This document shows positions 1-64,000 of a stretch of 64,000 nucleotides of DNA, piece by piece (positions within the stretch are counted from its first letter, which is position 1; every line of letters starts with the position of its first letter). Both the position numbers and the translations under genes were made by a program. This DNA is from a virus: positions 16,837-80,836 of IMG/VR virus record IMGVR_UViG_3300010885_015247; one strand, written 5' to 3'. Under the pieces are notes generated by a model. The model searched no databases. It worked only from the letters and a program-made list of their open reading frames with translations, and was not told the origin of the DNA.

Positions 1-1
1 T

Positions 2-1303
2 GGAAAGATTCGTTTCGGCTTTAAGACAACTAATGGTCAAGTACAGTATGTCCACGAGTTTGTTCACAATAACAACTTGTTTGAATCATACCTTCGCTCT
101 GGTAACTTACCAGCTCGCTATGAAGTAGTTACATACAACAATCCTACATATATTCCATTCCTCTTCCACTGGGGAACTTCTGTAATGATGGATGGCCGCT
201 TTGATGATGACAACGCCTACCTGTTTACAGGTTCAAGCCAGACTCTTAATATCCCAGGAACTACAGCTAAGTCCTTTGCTTCAACTGGTATTAATTTAGC
301 TACAGATCTGTTTACAGTTCAGAGTCACGGATTTACTACTGGAGAAATTCTACAGTTCCAATCAATTGGATCTAATGCTCTTCCAGGAACAAATACGCTA
401 AATCCAGCTACACAGGTAGTAGGTTCTAATACATTGGCATACCTAACTAACAACACTAAATATAAAGCTTTTGTTAACTCAGCTAACTTAATCCACTTAA
501 CTCCTCTCAGTTCGGTCATCACTGTTGGAGCTACAGTTGAGCGAACAACTACAACAATACAGGTGACAACAGCAGCTGCCCATGGGTTGACTACAGGAAT
601 GTATGTAGGAATCTATGGTATGACTGCTACAAATATTCCAAATGGTCCTTTTACAGTTACTAGAGTCAGCGATACAGTATTTACATATACCGCTACAGGG
701 TCCTTTACAGTAGCTAGTATTGCTCAGCCAGGTGCTGCTATTGCTGAAGTTATTAATTTTACAACTCAAGGAAATACTCAATACACATACTTCTTGTATC
801 CAGATGGATCACTCAATAATACATCTGGACCTAACTATCAGCCTCTACTCTCAATCCGCCTGAGTCCATCGGTTTCTTCTGGTTTAACAGGTAAACTTGG
901 TGATCGAGATGTTATTAACCGCATGCAGTTGCGTTTGAAAGAAATTGGTGTATCTACTACTCAGTTAGTAGACGTAAAGATTCTTTTGAATCCTCGTCTT
1001 AACAACCTCAGCTTTGCAGGTGTAGATTCTCCTTCACTTACACAAGTGGTTGAGCATACATCTGCAGATACTGTATCTGGTGGAGTTCAGGTTTATAACT
1101 TTAGAGCTTCAGGTGGATCATCTGGTGGTGAAAATACTACAGTAGTAGATGTTAGCTCTCTGTTCGAGCTTTCAAACTCAATCCTTGGTGGAGACTCAAT
1201 CTTCCCAGACGGACCTGATATTCTTACTATTGCGGTATCTCGTTTGACAGGTAACCCAACACTCGCATCAGCTAAGCTGTCATGGTCTGAAGCACAGGCA
1301 TAG
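2..1303 (+). CDS. Virion structural/tail-fibre-associated protein, 5'-truncated by the window
   Basis: Frame is open from base 2 (GKIRFGFKTTNGQVQYVHEFVHNNN...ESYLRSGNLPARYE), upstream of the called start at 77. Thr/Ser/Gly-rich and beta-rich; carries one copy of the repeat found in the tail proteins (HGLTTGMYV...NGPFTVT...FTYT). Confidence 0.6.
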   Translation, partial: GKIRFGFKTTNGQVQYVHEFVHNNNLFESYLRSGNLPARYEVVTYNNPTYIPFLFHWGTSVMMDGRFDDDNAYLFTGSSQTLNIPGTTAKSFASTGINLATDLFTVQSHGFTTGEILQFQSIGSNALPGTNTLNPATQVVGSNTLAYLTNNTKYKAFVNSANLIHLTPLSSVITVGATVERTTTTIQVTTAAAHGLTTGMYVGIYGMTATNIPNGPFTVTRVSDTVFTYTATGSFTVASIAQPGAAIAEVINFTTQGNTQYTYFLYPDGSLNNTSGPNYQPLLSIRLSPSVSSGLTGKLGDRDVINRMQLRLKEIGVSTTQLVDVKILLNPRLNNLSFAGVDSPSLTQVVEHTSADTVSGGVQVYNFRASGGSSGGENTTVVDVSSLFELSNSILGGDSIFPDGPDILTIAVSRLTGNPTLASAKLSWSEAQA

Positions 1304-1312
1304 GAGGGCAAG

Positions 1313-2998
<1,686 letters not shown>

Positions 2999-3042
2999 TC
3001 TAGGTATAACTCGTACCATAACTCGAAATAATAGGAGAAAAA

Positions 3043-3372
3043 ATGGCAACAGTATCAAAGCTACTAGCAAGAACGGTATTAACGGTTACTAACTCAACTG
3101 TTATATACACCGTTCCCGCTTCAACAACAACAGTACTTACAAATATTATTATAAGTAACGTTACTGCTACTTCGGCATCATTTAATTTAACGTTACCAGA
3201 TGCAACTGGCACACAGGTAGCGTTTGCTACATCGGTAGCTGTTCCAGCAAACAGCATTGCCTCATTTGATCTTAAGCAGGTACTTGGCGGATCTGGCACA
3301 CAAACAGTGATCGGATGGGCATCTACTGGCTCAGCACTGACAGCACATTTAAGTGGAGTTGAGATATCCTAA
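3043..3372 (+). CDS. Small beta-rich virion/fibre-associated protein
   Basis: SD AGGAG; YTVPASTTTVLTNIIISN resembles the N-terminal module type of the flanking fibres. Confidence 0.6.
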   Translation: MATVSKLLARTVLTVTNSTVIYTVPASTTTVLTNIIISNVTATSASFNLTLPDATGTQVAFATSVAVPANSIASFDLKQVLGGSGTQTVIGWASTGSALTAHLSGVEIS

Positions 3373-3373
3373 A

Positions 3374-3754
3374 ATGTCAAACAGCACATATCCAGTAGTC
3401 TCTTCAACTATTAAATCAGTTCAAAGAGGCTCCACTGCGTCTGCTGGAAATGTAACCATATCTGCAATAAATACATCTAAATCTTTTATAAGCTCATTTT
3501 CAACAGGTTCTGCTGGAAGTGTGCGGACAGACAGCATCACAACGGGAACATACACTCCATCTGGAGGAAATATCGGACAATACTCTCAATCTTTTAATCC
3601 AGGAAGCGGTTCCTACCCAAACTTGATTGGAACAAGAAGTTTTAGTGGAGGGTCTACTTCTCTAACTTCAGCAGCATATGGAGCATATATAGTCGACTCT
3701 ACAACAATAACTGTCTCGGGTGCTTGCCGCTGGGAAGTCGTGGAGTATTCATAA
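3374..3754 (+). CDS. Tandem paralogue 1 of a 4-member Gly/Ser-rich adhesin-like family
   Basis: Start re-called at MSNSTYP; IKSVQRG...GACRWEVVEYS; TAATG-coupled to the next gene. Confidence 0.7.
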   Translation: MSNSTYPVVSSTIKSVQRGSTASAGNVTISAINTSKSFISSFSTGSAGSVRTDSITTGTYTPSGGNIGQYSQSFNPGSGSYPNLIGTRSFSGGSTSLTSAAYGAYIVDSTTITVSGACRWEVVEYS

Positions 3755-4131
3755 TGGGATCTAAAATGTACCCGTCAAGAGTGGAAACAATTAAATCTAT
3801 CCTAAGAGGTACTGCTTCTTCAGCAGGTAATATTACAATTTCATCAGTTAATGCAAACAAATCATTTGTTACATCATTTTCTATTGGATCAGCTGGAACG
3901 GTAGCTGGAACTGGTGATACATCTGGAACTTATACTCCAAGCGGTGGTTCGGTTGGAGCTCCTGGAGGAAACTTAAACACGTCTGGATCTTTTCCAACAT
4001 ACTCTGGAACAAGAAGCTTATCTGGTGGAACTACATCAATAGCAGCAGCAAAATATGGCGCATATCTAACGAATGACACGACATTAACAGTGACTGGTGC
4101 CTGTAATTGGCAAGTTATAGAGTATTCATAA
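3754..4131 (+). CDS. Tandem paralogue 2
   Basis: Start re-called at MGSKMYP (TAATG overlap); IKSILRG...GACNWQVIEYS. Confidence 0.7.
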   Translation: MGSKMYPSRVETIKSILRGTASSAGNITISSVNANKSFVTSFSIGSAGTVAGTGDTSGTYTPSGGSVGAPGGNLNTSGSFPTYSGTRSLSGGTTSIAAAKYGAYLTNDTTLTVTGACNWQVIEYS

Positions 4132-4517
4132 TGTCGATCTCTTTGTTTCCATTAAGTGTTTCTACAATTAAATCTATTCAAAGAGGGTCTACTGCTAGTG
4201 CAGGAAATATATCAATATCCTCCGTGGATACTAATAAATCTTTTGTTAGATCCTTTTCAACTGGATCTGCTGGTTCAGTCCAACTTGCAGGAGACGAGAC
4301 TGGAACACTAAGCCCAAGTGGGGGAGGAATTGTTGGACCTGGCGGCGGAGGCGGAGCAGTAGCTGGTGGAGGATCATTTGCAAATTATTCTGGAACTAGA
4401 TTCTTTAGTGGAGGAAGCACCTCTATTACAGTTCAAGAATACGGGGTATATATAACAAACTCTACAACAATAACAGCTACAGGTGCTTGCCGCTGGGAAG
4501 TCGTGGAGTATTCATAA
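4131..4517 (+). CDS. Tandem paralogue 3
   Basis: Start re-called at MSISLFP (TAATG overlap); IKSIQRG...GACRWEVVEYS. Confidence 0.7.
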   Translation: MSISLFPLSVSTIKSIQRGSTASAGNISISSVDTNKSFVRSFSTGSAGSVQLAGDETGTLSPSGGGIVGPGGGGGAVAGGGSFANYSGTRFFSGGSTSITVQEYGVYITNSTTITATGACRWEVVEYS

Positions 4518-4894
4518 TGTCAATACAAGTATATCCTGAAGTTGCTTCTGGAATTAAATCAGTTCAAAGAGGCTCAACTGCGTCTGCTGGAGCTATAACA
4601 GTTTCATCTGTAAATACTGCAAAATCTTTTGTTACTTCTTTTTCTACAGGTTCTGCTGGAACAGTAGCAACAAATAGCTCAGAGAGCGGCACGTTAACAC
4701 CTTCTGGAGGATCGGTTGCAACGCAAGCTAATGGCGCAATGGGTGGAGGCATATTTCCCAATTTTATTGGAACAAGAAGTTTAAGTGGGGGGTCTACTTC
4801 TTTAACATCGGCAGAGTATGGAGTAACATTAACAAACTCAACAACATTGACAGCAACAGGTGCTTGTCGATGGCAATTAGTAGAATACAACTAA
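4517..4894 (+). CDS. Tandem paralogue 4
   Basis: Start re-called at MSIQVYP (TAATG overlap); IKSVQRG...GACRWQLVEYN. Confidence 0.7.
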   Translation: MSIQVYPEVASGIKSVQRGSTASAGAITVSSVNTAKSFVTSFSTGSAGTVATNSSESGTLTPSGGSVATQANGAMGGGIFPNFIGTRSLSGGSTSLTSAEYGVTLTNSTTLTATGACRWQLVEYN

Positions 4895-4905
4895 AAGGAG
4901 AAAAA

Positions 4906-5259
4906 ATGACTAACTGGGTACAGCTAAAAGACGGCGTGGCATTTGCATATGTAAATTCGCCAAATTTTGTTGATAATTCTATTGCAGTAGAGGATTCTGT
5001 TGACCCGAACACGTTGATGGCAAAAAAGTATGTTGACGGCCAATGGGAGGAAGCTCAGCTAATCTATTTTGTAGAGGAGATGCTTGGTAACAAGGTTCTT
5101 AGAGTAAATTCAACAGTATTCTCATCAGATGTAAAAGGGGATATTATTGGATCAGAAGTAAAGCCAATGTGGACTAAAAATGAAAACGGAGAATATATTC
5201 CTCCAGCTTCAATTGCAGAAGCCACAATTTATGACGAGGGTTTATTTACACAGCCGTAG
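4906..5259 (+). CDS. Hypothetical protein, possibly a fibre assembly chaperone
   Basis: SD AAGGAG then ATG at 4906 (MTNWVQLKDG); follows the paralogue array. Confidence 0.55.
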   Translation: MTNWVQLKDGVAFAYVNSPNFVDNSIAVEDSVDPNTLMAKKYVDGQWEEAQLIYFVEEMLGNKVLRVNSTVFSSDVKGDIIGSEVKPMWTKNENGEYIPPASIAEATIYDEGLFTQP

Positions 5260-5280
5260 GTCTTTAGTATAGAATGTCTA

Positions 5281-5289
5281 TGGTATAAT
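5281..5289 (+). promoter_or_regulatory. Extended -10 promoter element TGGTATAAT
   Basis: TG-n-TATAAT in the intergenic gap, followed by SD AAGGAG and ATG 5313. Confidence 0.5.
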
Positions 5290-5312
5290 AGGAAAAAAGG
5301 AGACGCAGTAAT

Positions 5313-5557
5313 ATGACGCTGGAGACTGTAGGTGACTTTGAATGGAAGGCAGAAGAGAGCGGAAACGCCTCCCTGCTCAACCTAACTATTAAAAAAATTT
5401 CTGAGAACAAGACCGTGCTTATTTCTGATGTAGTGTGGGCAACTGGACGTGAAGATTTTCTTGAAGGCGTGTATAGTGCAGCTATTGAAACCCTCGAAGG
5501 GGCAGATAATTGCTGCTTGGGTGAAGGAAAAGTTACTTTAGTAGATGGTGGTCAATA

Positions 5558-5558
<1 letters not shown>
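5313..5558 (+). CDS. Hypothetical acidic protein
   Basis: ORF with SD; TAATG-coupled to the next fibre gene. Confidence 0.6.
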
Positions 5559-7347
<1,789 letters not shown>

Positions 7348-7348
<1 letters not shown>

Positions 7349-8907
7349 TGAGTGAACTGTATCCTTACACGGTAACTACAGAGGGTATAGAGGATACAGA
7401 CTCACTGTGGGACGATCTATTAAGTAGTTCTTCAACTCTAGACACTATCCCAGATAGAGTTGTAGAGGTTGCAAACGAGAGAGCTGTAAACCCTAGAAAT
7501 ACTACATACCTACTTACAGAAGCAGAAGCTCAAAAACTAAAGGAAGACCCACGAGTTCAAGATGTAGCAAATATAGAAGTTCTTGTACCTACTAAATTTG
7601 CTTTTCAAGATGGAGCTTTCAATAAAACAACCGTATCCGCTGGAGAAAAACAAAACTGGGGCCTACTTCGTCACACAGCTGCGACCAACGTGTTTGGAAC
7701 AAGTACAGCAGATCCAGGTGGGACATATGATTATGTGCTAGACGGCACTGGTGTAGATGTAGTTATTATTGATAGCGGTATTCAGGCAGATCATCCAGAG
7801 TTTCAAGATTCTTCTGGTGCAAGCAGGGTTCAACAAATAAATTGGTTTACTGCAAGTGGAGTTCCTGGAACTATGCCAACTGGTCACTACACTGATTATG
7901 ACGGTCACGGGACCCACGTTGCTGCAACAGTGGCTGGTAAAACATTTGGCTGGGCTAAAAATGCAAATATATACTCAATTAAACTTAGTGGACTTCAGGG
8001 TACAACAGACCCTAATGGCGGAATAAGTGTATTTGATGCTTTTGACTGCATACTGGGCTGGCATAACGCAAAAACAAATGGACGACCTACTATTATTAAT
8101 AATAGCTGGGGATATAATATTTACTGGGATACTTCTTTAAATCAGATGAGTCAGAACCAAGTAAATTATTTTTCAATAACTGGTGGTTCTTATAGAGGAA
8201 CTCCTTGGTCTGGAACTACTAAAGATACGGCTAAAGGACACACTGGATCCCAGCGTTCAGCAACCTTATTTGAGTTTGAATACAACATTCCTTCTATAGA
8301 TGCAGATGTGAGTTTACTAATTGCAGCAGGAGTTATTGTATGTAATGCTGCTGGAAATAGTGGTATGAAAGCTGATGTTTTTGGCGGAGTAGACTATAAT
8401 AACTTTATAACAGTGACAAGCCTAGGAAATATCTACTACCACAGAGGATCATCTCCTAACTGCGGTACAGGGAATGGTTTCGATGTTGGTTCCATGGGAA
8501 CTGCTTTTGTCTCAACGACTGAAGCAAGAAGTTCTTTTAGCGTTTGCGGCCCAAATGTGGATATTTATGCCGCTGGACAAAACATTATGAGTGCTATGAG
8601 CAATACAAACGAACATGGAGCATCTACTAGTACTTATTATTTAAATGCTTCATATAAACAAGCAGTGATTAGCGGTACATCTATGGCATCTCCTCAGGTA
8701 GCTGGCATATGTGCCCTACTTAAGCAGGTATATCCAGATTGGACTGCAAGTCAGATAAAAAGGTGGATACTGGCTAATTCCCAATCCATCTTATACACTA
8801 CTGGTCTAGTCAATGACTATACAAGTACCGTAAGTGTTCAAGGTGGGGATGTAAAAATAATCAATATGCCTATGAAAGGGCAGAAAAAGTATATAATTTC
8901 AGGATAG
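7348..8907 (+). CDS. Subtilisin-like serine protease (peptidase S8) with N-terminal propeptide
   Basis: Catalytic motifs VVIIDSG, HGTHVA and SGTSMASPQVAG, plus AAGN. Confidence 0.92.
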
Positions 8908-8933
8908 ATCCTTATATAACGAAAAGAGATAAA

Positions 8934-9518
8934 ATGACTGAAGACTATGTAAACTGGTTTAAAAATGATGGACAGACAAATTTTGCTACATTTCTTTTAA
9001 AAAACTACGTTCCCGGTAAGCCAGCTAAGTATCTACAAGTCGGGGCATATACAGGGGATGCATCCCTTTGGATGTATGAGAACCTTCTTAAAAACTCAAA
9101 CTCTCTTCTAATAGATATTGATACATGGGAAGGCTCAGATGAACCTGTTCATCGTCAAATGAATTGGAAAACTGTGGAGTCCTTGTATGATGAAAAGGTT
9201 GCAGAAGGACTAAAAGATAAAAAGATTGTTAAGTTCAAAGGCACTAGCGACGAGTTTTTTAAATCTAATACCGAAAAGTTTGACTTTATATATGTTGATG
9301 GTGACCATACCGCTTACGGTGTCCTCAAAGATGCGGTTGCCGCATACGAATGTCTAGAGGTTGGGGGTATTATTGGATTCGATGATTACGAGTGGTCTGC
9401 TGGTTTAGGGGTTCGAAAAGAGCCAAAGATGGCAATTGATGCGTTTAGCAACATTTATGGTGATAGAGTAGTGGAGATATTAAAGGGTTATCAGCGCTGG
9501 TTTAAGAAAATAGGATAG
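8934..9518 (+). CDS. Class I SAM-dependent methyltransferase (Methyltransf_24-like)
   Basis: LQVGAYTGDAS; IDTWEGS; FDFIYVDGDH; GGIIGFDDY. Confidence 0.85.
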   Translation: MTEDYVNWFKNDGQTNFATFLLKNYVPGKPAKYLQVGAYTGDASLWMYENLLKNSNSLLIDIDTWEGSDEPVHRQMNWKTVESLYDEKVAEGLKDKKIVKFKGTSDEFFKSNTEKFDFIYVDGDHTAYGVLKDAVAAYECLEVGGIIGFDDYEWSAGLGVRKEPKMAIDAFSNIYGDRVVEILKGYQRWFKKIG

Positions 9519-9545
9519 ACTGTTTATAATAAATAAGGAGAAAAC

Positions 9546-9746
9546 ATGGAAGAAACCACAGAAGACACTAAAATTCAAGCAATAGAAGTAAAAACACATT
9601 GCTATTCATACAAAGTAGAGATGGTTGTTTCAGTTCTTGCTAGTAATGCTGAAGAAGCATTTGGTATGCTAGAGAATCAAGGTGGTTATGTGAACAAAAG
9701 AGAAGTCACTTTGATTAGTGATAAAGAAATATATAGTCAGGAATAG
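9546..9746 (+). CDS. Hypothetical protein
   Basis: SD AAGGAG; fills the gap in the operon. Confidence 0.6.
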   Translation: MEETTEDTKIQAIEVKTHCYSYKVEMVVSVLASNAEEAFGMLENQGGYVNKREVTLISDKEIYSQE

Positions 9747-9753
9747 TTTTATT

Positions 9754-9990
9754 ATGTTTAGTGGAAAAAACGGAATGAGGGGAGCACGACCTTGGGACCT
9801 TATTACACCGACGATAGGAAGGGTTTCAGAGGTAGTAAGAAATGAGAGATACTCTATCTGTGAAAGCTGCCCTCTTCTTCATCCTATTATGAAAATTTGT
9901 TCGGCATGTAACTGCTTTATGGCTCAAAAAACTAAACTACCTAATGCTAGTTGTCCTAAAGGCAAATGGGGGGAGCATGAAAAGGAATAG
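9754..9990 (+). CDS. Small Cys-rich protein (DUF6171-like)
   Basis: ERYSICESC...CSACNCFM..KT....SCPKGKW pattern; start re-called at MFSGK. Confidence 0.6.
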   Translation: MFSGKNGMRGARPWDLITPTIGRVSEVVRNERYSICESCPLLHPIMKICSACNCFMAQKTKLPNASCPKGKWGEHEKE

Positions 9991-10026
9991 TTTAGTAAGA
10001 TTTACACACTACTACTAAGGAGAGAT

Positions 10027-10377
10027 GTGACAAAAAACTATAAAGACCCGAACTTCTTCACTAACGCAGAGGTATTTGATGGAAATGTAAAGAAGCATTT
10101 TCAATGGATCACTGCCTTAAAAACAATGGGCACTAAAGAATATTGGAATATACCTAACACTGTTGAATTTCTTGCTTTTACAACAAAGGCTCTTATTATC
10201 ATTCCAGGACTACTTTTTGGTATCTCCATCTGGTGGTTGTATATATTTGCTTTTATAACAAGTGTTCTTCTTATTTGGTCAGCCACTATTAAGACTTTGC
10301 CAACTATTATATGGTTTAATATTTTGTGGAGTATTCTTGCAGCAACTTTTCTTACAAAACATTTTTTAAATATTTAA
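10027..10377 (+). CDS. Small membrane protein (about 3 TM helices)
   Basis: Hydrophobic stretches in the C-terminal half; SD AAGGAG with a GTG start. Confidence 0.65.
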   Translation: MTKNYKDPNFFTNAEVFDGNVKKHFQWITALKTMGTKEYWNIPNTVEFLAFTTKALIIIPGLLFGISIWWLYIFAFITSVLLIWSATIKTLPTIIWFNILWSILAATFLTKHFLNI

Positions 10378-10406
10378 TACAAACTAGAGATAAAGAAGAG
10401 GCATAA

Positions 10407-11489
10407 ATGAAGGTAGCTATTTATACAATTGCACTCAATGAGCGTCAGTTTGTTGATAAGTGGTTTGAGGCATCTAAAGATGCTGACTACTTAATGATTG
10501 CAGATACTGGATCGACAGACGGCACTATAGAGCGTGCCAGAGAGCTCGGGATTGTAGTTCATAGTATTAAAAACATGCCTTGGAGATTTGATGATGCACG
10601 AAACGCTGCATTAGCACTCCTACCTGAAGATATTGACATGTGTATCTCTTTGGATATGGATGAAGTAATTACTCCAAATTGGAAGCCAGTTATAGAAGAA
10701 CTATGGAGCCGAGGAGTTACACGACCACGATATAAACATATTTGGTCGTTTAATGATGATGGAACTCCCGGTCTTGAGTTTAGCTACGATCACATCCATG
10801 CTCGTAAAGGCTATAGATGGCGTCACCCAGTTCACGAGTGTCTATATAGTTATGGAATTGAAGAAAAACAAGAGTGGACAGATGGACTTGCAACTCACCA
10901 TCATCCTGATCCAAGTAAGTCTCGTTCTCAATATCTACCGCTTCTTGCTCTTTCAGTTAAAGAAGATCCATACAATGATCGCAATGCTTTTTACTACGGG
11001 CGAGAGCTGTATTTCTACGGGAAGAATGAAGAAGCAGCTAGAGAGCTTAAGCGTCATCTAGATCTACCAACAGCACATTGGGCGCCAGAGCGTGCCGCAT
11101 CCATGCGTTTTATTGGTAAGTCACTCCCAGAAGAGGCAGAGATCTGGTTTAGAAAAGCAATTGCACAAGCACCTGGTCGCAGAGAACCATGGGTAGACCT
11201 TGCAAAGCTTTACTACGAAAGAAATGACTGGACTAACTCTTTAGAGACAGCCAAAGAAGCGTTAGCTATTGTAGAAAAACCCCTCGAGTATCTCTGTGAA
11301 GCAGAAGCTTGGGGTGCTGCACCGTATGACTATGCAGCTATAGCTTGCTATAACCTAGGAATGTATAAAGAAGCATCCGAGTATGCTCAACAAGCTTATG
11401 ACTTAGAGCCAAGCAATGAAAGGTTGAAAAACAATTTAGATTTTTGTTTAATGAAATCTGATTTAGTAAAGAAAAAAGGAAAAAAGTGA
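10407..11489 (+). CDS. Family 2 glycosyltransferase with C-terminal TPRs
   Basis: IALNE, DTGSTDGT, FDDARN, LDMDE (DxD) and VHE motifs; helical TPR-like tail. Confidence 0.9.
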   Translation: MKVAIYTIALNERQFVDKWFEASKDADYLMIADTGSTDGTIERARELGIVVHSIKNMPWRFDDARNAALALLPEDIDMCISLDMDEVITPNWKPVIEELWSRGVTRPRYKHIWSFNDDGTPGLEFSYDHIHARKGYRWRHPVHECLYSYGIEEKQEWTDGLATHHHPDPSKSRSQYLPLLALSVKEDPYNDRNAFYYGRELYFYGKNEEAARELKRHLDLPTAHWAPERAASMRFIGKSLPEEAEIWFRKAIAQAPGRREPWVDLAKLYYERNDWTNSLETAKEALAIVEKPLEYLCEAEAWGAAPYDYAAIACYNLGMYKEASEYAQQAYDLEPSNERLKNNLDFCLMKSDLVKKKGKK

Positions 11490-13012
11490 ACATAGTTATT
11501 TGTGGAGGCGGGACAGCTGGTTGGCTGTCCGCTTTTATAGTAGCTCGAACAAATCCAGGACAGCACAACATAACAGTTATAGAGTCTTCCAAAATTGGGA
11601 TTGTCGGTGCTGGCGAGGCTTCTAGTGGTTTAATTATTGATATTCTAAGCGGATACTTTTTTCATAATAATAATAAACTTAATACAAATAGCGATATTGC
11701 AGAGATCGATATCTTAGATTTTATTGATAAAACAGATGGTATCCCGAAATATGCCTTAAAGCATATCAACTGGGCAAAAGATAAGGGATCGTATTTTGCT
11801 CCAGTTTCTGCTTCTGAAACAACAAGACACTCCCCTGATCAGCTTTTTAACTATGTCATATCAGAGTATGGTTTGGATAAAGCTTATCTTTGTAGTGCTA
11901 TAGGACAAGCATACGATAACAATAAATTCCCGATACAAAAAGATTTTGGATTACATTTTGATGCCTTTAAAGTTGGAAAATATATTAAAGATTACTTAGT
12001 TAAATACTACAGTGTTAAATCTGTAGATTCAGTTATTAAAAACATTAGGATTAAATCTAATGGAAACATAGAAGGAGTTCTTCTTGAAGACGGCTCAGTT
12101 CTAGAAGGAGATTTTTTTATAGACTGTACTGGTATGCAAAGAATACTAGCTAATAAACTGGAAATTAAATGGCATTCATATAAAGATTATCTTCCTGTAG
12201 ATAGAGCTATGCCTTTTCTTGTCCCATACAAGGAAGATAAAATAGTACAACCAGTTACTGAAGCCGAAGCTTTATCTTCTGGTTGGATGTGGAGAACACC
12301 TCTTCTAAGTAGAAGAGGGTGCGGCTACGTTTACAGTAGTAGTTTTATTTCTGAAGACGAGGCTCAAGCCGAAGCAGAAAAAATTATGGGGCATCCTATA
12401 GAACCTATTAGACATCTTAAGTTTGACTCTGGTCGGTTAGAAGAGGTCTGGAAGAAAAATTGTCTTGTTACTGGTCTTGCAAGCTCTTTTATTGAACCAT
12501 TAGAGGCCACATCTATCCATGCAACTATTGCTCAAGTATATTCATTCTGTCTAGAACATCTAACAAATAAAATTGAAACTACTGTTACAGAAGCAAATAT
12601 TAAAAATTACAATAAAAATATGATAAAAATGTATGAAAATTTATTAGACTTTACGGTCCTACATTATCAAGGTGGGCGTGATGATTCCGAGTTTTGGAGA
12701 TACATTAAAAATGAAAATTTAGTAACTCCGACTGTTCAAAACTATATTGAAAAAGCAAAAATTAAGATTCCAACCTATTTATATGACTCAGAGGAGCAGT
12801 GGGGAGCTAATAATCTTTGGAAGTGGAGTCTAGCTGGTCTAAATCTTATAGATCCAGAACTAGCAAGAGAAGAGCTTCTGCAATTTGACATGTACGAGTA
12901 CTCTAGAAATCACTATAATTTTTTTAGAGATGGTATTAAAAAAGACTTGTTAAATCAAAATTTACCTTTTGAGATTGATTTAAATAATCCTATTTCTTTT
13001 TATTTGTCTTAG
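11486..13012 (+). CDS. Flavin-dependent (tryptophan) halogenase family protein
   Basis: GGGTAGW FAD motif, GAGEA, FFIDCTG, GWMWRTPL (WxWxIP-like), FIEPLEATSI. Confidence 0.9.
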   Translation: MNIVICGGGTAGWLSAFIVARTNPGQHNITVIESSKIGIVGAGEASSGLIIDILSGYFFHNNNKLNTNSDIAEIDILDFIDKTDGIPKYALKHINWAKDKGSYFAPVSASETTRHSPDQLFNYVISEYGLDKAYLCSAIGQAYDNNKFPIQKDFGLHFDAFKVGKYIKDYLVKYYSVKSVDSVIKNIRIKSNGNIEGVLLEDGSVLEGDFFIDCTGMQRILANKLEIKWHSYKDYLPVDRAMPFLVPYKEDKIVQPVTEAEALSSGWMWRTPLLSRRGCGYVYSSSFISEDEAQAEAEKIMGHPIEPIRHLKFDSGRLEEVWKKNCLVTGLASSFIEPLEATSIHATIAQVYSFCLEHLTNKIETTVTEANIKNYNKNMIKMYENLLDFTVLHYQGGRDDSEFWRYIKNENLVTPTVQNYIEKAKIKIPTYLYDSEEQWGANNLWKWSLAGLNLIDPELAREELLQFDMYEYSRNHYNFFRDGIKKDLLNQNLPFEIDLNNPISFYLS

Positions 13013-13469
13013 TTTTCTGTAGTTTATCTTCTTTGTAAGATTCAACAGCATTTGCACTTGTACGACTTCTCCATGAAAAATTACACTCGGTGCAGGTAAC
13101 AATTTTTGCTGTTGTCCATCTACCACCGTTTGGTAGCTCTTCTATAGAAGTATCAAGCTTAGAAGGACGAGCAGTGCAATATGGACAATTAGGTACTCTT
13201 CTTCTTTTTGTTTCCTCACCGTTGTAGGATACGGAAAGAGTTCTACGAATGTCAACTTCATCTCTTCCACCCCAAATACCCCAAATTTGTCTATGTTCTA
13301 AGGCCCACTGCAGACACTGAGATCTGACAGGGCATTCAAAGCACATATTTTTAGCTGCATATTTTTTTGATGAATCGGTAGAAAAGAACCAATCAACAGA
13401 CTCTTTGTTTTTAGGATCGGCGCATAAAGCGTCTTTTTGCCATTCTAGGTTGTCTGCTGGTTTCCACAT
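12990..13469 (-). CDS. whiB: WhiB-family transcription factor with C-terminal zinc-ribbon extension
   Basis: WQKDALC...CFECPVRSQC...GIWGG (four Cys plus GxWGG); extra CPYC...CTEC. Confidence 0.9.
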   Translation of the reverse strand: MWKPADNLEWQKDALCADPKNKESVDWFFSTDSSKKYAAKNMCFECPVRSQCLQWALEHRQIWGIWGGRDEVDIRRTLSVSYNGEETKRRRVPNCPYCTARPSKLDTSIEELPNGGRWTTAKIVTCTECNFSWRSRTSANAVESYKEDKLQKTKTNKKK

Positions 13470-13470
13470 A

Positions 13471-13520
13471 TAGACTATATTAGACTATATAGTATAAAAC
13501 CGCTCTACTATAGACTATCT
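13471..13520. repeat. Three TAGACTAT copies upstream of whiB (13471, 13481, 13511)
   Basis: tagactatat tagactatat ... tagactatct. Confidence 0.7.
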
Positions 13521-13521
13521 A

Positions 13522-13857
13522 CTATATTTCTACCCATGTAGTTGCGAGTGCTACCCCTACAACATCTCCGTACTCTGTCTCCCCTGAATCATCGCAAACA
13601 GTAAACTCTAGCTCATCCTTTATAAGTCCAGACCATCCGTGCATTGGAGTAGCTTTATCTATCATATTAAATCCATCGCCTAGGGAAACTGCAACACCGT
13701 CTCTTTGCAAAGCCGAGGCAAGAGCTCTCCGCACTAGATCGTTTTCTAAATCAATATGATCAAAAGTGTAATAAACAACGGGGGATGTAAGTTGTTCGTT
13801 GTAGCCATTCCCACCCCACTCAGACCAGAGATGCTGACCATGTCTTTCGTCTTTAAT
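13522..13857 (-). CDS. Hypothetical protein; probable ATT start
   Basis: Frame is open 41 codons upstream of GTG 13734, to ATT 13857, which lies 6 nt after SD AAGGAG. Confidence 0.6.
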   Translation of the reverse strand: MKDERHGQHLWSEWGGNGYNEQLTSPVVYYTFDHIDLENDLVRRALASALQRDGVAVSLGDGFNMIDKATPMHGWSGLIKDELEFTVCDDSGETEYGDVVGVALATTWVEI

Positions 13858-13867
13858 ATGTTACTCC

Positions 13868-14167
13868 TTAGTTTGGATCTTCTTCCGTACTGTCTAGAGG
13901 AACCTCAAAAGTTTCTTCAAATAGTTCTTTCATAAAATATACTTCACTTGAAAGTTTTAGTTCAAATATACCTGCAATAGTAAGATTGCCACACATGACA
14001 CAAACCTCAACAGACCCTCTATTTACTTTTTCAGGGACATCTACTCCTTTAAGGCGCATAAGAATTTTCCCTTTTTCATCTACACTCTCAGGCTCCCACT
14101 TAGTGTGGTTTTCTAGCCAGCATGATTCACACACTGGCATAGGACTTATGACAGGCTCTGCGGCCAT
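13868..14167 (-). CDS. Hypothetical protein with two CxxC motifs
   Basis: CESC...CVMC; purine-rich SD-like sequence upstream. Confidence 0.6.
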   Translation of the reverse strand: MAAEPVISPMPVCESCWLENHTKWEPESVDEKGKILMRLKGVDVPEKVNRGSVEVCVMCGNLTIAGIFELKLSSEVYFMKELFEETFEVPLDSTEEDPN

Positions 14168-14210
14168 TTTTTCCTACCTTCAAGTAGATCTGTATGGCTC
14201 AAGTCTACTC

Positions 14211-14531
14211 TTATTGCTCGGAAGCAATCTTTCCAACTTCATAGCCGCAGCCAGCATAACCTGCAATATCAATCCAAGTATCTGGCTGAAAACCAGACCC
14301 GTGAGCAAAGCGTGCCATTTTAAGGCCAACCATCATCATTGCAACCTGCTCGTTTGTTATATCCTGCCCAAGGATTACAGACCAGATCTTTGCAGTCCGT
14401 GAAAAATTTTCTTCTGGACCACCATAGCTGGTATTTCTATCCTGAGTGGTAATTTTAGCTGCTTCTCTAAGAGCTTCAACACGATAAGGCGTGTCTGAAA
14501 CTTGTTTAACATACTCATTTTCGCTAGTCAT
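14211..14531 (-). CDS. DUF6378-like protein (possible all-alpha nucleotide pyrophosphatase)
   Basis: DRNTSYGGPEENF...IWS...LKMAR...DTWIDIAGYAGC pattern. Confidence 0.7.
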   Translation of the reverse strand: MTSENEYVKQVSDTPYRVEALREAAKITTQDRNTSYGGPEENFSRTAKIWSVILGQDITNEQVAMMMVGLKMARFAHGSGFQPDTWIDIAGYAGCGYEVGKIASEQ

Positions 14532-14745
14532 GCGTATTTCTCAATCTGGCGGAAACTTCTCCAGTAAAAATTGGAAGACTAACTCCATCATCAGAGCTTT
14601 CATACACTGTTATCTCGTAGTTTAACTTGTCTTTAATCTCTTCTAATTCAATTTCAAAAAAATTAGAAAGTTTTTTCTCTGCCTCAGCTACAAGACCTTT
14701 GTATGTGGTTGCTTTTATTAAAGATTTTACATGAACAGTTTTCAT
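14524..14745 (-). CDS. Hypothetical protein
   Basis: Overlaps both neighbours (translational coupling). Confidence 0.6.
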   Translation of the reverse strand: MKTVHVKSLIKATTYKGLVAEAEKKLSNFFEIELEEIKDKLNYEITVYESSDDGVSLPIFTGEVSARLRNTHD

Positions 14746-15185
14746 TACGGGACTCTCTTCTCTAATTGTTGTGGAGTGTAGTGGAACCCCTCTAGTACAG
14801 GCTCCTTACCATCTGTTGTTTTTACAATAATGTCACCATATCTAATACTTACAATCTTGCCACGACGTCCGTTATGGATCTTACCTTTTTCACCATCAAA
14901 GGCATTCCACTTAACACGAACCTCATCTGCAACTACAAGATCCCCCGCCTGTGCTGGGTTCCAGTTCTCGTTTTTGTTTTCTTTTACAATGGCATGACCA
15001 AGAGCAATTTTGCTAAAGAGCTCAACGACCTGATTTAGATTTGCTTGATCTTTACTTGGATCTGGGTCTGTGTTTTTAATTTCAATCCAAGTATTGAGGA
15101 GCTTGATAACGGAATCGCCAACTACCCTCTTAGTCTTGTTCTCTGTGAGTTGTTGTTTAACCCAGTTCATATCTACTTCTGGCAT
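14745..15185 (-). CDS. Hypothetical protein with SH3/KOW-like C-terminus
   Basis: Start re-called at MPEVDM (15185, SD AAGGA) to avoid overlapping the upstream gene. Confidence 0.6.
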   Translation of the reverse strand: MPEVDMNWVKQQLTENKTKRVVGDSVIKLLNTWIEIKNTDPDPSKDQANLNQVVELFSKIALGHAIVKENKNENWNPAQAGDLVVADEVRVKWNAFDGEKGKIHNGRRGKIVSIRYGDIIVKTTDGKEPVLEGFHYTPQQLEKRVP

Positions 15186-15211
15186 CTTAATGTCCTTTCT
15201 GACAGATGTGC

Positions 15212-16240
15212 CTAGATTACTAACAGTAAGCTCTGGTTGTCCAGTGCTTCTACTGTTTTTTGCAAAGATTCCTCCCGTGAGGGAGTTGCATCTCTGTAAA
15301 AATCTTTCTGACTTTGTGCCACGATAAGCCGCTGACTCGGGCTCATCTCTTCCACTGTTGAAGGTAAAAACGCCCATTCTGCTCCTACCCAAGATGTATG
15401 ACGCCAATCAGTAACCACAGGGACACCAACCGCAACCGATTGAGATATCGCTATAGACCACCAAGGGTCGTTGTTTTTGTATGTACTAATCAAAGTTCCC
15501 ATAGAGTTTTCTATGCGACTTAGAATCTCGTTGCTCTTATCGTACTTATGAAGTCGTATGGGCATCACTTCTGAAGTTAAACTCTTGACAACCTTCTTAG
15601 TCCAGTCACTCTTTGGTGCATCAGCACACCAGTAGTTACCTTGTGAAGGCTCTATACGATCTACAGAGCTATCAATAAGCTCTCTGTCATAGCAGATACC
15701 GATCACATCTTCAATTTGAATGTTTCTTATTGAGTTAGAAACAATCTCTCTAGAAAACCACGGCATACTTGGGACAATAACTTTGCCCCACTTTTCCGTA
15801 TAGAGGTGCTGAAGAAAACGATAGATTGGCTTAGCATATTTATGATCTTGAGCCTCTAAATAATTATCTCTACGTCCATAAAAAGGCTTAAAAAGTTTTT
15901 CTGGATTATCATTGCAATCTCTAATTCCAGACCATATCCAATATGGATCTGGTGCATCAATAAGAAGTCTAAGTTTACCAAGTTCTTTTGCTTGGCTGGC
16001 TACCCAAAGTCCTCCGTATACATAATTAGCTGCCATACTATGAGGCGAAGCAAGGCCAACTACTATCAAATCATATTGATCTAAATATTCTTTGCTCATA
16101 CTGAGCTGTGGTTTTTCCCAAGTAACATTGCATTGGAGTTCATCTAAAGCATTTTTAAATAGTCCAGTAAAAGTAGACAAGCGATTATTTACATTCTCAG
16201 AGCACTGAGATGCTGTAAACCCTGTAACTAATACCTTCAT
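15212..16240 (-). CDS. Putative GT-B fold glycosyltransferase
   Basis: Rossmann-like MKVLVTG start; YDLIVVG; C-terminal QSVAVGVPVVTDW resembles the GT-B EAxAxGxPVVxSD signature. Confidence 0.5.
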   Translation of the reverse strand: MKVLVTGFTASQCSENVNNRLSTFTGLFKNALDELQCNVTWEKPQLSMSKEYLDQYDLIVVGLASPHSMAANYVYGGLWVASQAKELGKLRLLIDAPDPYWIWSGIRDCNDNPEKLFKPFYGRRDNYLEAQDHKYAKPIYRFLQHLYTEKWGKVIVPSMPWFSREIVSNSIRNIQIEDVIGICYDRELIDSSVDRIEPSQGNYWCADAPKSDWTKKVVKSLTSEVMPIRLHKYDKSNEILSRIENSMGTLISTYKNNDPWWSIAISQSVAVGVPVVTDWRHTSWVGAEWAFLPSTVEEMSPSQRLIVAQSQKDFYRDATPSREESLQKTVEALDNQSLLLVI

Positions 16241-16261
16241 TTTATTTCCTTAGAATTAGTA

Positions 16262-16296
16262 GAGAGCCACCCAATGTTTTACGTTGGGCAGCCCCC
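16262..16296 (-). terminator. 13-bp GC-rich hairpin after the SSB gene (no U-tract)
   Basis: Minus strand GGGGGCUGCCCAA/UUGGGUGGCUCUC pairs fully when G-U is allowed. Confidence 0.55.
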
Positions 16297-16309
16297 TACA
16301 ATTATTTTA

Positions 16310-16873
16310 TTAGAACGGAGCAGACGGTGCTGCTGGAGCAGGAGCTGGTGCTGCTGCTACTGGTGCGGGAGCAGGAGCTGGTGCTGCTGCAGGAGGTGGA
16401 GATGCTGGTGCTGGTGCTGCTGCCTGAGCAGGAGCTGCAGTATCACCTTGCATTGCTGCAATAGTTGCTGCACTTGGAAAATAGTTACGGATTTCGTTCT
16501 TCTTAGCACCGTTATATAAACGACTACCAATCTGTGCACGGAATCTGCGACCAGTTAGAGTCGCTTCAATCTGTGCGTTAGTTGGGTTTGTATCAAAGTA
16601 ATTACGACCAATACCCATTGCGTGAAACTTTTTAAACAACATACCAAGTGCTGCAGGACTGTCTGGTGTTACAACCAAGTTATCCCATACAAGACGCTTG
16701 TTGTAGGGTCCACCTTCAACCTGTGCCTTTAGCTTGAACATTGTCTTACCAGATTGCGATGTTGTTGCAGTTGCTTCTACTACCACTAGATCAAAATCAC
16801 CATCAGGTAGTGGTTCGTAACTGCCAGTTTCACCAGCATCCTTAATTAAGTCAGACCAATTTTTGGTACTCAC
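16310..16873 (-). CDS. DUF669-family single-stranded DNA-binding protein
   Basis: YEPLPDGDF...SQSGKTMF...GPYNKRLVWDNL; Ala/Pro tail ending in PF. Confidence 0.75.
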   Translation of the reverse strand: MSTKNWSDLIKDAGETGSYEPLPDGDFDLVVVEATATTSQSGKTMFKLKAQVEGGPYNKRLVWDNLVVTPDSPAALGMLFKKFHAMGIGRNYFDTNPTNAQIEATLTGRRFRAQIGSRLYNGAKKNEIRNYFPSAATIAAMQGDTAAPAQAAAPAPASPPPAAAPAPAPAPVAAAPAPAPAAPSAPF

Positions 16874-16876
16874 CTA

Positions 16877-17665
16877 TTATCCTTCTTTCTGTGTTGTTGT
16901 TTCAGCTGCTGCGGCCGCCGCTGCTGCTTGTCTCTGTCCGAAAACAATGTCTAACATTCTTTCGATAGAGAGATTTTCTTGCTCAACCACTTTTCCAAGG
17001 CGTCCCTGTACTCGCTCACCAGCTTCATGTTGATTCGTCCTCTCAACATACATACGGCGAACCTTGTAAGGCGGTTGTGTTGGATCTGGATTGTGACGTT
17101 CCTCAACGGTAATCGCACCCAGAATGTCGTAGAAGTAAGGAGCTTGAATTGCAAGCTGACCTTGTAGGTATGGACGATAACGACCATCCTTATCAAGACG
17201 AGCCATTGCAGTTAGAACTACTGCTTCTAATGGATTTGTTGCATGCATTGTTAGGTCACGCAGATCACGCAAGAGTCCACCCATATGGCGAAGAAGTTCT
17301 CCCCATTGTTGTTGTGTCATCTGATTAACACCTGCAATGTTCTCCAAGCACTTAACTTGAAGTTCAGATACAGAGTCGATAATGAGACTCTTGAATTGAT
17401 GCTTACCTAGTTGTAGCCATTGGTATGTCTTAAGAACAGTGTCATAGTCACGAACTGTGACAACACATGTATCCCAAGTTCCATCAGCTACTGGTGGCTC
17501 CTCACGAAGAGGATCCCAATACTTAACGATGATAGGGAGGAAGCGGTGTCCGCCCTCAACATCGAGCATCAGGCGTGGATAAGGCGCTGTGACAGCAAAA
17601 CTGGATTTACCAACCTTACTCTCTCCATACACCATAACTGTAAGAGAACGTTGAATATCGCTCAT
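16877..17665 (-). CDS. AAA_24 ATPase, Sak4-like single-strand annealing recombinase
   Basis: Walker A YGESKVGKS; LIIDSVSELQ; lies between an SSB and a PD-(D/E)XK nuclease. Confidence 0.8.
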   Translation of the reverse strand: MSDIQRSLTVMVYGESKVGKSSFAVTAPYPRLMLDVEGGHRFLPIIVKYWDPLREEPPVADGTWDTCVVTVRDYDTVLKTYQWLQLGKHQFKSLIIDSVSELQVKCLENIAGVNQMTQQQWGELLRHMGGLLRDLRDLTMHATNPLEAVVLTAMARLDKDGRYRPYLQGQLAIQAPYFYDILGAITVEERHNPDPTQPPYKVRRMYVERTNQHEAGERVQGRLGKVVEQENLSIERMLDIVFGQRQAAAAAAAAETTTQKEG

Positions 17666-17668
17666 ACG

Positions 17669-18595
17669 TCACTCACTTCCTTTTTTGTCGGTTTCGTAAT
17701 ACGCATAAGGATCTGCTTCCTCATACGAATCGCTAAGTGCTTGTTCAGCGGCGCTTCCGTCATCGAACATTGGGCATATAGCGAAAAATTGACACTTCCA
17801 TTTGCAGTCACGAGTTGGTGTCGGATATGCAACAAATGAATGATCAGAACCTGTGTCTAAAGCTCTACGAACATTCATAAGATCAGTGATTGTTCCGTGG
17901 ATTCTATTCCAAAAAGAACGCATTGTAAATACATTGTGATGGACTTCTACTTGATCGTAGAAAGGCGGGCGAGCAGTTGCTGTGCGCTTTACCTTTTTAA
18001 GAAGAGTAAACAGTCCGCCGTCTGAGCGATGCTCTTCATCAGCCTTTGTAGCCTCAAGAAGCATGTAGGTCATAACTTGCTCGTTCATATGAGCAAGGTT
18101 TCCAAAATCTGCTAGAGAGCCACCAACAGTTTTAAAGTCACGGAACATACGAACGCCATCAATCTTACGGCGAACACGCATATCAAGCTTGCCTTGTAAT
18201 TCAACTTCCCCGTTAAACAATGGAGCAATAATTGTTTCTTCTGTAGAGATCATCTCCAGCTCTGCATCAATTCCTTCTTCTGATACCCACTGCTCATACC
18301 CTTCAAGCATTATGCGACCCATCTCTGCTTCTGCTTCAAGGTTAGATACATCTAAAAATTCTGCAAGAAGGATTTCTTTATCAGCAATAACAAGTTTTGA
18401 GTGCGCCTCAAGCAGTGGAGTTCCATTTGCATAGTGATCATCTAACGCTGCGTGAATACGGCTACCAAAAGCTAAAGCTCCAGTCTTATCACGAAACTTT
18501 GGTTGTAGACGGCGATAGTAAGCAAGCCACCACTTACGACGACAATCTTTAAATGTCTGTAGCTCCGAGTTAGATAGTCTTATTACACCACTCAT
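17669..18595 (-). CDS. PD-(D/E)XK (Cas4/RecB-like) exonuclease
   Basis: LSNSELQTFKDCRRKW; GSRIHAAL; GKLD...DFKT; C-terminal CKWKCQFFAIC. Confidence 0.85.
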   Translation of the reverse strand: MSGVIRLSNSELQTFKDCRRKWWLAYYRRLQPKFRDKTGALAFGSRIHAALDDHYANGTPLLEAHSKLVIADKEILLAEFLDVSNLEAEAEMGRIMLEGYEQWVSEEGIDAELEMISTEETIIAPLFNGEVELQGKLDMRVRRKIDGVRMFRDFKTVGGSLADFGNLAHMNEQVMTYMLLEATKADEEHRSDGGLFTLLKKVKRTATARPPFYDQVEVHHNVFTMRSFWNRIHGTITDLMNVRRALDTGSDHSFVAYPTPTRDCKWKCQFFAICPMFDDGSAAEQALSDSYEEADPYAYYETDKKGSE

Positions 18596-20394
18596 AGAAC
18601 ACCTGCCTTATCATCCCTGAGCAACTTCATCAGTTGATCTTTGTCTCGAACAATCTGTTCGAAGTTATCTGACTTTGTTTCTAGTACTTGTAAAACTCTT
18701 TCTTCAATTGTTCCCTCTGTTACATAATCCATAATCAAGATAGAGTCGTGAATTTCGCTACCGATACGGTGCACACGATCTAAAGCCTGACGATGATCAA
18801 CTAATGACCAAGGTCGTTGTAGCATAACAAGGCGACGAGCAGCAGTCAACGTGATACCCACGCCACCTGCCTGAGCGGTAAAGAGAACCCATTTAATGTT
18901 TCCTGCTTGAAAATCATCTACCGATCTCTGACGCTCATCTTCATTTTGAGCACCAGTAATTAGTCCGTGTTTAATTCCAGCCTTAGTAAGTTCTGCGCTC
19001 AAAAGGTCAATTAACTGACGAGATACGGCACAGACTGCCACAGAGTCATCTCCAAAGTCACCATTCTTAATATCATCCATAAGCGAGTCCACCTTACAAG
19101 ATGGTCCAGCAAGAACTGTCTTCATCTCCCCTGTTGACTCATCGACTTCCATAGTTGCGTAAGAACTAGCAAACTGAAGCAGTCGGGTTGTTTGAGTCAA
19201 AATACTTGGAGCAGTAACTGCATCTCCGTTTTCAAGCTCAGCAATCATCGTGTCACGCATCTGATCGTAAGCCTTCTTCTGCTTAGTTGACATCTCAACA
19301 TCACGACGCTCGTTCATTACAGGTGGTAACCAAGGAAGCACAACCTTTTTCAGCATACGACGCATTACGGGGTTTACGCTCTTATGGAATTCATCTTCCA
19401 TATGTGGCTTAACGCCAATAACCATCATTCCACCAAAAGCGTTGAGCATGATGTCAATCATTCGATCAATCCACTTTGTTTTTGATGGCCAATCAATAGG
19501 AGATAGCCAATGAAGAATTGACCAGAGGTCAACAACATCTTTAGCAATTGGAGTACCAGTAAGTGCAAAACGAATAGGGGCATCTCCAGTTGCAGCCCAA
19601 AGAGCTCTAGTTTGCTTAGATTTTGGTTCTTTAGATCGGTGGATTTCATCAGCAACGACTGCCTTAAAGTCAATCATATTAAGTTCACGAGGATGAACCT
19701 CACAACGAGTCTCTGTAACGCTTGGATCTTGTCCACCCATTTCAACACACTTAACTAAAGCGATAGAGCCGTAACCAGAAAGCCGTGAGTGTGAGCGAAG
19801 TGATTCCCAGTTAATAATAAATACTTCTGCTTCTTCGTTAGCAAACTGCTTTTTGCGTTGAACTGCAGAACCCTTGATAACTTGAGTCTTTACTCCCGGC
19901 CACCACTTCTCAAATTCTCTAGCCCAGTTCTTCTTCAATGTGTTAGGGCAGACAATAAGTGCAGGGAATACATCTTCTCCATTATCTTGAAGTCTCTTAA
20001 GAGCACGGATTGCTTGAGCAGTCTTACCAAGGCCGGGCTCATCGGCTAGAAGTGCACGCTTTGCGGTGCTAAGAAAGGCTACGCCAGCCCTTTGGTGCGG
20101 GAAAAGGTCTTCATCACCCTCATAGGTCTCGAGCTCCCTAAGAGCATTGGCAGGGGCAATTCTATTATTGAGTTCGTTGGTCGCCCACTCGGTTAGAGCA
20201 GGTCCAACAAAGAGATCTTCCTTGAATGTTGAGCGTAGAGCGAGGCAAGTTGTCCAGCTAAGTGGAACAGTCCAGACCTGCTCCTTAGGGCTCCAGGAAG
20301 CCCCTGGAAGGCTCTTACAGAGCTCTTTGAAGCGCCAGTCAGCAGTTATGAGGATGTTGTTCTTCTCTGGATTTATGTCTACTGTTACTGCCAT
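18592..20394 (-). CDS. SNF2-family SF2 helicase
   Basis: LADEPGLGKT, DEIH, LTGTP, GGVGITL, QALDRVHRIG; start re-called at MAVTVD after SD AAGGAG. Confidence 0.9.
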   Translation of the reverse strand: MAVTVDINPEKNNILITADWRFKELCKSLPGASWSPKEQVWTVPLSWTTCLALRSTFKEDLFVGPALTEWATNELNNRIAPANALRELETYEGDEDLFPHQRAGVAFLSTAKRALLADEPGLGKTAQAIRALKRLQDNGEDVFPALIVCPNTLKKNWAREFEKWWPGVKTQVIKGSAVQRKKQFANEEAEVFIINWESLRSHSRLSGYGSIALVKCVEMGGQDPSVTETRCEVHPRELNMIDFKAVVADEIHRSKEPKSKQTRALWAATGDAPIRFALTGTPIAKDVVDLWSILHWLSPIDWPSKTKWIDRMIDIMLNAFGGMMVIGVKPHMEDEFHKSVNPVMRRMLKKVVLPWLPPVMNERRDVEMSTKQKKAYDQMRDTMIAELENGDAVTAPSILTQTTRLLQFASSYATMEVDESTGEMKTVLAGPSCKVDSLMDDIKNGDFGDDSVAVCAVSRQLIDLLSAELTKAGIKHGLITGAQNEDERQRSVDDFQAGNIKWVLFTAQAGGVGITLTAARRLVMLQRPWSLVDHRQALDRVHRIGSEIHDSILIMDYVTEGTIEERVLQVLETKSDNFEQIVRDKDQLMKLLRDDKAGVL

Positions 20395-20478
20395 TTGCCA
20401 CCTGCTCCTTAGTGTCACTACATCAAGTAAAACATACTACTGAAGATATTGCAAGCTAAAAGTTTTCTAATAGTATCT

Positions 20479-20946
20479 CTAGTCTAGCAGAGTTCTAGGA
20501 ACCCAGCCAGTTTTAACCAATCTTAGTAAGGCGTGTCGCATCGCATCATTTGCATGGCCTTCCCCGCCCACATGCCAAGTCCCGAGCTTCTTCAGGGTTG
20601 GGTTGGGAAACATGTTCTTGGCATCTGCTGGAGACTGAAAAACAATCTTTTCAGGGTCATACATATTGGTACGACAGAGATGTTTAAGCACTCCTATCTG
20701 CTCAAGGCTGTAAGGCGCCTGAGAGTTACGGACTGTTTGAGCATTGATGGTAAAACGCTCGCATACAACTGTGAAGTTACTTTCTTGCTTTTGAATATTT
20801 AATATTGTTTCAATAGTCATAGCAAATTCTTCTGGTTGCACTTCTTTTGAAATAATTACGTTTGGAACTGGGTCTTCCCCATTCCAAGACATTAAAACAA
20901 TGCCAGTTGCCTTCCCGGGATCCACTGCTAAAACATATTTTGTCAT
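20479..20946 (-). CDS. RuvC-like Holliday junction resolvase
   Basis: LAVDPGKATG, VVCE and HANDAMRH acidic motifs. Confidence 0.75.
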   Translation of the reverse strand: MTKYVLAVDPGKATGIVLMSWNGEDPVPNVIISKEVQPEEFAMTIETILNIQKQESNFTVVCERFTINAQTVRNSQAPYSLEQIGVLKHLCRTNMYDPEKIVFQSPADAKNMFPNPTLKKLGTWHVGGEGHANDAMRHALLRLVKTGWVPRTLLD

Positions 20947-22781
20947 GCGTATTTTTCTCCCCAGTTATTCATAGGACCGTCAATACCTGCGGTTAGCGGG
21001 ACAGCCCAACCTTCGGTAGTGGTCATACACTCTTGAACAATTCTCTTGAACTCTTCAACTTGATCTTTTGGTGCTTGTAGAACAATCTCATCGTGCACTG
21101 GAACAATAAGATGCTCGGTTAAGTCTGCTTGATCTAGTCTAACAAGGCTACTCTTAAATACTTCTGCAGCACCACCTTGGATAAGATAGTTAACAAGAGT
21201 GTAGACACGCTCTTCATCGCAAGGGATACGGCGACCAGTCCAAGTCTTTACATAACCTTGACCTTCTTGGCGAAGTCTAGTCATTCCAATGTTTTCAATC
21301 TGCTTTTGGAACTGCATCATTCCTGGATAGTTAGCATCAAAAGAATCAGATACAGAGCGCATCTGAGGTTCTGACACACCAGCAGTCAAAGCTTGCTTAG
21401 CAACTCCTGCACCGTAGAGTCGTCCGTAGACAACACCCTTGATGAGGTTACGACGCTTGTCTGACTTTTTCATATCTGGTTCTTGATAAACCTGACGACC
21501 AATTTCGGTAAAAGGATCCGAGCCAGTCGCATCTGCCTTATGAAAAAGAGAGATGAGGTTTGGATCTTGAGATAGAGATGCAAACATACGAAATTCAACC
21601 TGATCTAAGTCAGAAGAAATAATCAGATGGTCTGGGTCACGAGGTAAGAACGCCCTGCGTACTGTCTCATCTCCCTTAGGAAGAGTCTGTAGGGCTGGAT
21701 CTGTGATTGACATACGAGATGTGCGAGCACCAAGAGTTTTTACAGAAGGATGCAAGATGCCGTCAACATTTTTGTTGAGGAAGTTAAGGAAATAAGTGTT
21801 AGCAAGTTTATCTGCCTTGCGTTGCTTAAGAACAGTCTCTGCAAGGTTTTTAACCTCTTCGTTACCGTTAATTGTCAAAAGCTTTAGCTGATCCTTACTT
21901 GCAGACTTTGCTCCAGATGGAGTTGTCTCCGTGATGTCAGCACCAAGCTTTTCAAACAAACGAACTAGTTGAATATTGCTCGTGATACTTGCTCCACCAT
22001 AAGTTTTTGCTGCCCAGTCTTTAACAGAGTCTGCATAAGATAAAAGCTCTTCGTACTTTTTCTTAGAGTAATCAAGATCTACACGAGCACCATTAATTTC
22101 CATACGAGTAACAATCTTGCGTGTTGCCATCTCAAGCTCATAAGCACGATTGTATGGACCCTGTGGGCCACACTGCTGATAGAACTGCTCCCATAGGCGC
22201 ATTGTAAGAACTGTATCTAAAGCACCGTAAATCCAATAAGGCTCGTAGTTAACTGGAACTGTTCCCCAAGTCCAGCCATTCTCAATAAGACCCAAGTCAA
22301 GACTCTCTTGCATTGCAACAGCCTTGCCATCTACATAACGAGCAGCAAGAGGCTTAAGACCACCGACACCAAGTGGATCAATGATGTGAGCCATAATCAT
22401 TGTGTCGTGTGCACGCTGCCAAGGCATTTCCCACTTAGATTTAATTGCAAACCAACGAGCTTCGAAAGCAATATTGTGGCAAACAATAGGACCTTCAAAT
22501 TTCCTCATTGCTTCGTAGAAAACTCCGTTCCATTCTTCCCAAGGAATAGCCCAGCCTTGCATTCCATCTCCTACTTGAACAAGACGCAGGTCTCCATGCC
22601 AAGGGGATAGTGCATCACTACGCTGACCTCCGAGTTTTTCACCAGTTTCAGTATCGATTGCAATTGCGTCATAGGGACGTCTTTCACCAAGCCAAGTAAT
22701 AAACTGACCAGCTTTTTCTACAGAATCAACAAGGTGAAGTTTTACATCACCTAATCCTTGCGTCGTTTGGTTGTCGCTCAT
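20943..22781 (-). CDS. polA: Family A DNA polymerase with 3'-5' exonuclease
   Basis: Exo motifs DTET, HNIAFE, YGALD; motif A SDLDQVEFR, motif B RNLIKGVVYGRLYG, motif C VHDE. Confidence 0.93.
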   Translation of the reverse strand: MSDNQTTQGLGDVKLHLVDSVEKAGQFITWLGERRPYDAIAIDTETGEKLGGQRSDALSPWHGDLRLVQVGDGMQGWAIPWEEWNGVFYEAMRKFEGPIVCHNIAFEARWFAIKSKWEMPWQRAHDTMIMAHIIDPLGVGGLKPLAARYVDGKAVAMQESLDLGLIENGWTWGTVPVNYEPYWIYGALDTVLTMRLWEQFYQQCGPQGPYNRAYELEMATRKIVTRMEINGARVDLDYSKKKYEELLSYADSVKDWAAKTYGGASITSNIQLVRLFEKLGADITETTPSGAKSASKDQLKLLTINGNEEVKNLAETVLKQRKADKLANTYFLNFLNKNVDGILHPSVKTLGARTSRMSITDPALQTLPKGDETVRRAFLPRDPDHLIISSDLDQVEFRMFASLSQDPNLISLFHKADATGSDPFTEIGRQVYQEPDMKKSDKRRNLIKGVVYGRLYGAGVAKQALTAGVSEPQMRSVSDSFDANYPGMMQFQKQIENIGMTRLRQEGQGYVKTWTGRRIPCDEERVYTLVNYLIQGGAAEVFKSSLVRLDQADLTEHLIVPVHDEIVLQAPKDQVEEFKRIVQECMTTTEGWAVPLTAGIDGPMNNWGEKYA

Positions 22782-22799
22782 TTATTCCTAACTTATGTA

Positions 22800-23591
22800 T
22801 TAACTATTTTTACTTCTAGGAAGTTGGTGATCTTTAAACTTATTTCCTCTGATATCCATACCTTTGTAATATAGACCATCTTTACCTTCTTTGGTTGTAT
22901 ATAGCTCTATTCTTTTATCCGAATGCTCCCTTACTACTGCCTTTTCTTCCTCTATAACCTCTTCGTCAAAGATATCATAAGCACTCTTTAATTCAAAAGA
23001 ATCGCAAAAATATCTTGGTATAGGTATGATGCCTACTAATGGAGAGTTCGGGAGAACTCGTATTACCGTGTTTGGTATGTCTATTTTTAAATTTAAAGTA
23101 AAACCAAAACGTATATTGTCAGACTCTACAACTCCTGTCATAGCGCTTACTCCAGGCATTGGATAGTTAGGAGGAGATATAGTCATTAAATTAACCATAG
23201 GTGGTGTTTTTAATATGACTGGGTAGTGAATGGTAAGAACTCCATGACCAAACTCAGAGTTCGGGTATATAAAATTTAGATTTCTATATGGTTCAAAGTC
23301 GTCGTGATAAGTTATGGTTATATCTTCTGCAGAATCTCCACCATTCCAGATAACATCAAATCCGTATGGAATACTGAATACAAAACCTTGCATATTTCCA
23401 ATTGCTAAAGGTAGACACTTATAGAAATTGGGAGAGAACCACCCTCGTTTATGATCTGTATTCAGAGGGTTTAAAAATAAACCTATATCTTTTAAATCAA
23501 AAGGCTTAACACCTTCACTAGGGATTATAGGAAAGAATGCAATAGTTTTATCTGGAACAACAAGATTTTCGTCTTGGTTCACTATTGTCAT
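22800..23591 (-). CDS. DUF6065-like protein
   Basis: FYKCLPLAIGNMQGF...PPNYP...TGVVESD...FTLN pattern. Confidence 0.55.
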   Translation of the reverse strand: MTIVNQDENLVVPDKTIAFFPIIPSEGVKPFDLKDIGLFLNPLNTDHKRGWFSPNFYKCLPLAIGNMQGFVFSIPYGFDVIWNGGDSAEDITITYHDDFEPYRNLNFIYPNSEFGHGVLTIHYPVILKTPPMVNLMTISPPNYPMPGVSAMTGVVESDNIRFGFTLNLKIDIPNTVIRVLPNSPLVGIIPIPRYFCDSFELKSAYDIFDEEVIEEEKAVVREHSDKRIELYTTKEGKDGLYYKGMDIRGNKFKDHQLPRSKNS

Positions 23592-23609
23592 TTGTCTTTT
23601 CCTTAGTCT

Positions 23610-24080
23610 CTAGGGAATCATCTCCACTCTGTATATGGAGTCTATCTTCTCGTCATTCAAAGCCGCTTTTTCAAGAAGCCGTTGAGCAACATTAGTAAGG
23701 TATCTTGCCCCACCTTGGTCGTATTTGTAAAGTGCATCTAGTACGGGAGTAGGATCTTCGCTTACCTGAGCCCAGTTGCGGTCTGTTTCTGGGAAAATAA
23801 CAGGCAAATCTCTAGATGGATCACATTCTTCGCATGGGATAGAGTCTTTTGTTAAGCAGTCTGTATCAGACTCTTTTAGGTAGTATCTCTTAACAAGAGG
23901 GCATGCTGCTCCGTGGAAGACAAGTGATACACCAACGCGAGAGAGGATATAGGAGCCATTCTCTGTCTTAAAAAGCTTAAACTCAATCCAGCGTGTTGAG
24001 CCACGACGCCAAGAAGAGGATTCTCCTAAGAGACGCCCGTTGAATTGAAGGGTTCTAGACCCGTCTTTGACTTCAAACAT
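23610..24080 (-). CDS. Hypothetical protein
   Basis: Clean ORF with an HxxxC...CxxC motif. Confidence 0.6.
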   Translation of the reverse strand: MFEVKDGSRTLQFNGRLLGESSSWRRGSTRWIEFKLFKTENGSYILSRVGVSLVFHGAACPLVKRYYLKESDTDCLTKDSIPCEECDPSRDLPVIFPETDRNWAQVSEDPTPVLDALYKYDQGGARYLTNVAQRLLEKAALNDEKIDSIYRVEMIP

Positions 24081-24089
24081 TTTAGAAGT

Positions 24090-24476
24090 TTACCCTTCTT
24101 CCGAAGGTGCAGTAGTGTGCTCACCCGTAACTGGGTCGTGGTAATGGTCGGACTCATCTGTCTCTGGTCTGTAGCTTAAGAATGTCCACCAAGAAACAAT
24201 TTCTTGAAAGATATCGCTTAGCTGAGGCCATTCTGGGATAATATGCGTTGTTTGATGACTTGCTGTAGGAATAATAGAAGAGGATGCAGCTACTTCTTTA
24301 AAATATAGAAGTAGATTGCCGAGGTGCTCAGCAATAATTTCATCTGTTAGAAACTCTCTTTCTTCAAGACTATAGAAATTAACACCAGTAGATACAAATG
24401 TCCCATCTACAGTCTCAACAGTCTTTTTGATTGTAGCTGGTTTACCTAGCTCATAGTGTGCTGAATAGACAATCAT
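24090..24476 (-). CDS. Hypothetical protein
   Basis: ATGA-coupled to the upstream fibre gene. Confidence 0.55.
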   Translation of the reverse strand: MIVYSAHYELGKPATIKKTVETVDGTFVSTGVNFYSLEEREFLTDEIIAEHLGNLLLYFKEVAASSSIIPTASHQTTHIIPEWPQLSDIFQEIVSWWTFLSYRPETDESDHYHDPVTGEHTTAPSEEG

Positions 24477-25969
24477 TTGTTCTCCTTAAGTCGCTTAATC
24501 TCTTCTGAGAGTAAGTTTATCTCATTTTGTTGTTTTTTGACGAGCTCTAAAACAAAGACAGAAAGAAGACCGTAGTTGATGCTATCTACTTCTCCTTTTT
24601 CATCATATCCAAGAATCTCTTCTACACCAAGCTCTAAAGCCTCTTCTGCAATATATCCATAATCCCACTCGCGGTTCTTACTAGCATCTTTTGCTTGATT
24701 ACGATATTTAAATCTTTTTGGTTGAAGAAGAAACAACTTATCTAGATCTATGTTGTAATCAGATATTTCTTTTTTAAGTTTTCTAGATGAGATTGTTGTA
24801 AAGTGGGTGTGGCCTCCGTGCCCAACGTGGCTACCAGCAAAAGAAGTATCGTATCTGCCAGTAGGAGCATAAGCGCTGTGGGTGTGGTTAGCCAAAGCAT
24901 ATCCAGAGCCAGCAAAAGTAACTGTTCTAGTTCTTCCAGAACCAGAGACTGTTATGCCAGATCCAGCATTAACATCTGTAAGAACGTCACTTGGAAGTCG
25001 ATTGATACTTATAGTGCCAGTAATAATTGTTCCAGCGTCAACGCTTGAAATCTTTCCATTTGTAATACCGCCAGCAAGATGATAATTCTCAATTGTTCCA
25101 ACTGGAATTTTAAGTCCAGTAACTGATCCAGCTCTAAGCTTATCCGCCGTTACAGCTCCATTAATTATTCTACTCTCTAGGACAGCATCAACACCAAGAC
25201 CTTGATTGGTCACAGCTCCAACTGCAATTTTGTACTGATCTACTGCTTGACTGTAGATTTTTCCAGTAGTAATTGCAAATGCCGCTATGTTTCCTTCTGC
25301 AACAGCAAGTGACCCAATTTTTGCACCATTAACAGCACCATCAGCAATTTTTCCGTTTGTAACAGCACCATCAGCAATTTTTCCGTTTGTAACAGCGCTA
25401 TCAGCAAGTTCTGCACTAGCAACAGTTCCGTCAACAATGAGGCCACCTTGAATACCTCCAATAATCTTAGAGCCTTCAATTCCAGCTATCTGACTATTTT
25501 GAATCTCACCAATAAGTTTAGAGCTAGACATTCCAGCAATCTTTGAGTCTGGGATTGAACCAGCAAGCTCGTTTGTTCCAACGGACCCATCTGCAATCTG
25601 AGTAGAGGTTACAGAATTAGCTCCCATTTCAGTGGATGTGATAGTTCCAGGTGCAATCTCGTTAGCAGTAACAGAGTCTTGAATTATTTGTGCGGTTCCA
25701 ACCGAGTCCACAGCCATTAAACCTTGCGTAACAGCACTCGCTTCAATTTGAGCGGTACCTACAACACCTGGATTTAAAGACCTTCTTAAAATAGCAGAGT
25801 CAGCAATTAGCTCCTGACCTACGGCGCGAGGTGCTATGTTTTTTGAGACAACAACCTTGGAAGCAAGCTGTGTAGGTGCTGGTCTAGTTTCTAGATATCG
25901 AAGACGTTTTTGGACATCCGTGATATTTCCAGCAATACTTTTTCTTCTAGATCTTCTACGAGTAGCCAT
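24473..25969 (-). CDS. Tail fibre/spike with 10-aa repeats and C-terminal peptidase S74 intramolecular chaperone
   Basis: AVTNGKIADG-type repeats; SSRKLKKEI...LQPKRFKY...YGYIAEE...INYG...coiled coil. Confidence 0.85.
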   Translation of the reverse strand: MATRRRSRRKSIAGNITDVQKRLRYLETRPAPTQLASKVVVSKNIAPRAVGQELIADSAILRRSLNPGVVGTAQIEASAVTQGLMAVDSVGTAQIIQDSVTANEIAPGTITSTEMGANSVTSTQIADGSVGTNELAGSIPDSKIAGMSSSKLIGEIQNSQIAGIEGSKIIGGIQGGLIVDGTVASAELADSAVTNGKIADGAVTNGKIADGAVNGAKIGSLAVAEGNIAAFAITTGKIYSQAVDQYKIAVGAVTNQGLGVDAVLESRIINGAVTADKLRAGSVTGLKIPVGTIENYHLAGGITNGKISSVDAGTIITGTISINRLPSDVLTDVNAGSGITVSGSGRTRTVTFAGSGYALANHTHSAYAPTGRYDTSFAGSHVGHGGHTHFTTISSRKLKKEISDYNIDLDKLFLLQPKRFKYRNQAKDASKNREWDYGYIAEEALELGVEEILGYDEKGEVDSINYGLLSVFVLELVKKQQNEINLLSEEIKRLKENK

Positions 25970-28044
25970 TAGTTTCCTCCTGTTGTCTTTTTAAGGCCAG
26001 CTTCTTCTCCAGATTTATCAACTTTCCAGTCAGTAACTAGGTCTAAGTCAACTGTTTCTGGAAAAGAAGGAGCGTCTGGCACAGATACTTTATATCCATT
26101 AATTTTTCTGACAATAATGTCATTTCTTGGCTCTTGATCACTTTCAAGTCTTGCAAGTACAAATGGATCGTCAATAATTAATGAACACCACTGGCCAGGA
26201 ACGTATGTTCCTACTACAGGGGTTAAAGATCCGTTGACGCTAATATTAAAATCCCCCATTGGAGGCTTCGACTCATATAGGTACTCCTGTGCGTAAGAGT
26301 ATAAAACCTCTTCGTCAGCAGTATTGTTTACCATCTCAACTTGATCCAATAGAGGCCAACTCTTACCTAAAGGATTATTTAGTAACGAAATATCTGCTGC
26401 AACAGCATATGGTTGACTTGCCGCATCTGATAGATCAGTAATATTTCCTTCTACAAAGAAGCGAGTTGCTGCATCTTCAGCACTTTCTTCTACAGTAAAA
26501 GTAGAGATGCTACCGGGAAACTCAAATACAAGATTATTAAATCCTAATCTCTCTTCATCAGACATGTCAGGACTTTCCGTAACCTCATTAGGGTTCTCTA
26601 TGTTTAAAAGAACTAAAGTCCTAGTAAAAGATGCTGTTGTAAAGTCATAGTCGCAATCAATACGATACTCGAAACCGTCAAGGTTGTTGGAGTAGTCTTC
26701 TAAAATCTCTCCAAAACTTTTTAACTCGTAACCTCGAAGATACTGCGTGTCTTGATATAAGCCACTAGTTTTATTCGAGCCAACAGTGATACCTAGATCG
26801 GAGTTGCTAGTGTAGGGTCCAAATGTTCCATACACGGCTTTACTTCCTACTGTCACAGTTCCACCAGAAACTGTTACTTCTGCAATGTCTGGGTAAAGCC
26901 TTCCCTCTGGACTTGGTTGATTGTATGTAAATGTAGTTGATGTAGGAGTAGATGTTATTAAATATCTACCGTTAAAGTTCTCGTCTAGTCTTTGACTGAA
27001 GAAAGAGTCGACGTTATTTATTACAACTACTTGACCAGTAGTTGCACCGTGAGGTATGTGTGTTGTCAGTGTTGCCACATTGGATTGTAGTTTTTTCTTA
27101 GTTACATAAAAAGTCTGAATTCCCGGTAAAGTTGTTTTAGATACATTTGAACCAGAGAGTTCAAAAACTATACTGTTATTGTCTGGTACTTCAGTGACAG
27201 AATGGTACCCGTCCAGACCAGATCCAACTTGAATGATTTCAAATTCTTGACCTGGAACCAAACTGTGCTCTTCTAGAGTCTCGAGGACTACTCTTCCATT
27301 ATCTCTCTTTTTAGAGATAATTGAAACTTCTTGAACAGAGGCTGGCTCAATAACATCATTTGCAAAATTTAAACCAGACATATCTGTGGAAAGTTGAAAC
27401 ATAAGATCTCTTACAAAATCATATGTATCAATTAGCTTTCTTACTGCTCCACTAGTTATAGCTGTAGATGTGATGTTTGCATAGTCAACAGCAAAGGTAA
27501 AACTATTAGCCGAAGGAATACTTATGATCTGATGAGTACCGTCAACTACAGGGTTTGTAAAAGTAACTTTTACATAGTTTCCTACTCTAAATCTTACTGG
27601 GTCAATACTAATAGGCTCTTCAGTAACAACTGTTGCAATTTTATTTGTAATAGAGAAGGAAGATATTCCAATAAAGTCAGAGCCATATAGAAGTGTTTGC
27701 CATACGTTTCTATGATAAAAATAGCTTGTAAACTCTGATGCATCAATAGTTACTGTTTTGTTTGCTTGGTCGTATTTTCTACCCCAAACAATCCCTCCCC
27801 AAACGCATACGTCATTACGCATCACATAGACGCCAGTTCTTCCTGGCATTGTTGCATCGTAAATGTTTAATCTATCGGTTGCTGCAATTAGAGGAATGCT
27901 GCCAGTAAAACTTCCTGCTTTTCGAAGAACTCTCTCATAAGAGACACCAGTGAAAGGTAGTTCTGCAATTACAGAGTTACTAACTAAATCGGTTAAAAAA
28001 TACCTATACGTTACATCTGTTACAAATGAATCGGACGATGTCAT
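25969..28044 (-). CDS. Minor tail/baseplate hub (Tal-like) protein with 3 inserted beta repeats
   Basis: YRYFLTDL...AELPFTGVSY...VWGGIVWGR; follows the Dit-like gene. Confidence 0.7.
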   Translation of the reverse strand: MTSSDSFVTDVTYRYFLTDLVSNSVIAELPFTGVSYERVLRKAGSFTGSIPLIAATDRLNIYDATMPGRTGVYVMRNDVCVWGGIVWGRKYDQANKTVTIDASEFTSYFYHRNVWQTLLYGSDFIGISSFSITNKIATVVTEEPISIDPVRFRVGNYVKVTFTNPVVDGTHQIISIPSANSFTFAVDYANITSTAITSGAVRKLIDTYDFVRDLMFQLSTDMSGLNFANDVIEPASVQEVSIISKKRDNGRVVLETLEEHSLVPGQEFEIIQVGSGLDGYHSVTEVPDNNSIVFELSGSNVSKTTLPGIQTFYVTKKKLQSNVATLTTHIPHGATTGQVVVINNVDSFFSQRLDENFNGRYLITSTPTSTTFTYNQPSPEGRLYPDIAEVTVSGGTVTVGSKAVYGTFGPYTSNSDLGITVGSNKTSGLYQDTQYLRGYELKSFGEILEDYSNNLDGFEYRIDCDYDFTTASFTRTLVLLNIENPNEVTESPDMSDEERLGFNNLVFEFPGSISTFTVEESAEDAATRFFVEGNITDLSDAASQPYAVAADISLLNNPLGKSWPLLDQVEMVNNTADEEVLYSYAQEYLYESKPPMGDFNISVNGSLTPVVGTYVPGQWCSLIIDDPFVLARLESDQEPRNDIIVRKINGYKVSVPDAPSFPETVDLDLVTDWKVDKSGEEAGLKKTTGGN

Positions 28045-28072
28045 TGTCTATTGTCTCTCTTTCATCTTTTTT

Positions 28073-30658
28073 TTATCCTAACCAAGCAGACCTATAATAA
28101 ACTTTAAGCAAAGATTTGCTTACAGAGTTCTTCTCATCAAAAAACTCAATTGAGTTTGCACCAGGTTGTAAAAAGAAAAAATCAGTTAATACATCTAATT
28201 TTGCTCTTGCATTTTCATAGCTTCCATTTAAAAATACGTCTCTTGTAAGAGTGTTTATTTCTAAAACGTCTGGCCCGAAGTCGACAGCTGCACCAGAAAT
28301 ACCAGGAGTAAAGACAACTTCTGTTTTTCTAATAGCTACTCCAGAGCTTTCAATTTCTCCACCTGTCTCACTTAAAATATCAGCAGATACAGATGCAGAT
28401 CCACTAACAGCAGTAAATGGAAGACTTCCTGATACGACAGCAGATCCTGCATCAGCGGTGGATGCTATGGATCTAGAAGCTAAAGCAAATCCACCAGTTG
28501 CATATGGTGTTGCCCCCTGTGGTGCTCCAGCTACAATAGTTGCAGAAGTTGCAACTGTATAAGTAAATGTTGTTGAACCTGTAACACTAACTACATATGT
28601 TCCATTTAGTGCGGATGCAGCAGAGTCCATATTATTGATTGTTACATACTGTCCACTACTGAAGTTGTGAGCAGAGGATGTAATAATAGTTGCTGTAGTC
28701 CCAGACTGTGCTCTAGAAGATATACCACCTCCAGCAACACCAAAAGGAACGTTTGTACCTGCTTTACTGTAGGTAAATGTGTTTGTATCTGGAACAGATG
28801 TAATAACATACGATCCATCGAAAGATGTTCCAAGAGAAGAAACAGTGACGCTTTCTCCAGTAAGAAACCCGTGTCCAGAAGATGTAGTTAGGGTTACAAC
28901 TCCTCCAATAAGCTGCCTTGCAACAACGGCTCTTTTAATTGGAATTACTGTTCCAGTAGTTACCAAAATTGCTGTTTCATCTGCAGCAGCTTTAGCGTAG
29001 CTAAATGTCGTGCTTGAAGGTATTTGAGTAACTGTGTATGTTCCATCATAGTTAGCACCTACATCAGATACAACTACCTGCTCTCCAAGACTAAAACCAT
29101 GTTCGGAAGCCAAAGTAATTGTTGCAACTCCAGAGAAAATAGATCTAATAGAGGCAGTATTTACTGTAGATCTTTCAATTTTGTATGTAAATGTTGTTGT
29201 TGTTGGAGTTGAAACTATTTTATATACTCCATCAAAAGTATCATCTAAACCAGATATAGATACGTTTTCTCCAGCAACAAACCCGTGGGCAGATGCCATA
29301 GTTATGCTTGCAACATCTGTAGACATTTGCTTTGTTGTTATAGCTTTACTGTTTGTTCTTGTAAGGGCGTAACTAAAGGTTGTAGGTGAACCTATGTTAA
29401 CAATTGTGTAAGTTCCGTTATAGTTAATATTTATGCCAGATATAGTTACTAACTCACCCTCAATAAACTGATGAGCCTCGGTAGTAGTAAGAGTTGCAAT
29501 ATTGGAAATTAAAATAGCTCCAGTAATGACTCTAGGGGGGACTCTATTTTTTGCATAAGTAAAGCTTGTTGCCGTAGGTGTAGAGGTAATCGTATAAGTT
29601 CCGTTAAATACAGTATCTACATCTTGAATAGTTATTGACTGGCTAGTTAAAAAATTATGGCTTGTTCTAGTCTGTATTGTTGCAATATTATTTTGTAGTT
29701 TTTTAGATACAATACTTTCAATAGAAGATATGTTAGGGAACAAGCTAAAAGAAAAAGTAGTATTTGTTGGAACAGCTGTTACAGTAAAGTCTCCATTTAG
29801 GTATGACTCTGACATTCCGCTGATCTCTACAAGATCTCCTACAAATAGTCCATGATTAGTTCTAGTTGTAAGAGTTGCAACATCCTCTAACGTTTCTGGG
29901 TTAAAAGATACTTGCTTATTTTCTATAGAAGAGTTGAGTCTTCCTCTTAGTGAAGAAACTATATACAATAATTTATCAGTAGTTCTGTTATAAACTCGAG
30001 CAGGTCCAGTAATAGGGCCATTTATTTCTAGCTCAATTGGTGTGTCTACATTTCCATTATTTGTAACAGTTACTATACCCGTGGCAGAAGTGTCACGGTT
30101 TGTAGCGGGGATTTCAATAATATCGTAACCATCTGGTTCTGCATCGTTCCAAGAAAACTTAAGAGGATTTGCTGCCTTTAATCCTATAGAGAACTCTGTT
30201 TTCCCTCTTGCAGTTACTGTTTGAATTTCAGGTGCACCACTAAGACGAACAAAAGAAGTGCGCTTAGCGTCACCACCTGTTTTTAACCATGCTCCTTTAT
30301 ATACAAGATTAGTAGCAGCAACAAGACGATCACGAGCTGCTTCTACTAGATCTGGGGTAGGTGTTAGAAATGCCCCTGTAAGAGTTAAAATTCTTGCTTG
30401 ATATCTTCCCTTAATATCGTAATCACCATCACCAAAACCACGAGGAATTGATGGCATATCTGGTTCAGGGTGCTGCCACCAGCCAGCAATATCCGTGATA
30501 ACCCAAGTAACGCCAAACTCATCAATAGTATTAAAGACAAAATCGCCAAGGACAATGTCTGCCTTGAGCTTCATACCAGTTAGGTGCGGCTGTGGAAGCG
30601 GGGTTAGCCCACGGTCTACATAATTATTTTCTTGTGCTTGATTGTAAATTTCGCTCAT
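28073..30658 (-). CDS. Distal tail (Dit-like) protein with 7 inserted beta repeats
   Basis: Immediately after the tape measure; VTNNGNVDT...GP and FFFLQPGANSI...YRSAW Dit-like motifs flank the repeats. Confidence 0.75.
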   Translation of the reverse strand: MSEIYNQAQENNYVDRGLTPLPQPHLTGMKLKADIVLGDFVFNTIDEFGVTWVITDIAGWWQHPEPDMPSIPRGFGDGDYDIKGRYQARILTLTGAFLTPTPDLVEAARDRLVAATNLVYKGAWLKTGGDAKRTSFVRLSGAPEIQTVTARGKTEFSIGLKAANPLKFSWNDAEPDGYDIIEIPATNRDTSATGIVTVTNNGNVDTPIELEINGPITGPARVYNRTTDKLLYIVSSLRGRLNSSIENKQVSFNPETLEDVATLTTRTNHGLFVGDLVEISGMSESYLNGDFTVTAVPTNTTFSFSLFPNISSIESIVSKKLQNNIATIQTRTSHNFLTSQSITIQDVDTVFNGTYTITSTPTATSFTYAKNRVPPRVITGAILISNIATLTTTEAHQFIEGELVTISGININYNGTYTIVNIGSPTTFSYALTRTNSKAITTKQMSTDVASITMASAHGFVAGENVSISGLDDTFDGVYKIVSTPTTTTFTYKIERSTVNTASIRSIFSGVATITLASEHGFSLGEQVVVSDVGANYDGTYTVTQIPSSTTFSYAKAAADETAILVTTGTVIPIKRAVVARQLIGGVVTLTTSSGHGFLTGESVTVSSLGTSFDGSYVITSVPDTNTFTYSKAGTNVPFGVAGGGISSRAQSGTTATIITSSAHNFSSGQYVTINNMDSAASALNGTYVVSVTGSTTFTYTVATSATIVAGAPQGATPYATGGFALASRSIASTADAGSAVVSGSLPFTAVSGSASVSADILSETGGEIESSGVAIRKTEVVFTPGISGAAVDFGPDVLEINTLTRDVFLNGSYENARAKLDVLTDFFFLQPGANSIEFFDEKNSVSKSLLKVYYRSAWLG

Positions 30659-33600
30659 TATGCGGCACCTTTACGAAGTTGGAATGCAAGTTGACGAGAT
30701 ACAAGTGCGGCGAGCTCACGCTCATCCATTCCTGGGGATGGGTTAACAGTTATATTTATACCGCCAGCAGGTCCAGCAAGCATCTCGATCATAGCTCTAT
30801 CACGCTTAGATAGCCCGCTGGAGTCTAAAGGCTCTACACGTTCTGAACGACCAGCTTCACCGATCATTGCAAGCATTCCACCAGTAGTAGCTGGAACGAT
30901 TCCACCAGCAGCAAGCCTTTTTATGTTTGGAGTGCTAAGTGTTGGTCCTTCAAAAGCAGGAATAACTGTTTTACCAAGAACTTTTAGACCTTCAAAACTA
31001 GGTAGTTTCCATGAAAGATTGTTCCATCCATCAATTACATAGTTAATAGCTCCTTTAAAGCTATCTTTTATTCCACTAAAAATATCACCAATACTTAGTT
31101 TACCCATACCTGTAAAAATTTCTTTTACCTTGTCATAAAATTCAACAATTTTATCTTTAGCGCTGCTAATTTTTGTAAATATACCACCAATTAATTCAAT
31201 AAACTTTACAATAATTCCTGTAACTATGTCAATAGCCGCTACAAGAGTAAATTTAATAAGAGGAACTAAAGTTACTGCAAGGAAATCACCAATCATTTTA
31301 AATACATCGCTCATTTTGCCCATAAAAGGAAGAGCCTTCTCGATTGCATCTTTTATTTTCTCGAAAGACTCCATGAGCTTGTCTTTAACAACAGCAACCA
31401 TATCAGCAATTGCTTCCCTAAGCTTTTCGCTCTTTTGATACGCCAAGACAAAGATTGCAACAATAGTTGCAATAACCGCTACTGCAATAAGAATAGGAGC
31501 TGCAAGTGCAACCATTTGAGCTTGAAGTGCCATAACAGCAAATCTTAGTTTGTATACTAAAGCGCTCTGCTGAGGAAGTCTAGCTAAAAGAACCTTGTCA
31601 ATTTTAGTTATAGCGCCAACAAAAACTTTTCCAAAAAACCCTGCAGTTTTAGTTACAGTTCCTATTGCAAGACCAAAAGCAACTATTAAACCAGTTCCAG
31701 TAATTACTGCCCTCATAAAATCATTATCAAGAAGGAAAATAAGTCCTTGAAGAACAACATTTAATGTCTCAAAGAATACTTTAATAGATCCAGCATCAAA
31801 GAAAATTTGTATAAGCTCTGCCATTTTTTCAATAAATCTTCCAACAGCTGGAAGAGCACCGTTAGCAATCTCTAAACCAATACCGTTAAATGTTGTAGCA
31901 GCTTTGTTGATGCTATCCATAAACTCACCGAAGCCCTTGGATGCCCCAATATCAAGCATTCCTTTTATGATAAGACCTAGGGTTGTGAGAACTTTAGTGA
32001 AGTTCTTACTGAGCTGAAGTAGGTATGCGTCAAGAGTTCCGTTTTCATTTCCAAGTTTAGTAAACTGCTCCCACTTCTCAGTTACAGTTTCAAGCCAGTC
32101 AAGGAAGTACCAGCCTCCTCCGCCTTCGCTGAACTGAGCCTTAATTGTGTTACCAATGCCACCAATAAAGTTTCCAAGTGATCTCCATAAGGAGTCCATA
32201 ACATCAGCAGCTTGTTTCATTGTTGCTTCAAGCTCGCCTGTTTTTTCTTTGTTCTTTAGTGTCTCAATCCAGCCTTCAGTAAGCTTTTCAACATGCTGTG
32301 CCCATTTTGTAGCAAATGGAGCAAATGCTGCAAGAAGAATTGTTGAAGCTCCAGCTAAGTTAGCAAAAGCTCCACCAATAGCCTCAATAAGAGGGCTCAT
32401 CTCTTCAAATATTTTTCTAACAGCGTCAACTATTTCAGGATCAGTAAATACCTTTGCAAATTTTTCTGCAACAATTCCTAAAGATGTAGCAATTTTTGGA
32501 AGAAGCTCTTCCATAAGCGGAAGATATGTTTCTACAAGTAGTTTAACTGCAGGGGTAAATTTTTCAAAGAAATTTTCTTGAAGCTTTAGTCTTAACTCTT
32601 CAAGTCTTTCTTTAAGAGAAATAATATAATCTACAAACTCTTTTGCAGATGGAGATAGGTTAACAGAAGCTTCTTCAAGTGCAGTGTTATACTCTTTACG
32701 AGCCTTGGCTGCATCTCTTTCTGCATCTGCAACAGCTCTAGCGGCAAGCTCTCTTGCTCTAGCTTCTTTTCTAGCTCTTTCAGATGTAGGAAGAAGATCG
32801 TTTTCTGCTTTCAAGAGATCAGCTTGCGCCTGAGTAAGAGCTTTTACTGCCTTAAATGCTGCAATCTCTGCATCTTGTTGTTTGTATTTTGAGTCAGCAA
32901 GTTTAGCCTCTGCAGCTAGAACATTTTTATTTCCGTTTATTCCTTCTTTGTTTGCTTTTGTTGTTGCTTTGCGAAGATCCCCATTTTTATCGATAGCACG
33001 ACGAAGGTTAAGATCTGCTTCAGCAAAAGCAAGCTCAGCTTCACGGCGAGCACGGGAGTTGGGTGGAAGGTCTTGAACACGTTGTAGGGAATCACGAGCT
33101 TTTTCAAACTCAAGTCGTGCTTTCTTCTCGGAGATAACTCCGCCTTCAAGCTCAAAACGAAGTTGCTGGATTGCTTCTTTAGCATCTTCACGAGCCTTTG
33201 TTACATCTTCAAGTGCTTTTCCAGTATCTTTTACAGAGTCTTGATAATTACGCTCTGCTTTTTCAGAAGCATATGCTGCGTCTGCTACTGCATCAGCAGC
33301 TTTATCTCTAGCTGTTTCTAGAGCTTTAAGATTTGCAGCTTGATCTTTTATAAGTTCGTTATATGCGTATGTGGCATCTTTAACCCTGAGCTCTGCAGCA
33401 GCAAGACGATCTGCAGCATCTGCAGATGCATCAATACCTTTCTTTCCATTAGATATTGCATCCCCTACGCCTTTAAATACCTGTCTTAAAATTCCAGCAG
33501 AAACAGCAACTGCGCCAAAAATATTAATAAGACCTAACAAAACTGGAGAAGCTGCTATAACAGTATTTATTAAAATACCAATTCCGCCTACTAAAGCACC

Positions 33601-33891
33601 AATAACACCGCCTAGAGCAACAACAGCTGGAACTACAGCAAAAGATGCTCTTTGTAGACTAGCAAACTGCTCTCTTGCTGCTTCTGCTTCTCTAATAAAA
33701 TTTCCAGCTTTAAATAGATCAGATATTCCATTGCCAGCAGTACGAGAAAAACCTCTAGAAAAACTTTTTCCTACTGAATCTCCAGAGTCATTTCCAACTC
33801 CATCAAGACCACTGAGTTGTCTTTTTATATCATCTTTAAAGCCAGTGGTGATGGCTCTAACAACTATCTCTGCACTACCTACTACTGCCAC
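30658..33891 (-). CDS. Tape measure protein
   Basis: MAVVGSAEIVVRA start; long coiled coil and hydrophobic helical repeats; C-terminal LAAGG...IGEAG..E.V.PL. Confidence 0.9.
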   Translation of the reverse strand: MAVVGSAEIVVRAITTGFKDDIKRQLSGLDGVGNDSGDSVGKSFSRGFSRTAGNGISDLFKAGNFIREAEAAREQFASLQRASFAVVPAVVALGGVIGALVGGIGILINTVIAASPVLLGLINIFGAVAVSAGILRQVFKGVGDAISNGKKGIDASADAADRLAAAELRVKDATYAYNELIKDQAANLKALETARDKAADAVADAAYASEKAERNYQDSVKDTGKALEDVTKAREDAKEAIQQLRFELEGGVISEKKARLEFEKARDSLQRVQDLPPNSRARREAELAFAEADLNLRRAIDKNGDLRKATTKANKEGINGNKNVLAAEAKLADSKYKQQDAEIAAFKAVKALTQAQADLLKAENDLLPTSERARKEARARELAARAVADAERDAAKARKEYNTALEEASVNLSPSAKEFVDYIISLKERLEELRLKLQENFFEKFTPAVKLLVETYLPLMEELLPKIATSLGIVAEKFAKVFTDPEIVDAVRKIFEEMSPLIEAIGGAFANLAGASTILLAAFAPFATKWAQHVEKLTEGWIETLKNKEKTGELEATMKQAADVMDSLWRSLGNFIGGIGNTIKAQFSEGGGGWYFLDWLETVTEKWEQFTKLGNENGTLDAYLLQLSKNFTKVLTTLGLIIKGMLDIGASKGFGEFMDSINKAATTFNGIGLEIANGALPAVGRFIEKMAELIQIFFDAGSIKVFFETLNVVLQGLIFLLDNDFMRAVITGTGLIVAFGLAIGTVTKTAGFFGKVFVGAITKIDKVLLARLPQQSALVYKLRFAVMALQAQMVALAAPILIAVAVIATIVAIFVLAYQKSEKLREAIADMVAVVKDKLMESFEKIKDAIEKALPFMGKMSDVFKMIGDFLAVTLVPLIKFTLVAAIDIVTGIIVKFIELIGGIFTKISSAKDKIVEFYDKVKEIFTGMGKLSIGDIFSGIKDSFKGAINYVIDGWNNLSWKLPSFEGLKVLGKTVIPAFEGPTLSTPNIKRLAAGGIVPATTGGMLAMIGEAGRSERVEPLDSSGLSKRDRAMIEMLAGPAGGINITVNPSPGMDERELAALVSRQLAFQLRKGAA

Positions 33892-33912
33892 AAGCCATCA
33901 CCTCCTCTGGTA

Positions 33913-34374
33913 TTATTTTTCTAGCGGGGAATCTAGTAAATCGCCAAAAGGCTTTACTAGATTTACATTAGGTTCCATCGCTGGGACGTAAGATTTTGTT
34001 GGTCCTTTTAGTGGATCTTCTGGCTCACTAGAGTCAAAAGGAACTAGAGGATCGCCAATATCTGTTCCATCAGCACTGATGTTCGAGTAGTCTGGTTTAG
34101 AATCGTTTCCAAACTTATACTCTCTATCGTAGAAATTTTTATAGATTGTTTTTCTAATTTTTGACTTGGCTTCAACTTGTTCAGATGCGGAGAAGTTGTA
34201 GTCTTCTTCCATGTAGTAGTGCAATACATCTAACATGTCAGACATCTCCATTTCTGCTAGTCGTAATCCTTGAGTCAAAGCCTTGCCATTTACATATGGC
34301 CAGAGGTCTATTGACCACTCACAGATTGCTCTGGCCCCGATATGGGACGGCCTGAGTACTGTTCTACTAGCCAT
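33913..34374 (-). CDS. Tail assembly chaperone, downstream (GT-like) frame; true start uncertain
   Basis: Overlaps the upstream chaperone in the -1 frame and directly precedes the tape measure. Confidence 0.6.
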   Translation of the reverse strand: MASRTVLRPSHIGARAICEWSIDLWPYVNGKALTQGLRLAEMEMSDMLDVLHYYMEEDYNFSASEQVEAKSKIRKTIYKNFYDREYKFGNDSKPDYSNISADGTDIGDPLVPFDSSEPEDPLKGPTKSYVPAMEPNVNLVKPFGDLLDSPLEK

Positions 34375-34658
34375 CCAGCAATCTCTGCAAGAGACTCTAC
34401 AGAAACAATCTTGTCTGGGTCGTCAAGAAGTTTTTGAAAGCGGTCATAGCTTTCTTCTTGTAGTGCCCTTGCAAAAAATGTATTGATAGCCGAAGCCGCA
34501 TCTCCTGCCTTTTCTCCAGAACTTAAAGCTGCCATTTCAAGAATAGCTTTACCTTGAAGAGCTGTACGGCACTCGAAATCCTCGCCATAAAGTTTAAATG
34601 AGACTGGCTCGGTGGTTACTAAGCCACCAGTACCAAAATCTTTAAATCGTGTTGTCAT
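34308..34658 (-). CDS. Tail assembly chaperone (G-like)
   Basis: Position upstream of the tape measure; ends WLVEQYSGRP..., typical of actinophage chaperones. Confidence 0.7.
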   Translation of the reverse strand: MTTRFKDFGTGGLVTTEPVSFKLYGEDFECRTALQGKAILEMAALSSGEKAGDAASAINTFFARALQEESYDRFQKLLDDPDKIVSVESLAEIAGWLVEQYSGRPISGPEQSVSGQ

Positions 34659-34693
34659 GTATTATTTCCTATTCTGTCGTTGTTATTGCTGTA

Positions 34694-35086
34694 TTATTTT
34701 ATCACTTTACTTAGTTGGTCAGAAAGATATCTATTAGCTCTAGTACCTTTTTGAACAACCTTTTGGGCATAAACTACTTGCCCTTTAGAGACAAACCTAA
34801 GAGCTTTTGCTCTTTTAGGTACAATCACCTGAGGACCTCTTCCTTGGTGATGTACTAATGCATACCTCACGTCAGAACCGATCCACATTTGTTGCCCTCT
34901 AGGGTCTCTAAAATGTCTTTTATGTGCAATGGAAGCTTTTAATCTTCCCGTTCTAACACCTACCTGTGCCTTTGCTAAACTGATGATTGCATCGCCTTTA
35001 ACTCTTAAATATCTTCCGACATCACCATCAGGATCGTATAAAAGATTGTTAATTGCTGGTTTAAACCATTGAATTTTTACAGCCAT
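34694..35086 (-). CDS. HK97 gp10-like head-tail/tail completion protein
   Basis: VGVRTGRLKASI...YALVHHQG...GTRANRYL. Confidence 0.75.
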   Translation of the reverse strand: MAVKIQWFKPAINNLLYDPDGDVGRYLRVKGDAIISLAKAQVGVRTGRLKASIAHKRHFRDPRGQQMWIGSDVRYALVHHQGRGPQVIVPKRAKALRFVSKGQVVYAQKVVQKGTRANRYLSDQLSKVIK

Positions 35087-35595
35087 TATGGAACCGCAAC
35101 AGTTATAGTCATTGTAACTGTTTGAAAACCGCCTTCAGGAGCACCTGTCTCAACTGTGGCAATCACTCCTAAACCAAAAGAACCACCTGTTGCCCATTGG
35201 TCTAAAGCCCGTGAACTATCAAGAAGAATCCATGCATCATATGCAGAGATTTCTGAGAAAGCTTGAATATCATCTGCTGCTGGAGCTTTACCATTTATAG
35301 AGACAGTAGGAACTTCTCTAGATACAGAAACAATTAAAGTCGCACTGCGTGGATCATTACAACGACGAGGCTCTGTTGCTTCATCTCCTGGAGAGCCGAT
35401 ATACATCTGTAGCATTGAAACTACAACCTGCTCGCAATCCACTGAAGGCTCGCCAAGAGTCCAATATCTACGACCCGGTAGTGGCATTGTGTATGATGCG
35501 TATGTGCTAATAACGGAGTCAAGAACTCCTTGCATAAGTGCAGCTAAATTTTTAGCTCCCTCATCCACAGTTGCCGTATTAATAAGTGTAGCCAT
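35086..35595 (-). CDS. Putative tail terminator
   Basis: Size and position; ends PEGGFQTVTMTITV. Confidence 0.55.
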   Translation of the reverse strand: MATLINTATVDEGAKNLAALMQGVLDSVISTYASYTMPLPGRRYWTLGEPSVDCEQVVVSMLQMYIGSPGDEATEPRRCNDPRSATLIVSVSREVPTVSINGKAPAADDIQAFSEISAYDAWILLDSSRALDQWATGGSFGLGVIATVETGAPEGGFQTVTMTITVAVP

Positions 35596-35623
35596 AGTGT
35601 CCTCTTGTCTTTAGGTTGTCGTA

Positions 35624-36757
35624 TTACACAGTATAGATTGGAATTGTTCTTTCCCCCAGTTGAACGATTACGTTACTGGAGACTAAGTGAACAACTTCAT
35701 TGACTGCTGCGTTTCCAAGACTTGGTCTAACTGCGTAAAGGTCCAAAACTCCTGGATCGCGAGGACCTATAATAGAATTAATCTGTGTAAATGTAGCGCT
35801 TACTCTAATTGTATTTTCTGTACGATCAATAACAGCAGCGTTAGGGATTTCAGTAGTTGTGTTGTTATTGATATCTGAAACATTAGTCAAGATTGTCCAA
35901 GCGTTATCTCCATCAAGGAACTCGGATGCAATCTCTGAGAAATAATAAATATTAGATGTTCCCTCTGCACCAACATAAAGATCGTTTGCGCTAAGAGGAT
36001 AAAGAGGTGATGCGCCAGTAATACGGCGAGCACGAGGAATATCTGGAGAGAAGACACGAGAACGAGCACGAGCCTTATCTGGATTAGCAGTTTTGAGGAA
36101 TAAATCGATGGCATAGATGCCAGTGCGAAGTTCATCAATAAAGTCTTGACTATCAAGAAGAGTGTATGAGACTCCTTGACGAGAGATAGATGTTACACGT
36201 TGTGGTAAAGCGCAGGTATCGTCACCTTCATATAGTTTTACTAGCTCTGTAGCTAAAACACGAGCAGCGGCTCTCCCAGCTGTTGGTGGAGGGCTTCCAT
36301 AGGTGTATGTAACCTCAACACGAGATGAGAACCAGTTGGCTCCTGCAACTCCAATAAGAGTTGAATGATCTGCAAGATAATACTTGCTTGGGTCAATAAT
36401 TTCGCCATCTAAGTTTCTAACGGTGTGAATCTTTACAACCTTACGACCACGCAGTCTTAGGCGAGATGAAGATGTTGTTCCATCTCCTTGATAATCTTTA
36501 TCGTATCCAAACCCTACATATGGAACGTTTTCTACATTTCCATCAACAAGCACTGGAGCGTAATTAAAGTCTGAACCAGCGGTTCTTAAGTACGGGTCAA
36601 ATGAAGATACATAACGCTCTGTGACAGTTGTAATCCCTGAAAATTTACGGCCAGACATTCCCCATAAAAGATAAGAAGCAGTCTTTGCAGCATCATAGGC
36701 ATAGTCAGACCCAGCATGTTCGCCAAGCTCTTCTGGTGTTACCCATAGATTGCTCAT
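35624..36757 (-). CDS. Head-to-tail adaptor with C-terminal extension
   Basis: ASYLLWGMSGRKF; VTYTYGSPPP; CALPQRVTSISRQGVS; TGIYAIDLFL. Confidence 0.7.
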   Translation of the reverse strand: MSNLWVTPEELGEHAGSDYAYDAAKTASYLLWGMSGRKFSGITTVTERYVSSFDPYLRTAGSDFNYAPVLVDGNVENVPYVGFGYDKDYQGDGTTSSSRLRLRGRKVVKIHTVRNLDGEIIDPSKYYLADHSTLIGVAGANWFSSRVEVTYTYGSPPPTAGRAAARVLATELVKLYEGDDTCALPQRVTSISRQGVSYTLLDSQDFIDELRTGIYAIDLFLKTANPDKARARSRVFSPDIPRARRITGASPLYPLSANDLYVGAEGTSNIYYFSEIASEFLDGDNAWTILTNVSDINNNTTTEIPNAAVIDRTENTIRVSATFTQINSIIGPRDPGVLDLYAVRPSLGNAAVNEVVHLVSSNVIVQLGERTIPIYTV

Positions 36758-36779
36758 ACTTCTCTCCCGTCTCTAATAG

Positions 36780-36828
36780 AAAAAGCGGGCAACGTTTCAA
36801 CGGTATATACCATCGGTACGCTGCCCGC
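36780..36828 (-). terminator. Intrinsic terminator after the major tail gene
   Basis: Minus strand GCGGGCAGCGU...ACGUUGCCCGC followed by UUUUU. Confidence 0.75.
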
Positions 36829-36843
36829 CTCCTATTTATTGAA

Positions 36844-37890
36844 TTACGCTGTTGGATCCTCAGCGGATGCGATAATGAAGTCAATTGCATTATCTGCGTT
36901 GTAATCTGAGTTTCCTGGTACGTTGTACGCAGTTGTTGATCCTTGTGATGTAAAGTCTGTAACCGCTAGGTATCCACGGTTACGAAGTACTGTACCTGTT
37001 GGTGAGACTGCTGCAGATGCAACATCTGTTGCTGTCTTTGCATAACGGAATGTTGTTGTTGTTGGAACTGCAGTAATTGTGTAAGTACCGTTGAAGGTGC
37101 TATCCACGCCAGCTACAGTTACGCTCTGACCAGCTAGGAAGCCGTGGGCTGTTCCAGTTGTCAAAGTAGCAACATTTGATGTTAGAGACTTATTTGAGAC
37201 TGTGTTAGTTGCTTCATCAAACCAGCGGTAGAAGCCCTTAAGACCTGTTGGCGCCCATGATGCACGAGCATATGAGTATGAACGCTCAGATGCTACTGGG
37301 AACTCCCAGCGGCCATCTAGACCTTGACCGAATGCAACGTTTCCAAGGCCATAGCCTTCGAATGTTGTAGCAAGCATACCGTTTTCAATTACACGGTCGC
37401 CTGATTGACGTAGCTTGACGTATGGGAAAACCCAGTGGAAGTATGGATTTGATGCTGCACGACGTCCGTCTGCAACAGCAAATGACCAAACTTCTAATGC
37501 CACGCCATTACCTGTTGGGTCATCGCCAACAGATGGTGCAGCCCAACCAACAGACTTATTGTTTGGTGATGCGAAAGAACCGAAGTTCTTACGAAGCAAC
37601 AAACCGCCTGAGATTAGTTGTGAAAGTTCTGTATCTGGTTCGCAAATTGCGAGTTCCATTGTGATGCGCTTAAGAGTGTCAGGGGCTTTGTATGACACGC
37701 ATACAGTGCCGTCAGCTGACTTCTCTACAATTTCGTCACCCTCTTCGTATTCAGGTGTAAAAGATGTGCGGAGGAACGCCGAAGTTGTGTAGCTGTCCCC
37801 TGCTCCATTGAGCAAGTTGCCAGCGGCGTCCAGTCTGGTGACTCGGATCGACACACCTTGGACGCTAGCCGCGTATTCTTGAGTGGCCAT
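36844..37890 (-). CDS. Major tail protein with one C-terminal beta repeat domain
   Basis: IRVTRLDAAG...YEEGDEI..KSADG.VC...YFHWVFP resembles actinophage major tail proteins; strong SD AAGGAG and a downstream terminator. Confidence 0.8.
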   Translation of the reverse strand: MATQEYAASVQGVSIRVTRLDAAGNLLNGAGDSYTTSAFLRTSFTPEYEEGDEIVEKSADGTVCVSYKAPDTLKRITMELAICEPDTELSQLISGGLLLRKNFGSFASPNNKSVGWAAPSVGDDPTGNGVALEVWSFAVADGRRAASNPYFHWVFPYVKLRQSGDRVIENGMLATTFEGYGLGNVAFGQGLDGRWEFPVASERSYSYARASWAPTGLKGFYRWFDEATNTVSNKSLTSNVATLTTGTAHGFLAGQSVTVAGVDSTFNGTYTITAVPTTTTFRYAKTATDVASAAVSPTGTVLRNRGYLAVTDFTSQGSTTAYNVPGNSDYNADNAIDFIIASAEDPTA

Positions 37891-37918
37891 TCCAGTGTTC
37901 TCCTTCTATTGTTTTTGC

Positions 37919-38800
37919 TTAGGTGGTTGGTAGTGCTAGTCGTACTGTGTAATGAATCGATGGATCAAAGTATACCGCAGCTGCACGAACGGCTTTAACC
38001 GTAAGGGTATTAGTGTTAGTGCTTACTGTGAGTCCTTGTCCAAGGTTTTCGTTTACAACTTCAGGCTTGCTTAGATGTACGTCAACAGGTCCAGTTGCAA
38101 ACATCCACTTATTTGAAGCAGACGCTGTGGTGTTGGAATCGCTAATGCGACCAGCACCTGTGTAACCAGAACCAATAACTACCTCTGTACCTAAACGAGT
38201 CATAGCCTTGCCTGTTTTTCCGCCATCTGCTGGTGAGTAGATGAGGCGTGATCCAAGGATCGACGCAACATCACGAGTCATATGGATGACTCCATTTGTA
38301 CCTGCAGGTGAGCTAGAAATCGCTTGTTCCAACAGCATTAACGCTGTTGCTGGAGCCAGTGCACCGCTATTTACTACGGTTGCTGCTGACGCTTCTCTTA
38401 AAAAATCATTCCCGTTTGTTTCAGCTAGTGCTGCTACGCCTTCCCAAAGTTCGAGCTCTAGTGCCTTCTGTGATGCTACTTCTAACTGCTTAATAGCAAG
38501 TTTAAAGCGATCTTCTCCAGTTAGACCAAGTGTAGAACGTGTGTCTGTTACTTGAATAAAAAATGGATCATATTCTTTGAATTGAGGAAGAGTTGAAGTT
38601 CCAGTAACTCCACCAGTTACTACTGCATCATTTACTGTAAAAACTTCTACTTCTGGTTGAGAATCAAATTCGTAGCTAAAGCCACGAACCCAACGCTCGT
38701 CATACTCTGCGCCGCCGTGAGTCATTACACGAGCGACACTCAGAAGCCCACAAGGGGCAGGGGTCAGATCTGGAGCTGAGTAGATTCCTCTAAACGCCAT
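37919..38800 (-). CDS. Second capsid protein (putative pentamer-type, as in cluster-B-like actinophages)
   Basis: Directly after the major capsid gene; GLLSVA...RW..G...GVIHM...TRLGT.VV.G.GY...WMFATG.V motifs. Confidence 0.6.
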   Translation of the reverse strand: MAFRGIYSAPDLTPAPCGLLSVARVMTHGGAEYDERWVRGFSYEFDSQPEVEVFTVNDAVVTGGVTGTSTLPQFKEYDPFFIQVTDTRSTLGLTGEDRFKLAIKQLEVASQKALELELWEGVAALAETNGNDFLREASAATVVNSGALAPATALMLLEQAISSSPAGTNGVIHMTRDVASILGSRLIYSPADGGKTGKAMTRLGTEVVIGSGYTGAGRISDSNTTASASNKWMFATGPVDVHLSKPEVVNENLGQGLTVSTNTNTLTVKAVRAAAVYFDPSIHYTVRLALPTT

Positions 38801-38869
38801 TTTTCTTTTCCTTCTTTCTTCTGAGTGTCGACTCGGGTAATTAACTACTAAGGATTATCTGGGTACGGT

Positions 38870-40963
38870 TTAGTACTCGATAGCCGCTGCTGATGCGCCA
38901 CCTGTTGTGTCACGGAGAGCTGCTGCTACACCGTTCACTGAGATGGTTGATGTGACCTTGAGTGACTCAACGCCAACCTTTGCAACACCTTCGAAGGTTT
39001 CAACGAACATCTTGTAGTCGTTTGTACCAACGAGGGTAGAATCGCGGATAACACCGAGATCCAATGTACCGCCATCTAGGAACAAGAATGTTCCTTCAGC
39101 GAAGATGTACCAAACAAATGTATCAGGGAACTCGTTAAGAGCACCTGCACTTGCTGCAGTTGCGAAGTCATCAATGTGGTAAGTGATATTGATGCTACGA
39201 GCTGCAAGATATCCATCAATCTCTGCATATGCATTGAGAGTTGAATCTCCTGGCATTGCGATAGCTAGATCTGCTGCCATTGCATCCTTGATCCAGAATG
39301 GAGCAAGTACGCGAAGTGGAGCATCTGCACCTAGGCGATGACGACCACGGTAGTTGGCTGCTGCGCGACCTAGTTGTACTAGGAAGTCACGAGCTACACC
39401 AATTAGTGATGTTGAAGTCATTGCTGTTGATAGTGTGCTTAGGCGAGATAGAATTTGCTCTTCTGCCTCACGAGCGTGCTGAATTAGACCAAGCTCATTG
39501 TGACGAGCGATCAATTCTGGGTATGCACGAGACATCAAGTTACCGAACTGTAGCTGTAGTGTTACAGCATCAGTAGCAACTGTGTTCTCTGATGCAGCAG
39601 TAACTGTCAAGCTTAGCTTTGAAGCTGGGCTTGGTGTTTCAGCTGAATCGTTTGCTGCAGTCCATACACCAACAGCCGAAGCATATGATGAAAGAACTGG
39701 TGGGGTTACGAAGCGGATACCACCACGATCAGCTTGGAACTTAGGTAGAGCGTCGCGTAGTGGACGATCTGTTGTTCCTAGACCGAAGATGTCGTACTTA
39801 ACTTCGAATGGTGCTGAGTGGCCGCCTGAAGCAACAAGTGCTTCTGGACCAGTTACAGCTTGAACTTTTGCCCAGTTTGATTCTGCGTCCTGTGTAAGAA
39901 CGCGAGCTTCTGGGTAATTTGTGGTGATAGAAGCAACAATGTGTTGTTCTCCATCTCCACCGTTAACACGACGAAGAGCGTGTAGACGCTTCTCCATCGC
40001 TACTGAAACATCGGACATTGAGTCCATTGAGCTTCCAGCCGTATATCCAGGAATGTCTGCGCCCGCTGTGATTGCCACAGCTGCGGCAGAAGTCTCTGTG
40101 ATAGGACGACGATCGGCCGGGACCTCAATGTTGAGGTTATCTGCGCTTGCAGTCACGGGTGCCTCCATACTTTCTTGAGTCATTGACTCGGTTGGGATTG
40201 CTTCTGGGGTTACTACTGAAGCTTCTGCACCATCAGCAACATCAGCTGCTGCATCTGCAACATCAGAAGCTACTGCTTCATCTGCTACAACTGCTTCTGC
40301 TGGTGCTTCTTCTGATACTGGGGCTTCTGCTGCTGCTGCTGCATCTGCAACAACTTCAGCTGCTACTGCTGCTTCTGGCTCGGAACCATCTGCAACAACA
40401 GCTTCCTCGGCTACGGCTGCAGCTTCGGTAAGATTTGATTCTGTTGAGAACTCTGCGGTCTTATCCGCTTCGGTTGACGCTTCAGACATTTTTTCCTCTT
40501 CCTTTTTCTTTTCCTCGTCCATCGCTTCGGATGGTGCTTCTTCTTCTGCTGGCATTTCTTCTGCTACAGGAGCTTCGGCTGCAGGAACTTCCTCAGAAGG
40601 TGCATCTGCTGGCTTCTCTTCTTCAACTGGCATCTCTGCCATTGCTTCAGTTTCTGCTGGCATTTCTTCCTTCTTATCTTCGGAATCGGCTTCCTTGTCT
40701 TTCTCGCCGTCTTCACCGTATACGCGAGAAGCTGCCTCAGCTGCTCGTTGTGCGAGCTCCTGTGCTGCTGCCTCACGGCGCTTGAATTCACCGCGAACGG
40801 TGTCAAGCATGTCGGCTAATGACGACATTGCGTCAACTGTCTGGGGAGTTGGATCTTCCTTCTCAACGGACTCAAATTCCTTGATGATCTGGTTTTGCAG
40901 GTCGGTAACTTGATCGCTATCGAGATCTGCTAACTGGTCCATCATGTCTTTGATTTGGTCCAT
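38870..40963 (-). CDS. Major capsid protein with long acidic N-terminal scaffold region
   Basis: Glu/Ala-rich N-half; ALVASGGHSAP...RPLRDALPKFQADRGG; EGTFLFLDGGTLDLGVIRDSTL..NDY..FVETFEG; strong SD and biased codons. Confidence 0.85.
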   Translation of the reverse strand: MDQIKDMMDQLADLDSDQVTDLQNQIIKEFESVEKEDPTPQTVDAMSSLADMLDTVRGEFKRREAAAQELAQRAAEAASRVYGEDGEKDKEADSEDKKEEMPAETEAMAEMPVEEEKPADAPSEEVPAAEAPVAEEMPAEEEAPSEAMDEEKKKEEEKMSEASTEADKTAEFSTESNLTEAAAVAEEAVVADGSEPEAAVAAEVVADAAAAAEAPVSEEAPAEAVVADEAVASDVADAAADVADGAEASVVTPEAIPTESMTQESMEAPVTASADNLNIEVPADRRPITETSAAAVAITAGADIPGYTAGSSMDSMSDVSVAMEKRLHALRRVNGGDGEQHIVASITTNYPEARVLTQDAESNWAKVQAVTGPEALVASGGHSAPFEVKYDIFGLGTTDRPLRDALPKFQADRGGIRFVTPPVLSSYASAVGVWTAANDSAETPSPASKLSLTVTAASENTVATDAVTLQLQFGNLMSRAYPELIARHNELGLIQHAREAEEQILSRLSTLSTAMTSTSLIGVARDFLVQLGRAAANYRGRHRLGADAPLRVLAPFWIKDAMAADLAIAMPGDSTLNAYAEIDGYLAARSINITYHIDDFATAASAGALNEFPDTFVWYIFAEGTFLFLDGGTLDLGVIRDSTLVGTNDYKMFVETFEGVAKVGVESLKVTSTISVNGVAAALRDTTGGASAAAIEY

Positions 40964-41085
40964 TACTGTCCCTCCTCTGGGTCAGTTGCGACAGGTATGA
41001 ATAACCTGTCTCGCTTATCAGTCAAAGGCCGAGGGACTCGCAGACGCATTAGATGCGTGGAGGCACTCCACCTAGTTATATATTA
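40964..41085 (-). promoter_or_regulatory. Promoter and structured 5' leader of the major capsid gene
   Basis: TANNNT boxes at about 41085-41075; three hairpins; GUCCCUC (41037-41031) is complementary to GAGGGAC over the RBS (40974-40968). Confidence 0.55.
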
Positions 41086-41126
41086 CATTACTTCTTATTT
41101 AGTTATTTGTACGATTTTTGATCAAC

Positions 41127-44100
41127 TTAGGTAAGTAACCTAAGAAGCTTTGCCATCTGGGATGAGATCTCTGATTGGTTGTAGAGCTCGCTCCCTGAGA
41201 TGAATGTCTTGAGTTCGGCAGTAGCAATATCAGCATCTTCCTTGCCAATCTTTGCTTCTACCTTTTCGATCATATCTGTCATAAGGTCACGAAGAGCAGG
41301 GGGAACATCAGAGAAGCGAATCTTCTGTGCTTCCTCGCCAAAAGCAAACGGTAGGTTAGCAATAACCTTTCCAAGTTCTCCAGCACTATTACGGACGTTC
41401 TCTAAAGATTCAGCATTTAGTGCTCCAGAGTCCAATCGGTCAATAATTCCGATCAAATCTGTAGCTGCTTTGGCTGCTCCAGCGTAATCGCCAGTGCTAT
41501 CAAAGTTCTCTGCTTCCTTAACTTTATCGAGTACATTCTGAAGACCAGAGGTTCCTAGGTCTTGCTTGATACGAGCTAGAACTGTTCTAAATTTTCCTGC
41601 TACGTCACGAGGTTGGGTATCGGCTGTGTACTTAACACGGCCGTCAGCATCTCTCTCTGGAGGAGCTTCGCCATCAGTTACTCTACCCTCTTCACGAGCC
41701 TTGGATTCTGCCTTCAAAGCTTCAACTTCTTCAGGGGTTAGATCAATAATTTCCTCTGTAATTTTCTCTGCAAAAACTGCTTCAGAATTGGTTGCAAAAT
41801 CTGATCCAAGACGAGTTCCATACTCTTCAGTACGAGACTTCATTGAAGCAACGATCTCATCTAGGTTAGAAGCAGCACCCTTCCAGTTCTCTGGAATCAT
41901 CTCTTCTTTGCCAAGGCCAATAGCACGTTTAATAATGTGACGCTTTACCTTGCCACGGCTTCCTGGCTTTGCACGGCCATAAGCCTGAATTGCATTCTTT
42001 AGGTCCCCAGCGTTTCTGATTGGGAATGAACCATCGTTTAGAGCCTTACCTTCTTGGGCTAGGCGTTCACGAACACGGCGAGAAATAACAGTAAGTTCTG
42101 TCTCTGGGTTCTCGTCAAAATTTTGAATCATGTAGTCAATATCTTGATCTACATCTTCTTTTACTTTCTTAATTTTTGCGGCAAGCTCTACTCTTTTAGC
42201 AGCAAGAACTTCCATGCGATTTGTCTCAAAGCGAGCACGGACATCGTTAGCAGATGCAACTAACGCCATCTTCTTATCTCCTTCGAGATCAGAAAGACGA
42301 GCATTAAGCTCTGCAAGTGGGTCATGCTTTAACATTGCAAGAGTGCTTGCACCTGCTGCAACCAAAGCCATTACCTGACCTGATGCAACACGAGCACGAG
42401 CAATAGGGAATCCTGGAACGTTTACTTGACATACAGCAACTAGTTCTAGGGAATTCTTAATTGGGCGCCAGTCACCTGATGGTGCTGATGCACGAAGTGC
42501 ACGGATTTGTTCTGGGGTTGATCCTGGACGAACAGAACCAGCTACCCAAATACCATAAGCATCTTCTCCAGCATGGACATCTGCAATAGCAGATGCTGTA
42601 TCGTCATAGTGACGAACTGCTTCGGAAGCTGATGCTTCTAGCCCAGCGTGTCCCCCCGCAAGAGTTAATTGACCGACAGGAACATCAGTTCCGTTATCAG
42701 TGCGAACTACTCCAGTATGGAAGTAGGCATATTTGCTACGGCTACGAGGAGGCTTAGTTCCCGCTGTCATACCAATATGGTCGACGTGCCATGCAGCAAT
42801 GTGTCCGAATACTCGGCCATCATCATCTACAGTAAGAGGTGTAGGTCCCTTAAGCTGTGGGTCGTTAAACCACTCTGTTGGTGGATTTACTGGAATTGCT
42901 CCAGCAATCATTCCACAAGCAACTAGAGCCGAAGCTTCCAGAGCATTAACTCCCTCGACGTAAACTCCGTCAGGAATATTCACTTCATCCTCCTCAACGC
43001 TTGCAGCATCTGCAAGCTGAATTGTGCACTCTTGGAAAGCAGGTTTAGGCACGATAGTCACAGCCATGACTCGTGCTTTCGTGATAGTAATTTTACCTGC
43101 ATCTACCTTAGTGTCAGATCCGTTTTCATCATCTTTGCGCTCATCGTCGGCTTCAAACTGATCTAGGTCAGCTGACACTCCTCTGATGAAACCTCCACGC
43201 ACTAGGCGCTCGGCTTCCTTACCATATTCTCCAGTATCGAAGTGACCCTTGGCATTTCCAATACCACTATCAATTCTTTCCATACTAGTAATCTGACCAA
43301 CTACGACAGAACCATCATGTCCTTCGCCTGTTTTAATCTGCCATAGAAGAGGTAGAGGAAGTTCTCTCATATCAAGAGCACCCTTTCTCATAATTCTTCC
43401 ATCGCCAGACTCCATACCTTCTGGAATAACAAGAGGGATTAGGAACTCTGCTCCTTGAGATTTTGCTGTCTCGTTTGTCTCGTAGGCACCAGCAGTTAGA
43501 ACTCTAGATCTAGCGTCTGCTGCCTTTGCTCTCAAAACAAAAGTGCTCAGAAGTTCATCATAAGAGTGCATAGTATTCACTGAAAAGTCAGACTTGTTGT
43601 TGTTCTTACGATCTCCTGGCCAGTAGCCATTCATCTCCTTGTGGCGAAGAGCGCAGTAGCCCTTTGCGCGAGGACCCATATATTTAGCAAGTTGCTTATA
43701 GCAGCGAGTCCAATCTCCGGGGGTCTTCCAACGAATCTTGGCTGCACCCTTGCCATAAGTCCAATAACGACGAAGCTTCTCTGCTTGTCCACGGTTACGA
43801 TCTGCACCACCTGCTGCCGTAACTGGTTCTTCTTTTTTATCTGGTTTCTTATTATCAACCTGCTCCAACACATCTACCAAGTTAGTGTCATCAAGGACTA
43901 CTACTGGAGGCGGCGTTGCACTACGAAGATCTAAAAGAATCTGTGGTTCTGCAATCCATTTACCATCTTTACGAGTAAAGGTTGTAGGAGTGGTACTTAC
44001 ATCTGTTGATGGAACCAAAGCAACTAAATCCATAACCGCCTGTGGGTCATCTGGAGAAACAATAGCCATATGAACGATTGGTACATCTGAAGTTTCTGGT

Positions 44101-45908
44101 GTCATCTCGACAGGAGCTTCAACAGATGCCTTCAGTGGGTTTCCATTTTTATCTAACCAACGATTCTTAGCACCTTTAGGTTCTATATATCTTTTAGTGT
44201 CTGCTGGATCAAAAAATGGATTTGCTGTTCTAAGACCGTTTCTATCTCCTTCTAAATACTTCTTTAAAACAGGAATGTTGTATGCATTAATTGATTTTTC
44301 TGGAGCACCAGATACCTGAGGATAATATTTAGCAAGAGGGTTTGCACTTCTAGCAGGAGCTGTTTGTGTACCTGCTGGTGTAGTTGTAGTTCCTGCACCT
44401 GTACCTGTTGATTCTGCAGTATCTGCAGATAGTCTTTGATCAGCTACCCATTGAGGGTAGTTTGTAAGCATTGAGTTTAAGCTCGCTGCATTAAGAGGGG
44501 GTAGTGTTCCCGGCATACGAATCGGTGAATCCATAGGAGTACGAGGCTCCCCAAGAATTCCGTTTGTATCTAGCTCTCCTTCAGCAAAACCTTGAGGAAT
44601 CGGTGTGTAAGTATCTAATGGCTCTGTAAGCTTTGCATTAACATCGATCATGTTGCCATTATCAAGTTCTACCTTGACATTGCCTGTTGCATTATCGATA
44701 GAGCGAATGTTTCCTTGATAGTTTGGACGACCACCGATTACTACTCGGCCACCCATCTTTGCAAACTTACCTGTCTTATCACGAAGCTGTGCTCCAGCAT
44801 TAGCTGAGCGCTCTTCGGGAGTGTAGTTTCCATCGTTACTAGTTGGAGTTTCCCCAGCTGCAGTTAATGAGTCATCCATATCCCACATAGATGATGCATC
44901 ATCATACATAATAATGTCATCTAGAAGTTTCCAGTCAATTTCAGGCTGAGCATCAATCATCATCTTGTGCTCTTCTGGTTGAAGCTTGTCAATACGATGA
45001 GCAATAAGAGGTTCGTTGTCTAGAAGAGCAGCAACAAGTAATGCTGTTTCTGTATCAACAGGCATGTGTGTCTTAACAACAACATCTTCAATATCATCAA
45101 GCATCTTGTCATAGCTAGTATGATCGTTATCTGGGTTTCCCATATCATCCCAGTTGCCGTCATCCCATACATACATCAAACCATTTGGCTCAATTCGGTA
45201 TAGACGATCAATACCAGATCCATCCATACGGATGCGAACAAAAAATTCAATTACATTATCTTCAGGCATTGTCTTTGAAGTAATGAAAGAGTCGTAATCA
45301 ACTGCCTTTGGCATCTCGTGCTCGTATGACTCGTAGCCGTATGCAAGCATTGCATTTGATTTTGCTGCTTTATTTTCACGCTCTACAATTGCTGATGCCC
45401 AACGCTCTGCGGCATCTCCACCCCATAAAGCCCAAGCAATACGGCCATTAGATGGGTAATTCTTTTGTCCCGGCTTATAGCCAGTTCCCTTTTTATCTAC
45501 TTGATGACGCGGGAAGTATTTTGCAATATGACGAACCTTGCGAATACCGATTTGTCCACCACGAGCAAGTGTGCGAGCGGTATTCATACCTACTGAAGTG
45601 CCGCCACGGTCTTCCTCTTTGCGCCAAGCAATTCCACGCTTTGCCTCTGCAATAACAGAGTCTGGAATTGTGTACATGCGGTCGTTATTTGAAAATACTT
45701 TGATGTCAAGAGATGTTAAAGCAGCGGCTGCAAGCTCTACTGCTGTATCGGTAGGACGATCTCCCTTAGAGTCCCACTCAAAGGATGCTAGAAGAGGCTC
45801 TTTAATATCTACAGCAGAAACAATGTTCATAGAGTCGTCTACAACAACACCCTTATCTTCTGAGACAAAGAGGGCTCTAGTTCCGTTACGACCAATGAAC
45901 TCCATCAT
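41127..45908 (-). CDS. Multidomain capsid maturation protease/head morphogenesis polyprotein (about 1590 aa)
   Basis: Start re-called at MMEFIG (ATGA overlap). Protease core ESGDGR...LPLLWQ...GHDGSVVVG...GVSADLD; also LRRYWTYGKGAAKIRW, GHIAAW...SGDWR and DGSFPIRNAGDLKNAI modules. Confidence 0.75.
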   Translation of the reverse strand: MMEFIGRNGTRALFVSEDKGVVVDDSMNIVSAVDIKEPLLASFEWDSKGDRPTDTAVELAAAALTSLDIKVFSNNDRMYTIPDSVIAEAKRGIAWRKEEDRGGTSVGMNTARTLARGGQIGIRKVRHIAKYFPRHQVDKKGTGYKPGQKNYPSNGRIAWALWGGDAAERWASAIVERENKAAKSNAMLAYGYESYEHEMPKAVDYDSFITSKTMPEDNVIEFFVRIRMDGSGIDRLYRIEPNGLMYVWDDGNWDDMGNPDNDHTSYDKMLDDIEDVVVKTHMPVDTETALLVAALLDNEPLIAHRIDKLQPEEHKMMIDAQPEIDWKLLDDIIMYDDASSMWDMDDSLTAAGETPTSNDGNYTPEERSANAGAQLRDKTGKFAKMGGRVVIGGRPNYQGNIRSIDNATGNVKVELDNGNMIDVNAKLTEPLDTYTPIPQGFAEGELDTNGILGEPRTPMDSPIRMPGTLPPLNAASLNSMLTNYPQWVADQRLSADTAESTGTGAGTTTTPAGTQTAPARSANPLAKYYPQVSGAPEKSINAYNIPVLKKYLEGDRNGLRTANPFFDPADTKRYIEPKGAKNRWLDKNGNPLKASVEAPVEMTPETSDVPIVHMAIVSPDDPQAVMDLVALVPSTDVSTTPTTFTRKDGKWIAEPQILLDLRSATPPPVVVLDDTNLVDVLEQVDNKKPDKKEEPVTAAGGADRNRGQAEKLRRYWTYGKGAAKIRWKTPGDWTRCYKQLAKYMGPRAKGYCALRHKEMNGYWPGDRKNNNKSDFSVNTMHSYDELLSTFVLRAKAADARSRVLTAGAYETNETAKSQGAEFLIPLVIPEGMESGDGRIMRKGALDMRELPLPLLWQIKTGEGHDGSVVVGQITSMERIDSGIGNAKGHFDTGEYGKEAERLVRGGFIRGVSADLDQFEADDERKDDENGSDTKVDAGKITITKARVMAVTIVPKPAFQECTIQLADAASVEEDEVNIPDGVYVEGVNALEASALVACGMIAGAIPVNPPTEWFNDPQLKGPTPLTVDDDGRVFGHIAAWHVDHIGMTAGTKPPRSRSKYAYFHTGVVRTDNGTDVPVGQLTLAGGHAGLEASASEAVRHYDDTASAIADVHAGEDAYGIWVAGSVRPGSTPEQIRALRASAPSGDWRPIKNSLELVAVCQVNVPGFPIARARVASGQVMALVAAGASTLAMLKHDPLAELNARLSDLEGDKKMALVASANDVRARFETNRMEVLAAKRVELAAKIKKVKEDVDQDIDYMIQNFDENPETELTVISRRVRERLAQEGKALNDGSFPIRNAGDLKNAIQAYGRAKPGSRGKVKRHIIKRAIGLGKEEMIPENWKGAASNLDEIVASMKSRTEEYGTRLGSDFATNSEAVFAEKITEEIIDLTPEEVEALKAESKAREEGRVTDGEAPPERDADGRVKYTADTQPRDVAGKFRTVLARIKQDLGTSGLQNVLDKVKEAENFDSTGDYAGAAKAATDLIGIIDRLDSGALNAESLENVRNSAGELGKVIANLPFAFGEEAQKIRFSDVPPALRDLMTDMIEKVEAKIGKEDADIATAELKTFISGSELYNQSEISSQMAKLLRLLT

Positions 45909-46627
45909 GCTTTTCCTGACTCCTCGGTTACGGGTCCGCCAGCTACCCATGCATCGCATGTACGAGATGATGCACATTTAAAGTCGAATGCTTCACAATA
46001 CCCTAGATCGCCAGCCTCGATTGAGCCCCAAGCGTCATTTCCAGCCTCGTTTCCAAGTCCAGAAGCAATACAGTCAAGCATTTTTGGTGTTTGAATGAAT
46101 ACAGCGCAGTTGCCACAGCGTGATTTCTTAGCATCTTCAACTGGAACAGTCCAGCGATCTGCTTTTGCTTGCCAAAAAGTGTTATTTGGAAGTGCTGGAT
46201 TCATTGGTCCGTAACCAGCAGTTTTGATAGCACCTTCTCTATTTTTTAGATTTACAGCAATGTCTGAAGTAGCAGGAGGACATCCTTCAGATGTCTCGAC
46301 TGCAGCCGTCATAGACTTGCCGCTCTCCTCAAATGCATAAAAAACTTCGTAATCTTTTACCTGATCATATTTAACATAAGTTTTAGCCTTCTGAGCTGTA
46401 TCAAACATATCCGTAACTACTTTGTAGTCGGAAGGAAGAATGTCCATAATTGAAAGGTTCTCAAGGCTTGTATCTTCTGGAGACAAGGCAAGCCATTGGC
46501 CATTTACTCTTGTAAAGGTGCCAAACTTTTCTGTAGAAAATATAGCCTGATAAACAACATTCTCACCGTTTGCATAGATTAAAGACATGCCTTCAAGTGG
46601 ATAGGACTTAGCGCTAGACAGTCTCAT
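45905..46627 (-). CDS. Head-module protein with Cys-rich C-terminal domain
   Basis: CPPAT...RCGNC...YCEAFDFKCASSRTCDAW. Confidence 0.65.
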   Translation of the reverse strand: MRLSSAKSYPLEGMSLIYANGENVVYQAIFSTEKFGTFTRVNGQWLALSPEDTSLENLSIMDILPSDYKVVTDMFDTAQKAKTYVKYDQVKDYEVFYAFEESGKSMTAAVETSEGCPPATSDIAVNLKNREGAIKTAGYGPMNPALPNNTFWQAKADRWTVPVEDAKKSRCGNCAVFIQTPKMLDCIASGLGNEAGNDAWGSIEAGDLGYCEAFDFKCASSRTCDAWVAGGPVTEESGKA

Positions 46628-46749
46628 AGCTTTTCCTCATCCTCAGGCTCGTATGAGTCAGCATTAGGGTCAACCTCTGCTAGCTCAATAATCTTGCGGT
46701 AAGCAGCAACAACAGCCTCGTTGTATTGCTCTTTATCTGACTTAGCCAT
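46624..46749 (-). CDS. 41-aa acidic small protein (MAKSDKEQYNEAVVAAYRKIIELAEVDPNADSYEPEDEEKL), absent from the ORF track
   Basis: ATG at 46749; its TGA overlaps the next ATG (ATGA); fills the gap. Confidence 0.6.
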   Translation of the reverse strand: MAKSDKEQYNEAVVAAYRKIIELAEVDPNADSYEPEDEEKL

Positions 46750-46854
46750 TATTATACCGTCTTCTCTTCAATGGCTTCTGGATTGGCCACAAGACCTTTT
46801 TCGTTTAAAAGAGGCATTGCATCTTTTGTCTCGGTTACTTTACCTATTTCAAGT

Positions 46855-49800
46855 TCAGGGATTGATAACACCTGTGTCTCCTTCGTCTAGTTTTCCAATA
46901 GCCATTTCAAGAATATTGGCTTGCTTTGTAAAACCCTCTGATCTTAGCAGTGCTACCCAAGTTGCGTACCACACTGAATTATGTCCACCGTCTCCGTTCG
47001 GGTTCTTCCAGTTAGCTTCCATCAGATGTGCAATCTCGTGAAGCAAAGCAACCTTGGTAGTTCCTCTACTTCTTACTAAAACAACAGGAAGATCTTTATC
47101 TTTAAATGGGTGAGAATCTGGCAAGCTTTCTGTAGTACCACGGGAAACTGCTGCCTCTACATCATTATGTTCTGGGTTCTCCGCAAAGAACTTGTCAGAG
47201 TTAGCCATACTAAGATTAAATACTCTATCCCCGTATCCATACTTAACTAGCATATCTGTAATATATTTTCCAACTTCAGCTTCATCAGAAATCACTTCTT
47301 GATCTTCCATAATGCGCTTGAACATAACACCAGAACCACCCTCGATGCGCCAGTCACTCTTGCGCTCTGGGTCGTATGTGACATCGTTCCATACGGTATG
47401 CATCTTTGATCCATACTTAATTTTTTCTGCTGTTACATTTGGATCAATGTTCTTTGGAGTCTTAGCTGTAGCAGCGAGTTCTTCTCCCGTTGTTCCCTCT
47501 TCGCCAACGTTAGCTTCTGGAGCTGTCTCTGGCTTTAATCCTGCATCTTCTGCGATCTGATCACCAGTCTTACCTTCGCTACCAACACCTTCGCCAACAG
47601 GCTCTACAGGATTTCCTTCTTCATCAACTTTTGCTGGCTCTTCTTGCTTGCCTAACATATGGTCTACAGCCTTCTGTGCTTGCTTGGCTGCCTTGATAAT
47701 CATCTGTGGATCGTTCTTAAGAGCTCCAAGCCATGACTTTGCATATGATGCAACATTACCGAAGTCAATCTCAACGCCTAGACGTGCTGCAACAAGTGCA
47801 ACAGAAATCTCTGCAATAAGTTCTTCCTCACCACGGCTAGCCTTGTGAGTTCCGTAGTTGTCTGTGAGATCTTTACGATTTACACGAGATGTATGTCCCG
47901 TGCTGTGTGCAAGCTCGTGAACTATAGTTTCAAAGATATCTTGCTCTGCACCGAACTGCTCACGGAGTGGCAAATGAATAGTGTCAGTTACTGGTGAGTA
48001 GTAAGCGCTGTCTTGAGACTTGTAGAAAATCTCTGGACGATCTTTATATGTATCAAGAAGAGTCTGCTCTCCTTGGCTTACTGGAACTGGTTCGCCTTTA
48101 ACTAGTGGTGGAAGGTTAATGCCTTCTGCTTGCTCTACGTTAAAGACGTTAATAATCTTTGGCGGTGTGTATACAAATACTTTTTCTGTGGTTCCATCTG
48201 GCTGCTTGACATCTTTAAACTTTGGAGTCCAGTGGATAATTGAAGTTGCCTTCTCGCCACGCTTAATGTTTCCACCAAGCTTTTCTGCTTGCTTATATGT
48301 AAGCCAGCGATTATCAGACCAACCATTACGCTCCTGAGCTGCCCAAAGTACGAGGACGTTTGTTCCTTCATACATTTTGCCAGTTGCAATACTAGTTGGG
48401 AGGAATCCTCCACCAGTCCAAGGCTTACGCCAAGGAGCAGTTCCATTTTCAAGAGCTTCAATAATTGCATCTGCAATTTTCTGTGTTGCTGGGTCAATCT
48501 TTTTTGCAGTTTCCTGTACTTCATTATCAAACTCTTCTGGTGTAACAGGAACTGGGTCTGTTTCAATCTTAGACATTGCTTGTAGAGTAAAAGATGGAGC
48601 AATAGCTTGCTCGTCTTCTTCAGATGTGTAGTCGTTAACCCAGCTGAGAGGTCCTAGATAAACTTCTTTCTGTGCACGAGTAATTGCAACATATGCAAGT
48701 CGAAGTTCTTCTGGTGCTGGCATATCAATCTCGCCAGTTTCCTTGTTAAACTTTGGACCCCAGAAGTCATCGTAGATTCGAACCTTGTTCCATTGCAAAC
48801 CCTTTGACTGATGTGCAGTAGTAATAACAACATCTGCCTTTACTGGCTCGATTACTCCTTCAAGAATTTTCTTAAGTTGATTGAGCTTATCTACTTTCTT
48901 AAGATCATCTTCAATAGTTATACGACGATCTTTTGCCCAGTTGCCGTCAGCATCTTTTCTTGCCTTAAACCCTGCTTCTTTAAGTTTTTCATTGTTATAT
49001 TTAAAGAATCCAGTAAGAACAACATCATCACCTTCAATAGTGTATGTGACACTACTATCTAGCTTTCCAGTAGAACCGTCCTCTACCTTGTCTAGAGTAA
49101 GAGGCTTGTAGTTCTTAAGAGCAATCTTGCTCTCTGCAGTTTCTTCACGCTCTACAACAACACGATCTAAAATCTCACGGATGCTTTGCATCCCATTCTG
49201 TGTTACCAAGTCGTAGAAAGCCTTAACTGGACGAGCTTTTCCTTCTCGGACTGCAGTTGAAAGTTCTTCCCAAGAGTCATACATTCCAATTTCTGCGTTG
49301 TACTTAGCTGGCTTCGAGCCTTTCTTTCCGCCCATAAGCCAACTTGTTGTATCAATAACTTCTTCAAGTCTTGTTTTAGTTGATTGACTAATTCCAACAA
49401 TCTTGCCTTGCTCAAGATACTCAAGCATTGCCTTAAATCCGCCACCATTTGTGCGAACAAGAACTGCATCTGGGTCTGGCATTTCATCTAAGCTCTCTAC
49501 AACTTTACCTTGATCTTTTCCAGCACCGATAACTTTCTCTGGCTTTCCAGCAACAGCAAGGAAACGGTTAGCAGGTGCTGCAATGTTTGGACCAAATCGG
49601 AATGATTCGTTGATTTGAAGCTTCTCTGCTCCTTCAAGAGTATCTAGTTGATCTTTAGCTCCACGGAATCCATAAATAGACTGATTTCCATCGCCAACAA
49701 ATACTTTTTGTACATTCTGCTTACGGACCCAATCGCCAGCAACATCATTAATATCCTGCGCTTCATCGAAGAAGATAATGTCTGCTGCAGGAATTACTTT

Positions 49801-52800
49801 GTCTGGGCTAGTAGACTCTGAGTCTGGTGACATTGTTACATCAATGCCATTAAGTTGAACATACTTTTCTGGGAAAGATTGATTCATCGACAAGCGACCC
49901 TTAGGACTTGAAATATCATCCCACCAGCGATTTGCGTAGTCGATAAATACTTCAGGAATGTCTACAAAATTATCTGTAAAGTGTTGAGGCATAATCTTCT
50001 CGTCTGCACTCTGTGCAAATGCTGTTACTGCTTGACGAACAACAGCAACTACTTCTCTGCTTGATAGATTTGCTTCTACCTTTGTTCCATCTTTTTTGAT
50101 CTCTACAACTTTAACTGGTCCTATTTCAAGATGATCTGCAACTTCTGTTGGAAGTCCAATAGATGTTTTATCAAAACTACGCTTTTGCATCCAAGTAGGT
50201 GAATGGTGCCAAGCAACCTGTGTATTGGTTCTTGCAATCATATTTGAAGGTTTGTCAGGATCAGCATTAAGTTCTGCAGCTACAGCCTTGTTAAATGCAA
50301 TATAAAGAATAGTTTTGTCTGGATCTTTTTCTGCAACGGCCTTTGCAGCCATCTTAAGTGTGCTGGTTTTACCTGTTCCAGCAAGAGCCTGAACAATTAC
50401 ATCCTTACCAGCAACTACAGCATCAATAACTGCTTGCTGTTGTTTAGTTGGCTTGATGCCCTTAGGTTCTGCATCTTCGCTATCTGAAACAAAATCTGGG
50501 TCTGGAGTTTCATCAGGGCTTCCAGTTGCATCTTCTGGGAACTCTTGATCAAGCGAGATCATTCCCATCTTTTGAAGATTAGGTTTCTCTCCTAAAGGAA
50601 GAGTGAACTCGTCTTGCTTTTCAATAGCCGTATATAGATCTGGAGATCTAACACTAAAGTTCCAATTTGGTGCAGCTGGATTATCAAAGTAAAGAATTTT
50701 TCCATCTGACTTAATAATTGCCTCGGTATTGTTAGGACCGATCATAACGATAATGTCGTCTGCTTCCATATCTTCACGGCGCTCAAGATCTTTTTTACTT
50801 GGCTTTACAAATGTAAACTTTCTTTCTAGAGGTGCACCAGTAGAGAGATTTGGCATAAATCCTGTAACAGATCTTTGATGACCCTTATCGTACTGAGATA
50901 TATCTTGAACTGCGGCTGTAAGTGCTTCTAATGCTTCTGGACTTACTTGACGATAATTAAGGTCCAGTGCGTATTTCATTCTTTTTTCTTCGTTTTCTTT
51001 CCAAACTCTGCTTCGCTCTTCAGCATCCATAACTACAGGCTCTTCTGGGACTTCAACCGCAGGAGTGTTATCTGTAACGTCTCCAGTAAGAAGTGAAGTA
51101 AGTTCTTCTGTAGACTTTGGAGTCTCGTTAGGGTTTACTGGCTCTCCAGTTGCAGGAGGAGTTGGATCTGTAAAGAACCCGCCGCCATCATCTGGATTAA
51201 TAATTTGTAGTGAACCTGCCGAGATGTTTTCACGCTTCTCGGCATCATCAAACTTTACCTTGACATAATTTTTGTATCCGCGAGGACCGTATGTTGTAAG
51301 GAGTGCTCTAACTTCACCCATACGTCCGTGCTTAGTACCACGAACTCTGTCGCCAACCTTGAGAGCAACACCATCTGCTGAAAGATGATTGATAGATGCA
51401 TCTGGGCGATCTGCAAGAACTACAGACTTAACAGTGTCATCTAGTGGAAGACCCTTGACTGCTTCCTCAACAGTTGCGTCTGATTTAGCACCAGATGTAA
51501 TTGTTTCGATTGCATCGGAGACAACACTCTGAGTCTCTTCTGGAGTAATTGACTTCTTACCCTTAGGTGTAGGAGTCTTATCCTTTGTCTTAGGTTCTGG
51601 AGCAACTACTACTGGCTTAGATGCTAAAGCTTTAACTTCTGCAGGTGTCTTACCAGCAAGTTCATTACGACGACGAAGTGTTCCCTTAAGAACCTTGCCG
51701 TTAGACCAGCCAATTCCAGGTGATTTCTTCTCTGTAACTCGTGTGCTATAAAGCTCACCGCTTGAAACAATCTTGCGAACAACAATAGTTCCGTTTGGAT
51801 CTTCTGGGTCTGCAATCAGATCAACCACTTCGTGGTATCCGCCACCCTCGGCTGGTACGAAGTCACCAATCTTAATATCTCCTACAGTTGCTGCACCTTC
51901 GTCAACAACAAAAGTGTTTTCATCATCTTCGATCCAAGTGTCATTAATCTTTCCACCAAAGATTGATTCATATGCGTACTCTTCAGCAGAATCTGTGCTT
52001 CCTTCAGGACCAAAAGTAGATGTTGTCTTGGTCTTACCAAGCATCTCGTCAACTGATACTTGCTCTCCAGACATACCACGCTTGACTGCTTCAGCCATAG
52101 CTAGTTCTGCTTCTTGCTTCTTAAATGCTTCTAGCTTCTCGTTGTATGAAGAACGCTTAGCCTCAAACTCTGCAAGACGAGTTGCAGCATCAAACTCTCT
52201 ATTGTCAGGCTTCATATCGCCAAGCAAACCTTCTAGGATTGCTGGAAGAACCTCTGAATCAGTTCTGGCATCATGCCACTCTTCATCTGTCTTCTCAATA
52301 CCGTAGCGCTTAGCAACTTGACCAAGCTTGTTACCCTTAGGAGTCATGCTTTTTGCTAATTCAAGAGTATCAATAACTCCATCCATGTTGTAATCAATAC
52401 CAAACTTCTTAGCCCACTTCTCAAATGTATTTGTATCAAACTCAGCGTTGTGTGCAACAAAGATTGCATCTTGTCCAGCAAACTCTGCAAATGCACGAAG
52501 CTGATCTTCAATAGATGGCTGAGTTGCTAAGAACGCATCGTCAACTGTTTGACCATCAAAGCTGAGTAGCTTCTCTGGATCAAGAACTTTATTTCCATCT
52601 GCATCTGTCTTGTAGTAGTAGTCTCCAAGAGGCTCTCCTGGATTGATGAACAGGTTGATTTCTCCAACCTTCTCTCCACCTTCCCAGACAGATGCTGCAA
52701 CCTGAATAGGTGCATCAGGATTATCGTTATCAAACTTTCCAGTTCCTACTGTTTCAAAATCAAAGTAGACAACTCGCTTGCCCTTAAGAGCATCTGAGAT

Positions 52801-55800
52801 TGCTTTTCCATCTTTAAGGTTTGCAAGTTCTGCAGCTTTACCAAAGAACGCTGGACGATTTCCACGATTATAGCTATTAGGCTTTTCTACAAGTACTGCA
52901 GGGATTTCTGATGCTGTTAGATCAGGAGTGTATGCCTTTCCAGCTTCTTTTCTTAATGCTGCAATTTCCGCGTTCTTATCTTTATAAGCCTGACCCTTAA
53001 GAGTTCCTGGCTCAATACTATCAATTGCTGGCTTGTCACCCTTAGCAGGAATCTTCTCTGCCTTTTCTCCACGAAGAACTTCTACAGATGTACCAGTCTT
53101 CCAAGACTTAACTTGTGATTCGTGTCCTGGATAGTATCCACGGATTTGAACCTTCTCTTCTGCTGGCTTTCCATCTGCACGAGGGACCATAACTGTGCCT
53201 GGTAGAACTTCTTCGATAACAAAGAACTCACTGAGTTCGCCATTCTCGTCACGACGGAATGCAATATCATTTGGCTTCAAATCTCTACCAAGTGCGTTAA
53301 CAACGTGAAGAGTATTCTCGGGTGTAAATTCTTTTACAGTAGGTTCAACTTCTGGAGCATTCCACAAAGCCTTCTGTGTAGATAGTTGCTCTTGGTACTT
53401 TTCCATATCTTGTTCAAATTGCTTTTGCTCAGCTGGGTCTTTTAGTTCCCAGTCGCCATTGACCTTTGTAAGCTTTCCGTAGTCGCCCATCTTTGGCTGA
53501 TTAAGTTCTGGTAAATCTCCCTTTGCAGGAGGAGTTACATCACGATATACATCAAAGAGAACATCGTCTGCCCAAAGTTTGCTTGACTGCTCTACTCCGC
53601 CAGGATAATAACCACTTACACGAGAAGCTGGGACCATTTCCCCGTTTCGCTTCTTTTCAAATCCTTCTTCTACATTTGTAACTGTAAAGAAATCTTTAGT
53701 CATAACATCGCCAGGTTTAAGATCTGTTGTCTTAGCTGTCGCAATGCGTGGGTTTGTTACTACTACAGCATCTTCAATATCTGATTCGTTAGTTGCGCTT
53801 GAGGTTTGTTCTGATTCAGTAGTAGTTGGATCTTCCTTGACTTCTGGTGAATCTGGAACTACCTCGGCATCAACAATATCTGCTTCTGGTTTAGTTTGAT
53901 CGGAAGGAGTCCCTTCAGACTCGACAGTAACATCGCCGGGCTTTGATGGGCCCTTCTTGCTACGGAAGAAGTTCCAACCAAGTTCTTCGTTAAGTCTTCT
54001 ACCAATCTCTTCTAATTCTTCAGTAGTTAAACTATCTAAAATATCTGTGAATGCTTTAATTGTTGAACGATCAGGGTTCTCTAGTTCAAGAGCGCCAGGA
54101 CCAAACTCTGTGAAGATCATCTTGAGGATAAGTTCCTTGCGACGCTTTGCTTCTTTCTTTAGCTCCCTCTTGCTCTTTTTAGAAGTAGGATCTTCTTTAG
54201 TGTCTTGATCTTCAGGCTCTTCGTCTTTTTCTTTTTTAGCTCTAGAAATGTCGTTATCTGATGTAAGAGCATCTGTAGGCACTTCGTTGACAATCTGATC
54301 GATCTTCTCATTCATTTCATCACGCATCTCAACGAGTGCGTCAAATTCTTCTGGTGTTAAGCCGTTTGCTTCTGCATTTTTAATTGCCTCGTTTGCAATC
54401 TTGCGATCTTCAACAAGTTGTTTAAGAGTTTCTTTTGCATACTCCTGAGAGGCAGGGTTTTCTGGATCAAAGGTTGCTTCTTTTATCTTTACCTTTGGCT
54501 CTTTAACATCTTCAGTAGGTGTGGTATCTGCAGGAGTTCCTTCAGGGAACTCTGGAGCTGGCTTACCCTTAAGATTTTTTTCGTAGTAATCAAATGCTTC
54601 TTGAGGAGAGTTAAACTCCACTGTTTGATCTAGACCATCGCCAATAAGGAACCAATACTTAGCTCCTGGCTGGTCAACAAGATCGAGAATAGTTCCATCT
54701 TCATTCTTAGCAAGAGTTGCAGACTCTGGATCCTTTGACCAACCTTCTGGCAAAGTATCTGGAAGTGCATCAGCAATGTCTGTCTTATCTTTTGAAACCT
54801 CTGGGCCAGCAACATCTTTAGTCTCTGGTGCTACTTCTTCGCCCTCTGGTGTTTTAGGGGCTGTACGAGTCTCTACAGACTCATCTTTAGAATCAAGATC
54901 AATTGGTGGCTGTCCTTCTCTTGGAAGAAGGTCGATACCAAACTTATCTCTTAGCTCACGAAGGAACTTCTTAGCACTTGCCTCATCCATGCCAGACTTT
55001 GTTTCAGCCTTAGCATCTGGGTTCCAATCAAAGCCATTGTCATCTAAGAAGTCTTTAACTTCTTGCATTCTAAATGGAGCCTTCTTACCAGAGCGAAGAT
55101 CTAGACGATCTCCTGTGAGTTTGTAAGAAACTTGAGGAGCAATCGCGTCTTCCTCTGCTTTTTTGTTGTCTTTTTCAATTTGCTTATCTAGCTTTGCAAT
55201 TTCTTTTGCAAGAGTTGCACGAACAGAGTCGATTGCTTTATTTTCAATAACATCTGTCTCGTCTAGATCCTCTTTAGCAAGACCAAGTTGGTCATCGGCT
55301 GCTTTAAGGATATTTCTAACATTCTCGTTTGAGCGCTCACCTGTTTGCCAGTCTTTAAAGCCACCACGAATTGACATTGTTGGATCTTGTAGAAGATCAA
55401 GTGCGTATTGAACACGACCTGAAGGTCCTGGCTCGAAACCATACTCTCCCATATCAATTGCAGATACTTCATCTCCAGACTCAAAGCCTTCCATTTCTTT
55501 ATCTTGATAATCAGATAAGAGAGGGCTGTTAAATGTAGGATCGTTAAAGAAAGCTGCAAGTCTTGTGAAATCTTTATTTTTAGTAAGCATTTCATGGAAA
55601 CGCTCGTCTTTACTTACACTAGTAAGCCATTCGTCAGCTGTCCATCCTTCTTTAATAGGATCTTTACCTGACTTGGAACCTTTGCCATCAGCTGGCACTT
55701 CTGATGTAGGAGTATCTGCTACAGGCTCTTCTTCTTCTGTTTCTGGCTGTTCTGGAAGATCATCTGGATCAATAATGTCTTGAGTTTCCTTATAAGAATT

Positions 55801-58287
55801 AATAACATCTTCAGCAATTTGACGAGCTTCTGCTTTATTCTTTGCAGGATAGTTTTCTTCGGCATCTATTCCACGATCAGGAGAGAGTCTAACTGCATCT
55901 GCTGACCAATTTCCGTCTTCGTCTTTTCCATATGAAACAATAGTATTGTTATCTATGTCGTATTCCATACGACCTGTTTCTTTATTCTTTTTAAACTTTA
56001 TTGGATCCTTTTCTTCTACAGGATCATATGCACCATTTAATACTGCTCCGTTGACCTCATCCATATTGTAGTCACGCAACTTGATTGCATCACGAAGGAC
56101 TTCACTCGGAATCTGAACAGTCTGTACTTCATTATTCTCGTCTTCAATACCAAAAGGTGCAGATCCGTTTTCGTCAAAAAGATTTTTAACAGCGCCGTTA
56201 TATGATTCAATTAAATCATCATCTGATAGTTCTGAGTTAGCGAGCTCTAGTGCTTGCTTACGCTCGTCTTCACTAAGAATTCTATCTTGAGGAGGTGTAG
56301 AGCCTTCTGGCCACTCGACAGGTCCATCCTTTGGAAGATACGGGGTGTAGTCACCGTTCTTTTGAAAATCTGCTTTTTCTTCTTCTGTAAGTCCATCAAG
56401 AAGTGCTGGAAGTTTAGATGGTTCTGCATCTTCAGTGATTTCTGGGAGCTCTGCAACAGGAGTTTTCTCTTCTGCAGGTGCTTCTGGCTCTGGAGCTTTT
56501 GTTACTTCATCAAATACTTCGCCAAGCTTCTTTGGCTTACCAATCTTTCCTTCTTTATCTGCTTCACGTTGTGCAGCAAGTGCATCTTCGTTTTCGTTTG
56601 TTCCAAGACGCTTATCGTAGGCTTGAGCAAGTGCAAGTTCTGCATCTCCGCCTTTTTCATCAATTGCTTTAAGGATTGCTTCTGCTGGAACTTCTTGTTC
56701 TCCACCAGTAGGTTCTCCATCTGAATCTGTTCCATCTGGGAATGTTAAACGGCCAAGACCAGTATCGAGTGCATCATCAAGACCTTCAACAAGTTCATCA
56801 CCTTGGAACATATTTGCAAGAGATGCAGGGTCGTCATACTCGGAGACTGATCGGTATGGCGCAGTTGGGTTTGTAATCTCGTATGTATCTTCTGGAACCT
56901 TGTATTTAAACTCTGGTGATGCTCCTGCAGGTGCTTCTGGCTCTGAAAGACGTGCAATCTCTTCTTTCTTAAATTTATCTTGCTGATCTACAAGTGGAGT
57001 TTCGTCCTCTGGAGTGTTGTCATCTTGTGTGATTCGTGCAAGAGGTGTACGACCCTCTTCTTCATCAAGGAATCTTTGATCTGCTTGAATTCTCTGCTGT
57101 GCATCGTTCCAATTCTGTGTATATGCAAAAGGAGTTCCGCCACGACGTGAAACTGCATAGATTGGTTTCTCTGGATCCCAGAACTGCTTACCTGAATCTG
57201 GATCTGTCTCGCCTTGCTTATCAACTGCAGCGTCATCTAAATCACGCTCTGCTCTAAGTTTGTTTGTTTCAGTAAGATCTGCAAGAGCACGCTTATTGTC
57301 GTCAAACTTAACTACATCATAAGCTTGGTCTGTGTACTTAGTTGTTCCCTGCTTGCTTCCTCTCTCATCTTTTTCAAATGAGCTAGGGCTTTCCATAAAT
57401 GTAAGATCTGCTTCATCAATAATTGGATCATCCATATCATCTGCTGATGAGCCAGCAGGTGTGAAGCCATCTTTCTTTGCTGCAGGACTTGGAAGAAAGT
57501 TACTTCCTCTTGCCTGACGGATTGGCATTGCAACGATGCGTCCATCTTCTAATTCAACATCTGCAAGTTGTGGACTAAAGATGTTCTGACCAACTGCACG
57601 ACCTGAAAGCGACTGTGTACTTCCATCACGACGTTTTACCTTGATACCAAGGCCACCAAACATCTCGACCCAGCGGCCGATACGATCACGAAGCTGGAGA
57701 GCAACACGAGCACGCTTTGCAGCAGCAGAGTTTCCTCCGCCATATGCTGCAGTCATCGCCTCTAATGGAACATGACCTTGTGGAAGGTTCTCAAGACGTG
57801 TAATTGCATAAAGTTTTTCTGGAGAGTTAGCTGGAGCAAGCATTGCAGATGCAATAAGTGCTTTAGCATCTTCATTTGTAATGCGTGGATCATCTGTAAC
57901 CCATTGAACGTGTGTGCGAATCATCGCTGAAGCCGTCATAGAGTGTGCACGGGTTGAACGTGGGTGTGTGAGAGGAAGAAGATCGGTATTAAATGCTGTT
58001 AAGCCAACTACCTTGTTGTGTTTTGCGAGTGCGATGTAGTTTGAGAGCTCTGTGAGCGCTTGATGCTTTCGAACCGAAAATGGCAAGCCTTCAGAAGAAT
58101 GTAAAGACCTAGAGATGACACGAAAAGCTGAGCGACGATTAACTCTACGGGTGTTAGTTGTAAATTCATTAGCTGCCTCAATCATTTGTAGTGCTTCACT
58201 TCGAATAATGCGTGCCTGTTGACGAGTACTGAAGGTAGTCTCGCTTTGAGAAAGAACGTGAAGCTGTCTCTTATCTTTCTTAGACAT
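46855..58287 (-). CDS. 3810-aa polyvalent protein: SH3/KOW-like repeats, DEDDh exonuclease, SF1 (UvrD-like) helicase, ArdC-N + MPTase, second zincin
   Basis: YFDFET/AHNAEFD/WHDARTD; ALAGTGKTS/FDEAQD/VGDGNQSIYGFRGA/TAHQSKGLQW/YVAITRA; PWRKPW...RWLTYKQA...VFNVEQ...HELAHSTGH...EELIAE; LLHEIAH. Confidence 0.9.
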   Translation of the reverse strand: MSKKDKRQLHVLSQSETTFSTRQQARIIRSEALQMIEAANEFTTNTRRVNRRSAFRVISRSLHSSEGLPFSVRKHQALTELSNYIALAKHNKVVGLTAFNTDLLPLTHPRSTRAHSMTASAMIRTHVQWVTDDPRITNEDAKALIASAMLAPANSPEKLYAITRLENLPQGHVPLEAMTAAYGGGNSAAAKRARVALQLRDRIGRWVEMFGGLGIKVKRRDGSTQSLSGRAVGQNIFSPQLADVELEDGRIVAMPIRQARGSNFLPSPAAKKDGFTPAGSSADDMDDPIIDEADLTFMESPSSFEKDERGSKQGTTKYTDQAYDVVKFDDNKRALADLTETNKLRAERDLDDAAVDKQGETDPDSGKQFWDPEKPIYAVSRRGGTPFAYTQNWNDAQQRIQADQRFLDEEEGRTPLARITQDDNTPEDETPLVDQQDKFKKEEIARLSEPEAPAGASPEFKYKVPEDTYEITNPTAPYRSVSEYDDPASLANMFQGDELVEGLDDALDTGLGRLTFPDGTDSDGEPTGGEQEVPAEAILKAIDEKGGDAELALAQAYDKRLGTNENEDALAAQREADKEGKIGKPKKLGEVFDEVTKAPEPEAPAEEKTPVAELPEITEDAEPSKLPALLDGLTEEEKADFQKNGDYTPYLPKDGPVEWPEGSTPPQDRILSEDERKQALELANSELSDDDLIESYNGAVKNLFDENGSAPFGIEDENNEVQTVQIPSEVLRDAIKLRDYNMDEVNGAVLNGAYDPVEEKDPIKFKKNKETGRMEYDIDNNTIVSYGKDEDGNWSADAVRLSPDRGIDAEENYPAKNKAEARQIAEDVINSYKETQDIIDPDDLPEQPETEEEEPVADTPTSEVPADGKGSKSGKDPIKEGWTADEWLTSVSKDERFHEMLTKNKDFTRLAAFFNDPTFNSPLLSDYQDKEMEGFESGDEVSAIDMGEYGFEPGPSGRVQYALDLLQDPTMSIRGGFKDWQTGERSNENVRNILKAADDQLGLAKEDLDETDVIENKAIDSVRATLAKEIAKLDKQIEKDNKKAEEDAIAPQVSYKLTGDRLDLRSGKKAPFRMQEVKDFLDDNGFDWNPDAKAETKSGMDEASAKKFLRELRDKFGIDLLPREGQPPIDLDSKDESVETRTAPKTPEGEEVAPETKDVAGPEVSKDKTDIADALPDTLPEGWSKDPESATLAKNEDGTILDLVDQPGAKYWFLIGDGLDQTVEFNSPQEAFDYYEKNLKGKPAPEFPEGTPADTTPTEDVKEPKVKIKEATFDPENPASQEYAKETLKQLVEDRKIANEAIKNAEANGLTPEEFDALVEMRDEMNEKIDQIVNEVPTDALTSDNDISRAKKEKDEEPEDQDTKEDPTSKKSKRELKKEAKRRKELILKMIFTEFGPGALELENPDRSTIKAFTDILDSLTTEELEEIGRRLNEELGWNFFRSKKGPSKPGDVTVESEGTPSDQTKPEADIVDAEVVPDSPEVKEDPTTTESEQTSSATNESDIEDAVVVTNPRIATAKTTDLKPGDVMTKDFFTVTNVEEGFEKKRNGEMVPASRVSGYYPGGVEQSSKLWADDVLFDVYRDVTPPAKGDLPELNQPKMGDYGKLTKVNGDWELKDPAEQKQFEQDMEKYQEQLSTQKALWNAPEVEPTVKEFTPENTLHVVNALGRDLKPNDIAFRRDENGELSEFFVIEEVLPGTVMVPRADGKPAEEKVQIRGYYPGHESQVKSWKTGTSVEVLRGEKAEKIPAKGDKPAIDSIEPGTLKGQAYKDKNAEIAALRKEAGKAYTPDLTASEIPAVLVEKPNSYNRGNRPAFFGKAAELANLKDGKAISDALKGKRVVYFDFETVGTGKFDNDNPDAPIQVAASVWEGGEKVGEINLFINPGEPLGDYYYKTDADGNKVLDPEKLLSFDGQTVDDAFLATQPSIEDQLRAFAEFAGQDAIFVAHNAEFDTNTFEKWAKKFGIDYNMDGVIDTLELAKSMTPKGNKLGQVAKRYGIEKTDEEWHDARTDSEVLPAILEGLLGDMKPDNREFDAATRLAEFEAKRSSYNEKLEAFKKQEAELAMAEAVKRGMSGEQVSVDEMLGKTKTTSTFGPEGSTDSAEEYAYESIFGGKINDTWIEDDENTFVVDEGAATVGDIKIGDFVPAEGGGYHEVVDLIADPEDPNGTIVVRKIVSSGELYSTRVTEKKSPGIGWSNGKVLKGTLRRRNELAGKTPAEVKALASKPVVVAPEPKTKDKTPTPKGKKSITPEETQSVVSDAIETITSGAKSDATVEEAVKGLPLDDTVKSVVLADRPDASINHLSADGVALKVGDRVRGTKHGRMGEVRALLTTYGPRGYKNYVKVKFDDAEKRENISAGSLQIINPDDGGGFFTDPTPPATGEPVNPNETPKSTEELTSLLTGDVTDNTPAVEVPEEPVVMDAEERSRVWKENEEKRMKYALDLNYRQVSPEALEALTAAVQDISQYDKGHQRSVTGFMPNLSTGAPLERKFTFVKPSKKDLERREDMEADDIIVMIGPNNTEAIIKSDGKILYFDNPAAPNWNFSVRSPDLYTAIEKQDEFTLPLGEKPNLQKMGMISLDQEFPEDATGSPDETPDPDFVSDSEDAEPKGIKPTKQQQAVIDAVVAGKDVIVQALAGTGKTSTLKMAAKAVAEKDPDKTILYIAFNKAVAAELNADPDKPSNMIARTNTQVAWHHSPTWMQKRSFDKTSIGLPTEVADHLEIGPVKVVEIKKDGTKVEANLSSREVVAVVRQAVTAFAQSADEKIMPQHFTDNFVDIPEVFIDYANRWWDDISSPKGRLSMNQSFPEKYVQLNGIDVTMSPDSESTSPDKVIPAADIIFFDEAQDINDVAGDWVRKQNVQKVFVGDGNQSIYGFRGAKDQLDTLEGAEKLQINESFRFGPNIAAPANRFLAVAGKPEKVIGAGKDQGKVVESLDEMPDPDAVLVRTNGGGFKAMLEYLEQGKIVGISQSTKTRLEEVIDTTSWLMGGKKGSKPAKYNAEIGMYDSWEELSTAVREGKARPVKAFYDLVTQNGMQSIREILDRVVVEREETAESKIALKNYKPLTLDKVEDGSTGKLDSSVTYTIEGDDVVLTGFFKYNNEKLKEAGFKARKDADGNWAKDRRITIEDDLKKVDKLNQLKKILEGVIEPVKADVVITTAHQSKGLQWNKVRIYDDFWGPKFNKETGEIDMPAPEELRLAYVAITRAQKEVYLGPLSWVNDYTSEEDEQAIAPSFTLQAMSKIETDPVPVTPEEFDNEVQETAKKIDPATQKIADAIIEALENGTAPWRKPWTGGGFLPTSIATGKMYEGTNVLVLWAAQERNGWSDNRWLTYKQAEKLGGNIKRGEKATSIIHWTPKFKDVKQPDGTTEKVFVYTPPKIINVFNVEQAEGINLPPLVKGEPVPVSQGEQTLLDTYKDRPEIFYKSQDSAYYSPVTDTIHLPLREQFGAEQDIFETIVHELAHSTGHTSRVNRKDLTDNYGTHKASRGEEELIAEISVALVAARLGVEIDFGNVASYAKSWLGALKNDPQMIIKAAKQAQKAVDHMLGKQEEPAKVDEEGNPVEPVGEGVGSEGKTGDQIAEDAGLKPETAPEANVGEEGTTGEELAATAKTPKNIDPNVTAEKIKYGSKMHTVWNDVTYDPERKSDWRIEGGSGVMFKRIMEDQEVISDEAEVGKYITDMLVKYGYGDRVFNLSMANSDKFFAENPEHNDVEAAVSRGTTESLPDSHPFKDKDLPVVLVRSRGTTKVALLHEIAHLMEANWKNPNGDGGHNSVWYATWVALLRSEGFTKQANILEMAIGKLDEGDTGVINP

Positions 58288-59257
58288 TGTCTTCTCCCTC
58301 TTTAGGCAGTAGATCTGAATCTAAGCTTTCATAACCTAGTGAAGCAAAGTTAGATGCTCTTTTAAAAGGATTTTCGTTGTTACGAACTCCACGAAGCCAA
58401 GATGCACGAACTGCATGCTCTGCTTCATAACCAAACCCAGAGAACTCGGCTAAAGAAAGAATAGCGTGCTCTGGAGAGTCGTAGTCTTCTTCATTTCTAA
58501 GTTCTACAGTAAGCTCTTGTTCGAAACGATAGTTCTCTGCAAGCTCTTGAAGCTCTTCTACTGTTTGAACTTCTCTTCCGAGTTTTTCGCCTTCGAGAAT
58601 TCCGACATCAACGACCCCATCTGGGATAACCGCGAAACGACACTTCCCCTCGTCCTCGACTTCGGTTTCGATGATTCTGCACGAGCCATTACCCATGTAT
58701 AGAACACATGAAGAGCACTTGACTCCGATTCCCTTGTATTCATTTTTTTCTGCGGGGGTGTATCCTGCCCAGATTCCTGTTGCATCTTCATTAAACTTTC
58801 CGTACTTATCGGCAATTTCAATAAGTGCTTCTGCTAGGTCCGCTTCTTCTGGGACTAACCCAGCTGAAGCAGTGATTGAGTTGCTTTTCTTTGTTGAACG
58901 AGGGTGCTTTGCTGGAAGTAAGTCATTGTCTGACTTGTATGCTGAGTTTGCTGGCTTCCCAGACTTCAACATCTTAAGAAAAGCATTAACACGAGCCATG
59001 GCCCAACCATTGCGAGTCATTCCTGGCCGATGTGATACCGAGTATGCACCAGCACCACGGCGATAAACTGCTTTAAGCATTCCTAGAGTTGCACGACGGC
59101 CTTCTCTTGCTTTTTCGTTGTGAGTTGTTACTTTTTCTTGCAGAGATTTCTCTACTGCTTTAGAAAAAACTACTTTACGAGATCCTGATGCAGATCCTTT
59201 AGAGTTTTTCTTAGAACCTTTAATTTGATCTTTCTTAGGAGCCTTAGCGTCAGACAT
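58280..59257 (-). CDS. Head-module protein: DUF5824-like domain plus 4-Cys domain
   Basis: Start re-called at MSDAKAP. LKAVYRRGAGAY..SHRP...WAMARVNAFL; KCSSCVLY...C...GKCRF. Confidence 0.65.
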   Translation of the reverse strand: MSDAKAPKKDQIKGSKKNSKGSASGSRKVVFSKAVEKSLQEKVTTHNEKAREGRRATLGMLKAVYRRGAGAYSVSHRPGMTRNGWAMARVNAFLKMLKSGKPANSAYKSDNDLLPAKHPRSTKKSNSITASAGLVPEEADLAEALIEIADKYGKFNEDATGIWAGYTPAEKNEYKGIGVKCSSCVLYMGNGSCRIIETEVEDEGKCRFAVIPDGVVDVGILEGEKLGREVQTVEELQELAENYRFEQELTVELRNEEDYDSPEHAILSLAEFSGFGYEAEHAVRASWLRGVRNNENPFKRASNFASLGYESLDSDLLPKEGEDNV

Positions 59258-61013
59258 TCTCTGTTCCCTCAGGTGCTGTCTCTGCATCTGGGGATTCGGC
59301 AACGTTTCCTGTTGCTTCTGCACCTGCAGATGCTTGCTGAAGTGCTTGCTCAACCTCTGGAGGTAGTGGGGCAACGGAAGCTGCTTGTTGTGCACTGCGA
59401 ATTGCATTCATAACATCTGGTGCAACTGCTCCGAGCATTGCTTCTGTAAGTTCTGGTGTAAGGGCTCCACGCTCTGAGAGCATGCGGATTGCCATCTCTG
59501 TTGGAGTTGGTGCATCTTGGTCTGAGAAGCCGTGAGCACGACGCCATGTGTCGTAAGAAATTGCGCCACGATCAAATCCTGAGTCAGCATCTGCTGCACG
59601 GTCATTGCGAGTTGCAATTGCTGATGGGTCATACCAAACTACAATGCGGTTTACATCTGTATCCGTAAATCCACTTGCAATAAGGTATGGACGAAGATAA
59701 ACAACAGTAAGTGCATCTGCAATAAGCAACATCATTGGTTCGATGTGTGACTTGTAAAGAGTTTCATCAATTTGAAGTGCATTTGAGTACTTAACATTTG
59801 CAAGACCAGTTACAACATCCTTTGGAACATCTAGTCCCTGAAGGATTCGCTCTAGTACGCGATCAGAACGCTCAGCTAACGCTGGGTCGAATGAACGCTC
59901 GAACTTAAATTGCTTAATCTTGTCGCCAAGTTCTGCAGGGCCACGAATGATAAGAGGAACAACTGCTGATGCGGACTCTTCGTCACGGATCGGAGTTGTC
60001 ATTGCATCCATTAACTGCTCTTCGAACTCATCTTCTGCCTCTTCAGCAGTAAAGCCAGCACCGATGCCGTCTTCAGAGTCGTATGGATAGTCTGGATCCG
60101 CTTGAGCAGCAACAGAAAGACCATCAGGTAAATAAAGGGCACCAGCATTAAGGCGAGAGCGAGCAGTTGCACGGAATGTCCTGTTCAATAGTAGGAGTTC
60201 AGCGCAGAGATCGAGAAGACCACGCAGTGATGAATCTGCTTCATCTGAGTAACGAGGATGTGAACGCCAGATGCGTCCTACGAATGCATTCTTTGAAAGC
60301 TTTGTAGATAAACCATTATTAGATTGCTGTCCAGCAGCACCTTGCTCACGACGACCAATAACATTGAATCCTCCTCGAGGATCAGTTGTTACTTCATCAA
60401 CAGAACGAATATCCCAAGACTCGGGTAAACCAGCTCCAGCTCTAGCTGGCATTTGAACGAGGTAGCATTCGCCAGTAACCGATAAGTTAAGTGCTGCATC
60501 TTTAAGTAAACCTGCCTGTCCTCCGTATGCGGAATTTAAACGATCAAGTGCACGCTCTGCTGCTTGAGCTAAACGATCATCAACTCTGTCTGAGTTGCGA
60601 ACAGATACTGGAGACTCTGCTGGATCATCAATAACTGCTGCATAAATTCTAATTCGTGAAACTACTGATGCAACTAAGTTGAATGCATATTTAACTTCAC
60701 CTATTGCGTCGTAATATTCCCAAGCTTCTGCTTGCCACGCACTCGACCCTGCTGAGCGACGAGCTCTAAACTGCTCGTATTCACCTTTGTCATTAATCTT
60801 TAACTGAGCGGCCGCTGCAGTAAGAGAACGAGGTGTCGAGTAGCTAACTGATTGAGCTTGATTTGTTGTAAAGATAGATGAGATAGATGTAGGAGTTGGA
60901 GGTGAGGCAATTATTTGAGTTGATCTAGAGAATGTTGATCTTGTTCTTTTAGTAGCAGCATTTTTAGGCGCAGGAGTCGGCTCGACTGATTCGTCGTTGG
61001 TAAAAATTCCCAT
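59250..61013 (-). CDS. Portal protein
   Basis: WQAEAWEYYDAIGEVKYA; NLSVTGECYL; RIWRSHPR...ADS; GLDVP; size and position at the head of the morphogenesis block. Confidence 0.8.
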   Translation of the reverse strand: MGIFTNDESVEPTPAPKNAATKRTRSTFSRSTQIIASPPTPTSISSIFTTNQAQSVSYSTPRSLTAAAAQLKINDKGEYEQFRARRSAGSSAWQAEAWEYYDAIGEVKYAFNLVASVVSRIRIYAAVIDDPAESPVSVRNSDRVDDRLAQAAERALDRLNSAYGGQAGLLKDAALNLSVTGECYLVQMPARAGAGLPESWDIRSVDEVTTDPRGGFNVIGRREQGAAGQQSNNGLSTKLSKNAFVGRIWRSHPRYSDEADSSLRGLLDLCAELLLLNRTFRATARSRLNAGALYLPDGLSVAAQADPDYPYDSEDGIGAGFTAEEAEDEFEEQLMDAMTTPIRDEESASAVVPLIIRGPAELGDKIKQFKFERSFDPALAERSDRVLERILQGLDVPKDVVTGLANVKYSNALQIDETLYKSHIEPMMLLIADALTVVYLRPYLIASGFTDTDVNRIVVWYDPSAIATRNDRAADADSGFDRGAISYDTWRRAHGFSDQDAPTPTEMAIRMLSERGALTPELTEAMLGAVAPDVMNAIRSAQQAASVAPLPPEVEQALQQASAGAEATGNVAESPDAETAPEGTENV

Positions 61014-61053
61014 TCTTACTCCTCGTCAATTCTGCTGCGGAACATGAGGGCTG

Positions 61054-61350
61054 TCACTTATCCTCATATGCGGTCAACAATCCTGCAATAGCAGACAACG
61101 CTGAAATGGTTGCAACTATGTAGGTTACTTCAGGGATAATGATAGCGGATACTAGAAAACCTGATCCTACCCAAACGGAGGTGCACCATTCGCAGGTCAG
61201 CAAATATCCGATAAAAGATTTCTCTGGCGGACACTTCTTCCAGATCCAATTACGAATCGGATTGAAAAGGGTATCTCTAGTAAAGAAGCGAGTTCCACGA
61301 TATGTGGCAAGAGCTAGGAGGATGAATTGCCAAGTTGAGATCTGACTCAT
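61054..61350 (-). CDS. DUF1360-like membrane protein
   Basis: ALATYR.TR...D.LF.PIR...LLTCEWCTSVW; start re-called at MSQIST. Confidence 0.75.
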   Translation of the reverse strand: MSQISTWQFILLALATYRGTRFFTRDTLFNPIRNWIWKKCPPEKSFIGYLLTCEWCTSVWVGSGFLVSAIIIPEVTYIVATISALSAIAGLLTAYEDK

Positions 61351-61715
61351 TCGACTGGATCCGATGTCGAGAATACTGAACTGTTCTGCCCATAAGGGTT
61401 CCAAGTGCGTAAGCGTGATCCACAACCGCAATTCTCATCCTTGGTAAAGGCGATGACCTTACCTGTGTCGGTTTTAATCGTGTTGGTCTTCCCATTTACT
61501 AAGCGAGATGTAAAACCCTCTCTAAAGACCAACTTAGGGCCTTCTGGAGAGTCTTGAGCAATAAGTATGTTGTTTCCTAGCAGCACTACTCGAACTCGGT
61601 CGATCTTACGAGTTCCTTCTGGGCTAGGACCACTTGTAGCAAGCTCGGAGAGAGATACAGAGTTGGGTGGGGCAATCCAAGCGACCGCTGGAAAGACATC
61701 TGCGAGAGAACGCAT
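61347..61715 (-). CDS. Hypothetical protein
   Basis: SD AGGAG; CGCGSRLR motif; coupled to neighbours. Confidence 0.6.
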   Translation of the reverse strand: MRSLADVFPAVAWIAPPNSVSLSELATSGPSPEGTRKIDRVRVVLLGNNILIAQDSPEGPKLVFREGFTSRLVNGKTNTIKTDTGKVIAFTKDENCGCGSRLRTWNPYGQNSSVFSTSDPVE

Positions 61716-61717
61716 AA

Positions 61718-62059
61718 CTAGTCTCCTATGTTTGTGTATTCGGTAGGTATGTAAAACTCATCCCAGCCGAGATAAGACTTAGCTAGAGGCAACGGAACTA
61801 GTATAGGGGTTTGTCTTGAAGTTGCGCCTATCAATGAATCGATATCTTCTGGACTCTTAACAACCTTAAACTTCTTCCAAGCATGGTGAGAGATTAGATG
61901 AGAGATTGGGAAAGCCATTGGATAAGCGGATCTAGGGCTAGTCATAGTCTCAAGACGGCGTGAGTGAGGACGTTTAGAGATTTTAGGGTTGCTCCAAATA
62001 ACTACTGCAAGATCTTCTTCGCTGTAAGTTCCAGATGCTGTTGCATATGTTCTACCCAT
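61718..62059 (-). CDS. Hypothetical protein
   Basis: Overlaps the upstream gene; in operon context. Confidence 0.55.
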   Translation of the reverse strand: MGRTYATASGTYSEEDLAVVIWSNPKISKRPHSRRLETMTSPRSAYPMAFPISHLISHHAWKKFKVVKSPEDIDSLIGATSRQTPILVPLPLAKSYLGWDEFYIPTEYTNIGD

Positions 62060-62552
62060 TACTCAACCGCCGTGCCATAGCTCGGTAGGTGACACCAGCG
62101 GCCTCTGCTATAGCTGCGGTAGGGACCCCACGGCCGCGAAGTTGCTGAGCAAGCTCAGTCAACTCTCTGTTGGCAACTGCCAGTGGGCTAGTGGGAGAAG
62201 TCTTGGCACGATAGCGCTTTGATAGGGCCGAAAGCTCTTGGAGTTTAATTCTCAACTCGGTAGGGACCCCAGGAGATACGGATCTTAGGCGAGGGGCATT
62301 CTTGGTAGGAACGGAAGTTGTAAGAGATTTTGGAGGAGGTAGAGGGACAGCTCTGAACTGTTTTGTATCTTCTGCTCTACGGACCCAGAAGTGAATCGTC
62401 GTCTTAGGACGCTTTGGGTTGAGGGAGTCTCCAATAATTGCAAGGGACCAACCAGCTTTCCACAGCGCTCTCAGGCGTGCTTCCATCTCAGCTCGAGTAA
62501 GGGAGGAGACATAGGTAACTTCATCTATAGGAAGTTTTGGCTGGTTAATCAT
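62052..62552 (-). CDS. Double helix-turn-helix DNA-binding protein
   Basis: ALWKAGWSLAIIG...TTIHFWV and RGVPTAAIAEAAGVTYRAMARRL. Confidence 0.7.
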   Translation of the reverse strand: MINQPKLPIDEVTYVSSLTRAEMEARLRALWKAGWSLAIIGDSLNPKRPKTTIHFWVRRAEDTKQFRAVPLPPPKSLTTSVPTKNAPRLRSVSPGVPTELRIKLQELSALSKRYRAKTSPTSPLAVANRELTELAQQLRGRGVPTAAIAEAAGVTYRAMARRLSNG

Positions 62553-62567
62553 GGATCTTATTCTACA
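62553..62567 (-). promoter_or_regulatory. -10 box TAGAAT 7 nt upstream of the ATG (probable leaderless transcript)
   Basis: Minus strand TGTAGAAT-AAGATCC-ATG with no SD. Confidence 0.5.
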
Positions 62568-62679
62568 GGCTTTTGAAAGAGTCGTTCAGAAAGCTAGAGG
62601 GGAAATCGTATTGTACGAAAGGGGAGAATATATGAACCTTTACATAAATTGCTTTTGACCTGCGAGAAGGGTACGGGTT

Positions 62680-63060
62680 GTTTTTGGCTTTTTCAAAATC
62701 GTTCCGGGCTTTTTTTTCTAGAGTTTTTACCCCCTTTTTTATTTATCTTTTTTATTGTTTTTTATTTCAAAATCACTCTAAAAAATCTTACATAAGGCTA
62801 TCTTTTTATTTTTTGTTAAGAAATCGATCAAATGAAAAACTTTTTATTTATTATTTTCTATCTAGGAATCTTCTTTCTTTTCTTTACTACTTCTTCTTAT
62901 CTAAAGTCCTTGAACTTAAATGACCAGTCTTGTTTAATCTAGATAGGTCACTTGATACAAGACTAGTCACCTACCTACCTGCCTAGTTACTGCCTAGTAA
63001 CTTAGGCTCATGTCTTGAAAGTGGTCAGAAATCTAGGTCTAAAAGTGTGACTGGTCATCT
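62680..63060. other. Non-coding T-rich tract and inverted-repeat cluster at the divergence of late and early transcription
   Basis: Runs of T at 62680-62900; TGACCAGTCTTGT (62921) / ACAAGACTAGTCA (62957); GTGACTGGTCAT (63047); AGTTACT-gcct-AGTAACT. Confidence 0.6.
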
Positions 63061-63072
63061 GCCTATTATGTC

Positions 63073-63102
63073 TTGACAAAGTGCAGGAAGGTCGTGTATC
63101 TT
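63073..63102 (+). promoter_or_regulatory. Early promoter P1 (TTGACA-18-TATCTT)
   Basis: Consensus -35; shares an identical 26-nt block with P2. Confidence 0.8.
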
Positions 63103-63149
63103 TATCTTATTGGAACAGGGAGTTCCAATACATACAAAGGGAGAAACAA

Positions 63150-63410
63150 ATGTCATACGGAGTTCAACTTACAGTTAAATACACAGAAGCAACTTCAAAT
63201 GGAACAGTCACTACAGAAAGAGATTATTCTTTCCATGTTGATACCGCATCAAATGCATGCGATTTAATTACTGAAACCGCAAAGAATGCAAAGGAAATGG
63301 GAGCAACCGTATTAAAGGTTAAGGTAACTGAAGAGAATCCAAACTCTTATGAGAACCCTTACCGCAACCTTTCAGATAGCGAAATCTTGGACTTACTCCT
63401 AACCAAGTAA
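63150..63410 (+). CDS. Small early protein
   Basis: Start re-called at MSYGVQ after RBS AAAGGGAGAAAC; lies between P1 and a terminator. Confidence 0.75.
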   Translation: MSYGVQLTVKYTEATSNGTVTTERDYSFHVDTASNACDLITETAKNAKEMGATVLKVKVTEENPNSYENPYRNLSDSEILDLLLTK

Positions 63411-63422
63411 CCGCAAAGAATT

Positions 63423-63454
63423 AGCCCCCCTATCCAAGGGGGGCTTTTTCTTTT
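63423..63454 (+). terminator. Intrinsic terminator
   Basis: AGCCCCCCT-atcca-AGGGGGGCT followed by a T-tract. Confidence 0.85.
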
Positions 63455-63487
63455 CCCGACACGCCGTAAAGCTTTTTCTTTTATAGT

Positions 63488-63517
63488 TTGACAAATGTCA
63501 GGAAGGTCGTGTATCTT
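63488..63517 (+). promoter_or_regulatory. Early promoter P2 (TTGACA-18-TATCTT)
   Basis: Consensus -35 with an AT-rich upstream element; near-copy of P1. Confidence 0.8.
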
Positions 63518-63564
63518 TATCTTAACGGTTCAGGGAGAACCGCAAAACAAAAGGGAGAAACAAA

Positions 63565-63834
63565 ATGACAACACTAGCAATGACCGCAACACTAGCGATC
63601 AACCCAATTCAACTATCTCTAATCGAGACAGCACTAGAGATTGAAATCAAGACATACAGCACAAGCAAAATGAAACTCACTAGAGAACCTGCTCTCCGCA
63701 CTTTTGCTCGTCTTATCGGTGACCCTCTACACCTTCCAAAGTTTAGAGGACTACAAGGACGCAAGGACGCACTTGCAATCGTTAAAGACTTCCTCGCACA
63801 ACTTGAGGACGGCAGGGCTACCGTAGTGAAGTAG
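63565..63834 (+). CDS. Small early protein
   Basis: RBS AAAGGGAGAAAC; lies between P2 and a terminator. Confidence 0.75.
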   Translation: MTTLAMTATLAINPIQLSLIETALEIEIKTYSTSKMKLTREPALRTFARLIGDPLHLPKFRGLQGRKDALAIVKDFLAQLEDGRATVVK

Positions 63835-63848
63835 CCAACTCCCTAAAG

Positions 63849-63876
63849 AACCCCTCGAGAAATCGGGGGGTTTTTT
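63849..63876 (+). terminator. Intrinsic terminator
   Basis: AACCCCTCGA-GAAA-TCGGGGGGTT plus T-tract; GNRA loop. Confidence 0.85.
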
Positions 63877-63889
63877 ATTGGGCGTGTCC

Positions 63890-63918
63890 TTGCAAATGTC
63901 AGGAAGATAGGTTATAGT
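63890..63918 (+). promoter_or_regulatory. Early promoter P3 (TTGCAA-17-TATAGT)
   Basis: Shares AAATGTCAGGAAG with P2. Confidence 0.7.
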
Positions 63919-63966
63919 TCTTTCATAAGCACAGGGAGTGTTTATAAAGAACTAGGGAGAACTAAA

Positions 63967-64000
63967 ATGATAAGCGATTTCTTCGGTAACACAATGGATA
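63967..64000 (+). CDS. Early protein, truncated by the window (MISDFFGNTMD...)
   Basis: RBS AGGGAGAAC upstream; same cassette layout as the previous two genes. Confidence 0.6.
   Translation, partial: MISDFFGNTMD

Follow-up and report, generated by a model that had tools for sequence, protein, structure and literature searches.

What a single protein of 3810 residues, with exonuclease, helicase, ArdC and zincin domains, is doing among the head genes of a phage is the question raised by this locus. The window, meaning the whole stretch of 64,000 nucleotides that was analysed, belongs to a metagenome contig estimated to be 62% complete. Its source is an uncultured lake phage with actinobacterial hosts.

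The giant gene and its place in the head module

The giant ORF lies on the minus strand, starts with ATG and contains zero internal stops over 3810 aa. It is a real gene, and the uninterrupted ORF at 46855-58287 had been correctly read in the preliminary description. It is set in a head module that runs in the order portal, DUF5824 gene, giant, 240-aa gene, protease polyprotein and capsid:

59250..61013, minus strand: portal protein (phrog_776, 5e-111)
58280..59407, minus strand: 375-aa DUF5824 protein (Pfam DUF5824, 3.5e-8), its 3' end overlapping the start of the giant by 8 nt
46855..58287, minus strand: giant ORF, 3810 aa, 421 kDa, pI 4.68, 0 Cys; stop codon at 46855-46857
46624..46749, minus strand: ORF of 41 codons that separates the giant from the 240-aa gene; the stop overlaps the next ATG (ATGA)
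45905..46627, minus strand: 240-aa head-module protein, no family match, 7 Cys
41127..45977, minus strand: 1616-aa prohead-protease polyprotein (phrog_859, phrog_18402), protease core at residues ~840-1290
38870..40963, minus strand: major capsid protein, 697 aa (phrog_777)

The preliminary description had placed the giant between the portal and the maturation protease. The gene does lie in that interval, but these are not its immediate flanks, since the 375-aa DUF5824 gene separates it from the portal gene and the 41-aa ORF and the 240-aa gene separate it from the protease polyprotein. A consensus scan of its flanks on the minus strand (10 of 12 promoter positions or a 9-pair stem) gave no strong promoter or terminator match. 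Among 30 IMG/VR loci bearing the N-terminal leader described below, the portal gene lies upstream in 28 and the remaining two loci start at the giant. Of 80 IMG/VR loci, 19, from different samples, retain the complete module order. Gordonia phage GMA2 has no giant in its head slot.

Megablast of the giant ORF against 50,697 phage records gave zero matches. The same four domains are found in 38 of 51 database clusters of relatives, so the combination, which the preliminary description did not recognise in a head operon, is represented in databases, where the JGI pipeline labels the relatives as ArdC/DNA polymerase III epsilon-like. No paper describing the family was found in the literature searched, and the supplement of Iyer et al. 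(2017) may list members.

The giant is also marked by its lack of cysteine, with 0 in 3810 aa compared with 0.60% in the other 33 ORFs of the window (binomial P ~9e-11). Cysteine is absent from 41 of the 51 relatives, and 109 of 113 leader-bearing proteins of at least 1500 aa contain two or fewer. The tape measure and the capsid protein of the window likewise have 0 Cys.

The constant N-terminal part

The N-terminal region appears from its sequence to be a constant unit, made up of a DUF5824-like leader (residues ~20-182), two small-residue sites, a basic box and a region, N2, that extends to about residue 750:

57922..58194, minus strand: leader module, residues 32-122, a DUF5824-like helical domain ending D-L-L-P-x-x-H-P-x-S-T
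57928..57939, minus strand: candidate maturation-protease site 1, residues 117-120 (M-T-A-S), putative from motif conservation
57745..57756, minus strand: candidate maturation-protease site 2, residues 178-181 (M-T-A-A), putative, directly before a low-confidence stretch
57655..57738, minus strand: basic box, residues 184-211, with Q-x-R-D-x-x-G-[KR]-[FW], from the leader alignment
56038..57744, minus strand: N2, residues 182-750, conserved, with a beta domain at ~205-330 followed by mixed alpha/beta units

Residues 32-122 of the leader and residues 89-183 of the upstream 375-aa protein are paralogues (hhalign over 91 columns, probability 96.1%, E 2.9e-9), and BLASTP also matches the two (E 2e-5). 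The link to DUF5824 (PF19141) is a profile-profile match to the DUF5824 region of this neighbour only; Pfam gives no DUF5824 match on the giant at E<=0.1. In a model of residues 1-760, the leader module is predicted to be helical with a pLDDT of 86-93. At least 293 protein clusters, with a median length of 2627 aa, carry the ~260-aa leader (E<=1e-3 for 293, <=1e-10 for 210 and <=1e-30 for 80), and it is N-terminal in all 150 clusters among the matches listed. N2, modelled with a pLDDT of 75, is found in 116 of 120 leader-bearing proteins of at least 1500 aa.

Site 1 reads T-A-S/A in 11 of 14 aligned relatives and S-A-S in 2, and is absent in 1; across 151 leaders, M or L occupies position 117 in 135, and T or S occupies position 118 in 134. 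This site may be inaccessible because it falls inside a confidently modelled segment. Site 2 has the form [LMI]-x-A-A in 14 of 14 relatives, with A180 in 139 of the 151 leaders, and the modelled pLDDT is below 50 at residues 184-197, just past it. Both fit [LMI]-x-A-[AS], the same type as the delta/body junction of the capsid protein. Residues 269-273 of the capsid protein form a conserved P-V-T-A-[AS] near the onset of HK97-type similarity to other actinophage capsids (tblastn), and V/M-T-A-[AS] is kept in 14 of 14 homologues. The motif [LMVI]-T-A-[AS] has 11 copies in 7325 aa of six head-module proteins versus 1 in 11051 aa of 28 other ORFs, an enrichment that is post hoc because the motif was derived from these very proteins. 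Two further copies within the giant, at 1790 and 2456, are not conserved in the 14-relative alignment. There is thus no support for the prohead protease releasing the domains one by one, and the idea that it cuts the giant at domain junctions was dropped.

The basic box is kept at Q198 in 146, D201 in 143 and G204 in 145 of the 151 leaders. It recurs twice in the protease polyprotein, at residues ~397 and ~1455, and it is the extreme N-terminus of leaderless giants (L035, L036, L046 and, by tblastn to Microbacterium phage giants, Microbacterium phage Big4). Compared pairwise, the boxes of the giant and the protease polyprotein are not significant alone (E 1.5), and their kinship is claimed because of recurrence across loci rather than pairwise similarity.

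A Foldseek search of the leader and N2 (the 1-760 model) against the PDB returned nothing at E<=0.001, and no solved head protein was matched. Against BFVD the same model gave weak rows that serve as leads only, among them an XkdF-like row at 5e-3 and ChaB and 'prohead protease' rows of ~100 residues. A complex prediction for the capsid protein with residues 175-260 of the giant scored 0.00; run without controls, it is neutral on binding. A head anchor of the MuF type was considered and dropped, as none of the 15 Pfam matches on the giant at E<=0.1 is a MuF domain.

Enzyme domains and exchangeable cargo

The remainder of the giant consists of a variable region followed by a series of conserved domains:

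53788..56037, minus strand: variable acidic/Pro/Lys-rich region, residues 751-1500, from low identity and occupancy and from composition
53008..53775, minus strand: tandem ~90-aa beta-rich domains, residues 1505-1760 (internal repeat E 2e-7)
52246..52770, minus strand: DnaQ-like DEDDh 3'-5' exonuclease, residues 1840-2014 (Pfam RNase_T E 3e-16; phrog_192)
51178..52020, minus strand: conserved region, residues 2090-2370, from conservation; found in 18 of 120 leader-bearing proteins
48655..50445, minus strand: UvrD/Rep-like SF1 helicase, residues 2615-3211 (Pfam UvrD-helicase, AAA_19, UvrD_C)
48202..48489, minus strand: ArdC-N ssDNA-binding domain, residues 3267-3362 (Pfam ArdcN, PF08401, E 1.2e-29; PDB 6i89)
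47680..48021, minus strand: ArdC-type zincin MPTase, residues 3423-3536 (Pfam MPTase-PolyVal, PF18818, E 5e-29), H-E-L-A-H at 3457
46858..47427, minus strand: C-terminal domain modelled as a minimal zincin, residues 3621-3810, H-E-I-A-H at 3750 (nt 47026-47040), a swappable cassette

Five functionally distinct domains were thus located (exonuclease, helicase, ArdC-N, MPTase and a putative second zincin), together with at least three further conserved regions without assignment, and a composition scan found 12 acidic or Pro-rich linker stretches. The catalytic motifs are all invariant across 14 relatives of 32-87% identity. The preliminary description had called a DEDDh exonuclease, an SF1 helicase, ArdC-N with a HELAH MPTase, a second HEIAH zincin and acidic or Pro-rich linkers joining them, at coordinates that agree with Pfam to within about 30 nt. 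These calls are upheld, that of the second zincin more tentatively, by its invariant HExxH and by a zincin-like AF2 model of modest Z.

The variable region contains one conserved island, at residues ~1040-1150, and the contig from run X7 has other sequence at 53800-54517 and 54837-54961. The tandem beta-rich pair is usually N-terminal to the exonuclease and co-occurs with it across the family. The exonuclease matches PolC, DinG and epsilon exonucleases in the PDB sequence search, and D1843, E1845, D1951, H2005 and D2010 are invariant, so that the Exo I D-x-E, Exo II D and Exo III H-x4-D motifs are all present. For residues 2091-2370, an Atlas search gave no usable match. The helicase is recognised by Pfam (E 2.5e-12 and 2.7e-11), by phrog_1967 (4e-73) and by PDB matches to FBH1 (1e-17) and also to UvrD. 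Invariant in 14 sequences are G2637, G2639, K2640 and T2641, D2841-E-A-Q-D2845, G2865-D...Q2869 and R3204, which represent, respectively, Walker A, the DExx box, the motif G-D-x-x-Q-x-I-Y-x-F-x-G-A and the motif VI arginine.

The ArdC unit follows the helicase. Residues 3268-3544 match positions 10-284 of the 297 in ArdC 6i89/6sna with an E of 1.4e-44 in the PDB sequence search, and H3457, E3458 and H3461 of the MPTase are invariant in relatives. Judged by these matches, the giant holds a near full-length ArdC composed of ArdC-N and MPTase.

Exactly two HExxH motifs occur in the giant, at 3457 and 3750. The second, with a downstream G-G-H, shows no variation among the 9 C-terminal domains that were aligned, and this domain models as a minimal zincin (AF2, pLDDT 80.7, pTM 0.83). 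The best structural matches of the model are all minimal zincins at modest Z (4jix 6.2, 4jiu 5.8, 4qhf 5.6), and it also matches Spartan (6mdx, Z 5.1) and Wss1 (5xbn, Z 4.8), again modestly. The H-to-H spacing presumably resembles that of Spartan. Foldseek of the model against the PDB gave nothing at E<=0.001, and searches of the PDB gave chance-level rows with the alignment profile (best E 0.19) and an E of 0.73 with the single sequence. Pfam SprT-like matched 1 of 9 members at E 0.14, and in the Atlas the domain scored 0.84-0.85, with one cluster having SprT-like in 11% of members.

A survey of the same locus for domain swapping, as had been proposed, finds that the cargo varies between loci, the C-terminal cassette included. 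The zincin cassette is found in 10 loci and is absent from the nearest relatives (L004, L005, L006 and L008), so that the C-terminus differs even among relatives that are ~90% identical. L005 carries a different HExxH tail at this position, and Pfam finds nothing in the tails of L004, L005 and L008. ArdC occurs in 14 of the 120 leader-bearing proteins of at least 1500 aa, compared with 116 for the leader and N2. The cargo of the slot giants includes ADP-ribosyltransferase (ART), GNAT, NUDIX, kinase-like, sigma region 4 and ArdC domains. The giants of DSL-LC01 and Big4, in the same slot, have no Pfam enzyme domain. The cultured Microbacterium phages Big4 and Zooman both have a slot giant (gene 74 or 70). 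Both giants scanned from a lineage that lacks the leader and has ArdC before or after the helicase, L031 and L053, begin with Peptidase_S78 above the Pfam cut-off.

Proposed packaging and delivery, and relation to known systems

The reading favoured here, which we consider fairly likely, is that the giant belongs to the phage-type polyvalent proteins, as a cargo of the head module in which a constant loading part is joined to a swappable enzyme train and which serves as an injected counter-defence kit. Assignment to the polyvalent proteins had been made in the preliminary description, and it agrees with the hub domains, the multiple enzymes and the phage virion-gene context. The giant probably travels inside the capsid and enters the host along with the DNA, as the preliminary description had also supposed. 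Packaging and ejection are argued for indirectly by the head-operon position, the leader and its paralogy to a neighbouring head gene, the putative protease sites, cysteine avoidance and the protease-fused relatives; from such features we infer loading, cleavage, ejection and targets.

The constant part would bring the giant into the procapsid alongside the portal, protease polyprotein and capsid protein, where the prohead protease would trim the leader. The enzyme train would exit the virion via the tail, unfolded, with the DNA or just ahead of it, and may act on nucleic acid and host restriction proteins during the first minutes of infection. ArdC may counter type I-like restriction, as for plasmids, although this role in a dsDNA phage would be an extrapolation because R388 ArdC works on conjugative ssDNA entry. 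The helicase-exonuclease pair could strip or degrade bound nucleic acid or proteins, and the zincins could release active pieces from the train by cutting it, or else cleave targets in the host. Counting against a packaged role, the giant has a markedly low pI of 4.68; the known internal proteins that associate with DNA, T4 IPs for example, are basic.

It is unlikely, in our estimation, that the giant is instead a head-internal protein for assembly or genome handling, in which the helicase and exonuclease would process or organise packaged DNA, or which would be part of a core or scaffold, with ArdC as a DNA-binding part. Synteny, motifs, box, paralogy and cysteine avoidance support loading equally under such a role, to which the far stronger conservation of the leader and N2 than of cargo (116 versus 14 of 120 for ArdC) and the slot giants of DSL-LC01 and Big4 also lend weight. 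However, the cargo turns over rapidly and draws on domains classically associated with conflict (ART, GNAT, NUDIX, kinase-like, sigma region 4, ArdC), and the C-terminal zincin cassette varies at ~90% identity; an arms race therefore fits better than a structural role.

The conserved position between portal and protease, kept in 28 of 30 loci, speaks against a late cytoplasmic enzyme that is never packaged and that degrades host DNA, takes part in recombination or repair, or excludes superinfecting phages or plasmids. While activities such as those of an exonuclease, a UvrD-like helicase and an ssDNA binder are commonplace in replication and repair, the leader and box are common to proteins that are necessarily in the prohead, some relatives are fused to Peptidase_S78, and the near-absence of cysteine in hundreds of members of the family has no evident reason in a cytoplasmic enzyme. 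A cytoplasmic role is accordingly judged improbable. Almost no credence is given to an assembly chimera, a concern of the preliminary description, or to a decayed read-through pseudogene, despite the great length of the ORF and its origin in an incomplete metagenome contig. Contigs from four runs in four studies span the ORF, covering 30, 30, 29 and 28 of 30 bins, and near full-length relatives come from independent assemblies (38 clusters with the same domain set; P0002, for one, is 93% identical across 99% of the query). Among the sequencing runs listed as holding the stretch there was no RNA run, a result neutral on expression. The same gene order in 19 IMG/VR loci from different samples and the invariant catalytic residues also speak against an artefact.

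As a probable packaged polyvalent protein, the giant can be compared with several known systems. The phage-type polyvalent proteins described by Iyer, Burroughs, Anand, de Souza and Aravind (2017, J Bacteriol, PMC5512222) have 2-15 functionally distinct domains per polypeptide, and members of the class are as a rule predicted to enter the host together with the DNA. The giant resembles them in its many effector domains, MPTase and ArdC-N hubs, adjacent virion genes and portal-type packaging. The phage anchors given there are MuF, portal and N4-RNAP contexts, whereas that of the giant would be the DUF5824-like leader with N2. In the available portion of that article, ArdC-N is rare in phage-type polyvalent proteins, UvrD-like helicases are noted only in a few actinomycete plasmid proteins, 'exonuclease' appears once and 'DnaQ' nowhere. 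The same source describes the N4 virion RNA polymerase as a packaged and ejected giant of 3500 aa that contains an MPTase-type zincin (PMC5512222). The giant is of similar size but has no RNA polymerase module and belongs to another phage type, with homology limited to the zincin class. The ArdC of R388/pSa (6i89, 6sna) acts in the recipient against hsdRMS during ssDNA entry, according to the available text of Gonzalez-Montes et al. (2020, PMC7213743). Plasmid ArdC and the giant share the order of ArdC-N followed by a HExxH zincin, both conserved, but the former is a free protein of ~300 aa while here it is one module, close to the C-terminus of a phage protein of 3810 aa. Although ArdC is familiar as a protein of conjugative plasmids, phages have acquired it repeatedly.

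P1 DarB consists of a methyltransferase and an SF2-type helicase and is loaded through DarA and Hdf. The giant is set apart from it by description, with no methyltransferase, an SF1 UvrD-like helicase and another leader. The cleavage motifs of T4 and SPN3US/phiKZ are L/I-x-E or S/A/G-x-E, in contrast to the candidate [LMVI]-T-A-[AS] of the giant, whose leader is a folded domain of ~160 aa rather than the short peptide of T4-type systems. Like the giant, DarB is a large helicase-containing protein; it is presumed to be carried within the head and to shield the DNA as it enters, and the available sections of the sources describe the Dar system (DarB, DarA, Hdf) as capsid-packaged anti-restriction proteins (PMC12810830, PMC9024508). 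The T4 IPs and Alt, with their capsid targeting sequence, and the SPN3US/phiKZ ejection proteins are described as capsid-targeted and protease-trimmed (PMC9026906, PMC7411985, PMC10052503). An N-terminal targeting part, its removal by the prohead protease and ejected cargo are likewise proposed for the giant, from sequence alone.

T4 Alt is a packaged, injected ADP-ribosyltransferase (PMC5512222), and ADP-ribosyltransferase domains occur in other giants of the same head slot. A more tentative proposal is that a portable signal for capsid loading is made up of the leader, the Q-x-R-D-x-x-G-[KR]-[FW] box and cut sites of the form [LMVI]-T-A-[AS]. Hundreds of lake-phage lineages might rely on it to place giant, cysteine-free enzyme trains in their heads for injection into the host; the ADP-ribosyltransferases of head-slot giants might then be Alt-like injected takeover enzymes. 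Kavagutti (2019) had interpreted the ADP-ribosyltransferases of freshwater actinophages as 'Trojan horse' toxins aimed at grazers. If it exists, such a loading signal would do for actinophages what the capsid targeting sequence does for T4 or cargo peptides do for encapsulins. It would load trains of ArdC, here joined to a helicase-exonuclease pair, as well as helicase, exonuclease, ADP-ribosyltransferase, kinase-like, GNAT, NUDIX and sigma region 4 domains. About 9% of a genome of ~130 kb would be devoted to one injected multi-enzyme protein. The family would also provide a natural catalogue of counter-defence cargo, about half of it without a recognisable domain, and a handle to load foreign proteins into actinophage capsids. 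If the leader is a loading signal, some of the most abundant freshwater phages would possess a large undescribed delivery system.

Enzyme domains and gene context of the giant protein

The giant protein is encoded by a single uninterrupted ORF of 3810 codons with an ATG start (46855-58287 (-)), and its product has a pI of 4.68 and a mass of 421 kDa. Four families were assigned to it by Pfam, all above the curated cut-offs, and PHROGs likewise matched it to a DNA helicase (4e-73), an anti-restriction protein (7e-69) and a polymerase exonuclease subunit (1e-19). Among solved structures, residues 3268-3544 match nearly the whole of ArdC, the anti-restriction protein of plasmid R388/pSa (6i89/6sna; positions 10-284 of 297, E 1.4e-44), the helicase matches FBH1 and UvrD, and the exonuclease matches PolC, DinG and epsilon exonucleases. 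The domain coordinates of the preliminary description agree with all these positions to within ~30 nt. When 14 family members sharing 32-87% identity with the giant were aligned, none of the catalytic residues of the four enzymes varied.

Pfam domains of the giant protein and residues invariant in the 14-member alignment
Residues 1840-2014: RNase_T (E 3e-16); exonuclease residues D1843, E1845, D1951, H2005 and D2010
Residues 2615-3211: UvrD-helicase + AAA_19 + UvrD_C; Walker A residues G2637, G2639, K2640 and T2641, and further D2841-E-A-Q-D2845 and R3204
Residues 3267-3362: ArdcN (E 1.2e-29)
Residues 3423-3536: MPTase-PolyVal (E 5.2e-29); ArdC zincin residues H3457, E3458 and H3461

The giant has a genuine ArdC, together with a helicase of the UvrD-like type and an exonuclease of the DEDDh type. 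A beta-rich domain of ~90 aa is also present as a tandem duplicate (residues 1505-1600 and 1655-1760; 53008-53775 (-); E 2e-7), and within the family defined by the giant's N-terminal leader this pair usually accompanies the exonuclease.

Only two HExxH motifs occur in the giant, the second of which (3750) lies within a 190-residue C-terminal domain where H-E-I-A-H and a downstream G-G-H are invariant in 9/9 aligned copies. Pfam SprT-like matched one of nine members (E 0.14), a PDB profile search with the domain found nothing, and Foldseek with its AF2 model (pLDDT 80.7, pTM 0.83) returned no match at E<=0.001. An all-against-all structural aligner placed minimal zincins at the top of its list (jannalysin 4jix, Z 6.2; abylysin 4jiu, Z 5.8; selecase 4qhf, Z 5.6), with the Spartan SprT domain (6mdx, Z 5.1) and Wss1 (5xbn, Z 4.8) also matched, and zincins make up nearly all of its 50 rows. 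Because the aligner's own scale rates such Z values as modest, the domain is best described as a probable minimal zincin, with no assignment to a named family; of the second HEIAH zincin described earlier, the motif is confirmed and the fold is probable. The domain was found in 10 loci of a clade with 36-49% identity and is missing from the closest relatives (L004, L005, L006 and L008). In L005, ~90% identical elsewhere, an unrelated tail that nevertheless has HExxH takes its place, and the C-terminal zincin is itself a cassette.

Head-module genes flanking the giant gene
59250-61013 (-): portal (phrog_776, 5e-111)
58280-59407 (-): 375-aa DUF5824 protein, with an 8-nt overlap with the start of the giant
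46624-46749 (-): 41-codon ORF, which occupies the greater part of the interval from the giant to the 240-aa gene and ends in an ATGA overlap with the latter
45905-46627 (-): 240-aa protein
41127-45977 (-): 1616-aa protease polyprotein (phrog_859, phrog_18402)
38870-40963 (-): major capsid protein (phrog_777), followed by tail genes

The gene had been described as lying between the portal and the protease. Its place in a same-strand head module holds, but it adjoins neither, as the DUF5824, 41-codon and 240-aa genes intervene. Between 44 and 63.9 kb, promoter matches at 10/12 positions occur only on the other strand (63.07 and 63.49 kb), and the strongest terminator hairpin, of 9 pairs, lies at 63.42-63.45 kb. 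Because the promoter and terminator matches near or within the giant gene are weaker consensus matches, possibly due to chance, the simplest reading places the gene in the head operon, and it may be expressed late.

The source record is an 80.8-kb IMG/VR fragment, 62% complete, whose nearest named relative is the lake-derived Actinomycetia phage DSL-LC01 (74% capsid identity); phages of Microbacterium, Arthrobacter, Gordonia and Mycobacterium are more distant. Sequencing runs with part of the giant gene were labelled freshwater, lake water or metagenome in 20/20 cases. The small neighbours of the giant are rich in cysteine compared with it (7 in 240 aa at 45905-46627; 4 in 375 aa at 58280-59407), and GenBank annotates the protein of DSL-LC01 that corresponds to the 240-aa one as 'high potential iron-sulfur protein'.

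Relatives, a constant leader and exchangeable cargo

A search of 5.8 billion proteins yielded relatives in 51 clusters (2095-6668 aa), one of which is 93% identical across 99% of the giant's length. The preliminary description did not recognise this domain combination in a head operon, yet RNase_T, UvrD-type helicase, ArdcN and MPTase occur together in 38 of the 51 clusters (31-93% identity to the giant), which the JGI pipeline labels 'antirestriction protein ArdC/DNA polymerase III epsilon subunit-like'. Stretches encoding a relative numbered 336 in IMG/VR, recruited by helicase patterns and so biased to helicase-bearing giants, and among the best 80 of these, 19 loci (L004-L021, L024) have every module in the giant's order. 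The preliminary description had also raised the possibility that the ORF is a chimeric assembly, to be judged from reads. When 45800-59600 was divided into 30 bins, contigs from four runs, each belonging to a different study and one (X1) possibly being the source sample, covered 30, 30, 29 and 28 of them. The sole structural differences are in run X7, where two segments of a variable acidic region are replaced between flanks that stay alike (53800-54517, 446 letters for 716 skipped; 54837-54961, 126 for 123), and these acidic linkers appear to be a hot spot of strain variation. Given the independent relatives, the 19 same-order loci and the four runs' contigs, a chimera is very unlikely, and the ORF is borne out.

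The leader comprises residues 1 to ~260. When residues 1-260 were searched against 1.84 billion cluster representatives, the leader-bearing clusters numbered 293 (E<=1e-3), 210 (E<=1e-10) or 80 (E<=1e-30), depending on the cut-off. In the matches listed, the leader is at the protein N-terminus in 150/150, and the proteins have a median length of 2627 aa and a maximum of 7004 aa. Among the 120 listed leader proteins of >=1500 aa, the conserved region N2 (residues 182-750) is present in 116, the exonuclease in 57, the tandem beta domains preceding it in 51, the helicase in 26, ArdC in 14 and the C-terminal zincin in two, and 55 have nothing of the giant's beyond N2. Since N2 is nearly always kept and the enzymes are found in fewer proteins, the leader and N2 are the constant part and the enzymes its cargo.

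An AF2 model of residues 1-760 (pLDDT 75, pTM 0.34) contains a helical domain at ~20-182 (pLDDT 86-93), a low-confidence stretch at 184-197, a beta domain at ~205-330 and further units. Leader residues 32-122 share homology with the DUF5824 region (residues 89-183) of the upstream 375-aa protein (profile-profile probability 96.1%, E 2.9e-9, 91 columns; pairwise E 2e-5). D-L-L-P-x-x-H-P-x-S-T closes both copies, and [MI]-T-A-S-A lies a few residues beyond it. In DSL-LC01, the same head-gene slot encodes a 3289-aa 'hypothetical protein' that has in common with the giant only the first ~350 residues (31%, E 3e-30) and one stretch of ~140 residues, and no enzyme domain was found in it by Pfam. The 1756-aa slot protein of Microbacterium phage Big4 shares only residues 175-233 with the giant.

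Slot giants in the fetched loci are 2562-6562 aa long, and comparison of this locus, recommended earlier as a check for domain swapping, revealed swapped, permuted and ArdC-less proteins.

Arrangements of slot giants
Without ArdC: L025, L027-L030, L032-L034
Helicase-ArdC-exonuclease: L037, L039, L040
Helicase-exonuclease-ArdC: L031
ArdC before helicase: L041, L045, L051, L053, L055, L083
Two consecutive giants (~3240-3360 aa and at least 3888 aa): L037 (5214-27525), L039, L040

The second giant of L037, L039 and L040 begins with the conserved box discussed below (residue 35) and has an RNase_T domain. The Pfam survey of cargo covered 17 leader proteins out of the 150 listed, along with eight whole or partial slot giants. 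The 17 (P0059-P0188), drawn from those without common cargo (12/55) and those with the exonuclease only (5/32), contained RNase_T (5), PI3_PI4_kinase (4), GNAT (1) and NUDIX (1). The slot giant of L031 has Sigma70_r4, KTSC and RNase_T, that of L032 has WYL, KTSC and four ADPrib_exo_Tox stretches, and that of L035 has ADPrib_exo_Tox. In a leaderless ArdC lineage, 2/2 giants scanned (L031:4268-18475, 4736 aa; L053:6704-21115, 4804 aa) begin with a prohead-protease domain, Peptidase_S78 (35 and 43 bits; cut-off 21), past which lie ArdC-N/MPTase and UvrD-like helicases. In these two proteins, the ArdC/helicase cargo is physically joined to the enzyme active in the prohead.

Head-slot giants with ADP-ribosyltransferase domains occur in related lake phages (L032:6829-26472, L035:4439-13186, also P0037 and P0041). 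Published work takes the ADP-ribosyltransferases of freshwater phages for 'Trojan horse' toxins directed at grazers (PMC6802176). The location of these domains within head-cargo giants is instead suggestive of an injected role like that of Alt.

Candidate processing sites, the box and cysteine avoidance

Two small-residue motifs in the leader resemble a motif of the capsid protein, and T-A-[AS]-type motifs are read as candidate prohead-protease sites. Site 1 (residues 117-120) is T-A-S/A in 11/14 relatives, S-A-S in two and lacking in one. Site 2, [LMI]-x-A-A at 178-181, is kept in 14/14, and its A180 in 139/151 leaders. The capsid protein has P-V-T-A-[AS] at residue 270, conserved in 14/14 homologues including DSL-LC01 and Big4, near the start of its similarity to other actinophage capsids, many of which first match at query positions 252-306. 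The strict form [LMVI]-T-A-[AS] was counted 11 times in the six head-module proteins (7325 residues in total), each of which has it, and a single time in 28 other ORFs totalling 11051 residues (Poisson P ~1.5e-10, a post hoc value because the motif had been proposed from the same proteins). Separately, the protease polyprotein (41127-45977 (-)) contains eight [LMVI][TV]A[ASG] matches against 1.2 expected from shuffles. Separation of the enzyme domains by the prohead protease was considered and is not proposed, because two further motif copies in the giant (1790 and 2456) are not conserved.

Directly past site 2 lies the most conserved stretch of the leader, the box Q-x-R-D-x-x-G-[KR]-[FW], with Q198 in 146, R200 in 144, D201 in 143, G204 in 145 and F/W206 in 146 of 151 leaders. 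In window ORFs of >=150 aa, Q-x-[RS]-D-x-x-[GE]-[KRQ]-[FW] is found in three places only, once in the giant and twice in the protease polyprotein (as Q-x-R-D-x-x-G-K-F), at residues ~397, shortly past S-L-T-A-A-G, and ~1455. The same arrangement is present in DSL-LC01, Big4, L005, L009, L017 and L024. In Peptidase_S78/HK97-type systems the prohead protease must sit inside the procapsid, and because the box is common to this protease, it is a reasonable candidate for a loading contact. The slot giants of L035, L036, L046 and Big4 have no leader and begin with the box at residues 17-30, as the leader-trimmed product of the giant would look.

The giant contains no cysteine in 3810 residues, compared with 88 in 14566 (0.60%) for the other 33 ORFs of the window (binomial P of zero ~9e-11). 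Cysteine is likewise absent from 41/51 relatives of the 5.8-billion-protein search and from 62 of 113 leader proteins of >=1500 aa, 109 of which have two or fewer (0.026% overall), as well as from the phage's capsid protein, tape measure and two large tail proteins. Cellular relatives of the enzyme domains normally contain cysteine. This avoidance would fit life in an extracellular particle and unfolding through a narrow channel.

Proposed route into the host and relation to polyvalent proteins

In the proposed mechanism, the giant would be synthesised together with the head proteins, enter the procapsid via leader, box and N2, and have its leader trimmed at T-A|[AS] sites. The 400-kDa acidic enzyme train would then leave via the tail along with the DNA, a route known for the virion RNA polymerase of N4 and for Alt of T4 (Iyer et al., 2017, PMC5512222), as well as for the Dar proteins of P1 (PMC12810830, PMC9024508). 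Once in the cell, the ArdC unit may counter restriction; ArdC of R388 is needed in the recipient to pass an hsdRMS system (PMC7213743). The UvrD-like helicase and DnaQ-like exonuclease could act on DNA ends, bound proteins or hybrids. The zincins may release modules, the role proposed for MPTases (Iyer et al., 2017), or alternatively cut host proteins. Based on the current evidence, the giant is probably packaged in the virion, and the full chain from procapsid loading to action in the host is close to evenly balanced, with a slight lean in its favor.

By its domain content, the giant very probably belongs to the polyvalent proteins, whose descriptive features it shares. Unlike those described in the main text of Iyer et al. 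(2017), its anchor is not MuF; it has a UvrD-like helicase, noted there for a few actinomycete plasmid proteins, and it adds an exonuclease that goes unnamed in that main text. No paper on its family was found in the literature on polyvalent/ArdC phage proteins, DUF5824 and freshwater actinophages, the supplements of which may list members, and the accessible portion of the DSL-LC01 paper does not discuss the slot gene. The giant is of moderate interest in itself and would gain in interest should its leader turn out to serve generally as a signal for loading.

Follow-up and report, generated by a model that had tools for sequence, protein, structure and literature searches.

A short hairpin with the loop AGGGA stands at the predicted 5′ end of each of three promoter-hairpin-gene-terminator units (nt 63073–64000) in an uncultured lake phage, probably of actinobacteria, the third unit being cut by the contig end at 64000. 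The hairpins covary in their stems, hold a fixed place after a conserved promoter, and are confined to these leaders. The explanation favoured here, about which our confidence is evenly divided, is that the hairpin would be a 5′-terminal stabiliser of mRNA with a Shine–Dalgarno-like loop, by analogy with stabilisers of known messages.

Three units at the contig end

All features of the three units lie on the + strand of the window (the whole 64,000 nt stretch of DNA that was analysed), and the promoters were located by a consensus scan. Promoter P1 (63073–63102) consists of a −35 box TTGACA (63073–63078), an 18 nt spacer with the conserved box AAAGTGCAGGAAGG, and a −10 box TATCTT (63097–63102), with a predicted +1 at A63109. 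Leader hairpin 1 (63108–63130) has 9 bp in the DNA, or 8 bp counted from the predicted +1, and its loop AGGGA (63117–63121) is closed by the pair C63116–G63122. The ribosome-binding site (RBS) AGGGAGAA (63138–63145) and ORF1 follow (63138–63410 together; ATG at 63150, stop at 63408–63410, 86 aa), and the unit ends in an intrinsic terminator found by scan, T1 (63423–63449), a G+C stem (63423–63445) with a T-run after it.

Promoter P2 (63488–63517; TTGACA-18-TATCTT, spacer box AATGTCAGGAAGG) has its predicted +1 at A63524. Hairpin 2 (63526–63542) is of 6 bp with the loop AGGGA at 63532–63536 and a predicted 5′ overhang of 2 nt, and is followed by AGGGAGAA (63552–63559) and ORF2 (63565–63834 including the stop, 89 aa; 63552–63834 with the RBS). 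Terminator T2 (63850–63877; stem 63850–63857 with 63864–63871, then a T-run) was read by eye and is not among the output of the terminator scan; the same stem and T-run is also found 3′ of the orthologous genes in relatives. Promoter P3 (63890–63918; TTGCAA-17-TATAGT, spacer box AATGTCAGGAAG) has its predicted +1 at A63925, the first base of hairpin 3 (63925–63945; 8 bp, one of them G–U; loop AGGGA at 63933–63937; no predicted 5′ overhang). The third RBS AGGGAGAA (63954–63961) and the start of ORF3 (ATG at 63967) occupy 63954–64000, and a counterpart of the truncated gene in a relative (L005) encodes 52 aa. In units 1 and 2, the terminator is followed directly by the promoter of the next unit. 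ORF1 and ORF2 encode the only complete proteins of the units, and neither product shows a known family. The type of promoter and the genes carried suggest that the units are expressed early. The last base of the window is also the last of the IMG/VR contig, and the cassettes of related IMG/VR contigs were examined in place of any further downstream.

A previous reading of this DNA, made from the sequence only, had described hairpins with an AGGGA loop and a C–G closing pair placed 5–8 nt after each −10 box. All three are present (9, 6 and 8 bp), separated from the −10 box by 5, 8 and 6 nt, and the distance from −10 box to loop is 13 nt in every unit. Their 5′ ends fall on the predicted +1 with overhangs of 0, 2 and 0 nt, within the approximately 0–4 nt of a 5′-terminal structure. 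When the leaders were folded alone, the hairpin was the minimum free energy structure in each case (−10.2, −8.1 and −12.2 kcal/mol for hairpins 1, 2 and 3; z-scores −2.4, −2.1 and −3.1). The word CAGGGAG is not enriched per se in the window (5 observed, 6.45 expected), and it is the hairpin context, with AGGGA in the loop, that stands out rather than the word count: on both strands of the 80.8 kb contig, only these three of 84 AGGGA words are held in the loop of a stem of at least 4 bp. A covariance model run with filters off scored the three hairpins at 28.4, 28.3 and 25.8 bits and the next best site in the window at 15.8 bits (E 0.23), figures that are informative only for the absence of further copies, since the training set contained identical hairpins.

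No description of the element was found in a search of the full-text literature or in Rfam scans. The Rfam scan of the whole window gave no match at the gathering score, and between 62500 and 64000, at E values up to 10, nothing came near the gathering scores of the families, the matches close to the units lying mostly over the terminators. A nucleotide search of the phage collection with 62900–64000 also returned no match.

The promoter family and its hairpins in related phages

A 41 nt promoter profile recovered 131 distinct copies of promoter plus leader from related IMG/VR contigs, of which 93 have a TTGACA or TTGCAA −35 box. Hairpins of at least 5 bp, with the 5′ arm starting 0–3 nt from the predicted +1, are present in 70 of the 131 leaders (offset 0 in 32, 1 in 21, 2 in 12 and 3 in 5); the corresponding values were 6.3 ± 2.3 in 200 shuffles and 6/131 in windows displaced by 45 nt. 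The hairpin had been proposed as a tag on all early transcripts, against which further cassettes lacking it would speak. It is carried by all three units in the window, but 61 of the 131 promoter copies do without it, and in a close relative with a complete genome it follows five of the seven family promoters. The copies without a hairpin include one whole sister lineage, where the same promoter is followed by unstructured, A/C-rich leaders; promoters of this class can thus do without the hairpin.

A conserved gene (MKFLPDSA...) has its ATG exactly at the predicted +1 in four distinct copies, where the message would be leaderless, a usual form in actinobacteria; orthologues of this gene elsewhere are leadered. 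These four copies support the predicted +1 and, with it, the 5′-terminal position of the hairpin. Leaders start with A in 102 of the 131 copies.

The stems had been claimed to change while keeping their pairing, and this is borne out by the relatives, where the alignment contains double changes at all 8 pairs. Paired cells make up 89.9% of the alignment, compared with 51.9% when shuffled and 31–45% with slid partners, the rows having been preselected for at least 5 pairs, by which the inner pairs are paired by construction. RNAalifold predicts the 6 bp core unaided (covariation term −3.35), orthologous genes carry different, compensated stems, and G–U pairs occur in hairpin 3 and in several relatives. 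In a control free of the preselection, 53 of 83 AGGGA or AAGGG words at least 17 nt upstream of a start codon were in stems of at least 5 bp, and none of 162 such words at the RBS position had a stem of at least 4 bp. Because the stems covary while the loop is kept, selection acts on the structure of the RNA (or of a single strand) and not on the stem sequence.

That the palindrome works as DNA is very improbable, whether it were an operator, formed a cruciform, served an injected polymerase as an N4-type hairpin promoter, or were a cassette-shuffling recombination site like those of the PeSL cassettes. One leader stem precedes two different ORFs in two contigs (L060 and L064), and leader hairpins precede unrelated genes across contigs, as expected of crossover points. 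A common duplex operator is incompatible with stems that differ between units, however, and the G–U pairs would be tolerated only in RNA. The promoter seems to work without the hairpin in a whole lineage and to drive a leaderless ATG at +1, which indicates that the hairpin is transcribed and is not part of the promoter; an N4-like hairpin promoter was rejected on the same grounds. The sections of PMC2839356 that deal with PeSLs place the stem-loop inside the promoter or upstream of it and make it a terminator, unlike the arrangement here. A PeSL cassette was likewise rejected: the hairpins are downstream of the −10 box and have no T-run, and the terminators are separate (63423–63449 and 63850–63877).

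The loop holds a fixed position at +8 to +10 while stem length ranges from 5 to 9 bp, and in the window's lineage the register between −10 box and loop is the same in all but one of 26 promoter-linked rows, the exception being shifted by 1 nt. This register (25/26 rows) and the constant 13 nt in the three units would suit a nascent hairpin that forms during promoter clearance and acts on transcription, by aiding promoter escape, by a proximal pause that couples the first ribosome, or by loading an antitermination factor for reading through the terminators between units; so would the placing of each terminator directly before the next promoter. Small shares of the stretch were recovered from three lake metatranscriptomes, in four assembled contigs. 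Two of these cross a promoter and one of the two also T2, but carry-over of DNA explains this as well as read-through does, and the contigs carry no information on transcription starts. An action on transcription is nevertheless improbable in our judgement, as each unit has its own promoter, making read-through needless, no boxA-like or put-like second element was found, and there is no U-tract after the hairpin and no candidate antiterminator.

A PafBC-dependent promoter (with a −26 element) was also considered and rejected. The PafBC motif, tGTCgg(N10)tA(N3)T, lacks a −35 element and always keeps its GTC (PMC8635444). Its spacing is matched by P2 and P3 with TGTCAG, but P1 has GTGCAG, the family as a whole has GTC in 30 and TGC in 93 of the 131 copies, and a TTGACA or TTGCAA −35 box is present in 93 of the 131. 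A scan of IMG/VR for the loop and RBS without the promoter gave no new lineage among the matches listed, which were mostly unrelated coding sequence. The cultured or named phages related by their portal protein (DSL-LC01, Pumpernickel, Zooman and Atuin) lack the promoter, and their matches were no commoner than those of a reversed-pattern control; there is therefore no laboratory system at hand.

Loop, ribosome-binding site and candidate functions

The loop had been called invariant, which holds for the window and its close relatives but not beyond them. AGGG occurs in 59 of the 70 loops and exact pentaloops in 53, and 11 loops are A-rich. In the window's lineage every hairpin reads ...AGGGAG; a sister lineage with hairpins has C-AAGGG-G, its commonest loop, or U-AAGGG-A, and C-AGGGA-G and C-AAGGG-G are never mixed within one contig. 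Loop and closing base of the window's hairpins together form AGGGAG, identical to the core of the units' RBS, while 11 of the 70 hairpins in the family have no G-rich loop. Relative to a sequence fully complementary to the common anti-SD at the 3′ end of 16S rRNA, AGGGAG and AAGGGG would each differ by one A-to-G change and would keep pairing through G–U.

The RBS AGGGAGAA precedes each ATG in the window, as had been noted, and its distinctness is also upheld: AGGG-type boxes are found in 104 of the 131 promoter-proximal leaders, whereas the GGAG type dominates among the genes of the phage's own contig, where a crude call of 61 genes contains three AGGGAG boxes. The supposed pairing of loop and RBS did not survive the comparison. 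A GGG-type RBS follows 39 of 44 GGG loops, 8 of 9 non-GGG loops and 30 of 43 leaders without a hairpin, so loop type and RBS type show no association, and the distance from loop to RBS varies from 10 to 23 nt in the relatives. The same variation led us to reject a helically phased DNA-binding array of the three (C)AGGRAG words in spacer, loop and RBS. Pairing between 5′ and 3′ UTRs was rejected as a general feature, the sequence CTCCCT (63840–63845, after the stop of unit 2) being restricted to that gene family, where its conservation after unit 2-type genes is independent of loop type.

The sequence-only reading had drawn an analogy with CsrA/RsmA, in which a dimeric GGA-binding protein would bridge the GGA of the loop and that of the RBS and block translation. 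CsrA sites follow an A(N)GGA-in-loop rule, and the window loop (A-G-GGA closed by C–G) comes close to it, with a second GGA in the RBS 20–21 nt downstream. The GGA in the loop is present in the window (AGGGA) but is not kept across the family, the common sister loop C-AAGGG-G having none, and the lack of association between loop and RBS speaks against bridging. Among five phage records, namely the phage's own contig and four relatives that include complete genomes of 135 and 161 kb, none had a match to the CsrA domain PF02599, so that a search of the phage for CsrA-like proteins, which had been advised, found none. The host is probably actinobacterial, and is called so because the nearest phages by portal protein all infect actinobacteria (all 877 matching phage records are actinophages); CsrA in actinobacteria is presumably confined to a few flagellated lineages. 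A switch of this type is scarcely credible.

A 5′-terminal stabiliser, by comparison, agrees best with known biology, and of the functions proposed earlier it is the stability or ribosome-recruitment tag that fares well, while the CsrA switch and the coupling to the RBS do not. Each unit would have a promoter of the sigma-70/SigA type that the host RNA polymerase uses, and the first 17–23 nt of the message would fold into the stem-loop with no more than about 2 unpaired nt ahead of it. The hairpin would thereby deny RNase E, RNase J and the preceding pyrophosphohydrolase step the single-stranded 5′ end they need, and both ends of a short monocistronic message would be closed, the 3′ one by the terminator hairpin. 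The purine loop (AGGGA with the closing G) copies the core of the family's ribosome-binding box, and may add a second layer, a weak docking of 30S subunits near the 5′ end, as in STAB-SD and polypurine stabilisers. The stem is the common denominator, as the 11 of 70 hairpins with A-rich loops still keep the hairpin. Pure end protection does not explain the AGGG of 59/70 loops, the 53/70 pentaloops or the fixed loop position at +8 to +10, and a five-base loop on a stable stem (−8 to −12 kcal/mol) is likely to be a poor partner for anti-SD pairing.

Precedents for the stabiliser are given in the passages of PMC2358910 on mRNA 5′ ends. There, 5′-terminal stem-loops stabilise E. coli mRNA (Emory et al. 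1992), the gyrase mRNA of M. smegmatis is protected by a 5′ stem-loop followed by an SD, and polypurine or SD-like 5′ stabilisers are described for Bacillus (Hue et al. 1995; STAB-SD, Agaisse & Lereclus 1996) and for mycobacterial katG.

What pure end protection leaves over could instead reflect an address tag for a dedicated trans-acting factor, end protection being secondary. The factor could be a protein of phage or host that binds RNA, or else a small RNA whose loop is C-rich, and it would act on all tagged messages together, for instance to shut early genes off or to activate their translation. We regard this as a tentative and rather unlikely possibility. A loop of constant size (53/70) and core (AGGG, 59/70) on freely varying stems points in this direction, as do its distance from the promoter, kept whatever the stem length, and the AGGG-type RBS of the promoter-proximal leaders, unlike that of the contig's other genes. 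Loops are also homogeneous within a lineage and shifted between lineages, no contig mixing both, although a single recombination replacing a 1 kb arm of linked cassettes could produce that pattern. Eleven hairpins lack the motif and 61 promoter copies the hairpin. The phage protein that had been suggested as a possible reader did not materialise, no candidate being found and the two complete unit proteins having no family. A search of the contig for a complementary RNA with a C-rich loop, run with no filter for coding status, gave many hairpins, mostly within genes, and no intergenic one stood out. The host 6C RNA, which we assume to have a C-rich loop, is one candidate reader. The more specific proposal, of a lineage-specific RNA address label on the phage's first messages, with a factor that switches the labelled messages together and with label and reader changing in concert, is a shade more doubtful again.

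Freshwater actinobacteria are among the most abundant bacteria of lakes, and to our knowledge the control of gene expression by their phages is essentially undescribed. The element is a compact module of 17–23 nt, set in a defined order of parts (promoter, hairpin at +1, RBS, small ORF, terminator), and is seen again in many related metagenome contigs. If it is a stabiliser, it would offer a portable, 5′ cap-like part for gene expression in actinobacteria. If the loop is read by a factor, it would mark a small regulon of the first-expressed phage genes and the hairpin could be used as bait; should the address label prove true, it would suggest that phages of actinobacteria in general have an undescribed level of control after transcription. 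The limits that have been set are that the motif is lineage-specific, is uncoupled from the RBS, and is most probably not a CsrA system.

Comparison with known systems

CsrA/RsmA sites resemble the window's leaders in having a loop with GGA and a second GGA in the RBS; they differ in that the search of the phage records gave no CsrA, the host is probably actinobacterial, the sister loops lack GGA, and loop and RBS are not coupled. The PeSL cassettes of the T4-type phages RB49 and phi1 are likewise repeated modules of a strong sigma-70-like early promoter, a stem-loop and an SD, which flank small ORFans and are reshuffled between relatives, as described in the relevant sections of PMC2839356. 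By the same account their stem-loop, often GGGG...CCCC, lies within or upstream of the promoter and is itself the terminator, while the present phage has a separate terminator and its hairpin would be transcribed first. The SAS/ESAS of Cluster K mycobacteriophages (PMC3203893) are also a conserved, actinophage-specific leader signal at translation starts, in part with inverted repeats just upstream, but ESAS has 17 bp arms of conserved sequence and a variable spacer, whereas in the present hairpins it is the loop that is conserved and the arms that vary.

The address-tag logic can be likened to that of lambda boxB–N or T4 RegA. The boxB loop of lambda is read by a phage protein, and boxB/nut, like the present element, is a small hairpin with a conserved purine pentaloop early in early transcripts. 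Unlike boxB, the phage hairpin has a promoter for every unit, unconserved stems and a different loop sequence, and neither a boxA partner nor an N-like gene was found; the alignments contain no second conserved box between hairpin and RBS, though an N-like protein may go unrecognised, such proteins being small and diverse.

The STAB-SD of B. thuringiensis cryIIIA, the SP82 polypurine sequence and katG share with the phage leaders an SD-like purine run near the 5′ end, apart from the RBS that is translated from. The SP82 stabiliser, studied by Hue and colleagues, reportedly comes from an early RNA of that phage. In those systems the purine run is single-stranded, while the phage run would be displayed in a 5 nt loop, where binding of 30S subunits is uncertain; in the passages on them in PMC2358910, stabilisation is attributed to ribosome binding. 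The 5′-terminal stabilisers (E. coli ompA and papA, B. subtilis aprE and ermC, M. smegmatis gyrase) differ from the phage hairpin, for which a stabilising effect is proposed by analogy, in that the latter is repeated on several units and bears a G-rich pentaloop that is conserved and keeps a constant distance from a conserved promoter. They have in common with it a hairpin near the 5′ end, an unstructured leader with the SD, and a stem of free sequence whose pairing is kept, with an actinobacterial precedent in the gyrase mRNA, as treated in that part of PMC2358910.

Setting and promoters of the three units

The IMG/VR virus contig measures 80.8 kb (62% complete by estimate), and the window takes up its final 64 kb, both ending at the same base. 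The portal protein matched 877 phage records, every one with an actinobacterial host. The top match (74%) is Actinomycetia phage DSL-LC01, assembled from a lake metagenome (PMC10611076), and the next are Microbacterium phages of 186–194 kb (58–64%).

A divergent, A+T-rich gap of 520 nt is followed by three plus-strand units (63073–64000), each with the order promoter, hairpin, box AGGGAGAA, ATG, small ORF and intrinsic terminator. The first two ORFs (86 and 89 aa) matched no known family, and the third is truncated at the contig end. Just 5′ of the first promoter, P1, a palindromic word, GACyrGTC, recurs (ATGACCAGTC, GACTAGTCAC and GTGACTGGTCAT) and a tandem CTGCCTAGT repeat is present (62920–63058), while 63010–63031 is a degenerate second copy of the 5′ half of the promoter; all are candidate operator sites controlling the divergent region.

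The promoter boxes are TTGACA-18-TATCTT in two units and TTGCAA-17-TATAGT in one. A related portal is encoded in over 597 IMG/VR stretches, and the analysis took in the best 80 of them as well as 12 new loci (13 listed) brought up by a promoter-to-loop pattern. A profile of the promoter alone (41 nt, hairpin left out) was searched over these loci with nhmmer and gave 200 matches, 137 of them distinct with sufficient flanks; 131 of them also showed the conserved CAGG box together with 90 nt of downstream sequence and were kept, the others being discarded. Conservation is unusually strong through the spacer (consensus cTTGaCAAAGTGCAGGAAGGt...TAnnnT), and a box in the spacers (63079–63096, 63494–63511 and 63896–63912, plus strand; 131 copies in the loci) is probably bound by some factor. 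P2 and P3 match the motif tGTCgg(N10)tA(N3)T of PafBC, found at actinobacterial DNA-damage promoters, in which GTC is strictly conserved (PMC8635444). However, TGC replaces GTC in P1 and in 93 of the 131 copies, and a −35 box is present; defining features of PafBC promoters are thus lacking, and PafBC is not established as the factor.

A conserved small gene (MKFLPDSA...; L005:2709–2879, plus strand, and also in L004, L007 and L011) has its ATG exactly 7 nt past the −10 box in four promoter copies, giving a leaderless message that starts at the predicted +1. The predicted starts (A63109, A63524 and A63925 in the window) thereby gain independent, if indirect, support, and on this basis the three hairpins begin 0, 2 and 0 nt from the 5′ end of the RNA. 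Orthologues of this gene in other contigs are leadered, one leader being about 80 nt and structured. One family promoter of a sister lineage drives a closed stem-loop RNA of about 80 nt 5′ of a small gene (L016:3300–3385, plus strand; outer stem AACTTAGTAGGG/CCCTACTAAGT), also seen in L020, L027, L054 and L007.

Leader hairpins in the window and in related phages

The hairpins at 63108–63130, 63526–63542 and 63925–63945 are as described in the sequence-only reading, with a C-AGGGA-G loop on differing stems, and each is the minimum-energy structure of its own leader. Of the 84 AGGGA words in the contig, no others lie in a hairpin loop on a stem of 4 bp or more. A covariance model run without filters scored them at 25.8–28.4 bits, and no fourth copy was found in the window (next best 15.8 bits). 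The window has no excess of CAGGGAG as such, so the signal resides in the context of the word. Rfam scans gave no match to the element.

Among the 131 leaders, 70 have a hairpin of at least 5 bp beginning no more than 3 nt from +1, against 6.3 ± 2.3 in shuffles (maximum 15) and 6 in displaced windows. Their loops are AAGGG (29), AGGGA (24), longer with AGGG (6) or A-rich without AGGG (11). Ungapped alignment of 36 distinct pentaloop hairpins gave 89.9% paired cells (51.9% shuffled, 31–45% slid), compensatory changes at all eight pairs and a 6-bp core by RNAalifold, but these rows were pre-selected for pairing and mainly document stem diversity. The fair test is therefore the word count: 53 of 83 upstream AGGGA/AAGGG words lie within stems of at least 5 bp, and none of 162 at the RBS position has a stem of even 4 bp. 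Stems of orthologous genes differ but are compensated, and a single stem can head different genes.

The loop had been called invariant. This holds in the window's lineage, where every hairpin reads ...AGGGAG, but across relatives the loop is lineage-specific: the sister lineage, whose portal is about 80% identical, has C-AAGGG-G or U-AAGGG-A, and a third has the same promoter with short, unstructured leaders.

A complete relative (G001; 135 kb, terminal repeats) carries seven family promoters, all within one 6.5-kb island (L215), with five covariance-model matches, of which three fall on the arm that corresponds to the units of the window. In L005 a bidirectional terminator (L005:5540–5568) closes the three-unit arm behind its last unit, so the window probably shows the entire arm, without the convergent half of the island; at the arm end of both L005 and the G001 island, a convergent small-gene set driven by the same promoter family is met. 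The third unit of L002, L086 and L005 is dicistronic: a hydrophobic mini-ORF (MLIA...) starts in overlap (TAATG) with the end of a 40–52-aa ORF.

Possible function and known systems

The proposed contrast in RBS type was borne out, with AGGG-type boxes at promoter-proximal leaders (104 of 131, a general trait of these) and GGAG-type boxes elsewhere on the contig. A pairing of loop with RBS was not: loop type is independent of RBS type (2 × 2 table 39/8/5/1), 30 of 43 leaders without a hairpin have a GGG-type RBS, and the loop-to-RBS distance ranges from 10 to 23 nt. An exact complement of AGGGAG, CTCCCT, lies between the ORF2 stop codon and terminator (63840–63845), and it (or CTCCCC) is kept only in orthologues of ORF2, irrespective of loop type. 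The suggested CsrA switch is not supported: the host range is actinobacterial, the sister lineage's commonest loop has no GGA, and CsrA (PF02599) gave 0 matches in five phage records, two of them complete genomes; the element fails defining features of CsrA sites. Overall, the sequence-only reading was right in its observation and partly supported in its interpretation.

The common denominator of the hairpins is the stem, not the loop. Placed at the very start of short messages that finish with a terminator hairpin, it would shield them from 5′-end-dependent decay, with the loop copying the RBS core. By analogy with known 5′ stabilisers, we give this reading an even chance. PMC2358910 and PMC7509114 describe 5′-terminal stem-loops guarding mRNA against such decay in E. 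coli and Bacillus, protection of the M. smegmatis gyrase message by a 5′ stem-loop with an SD behind it, and stabilisation by SD-like polypurine runs close to the 5′ end in Bacillus (one from phage SP82 early RNA) and mycobacterial katG.

A 5′ stabiliser leaves unexplained the fixed pentaloop, its fixed position and its homogeneity within a lineage. All three leave room for a dedicated factor reading the loop, which is possible though doubtful, and for an effect of the hairpin on transcription, which we consider improbable. Action at the DNA level is unlikely, given that the promoter also works where the hairpin is missing and that the stems admit G-U pairs.

The element is absent from the RNA family database, and a literature search found no description of it. 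PeSL identity was rejected on that element's defining features, and STAB-SD, boxB, PeSL and SAS/ESAS each resemble the hairpin in single respects. The element would work like known 5′ stabilisers, and this loop and this promoter family are new, as a variant of a known theme.
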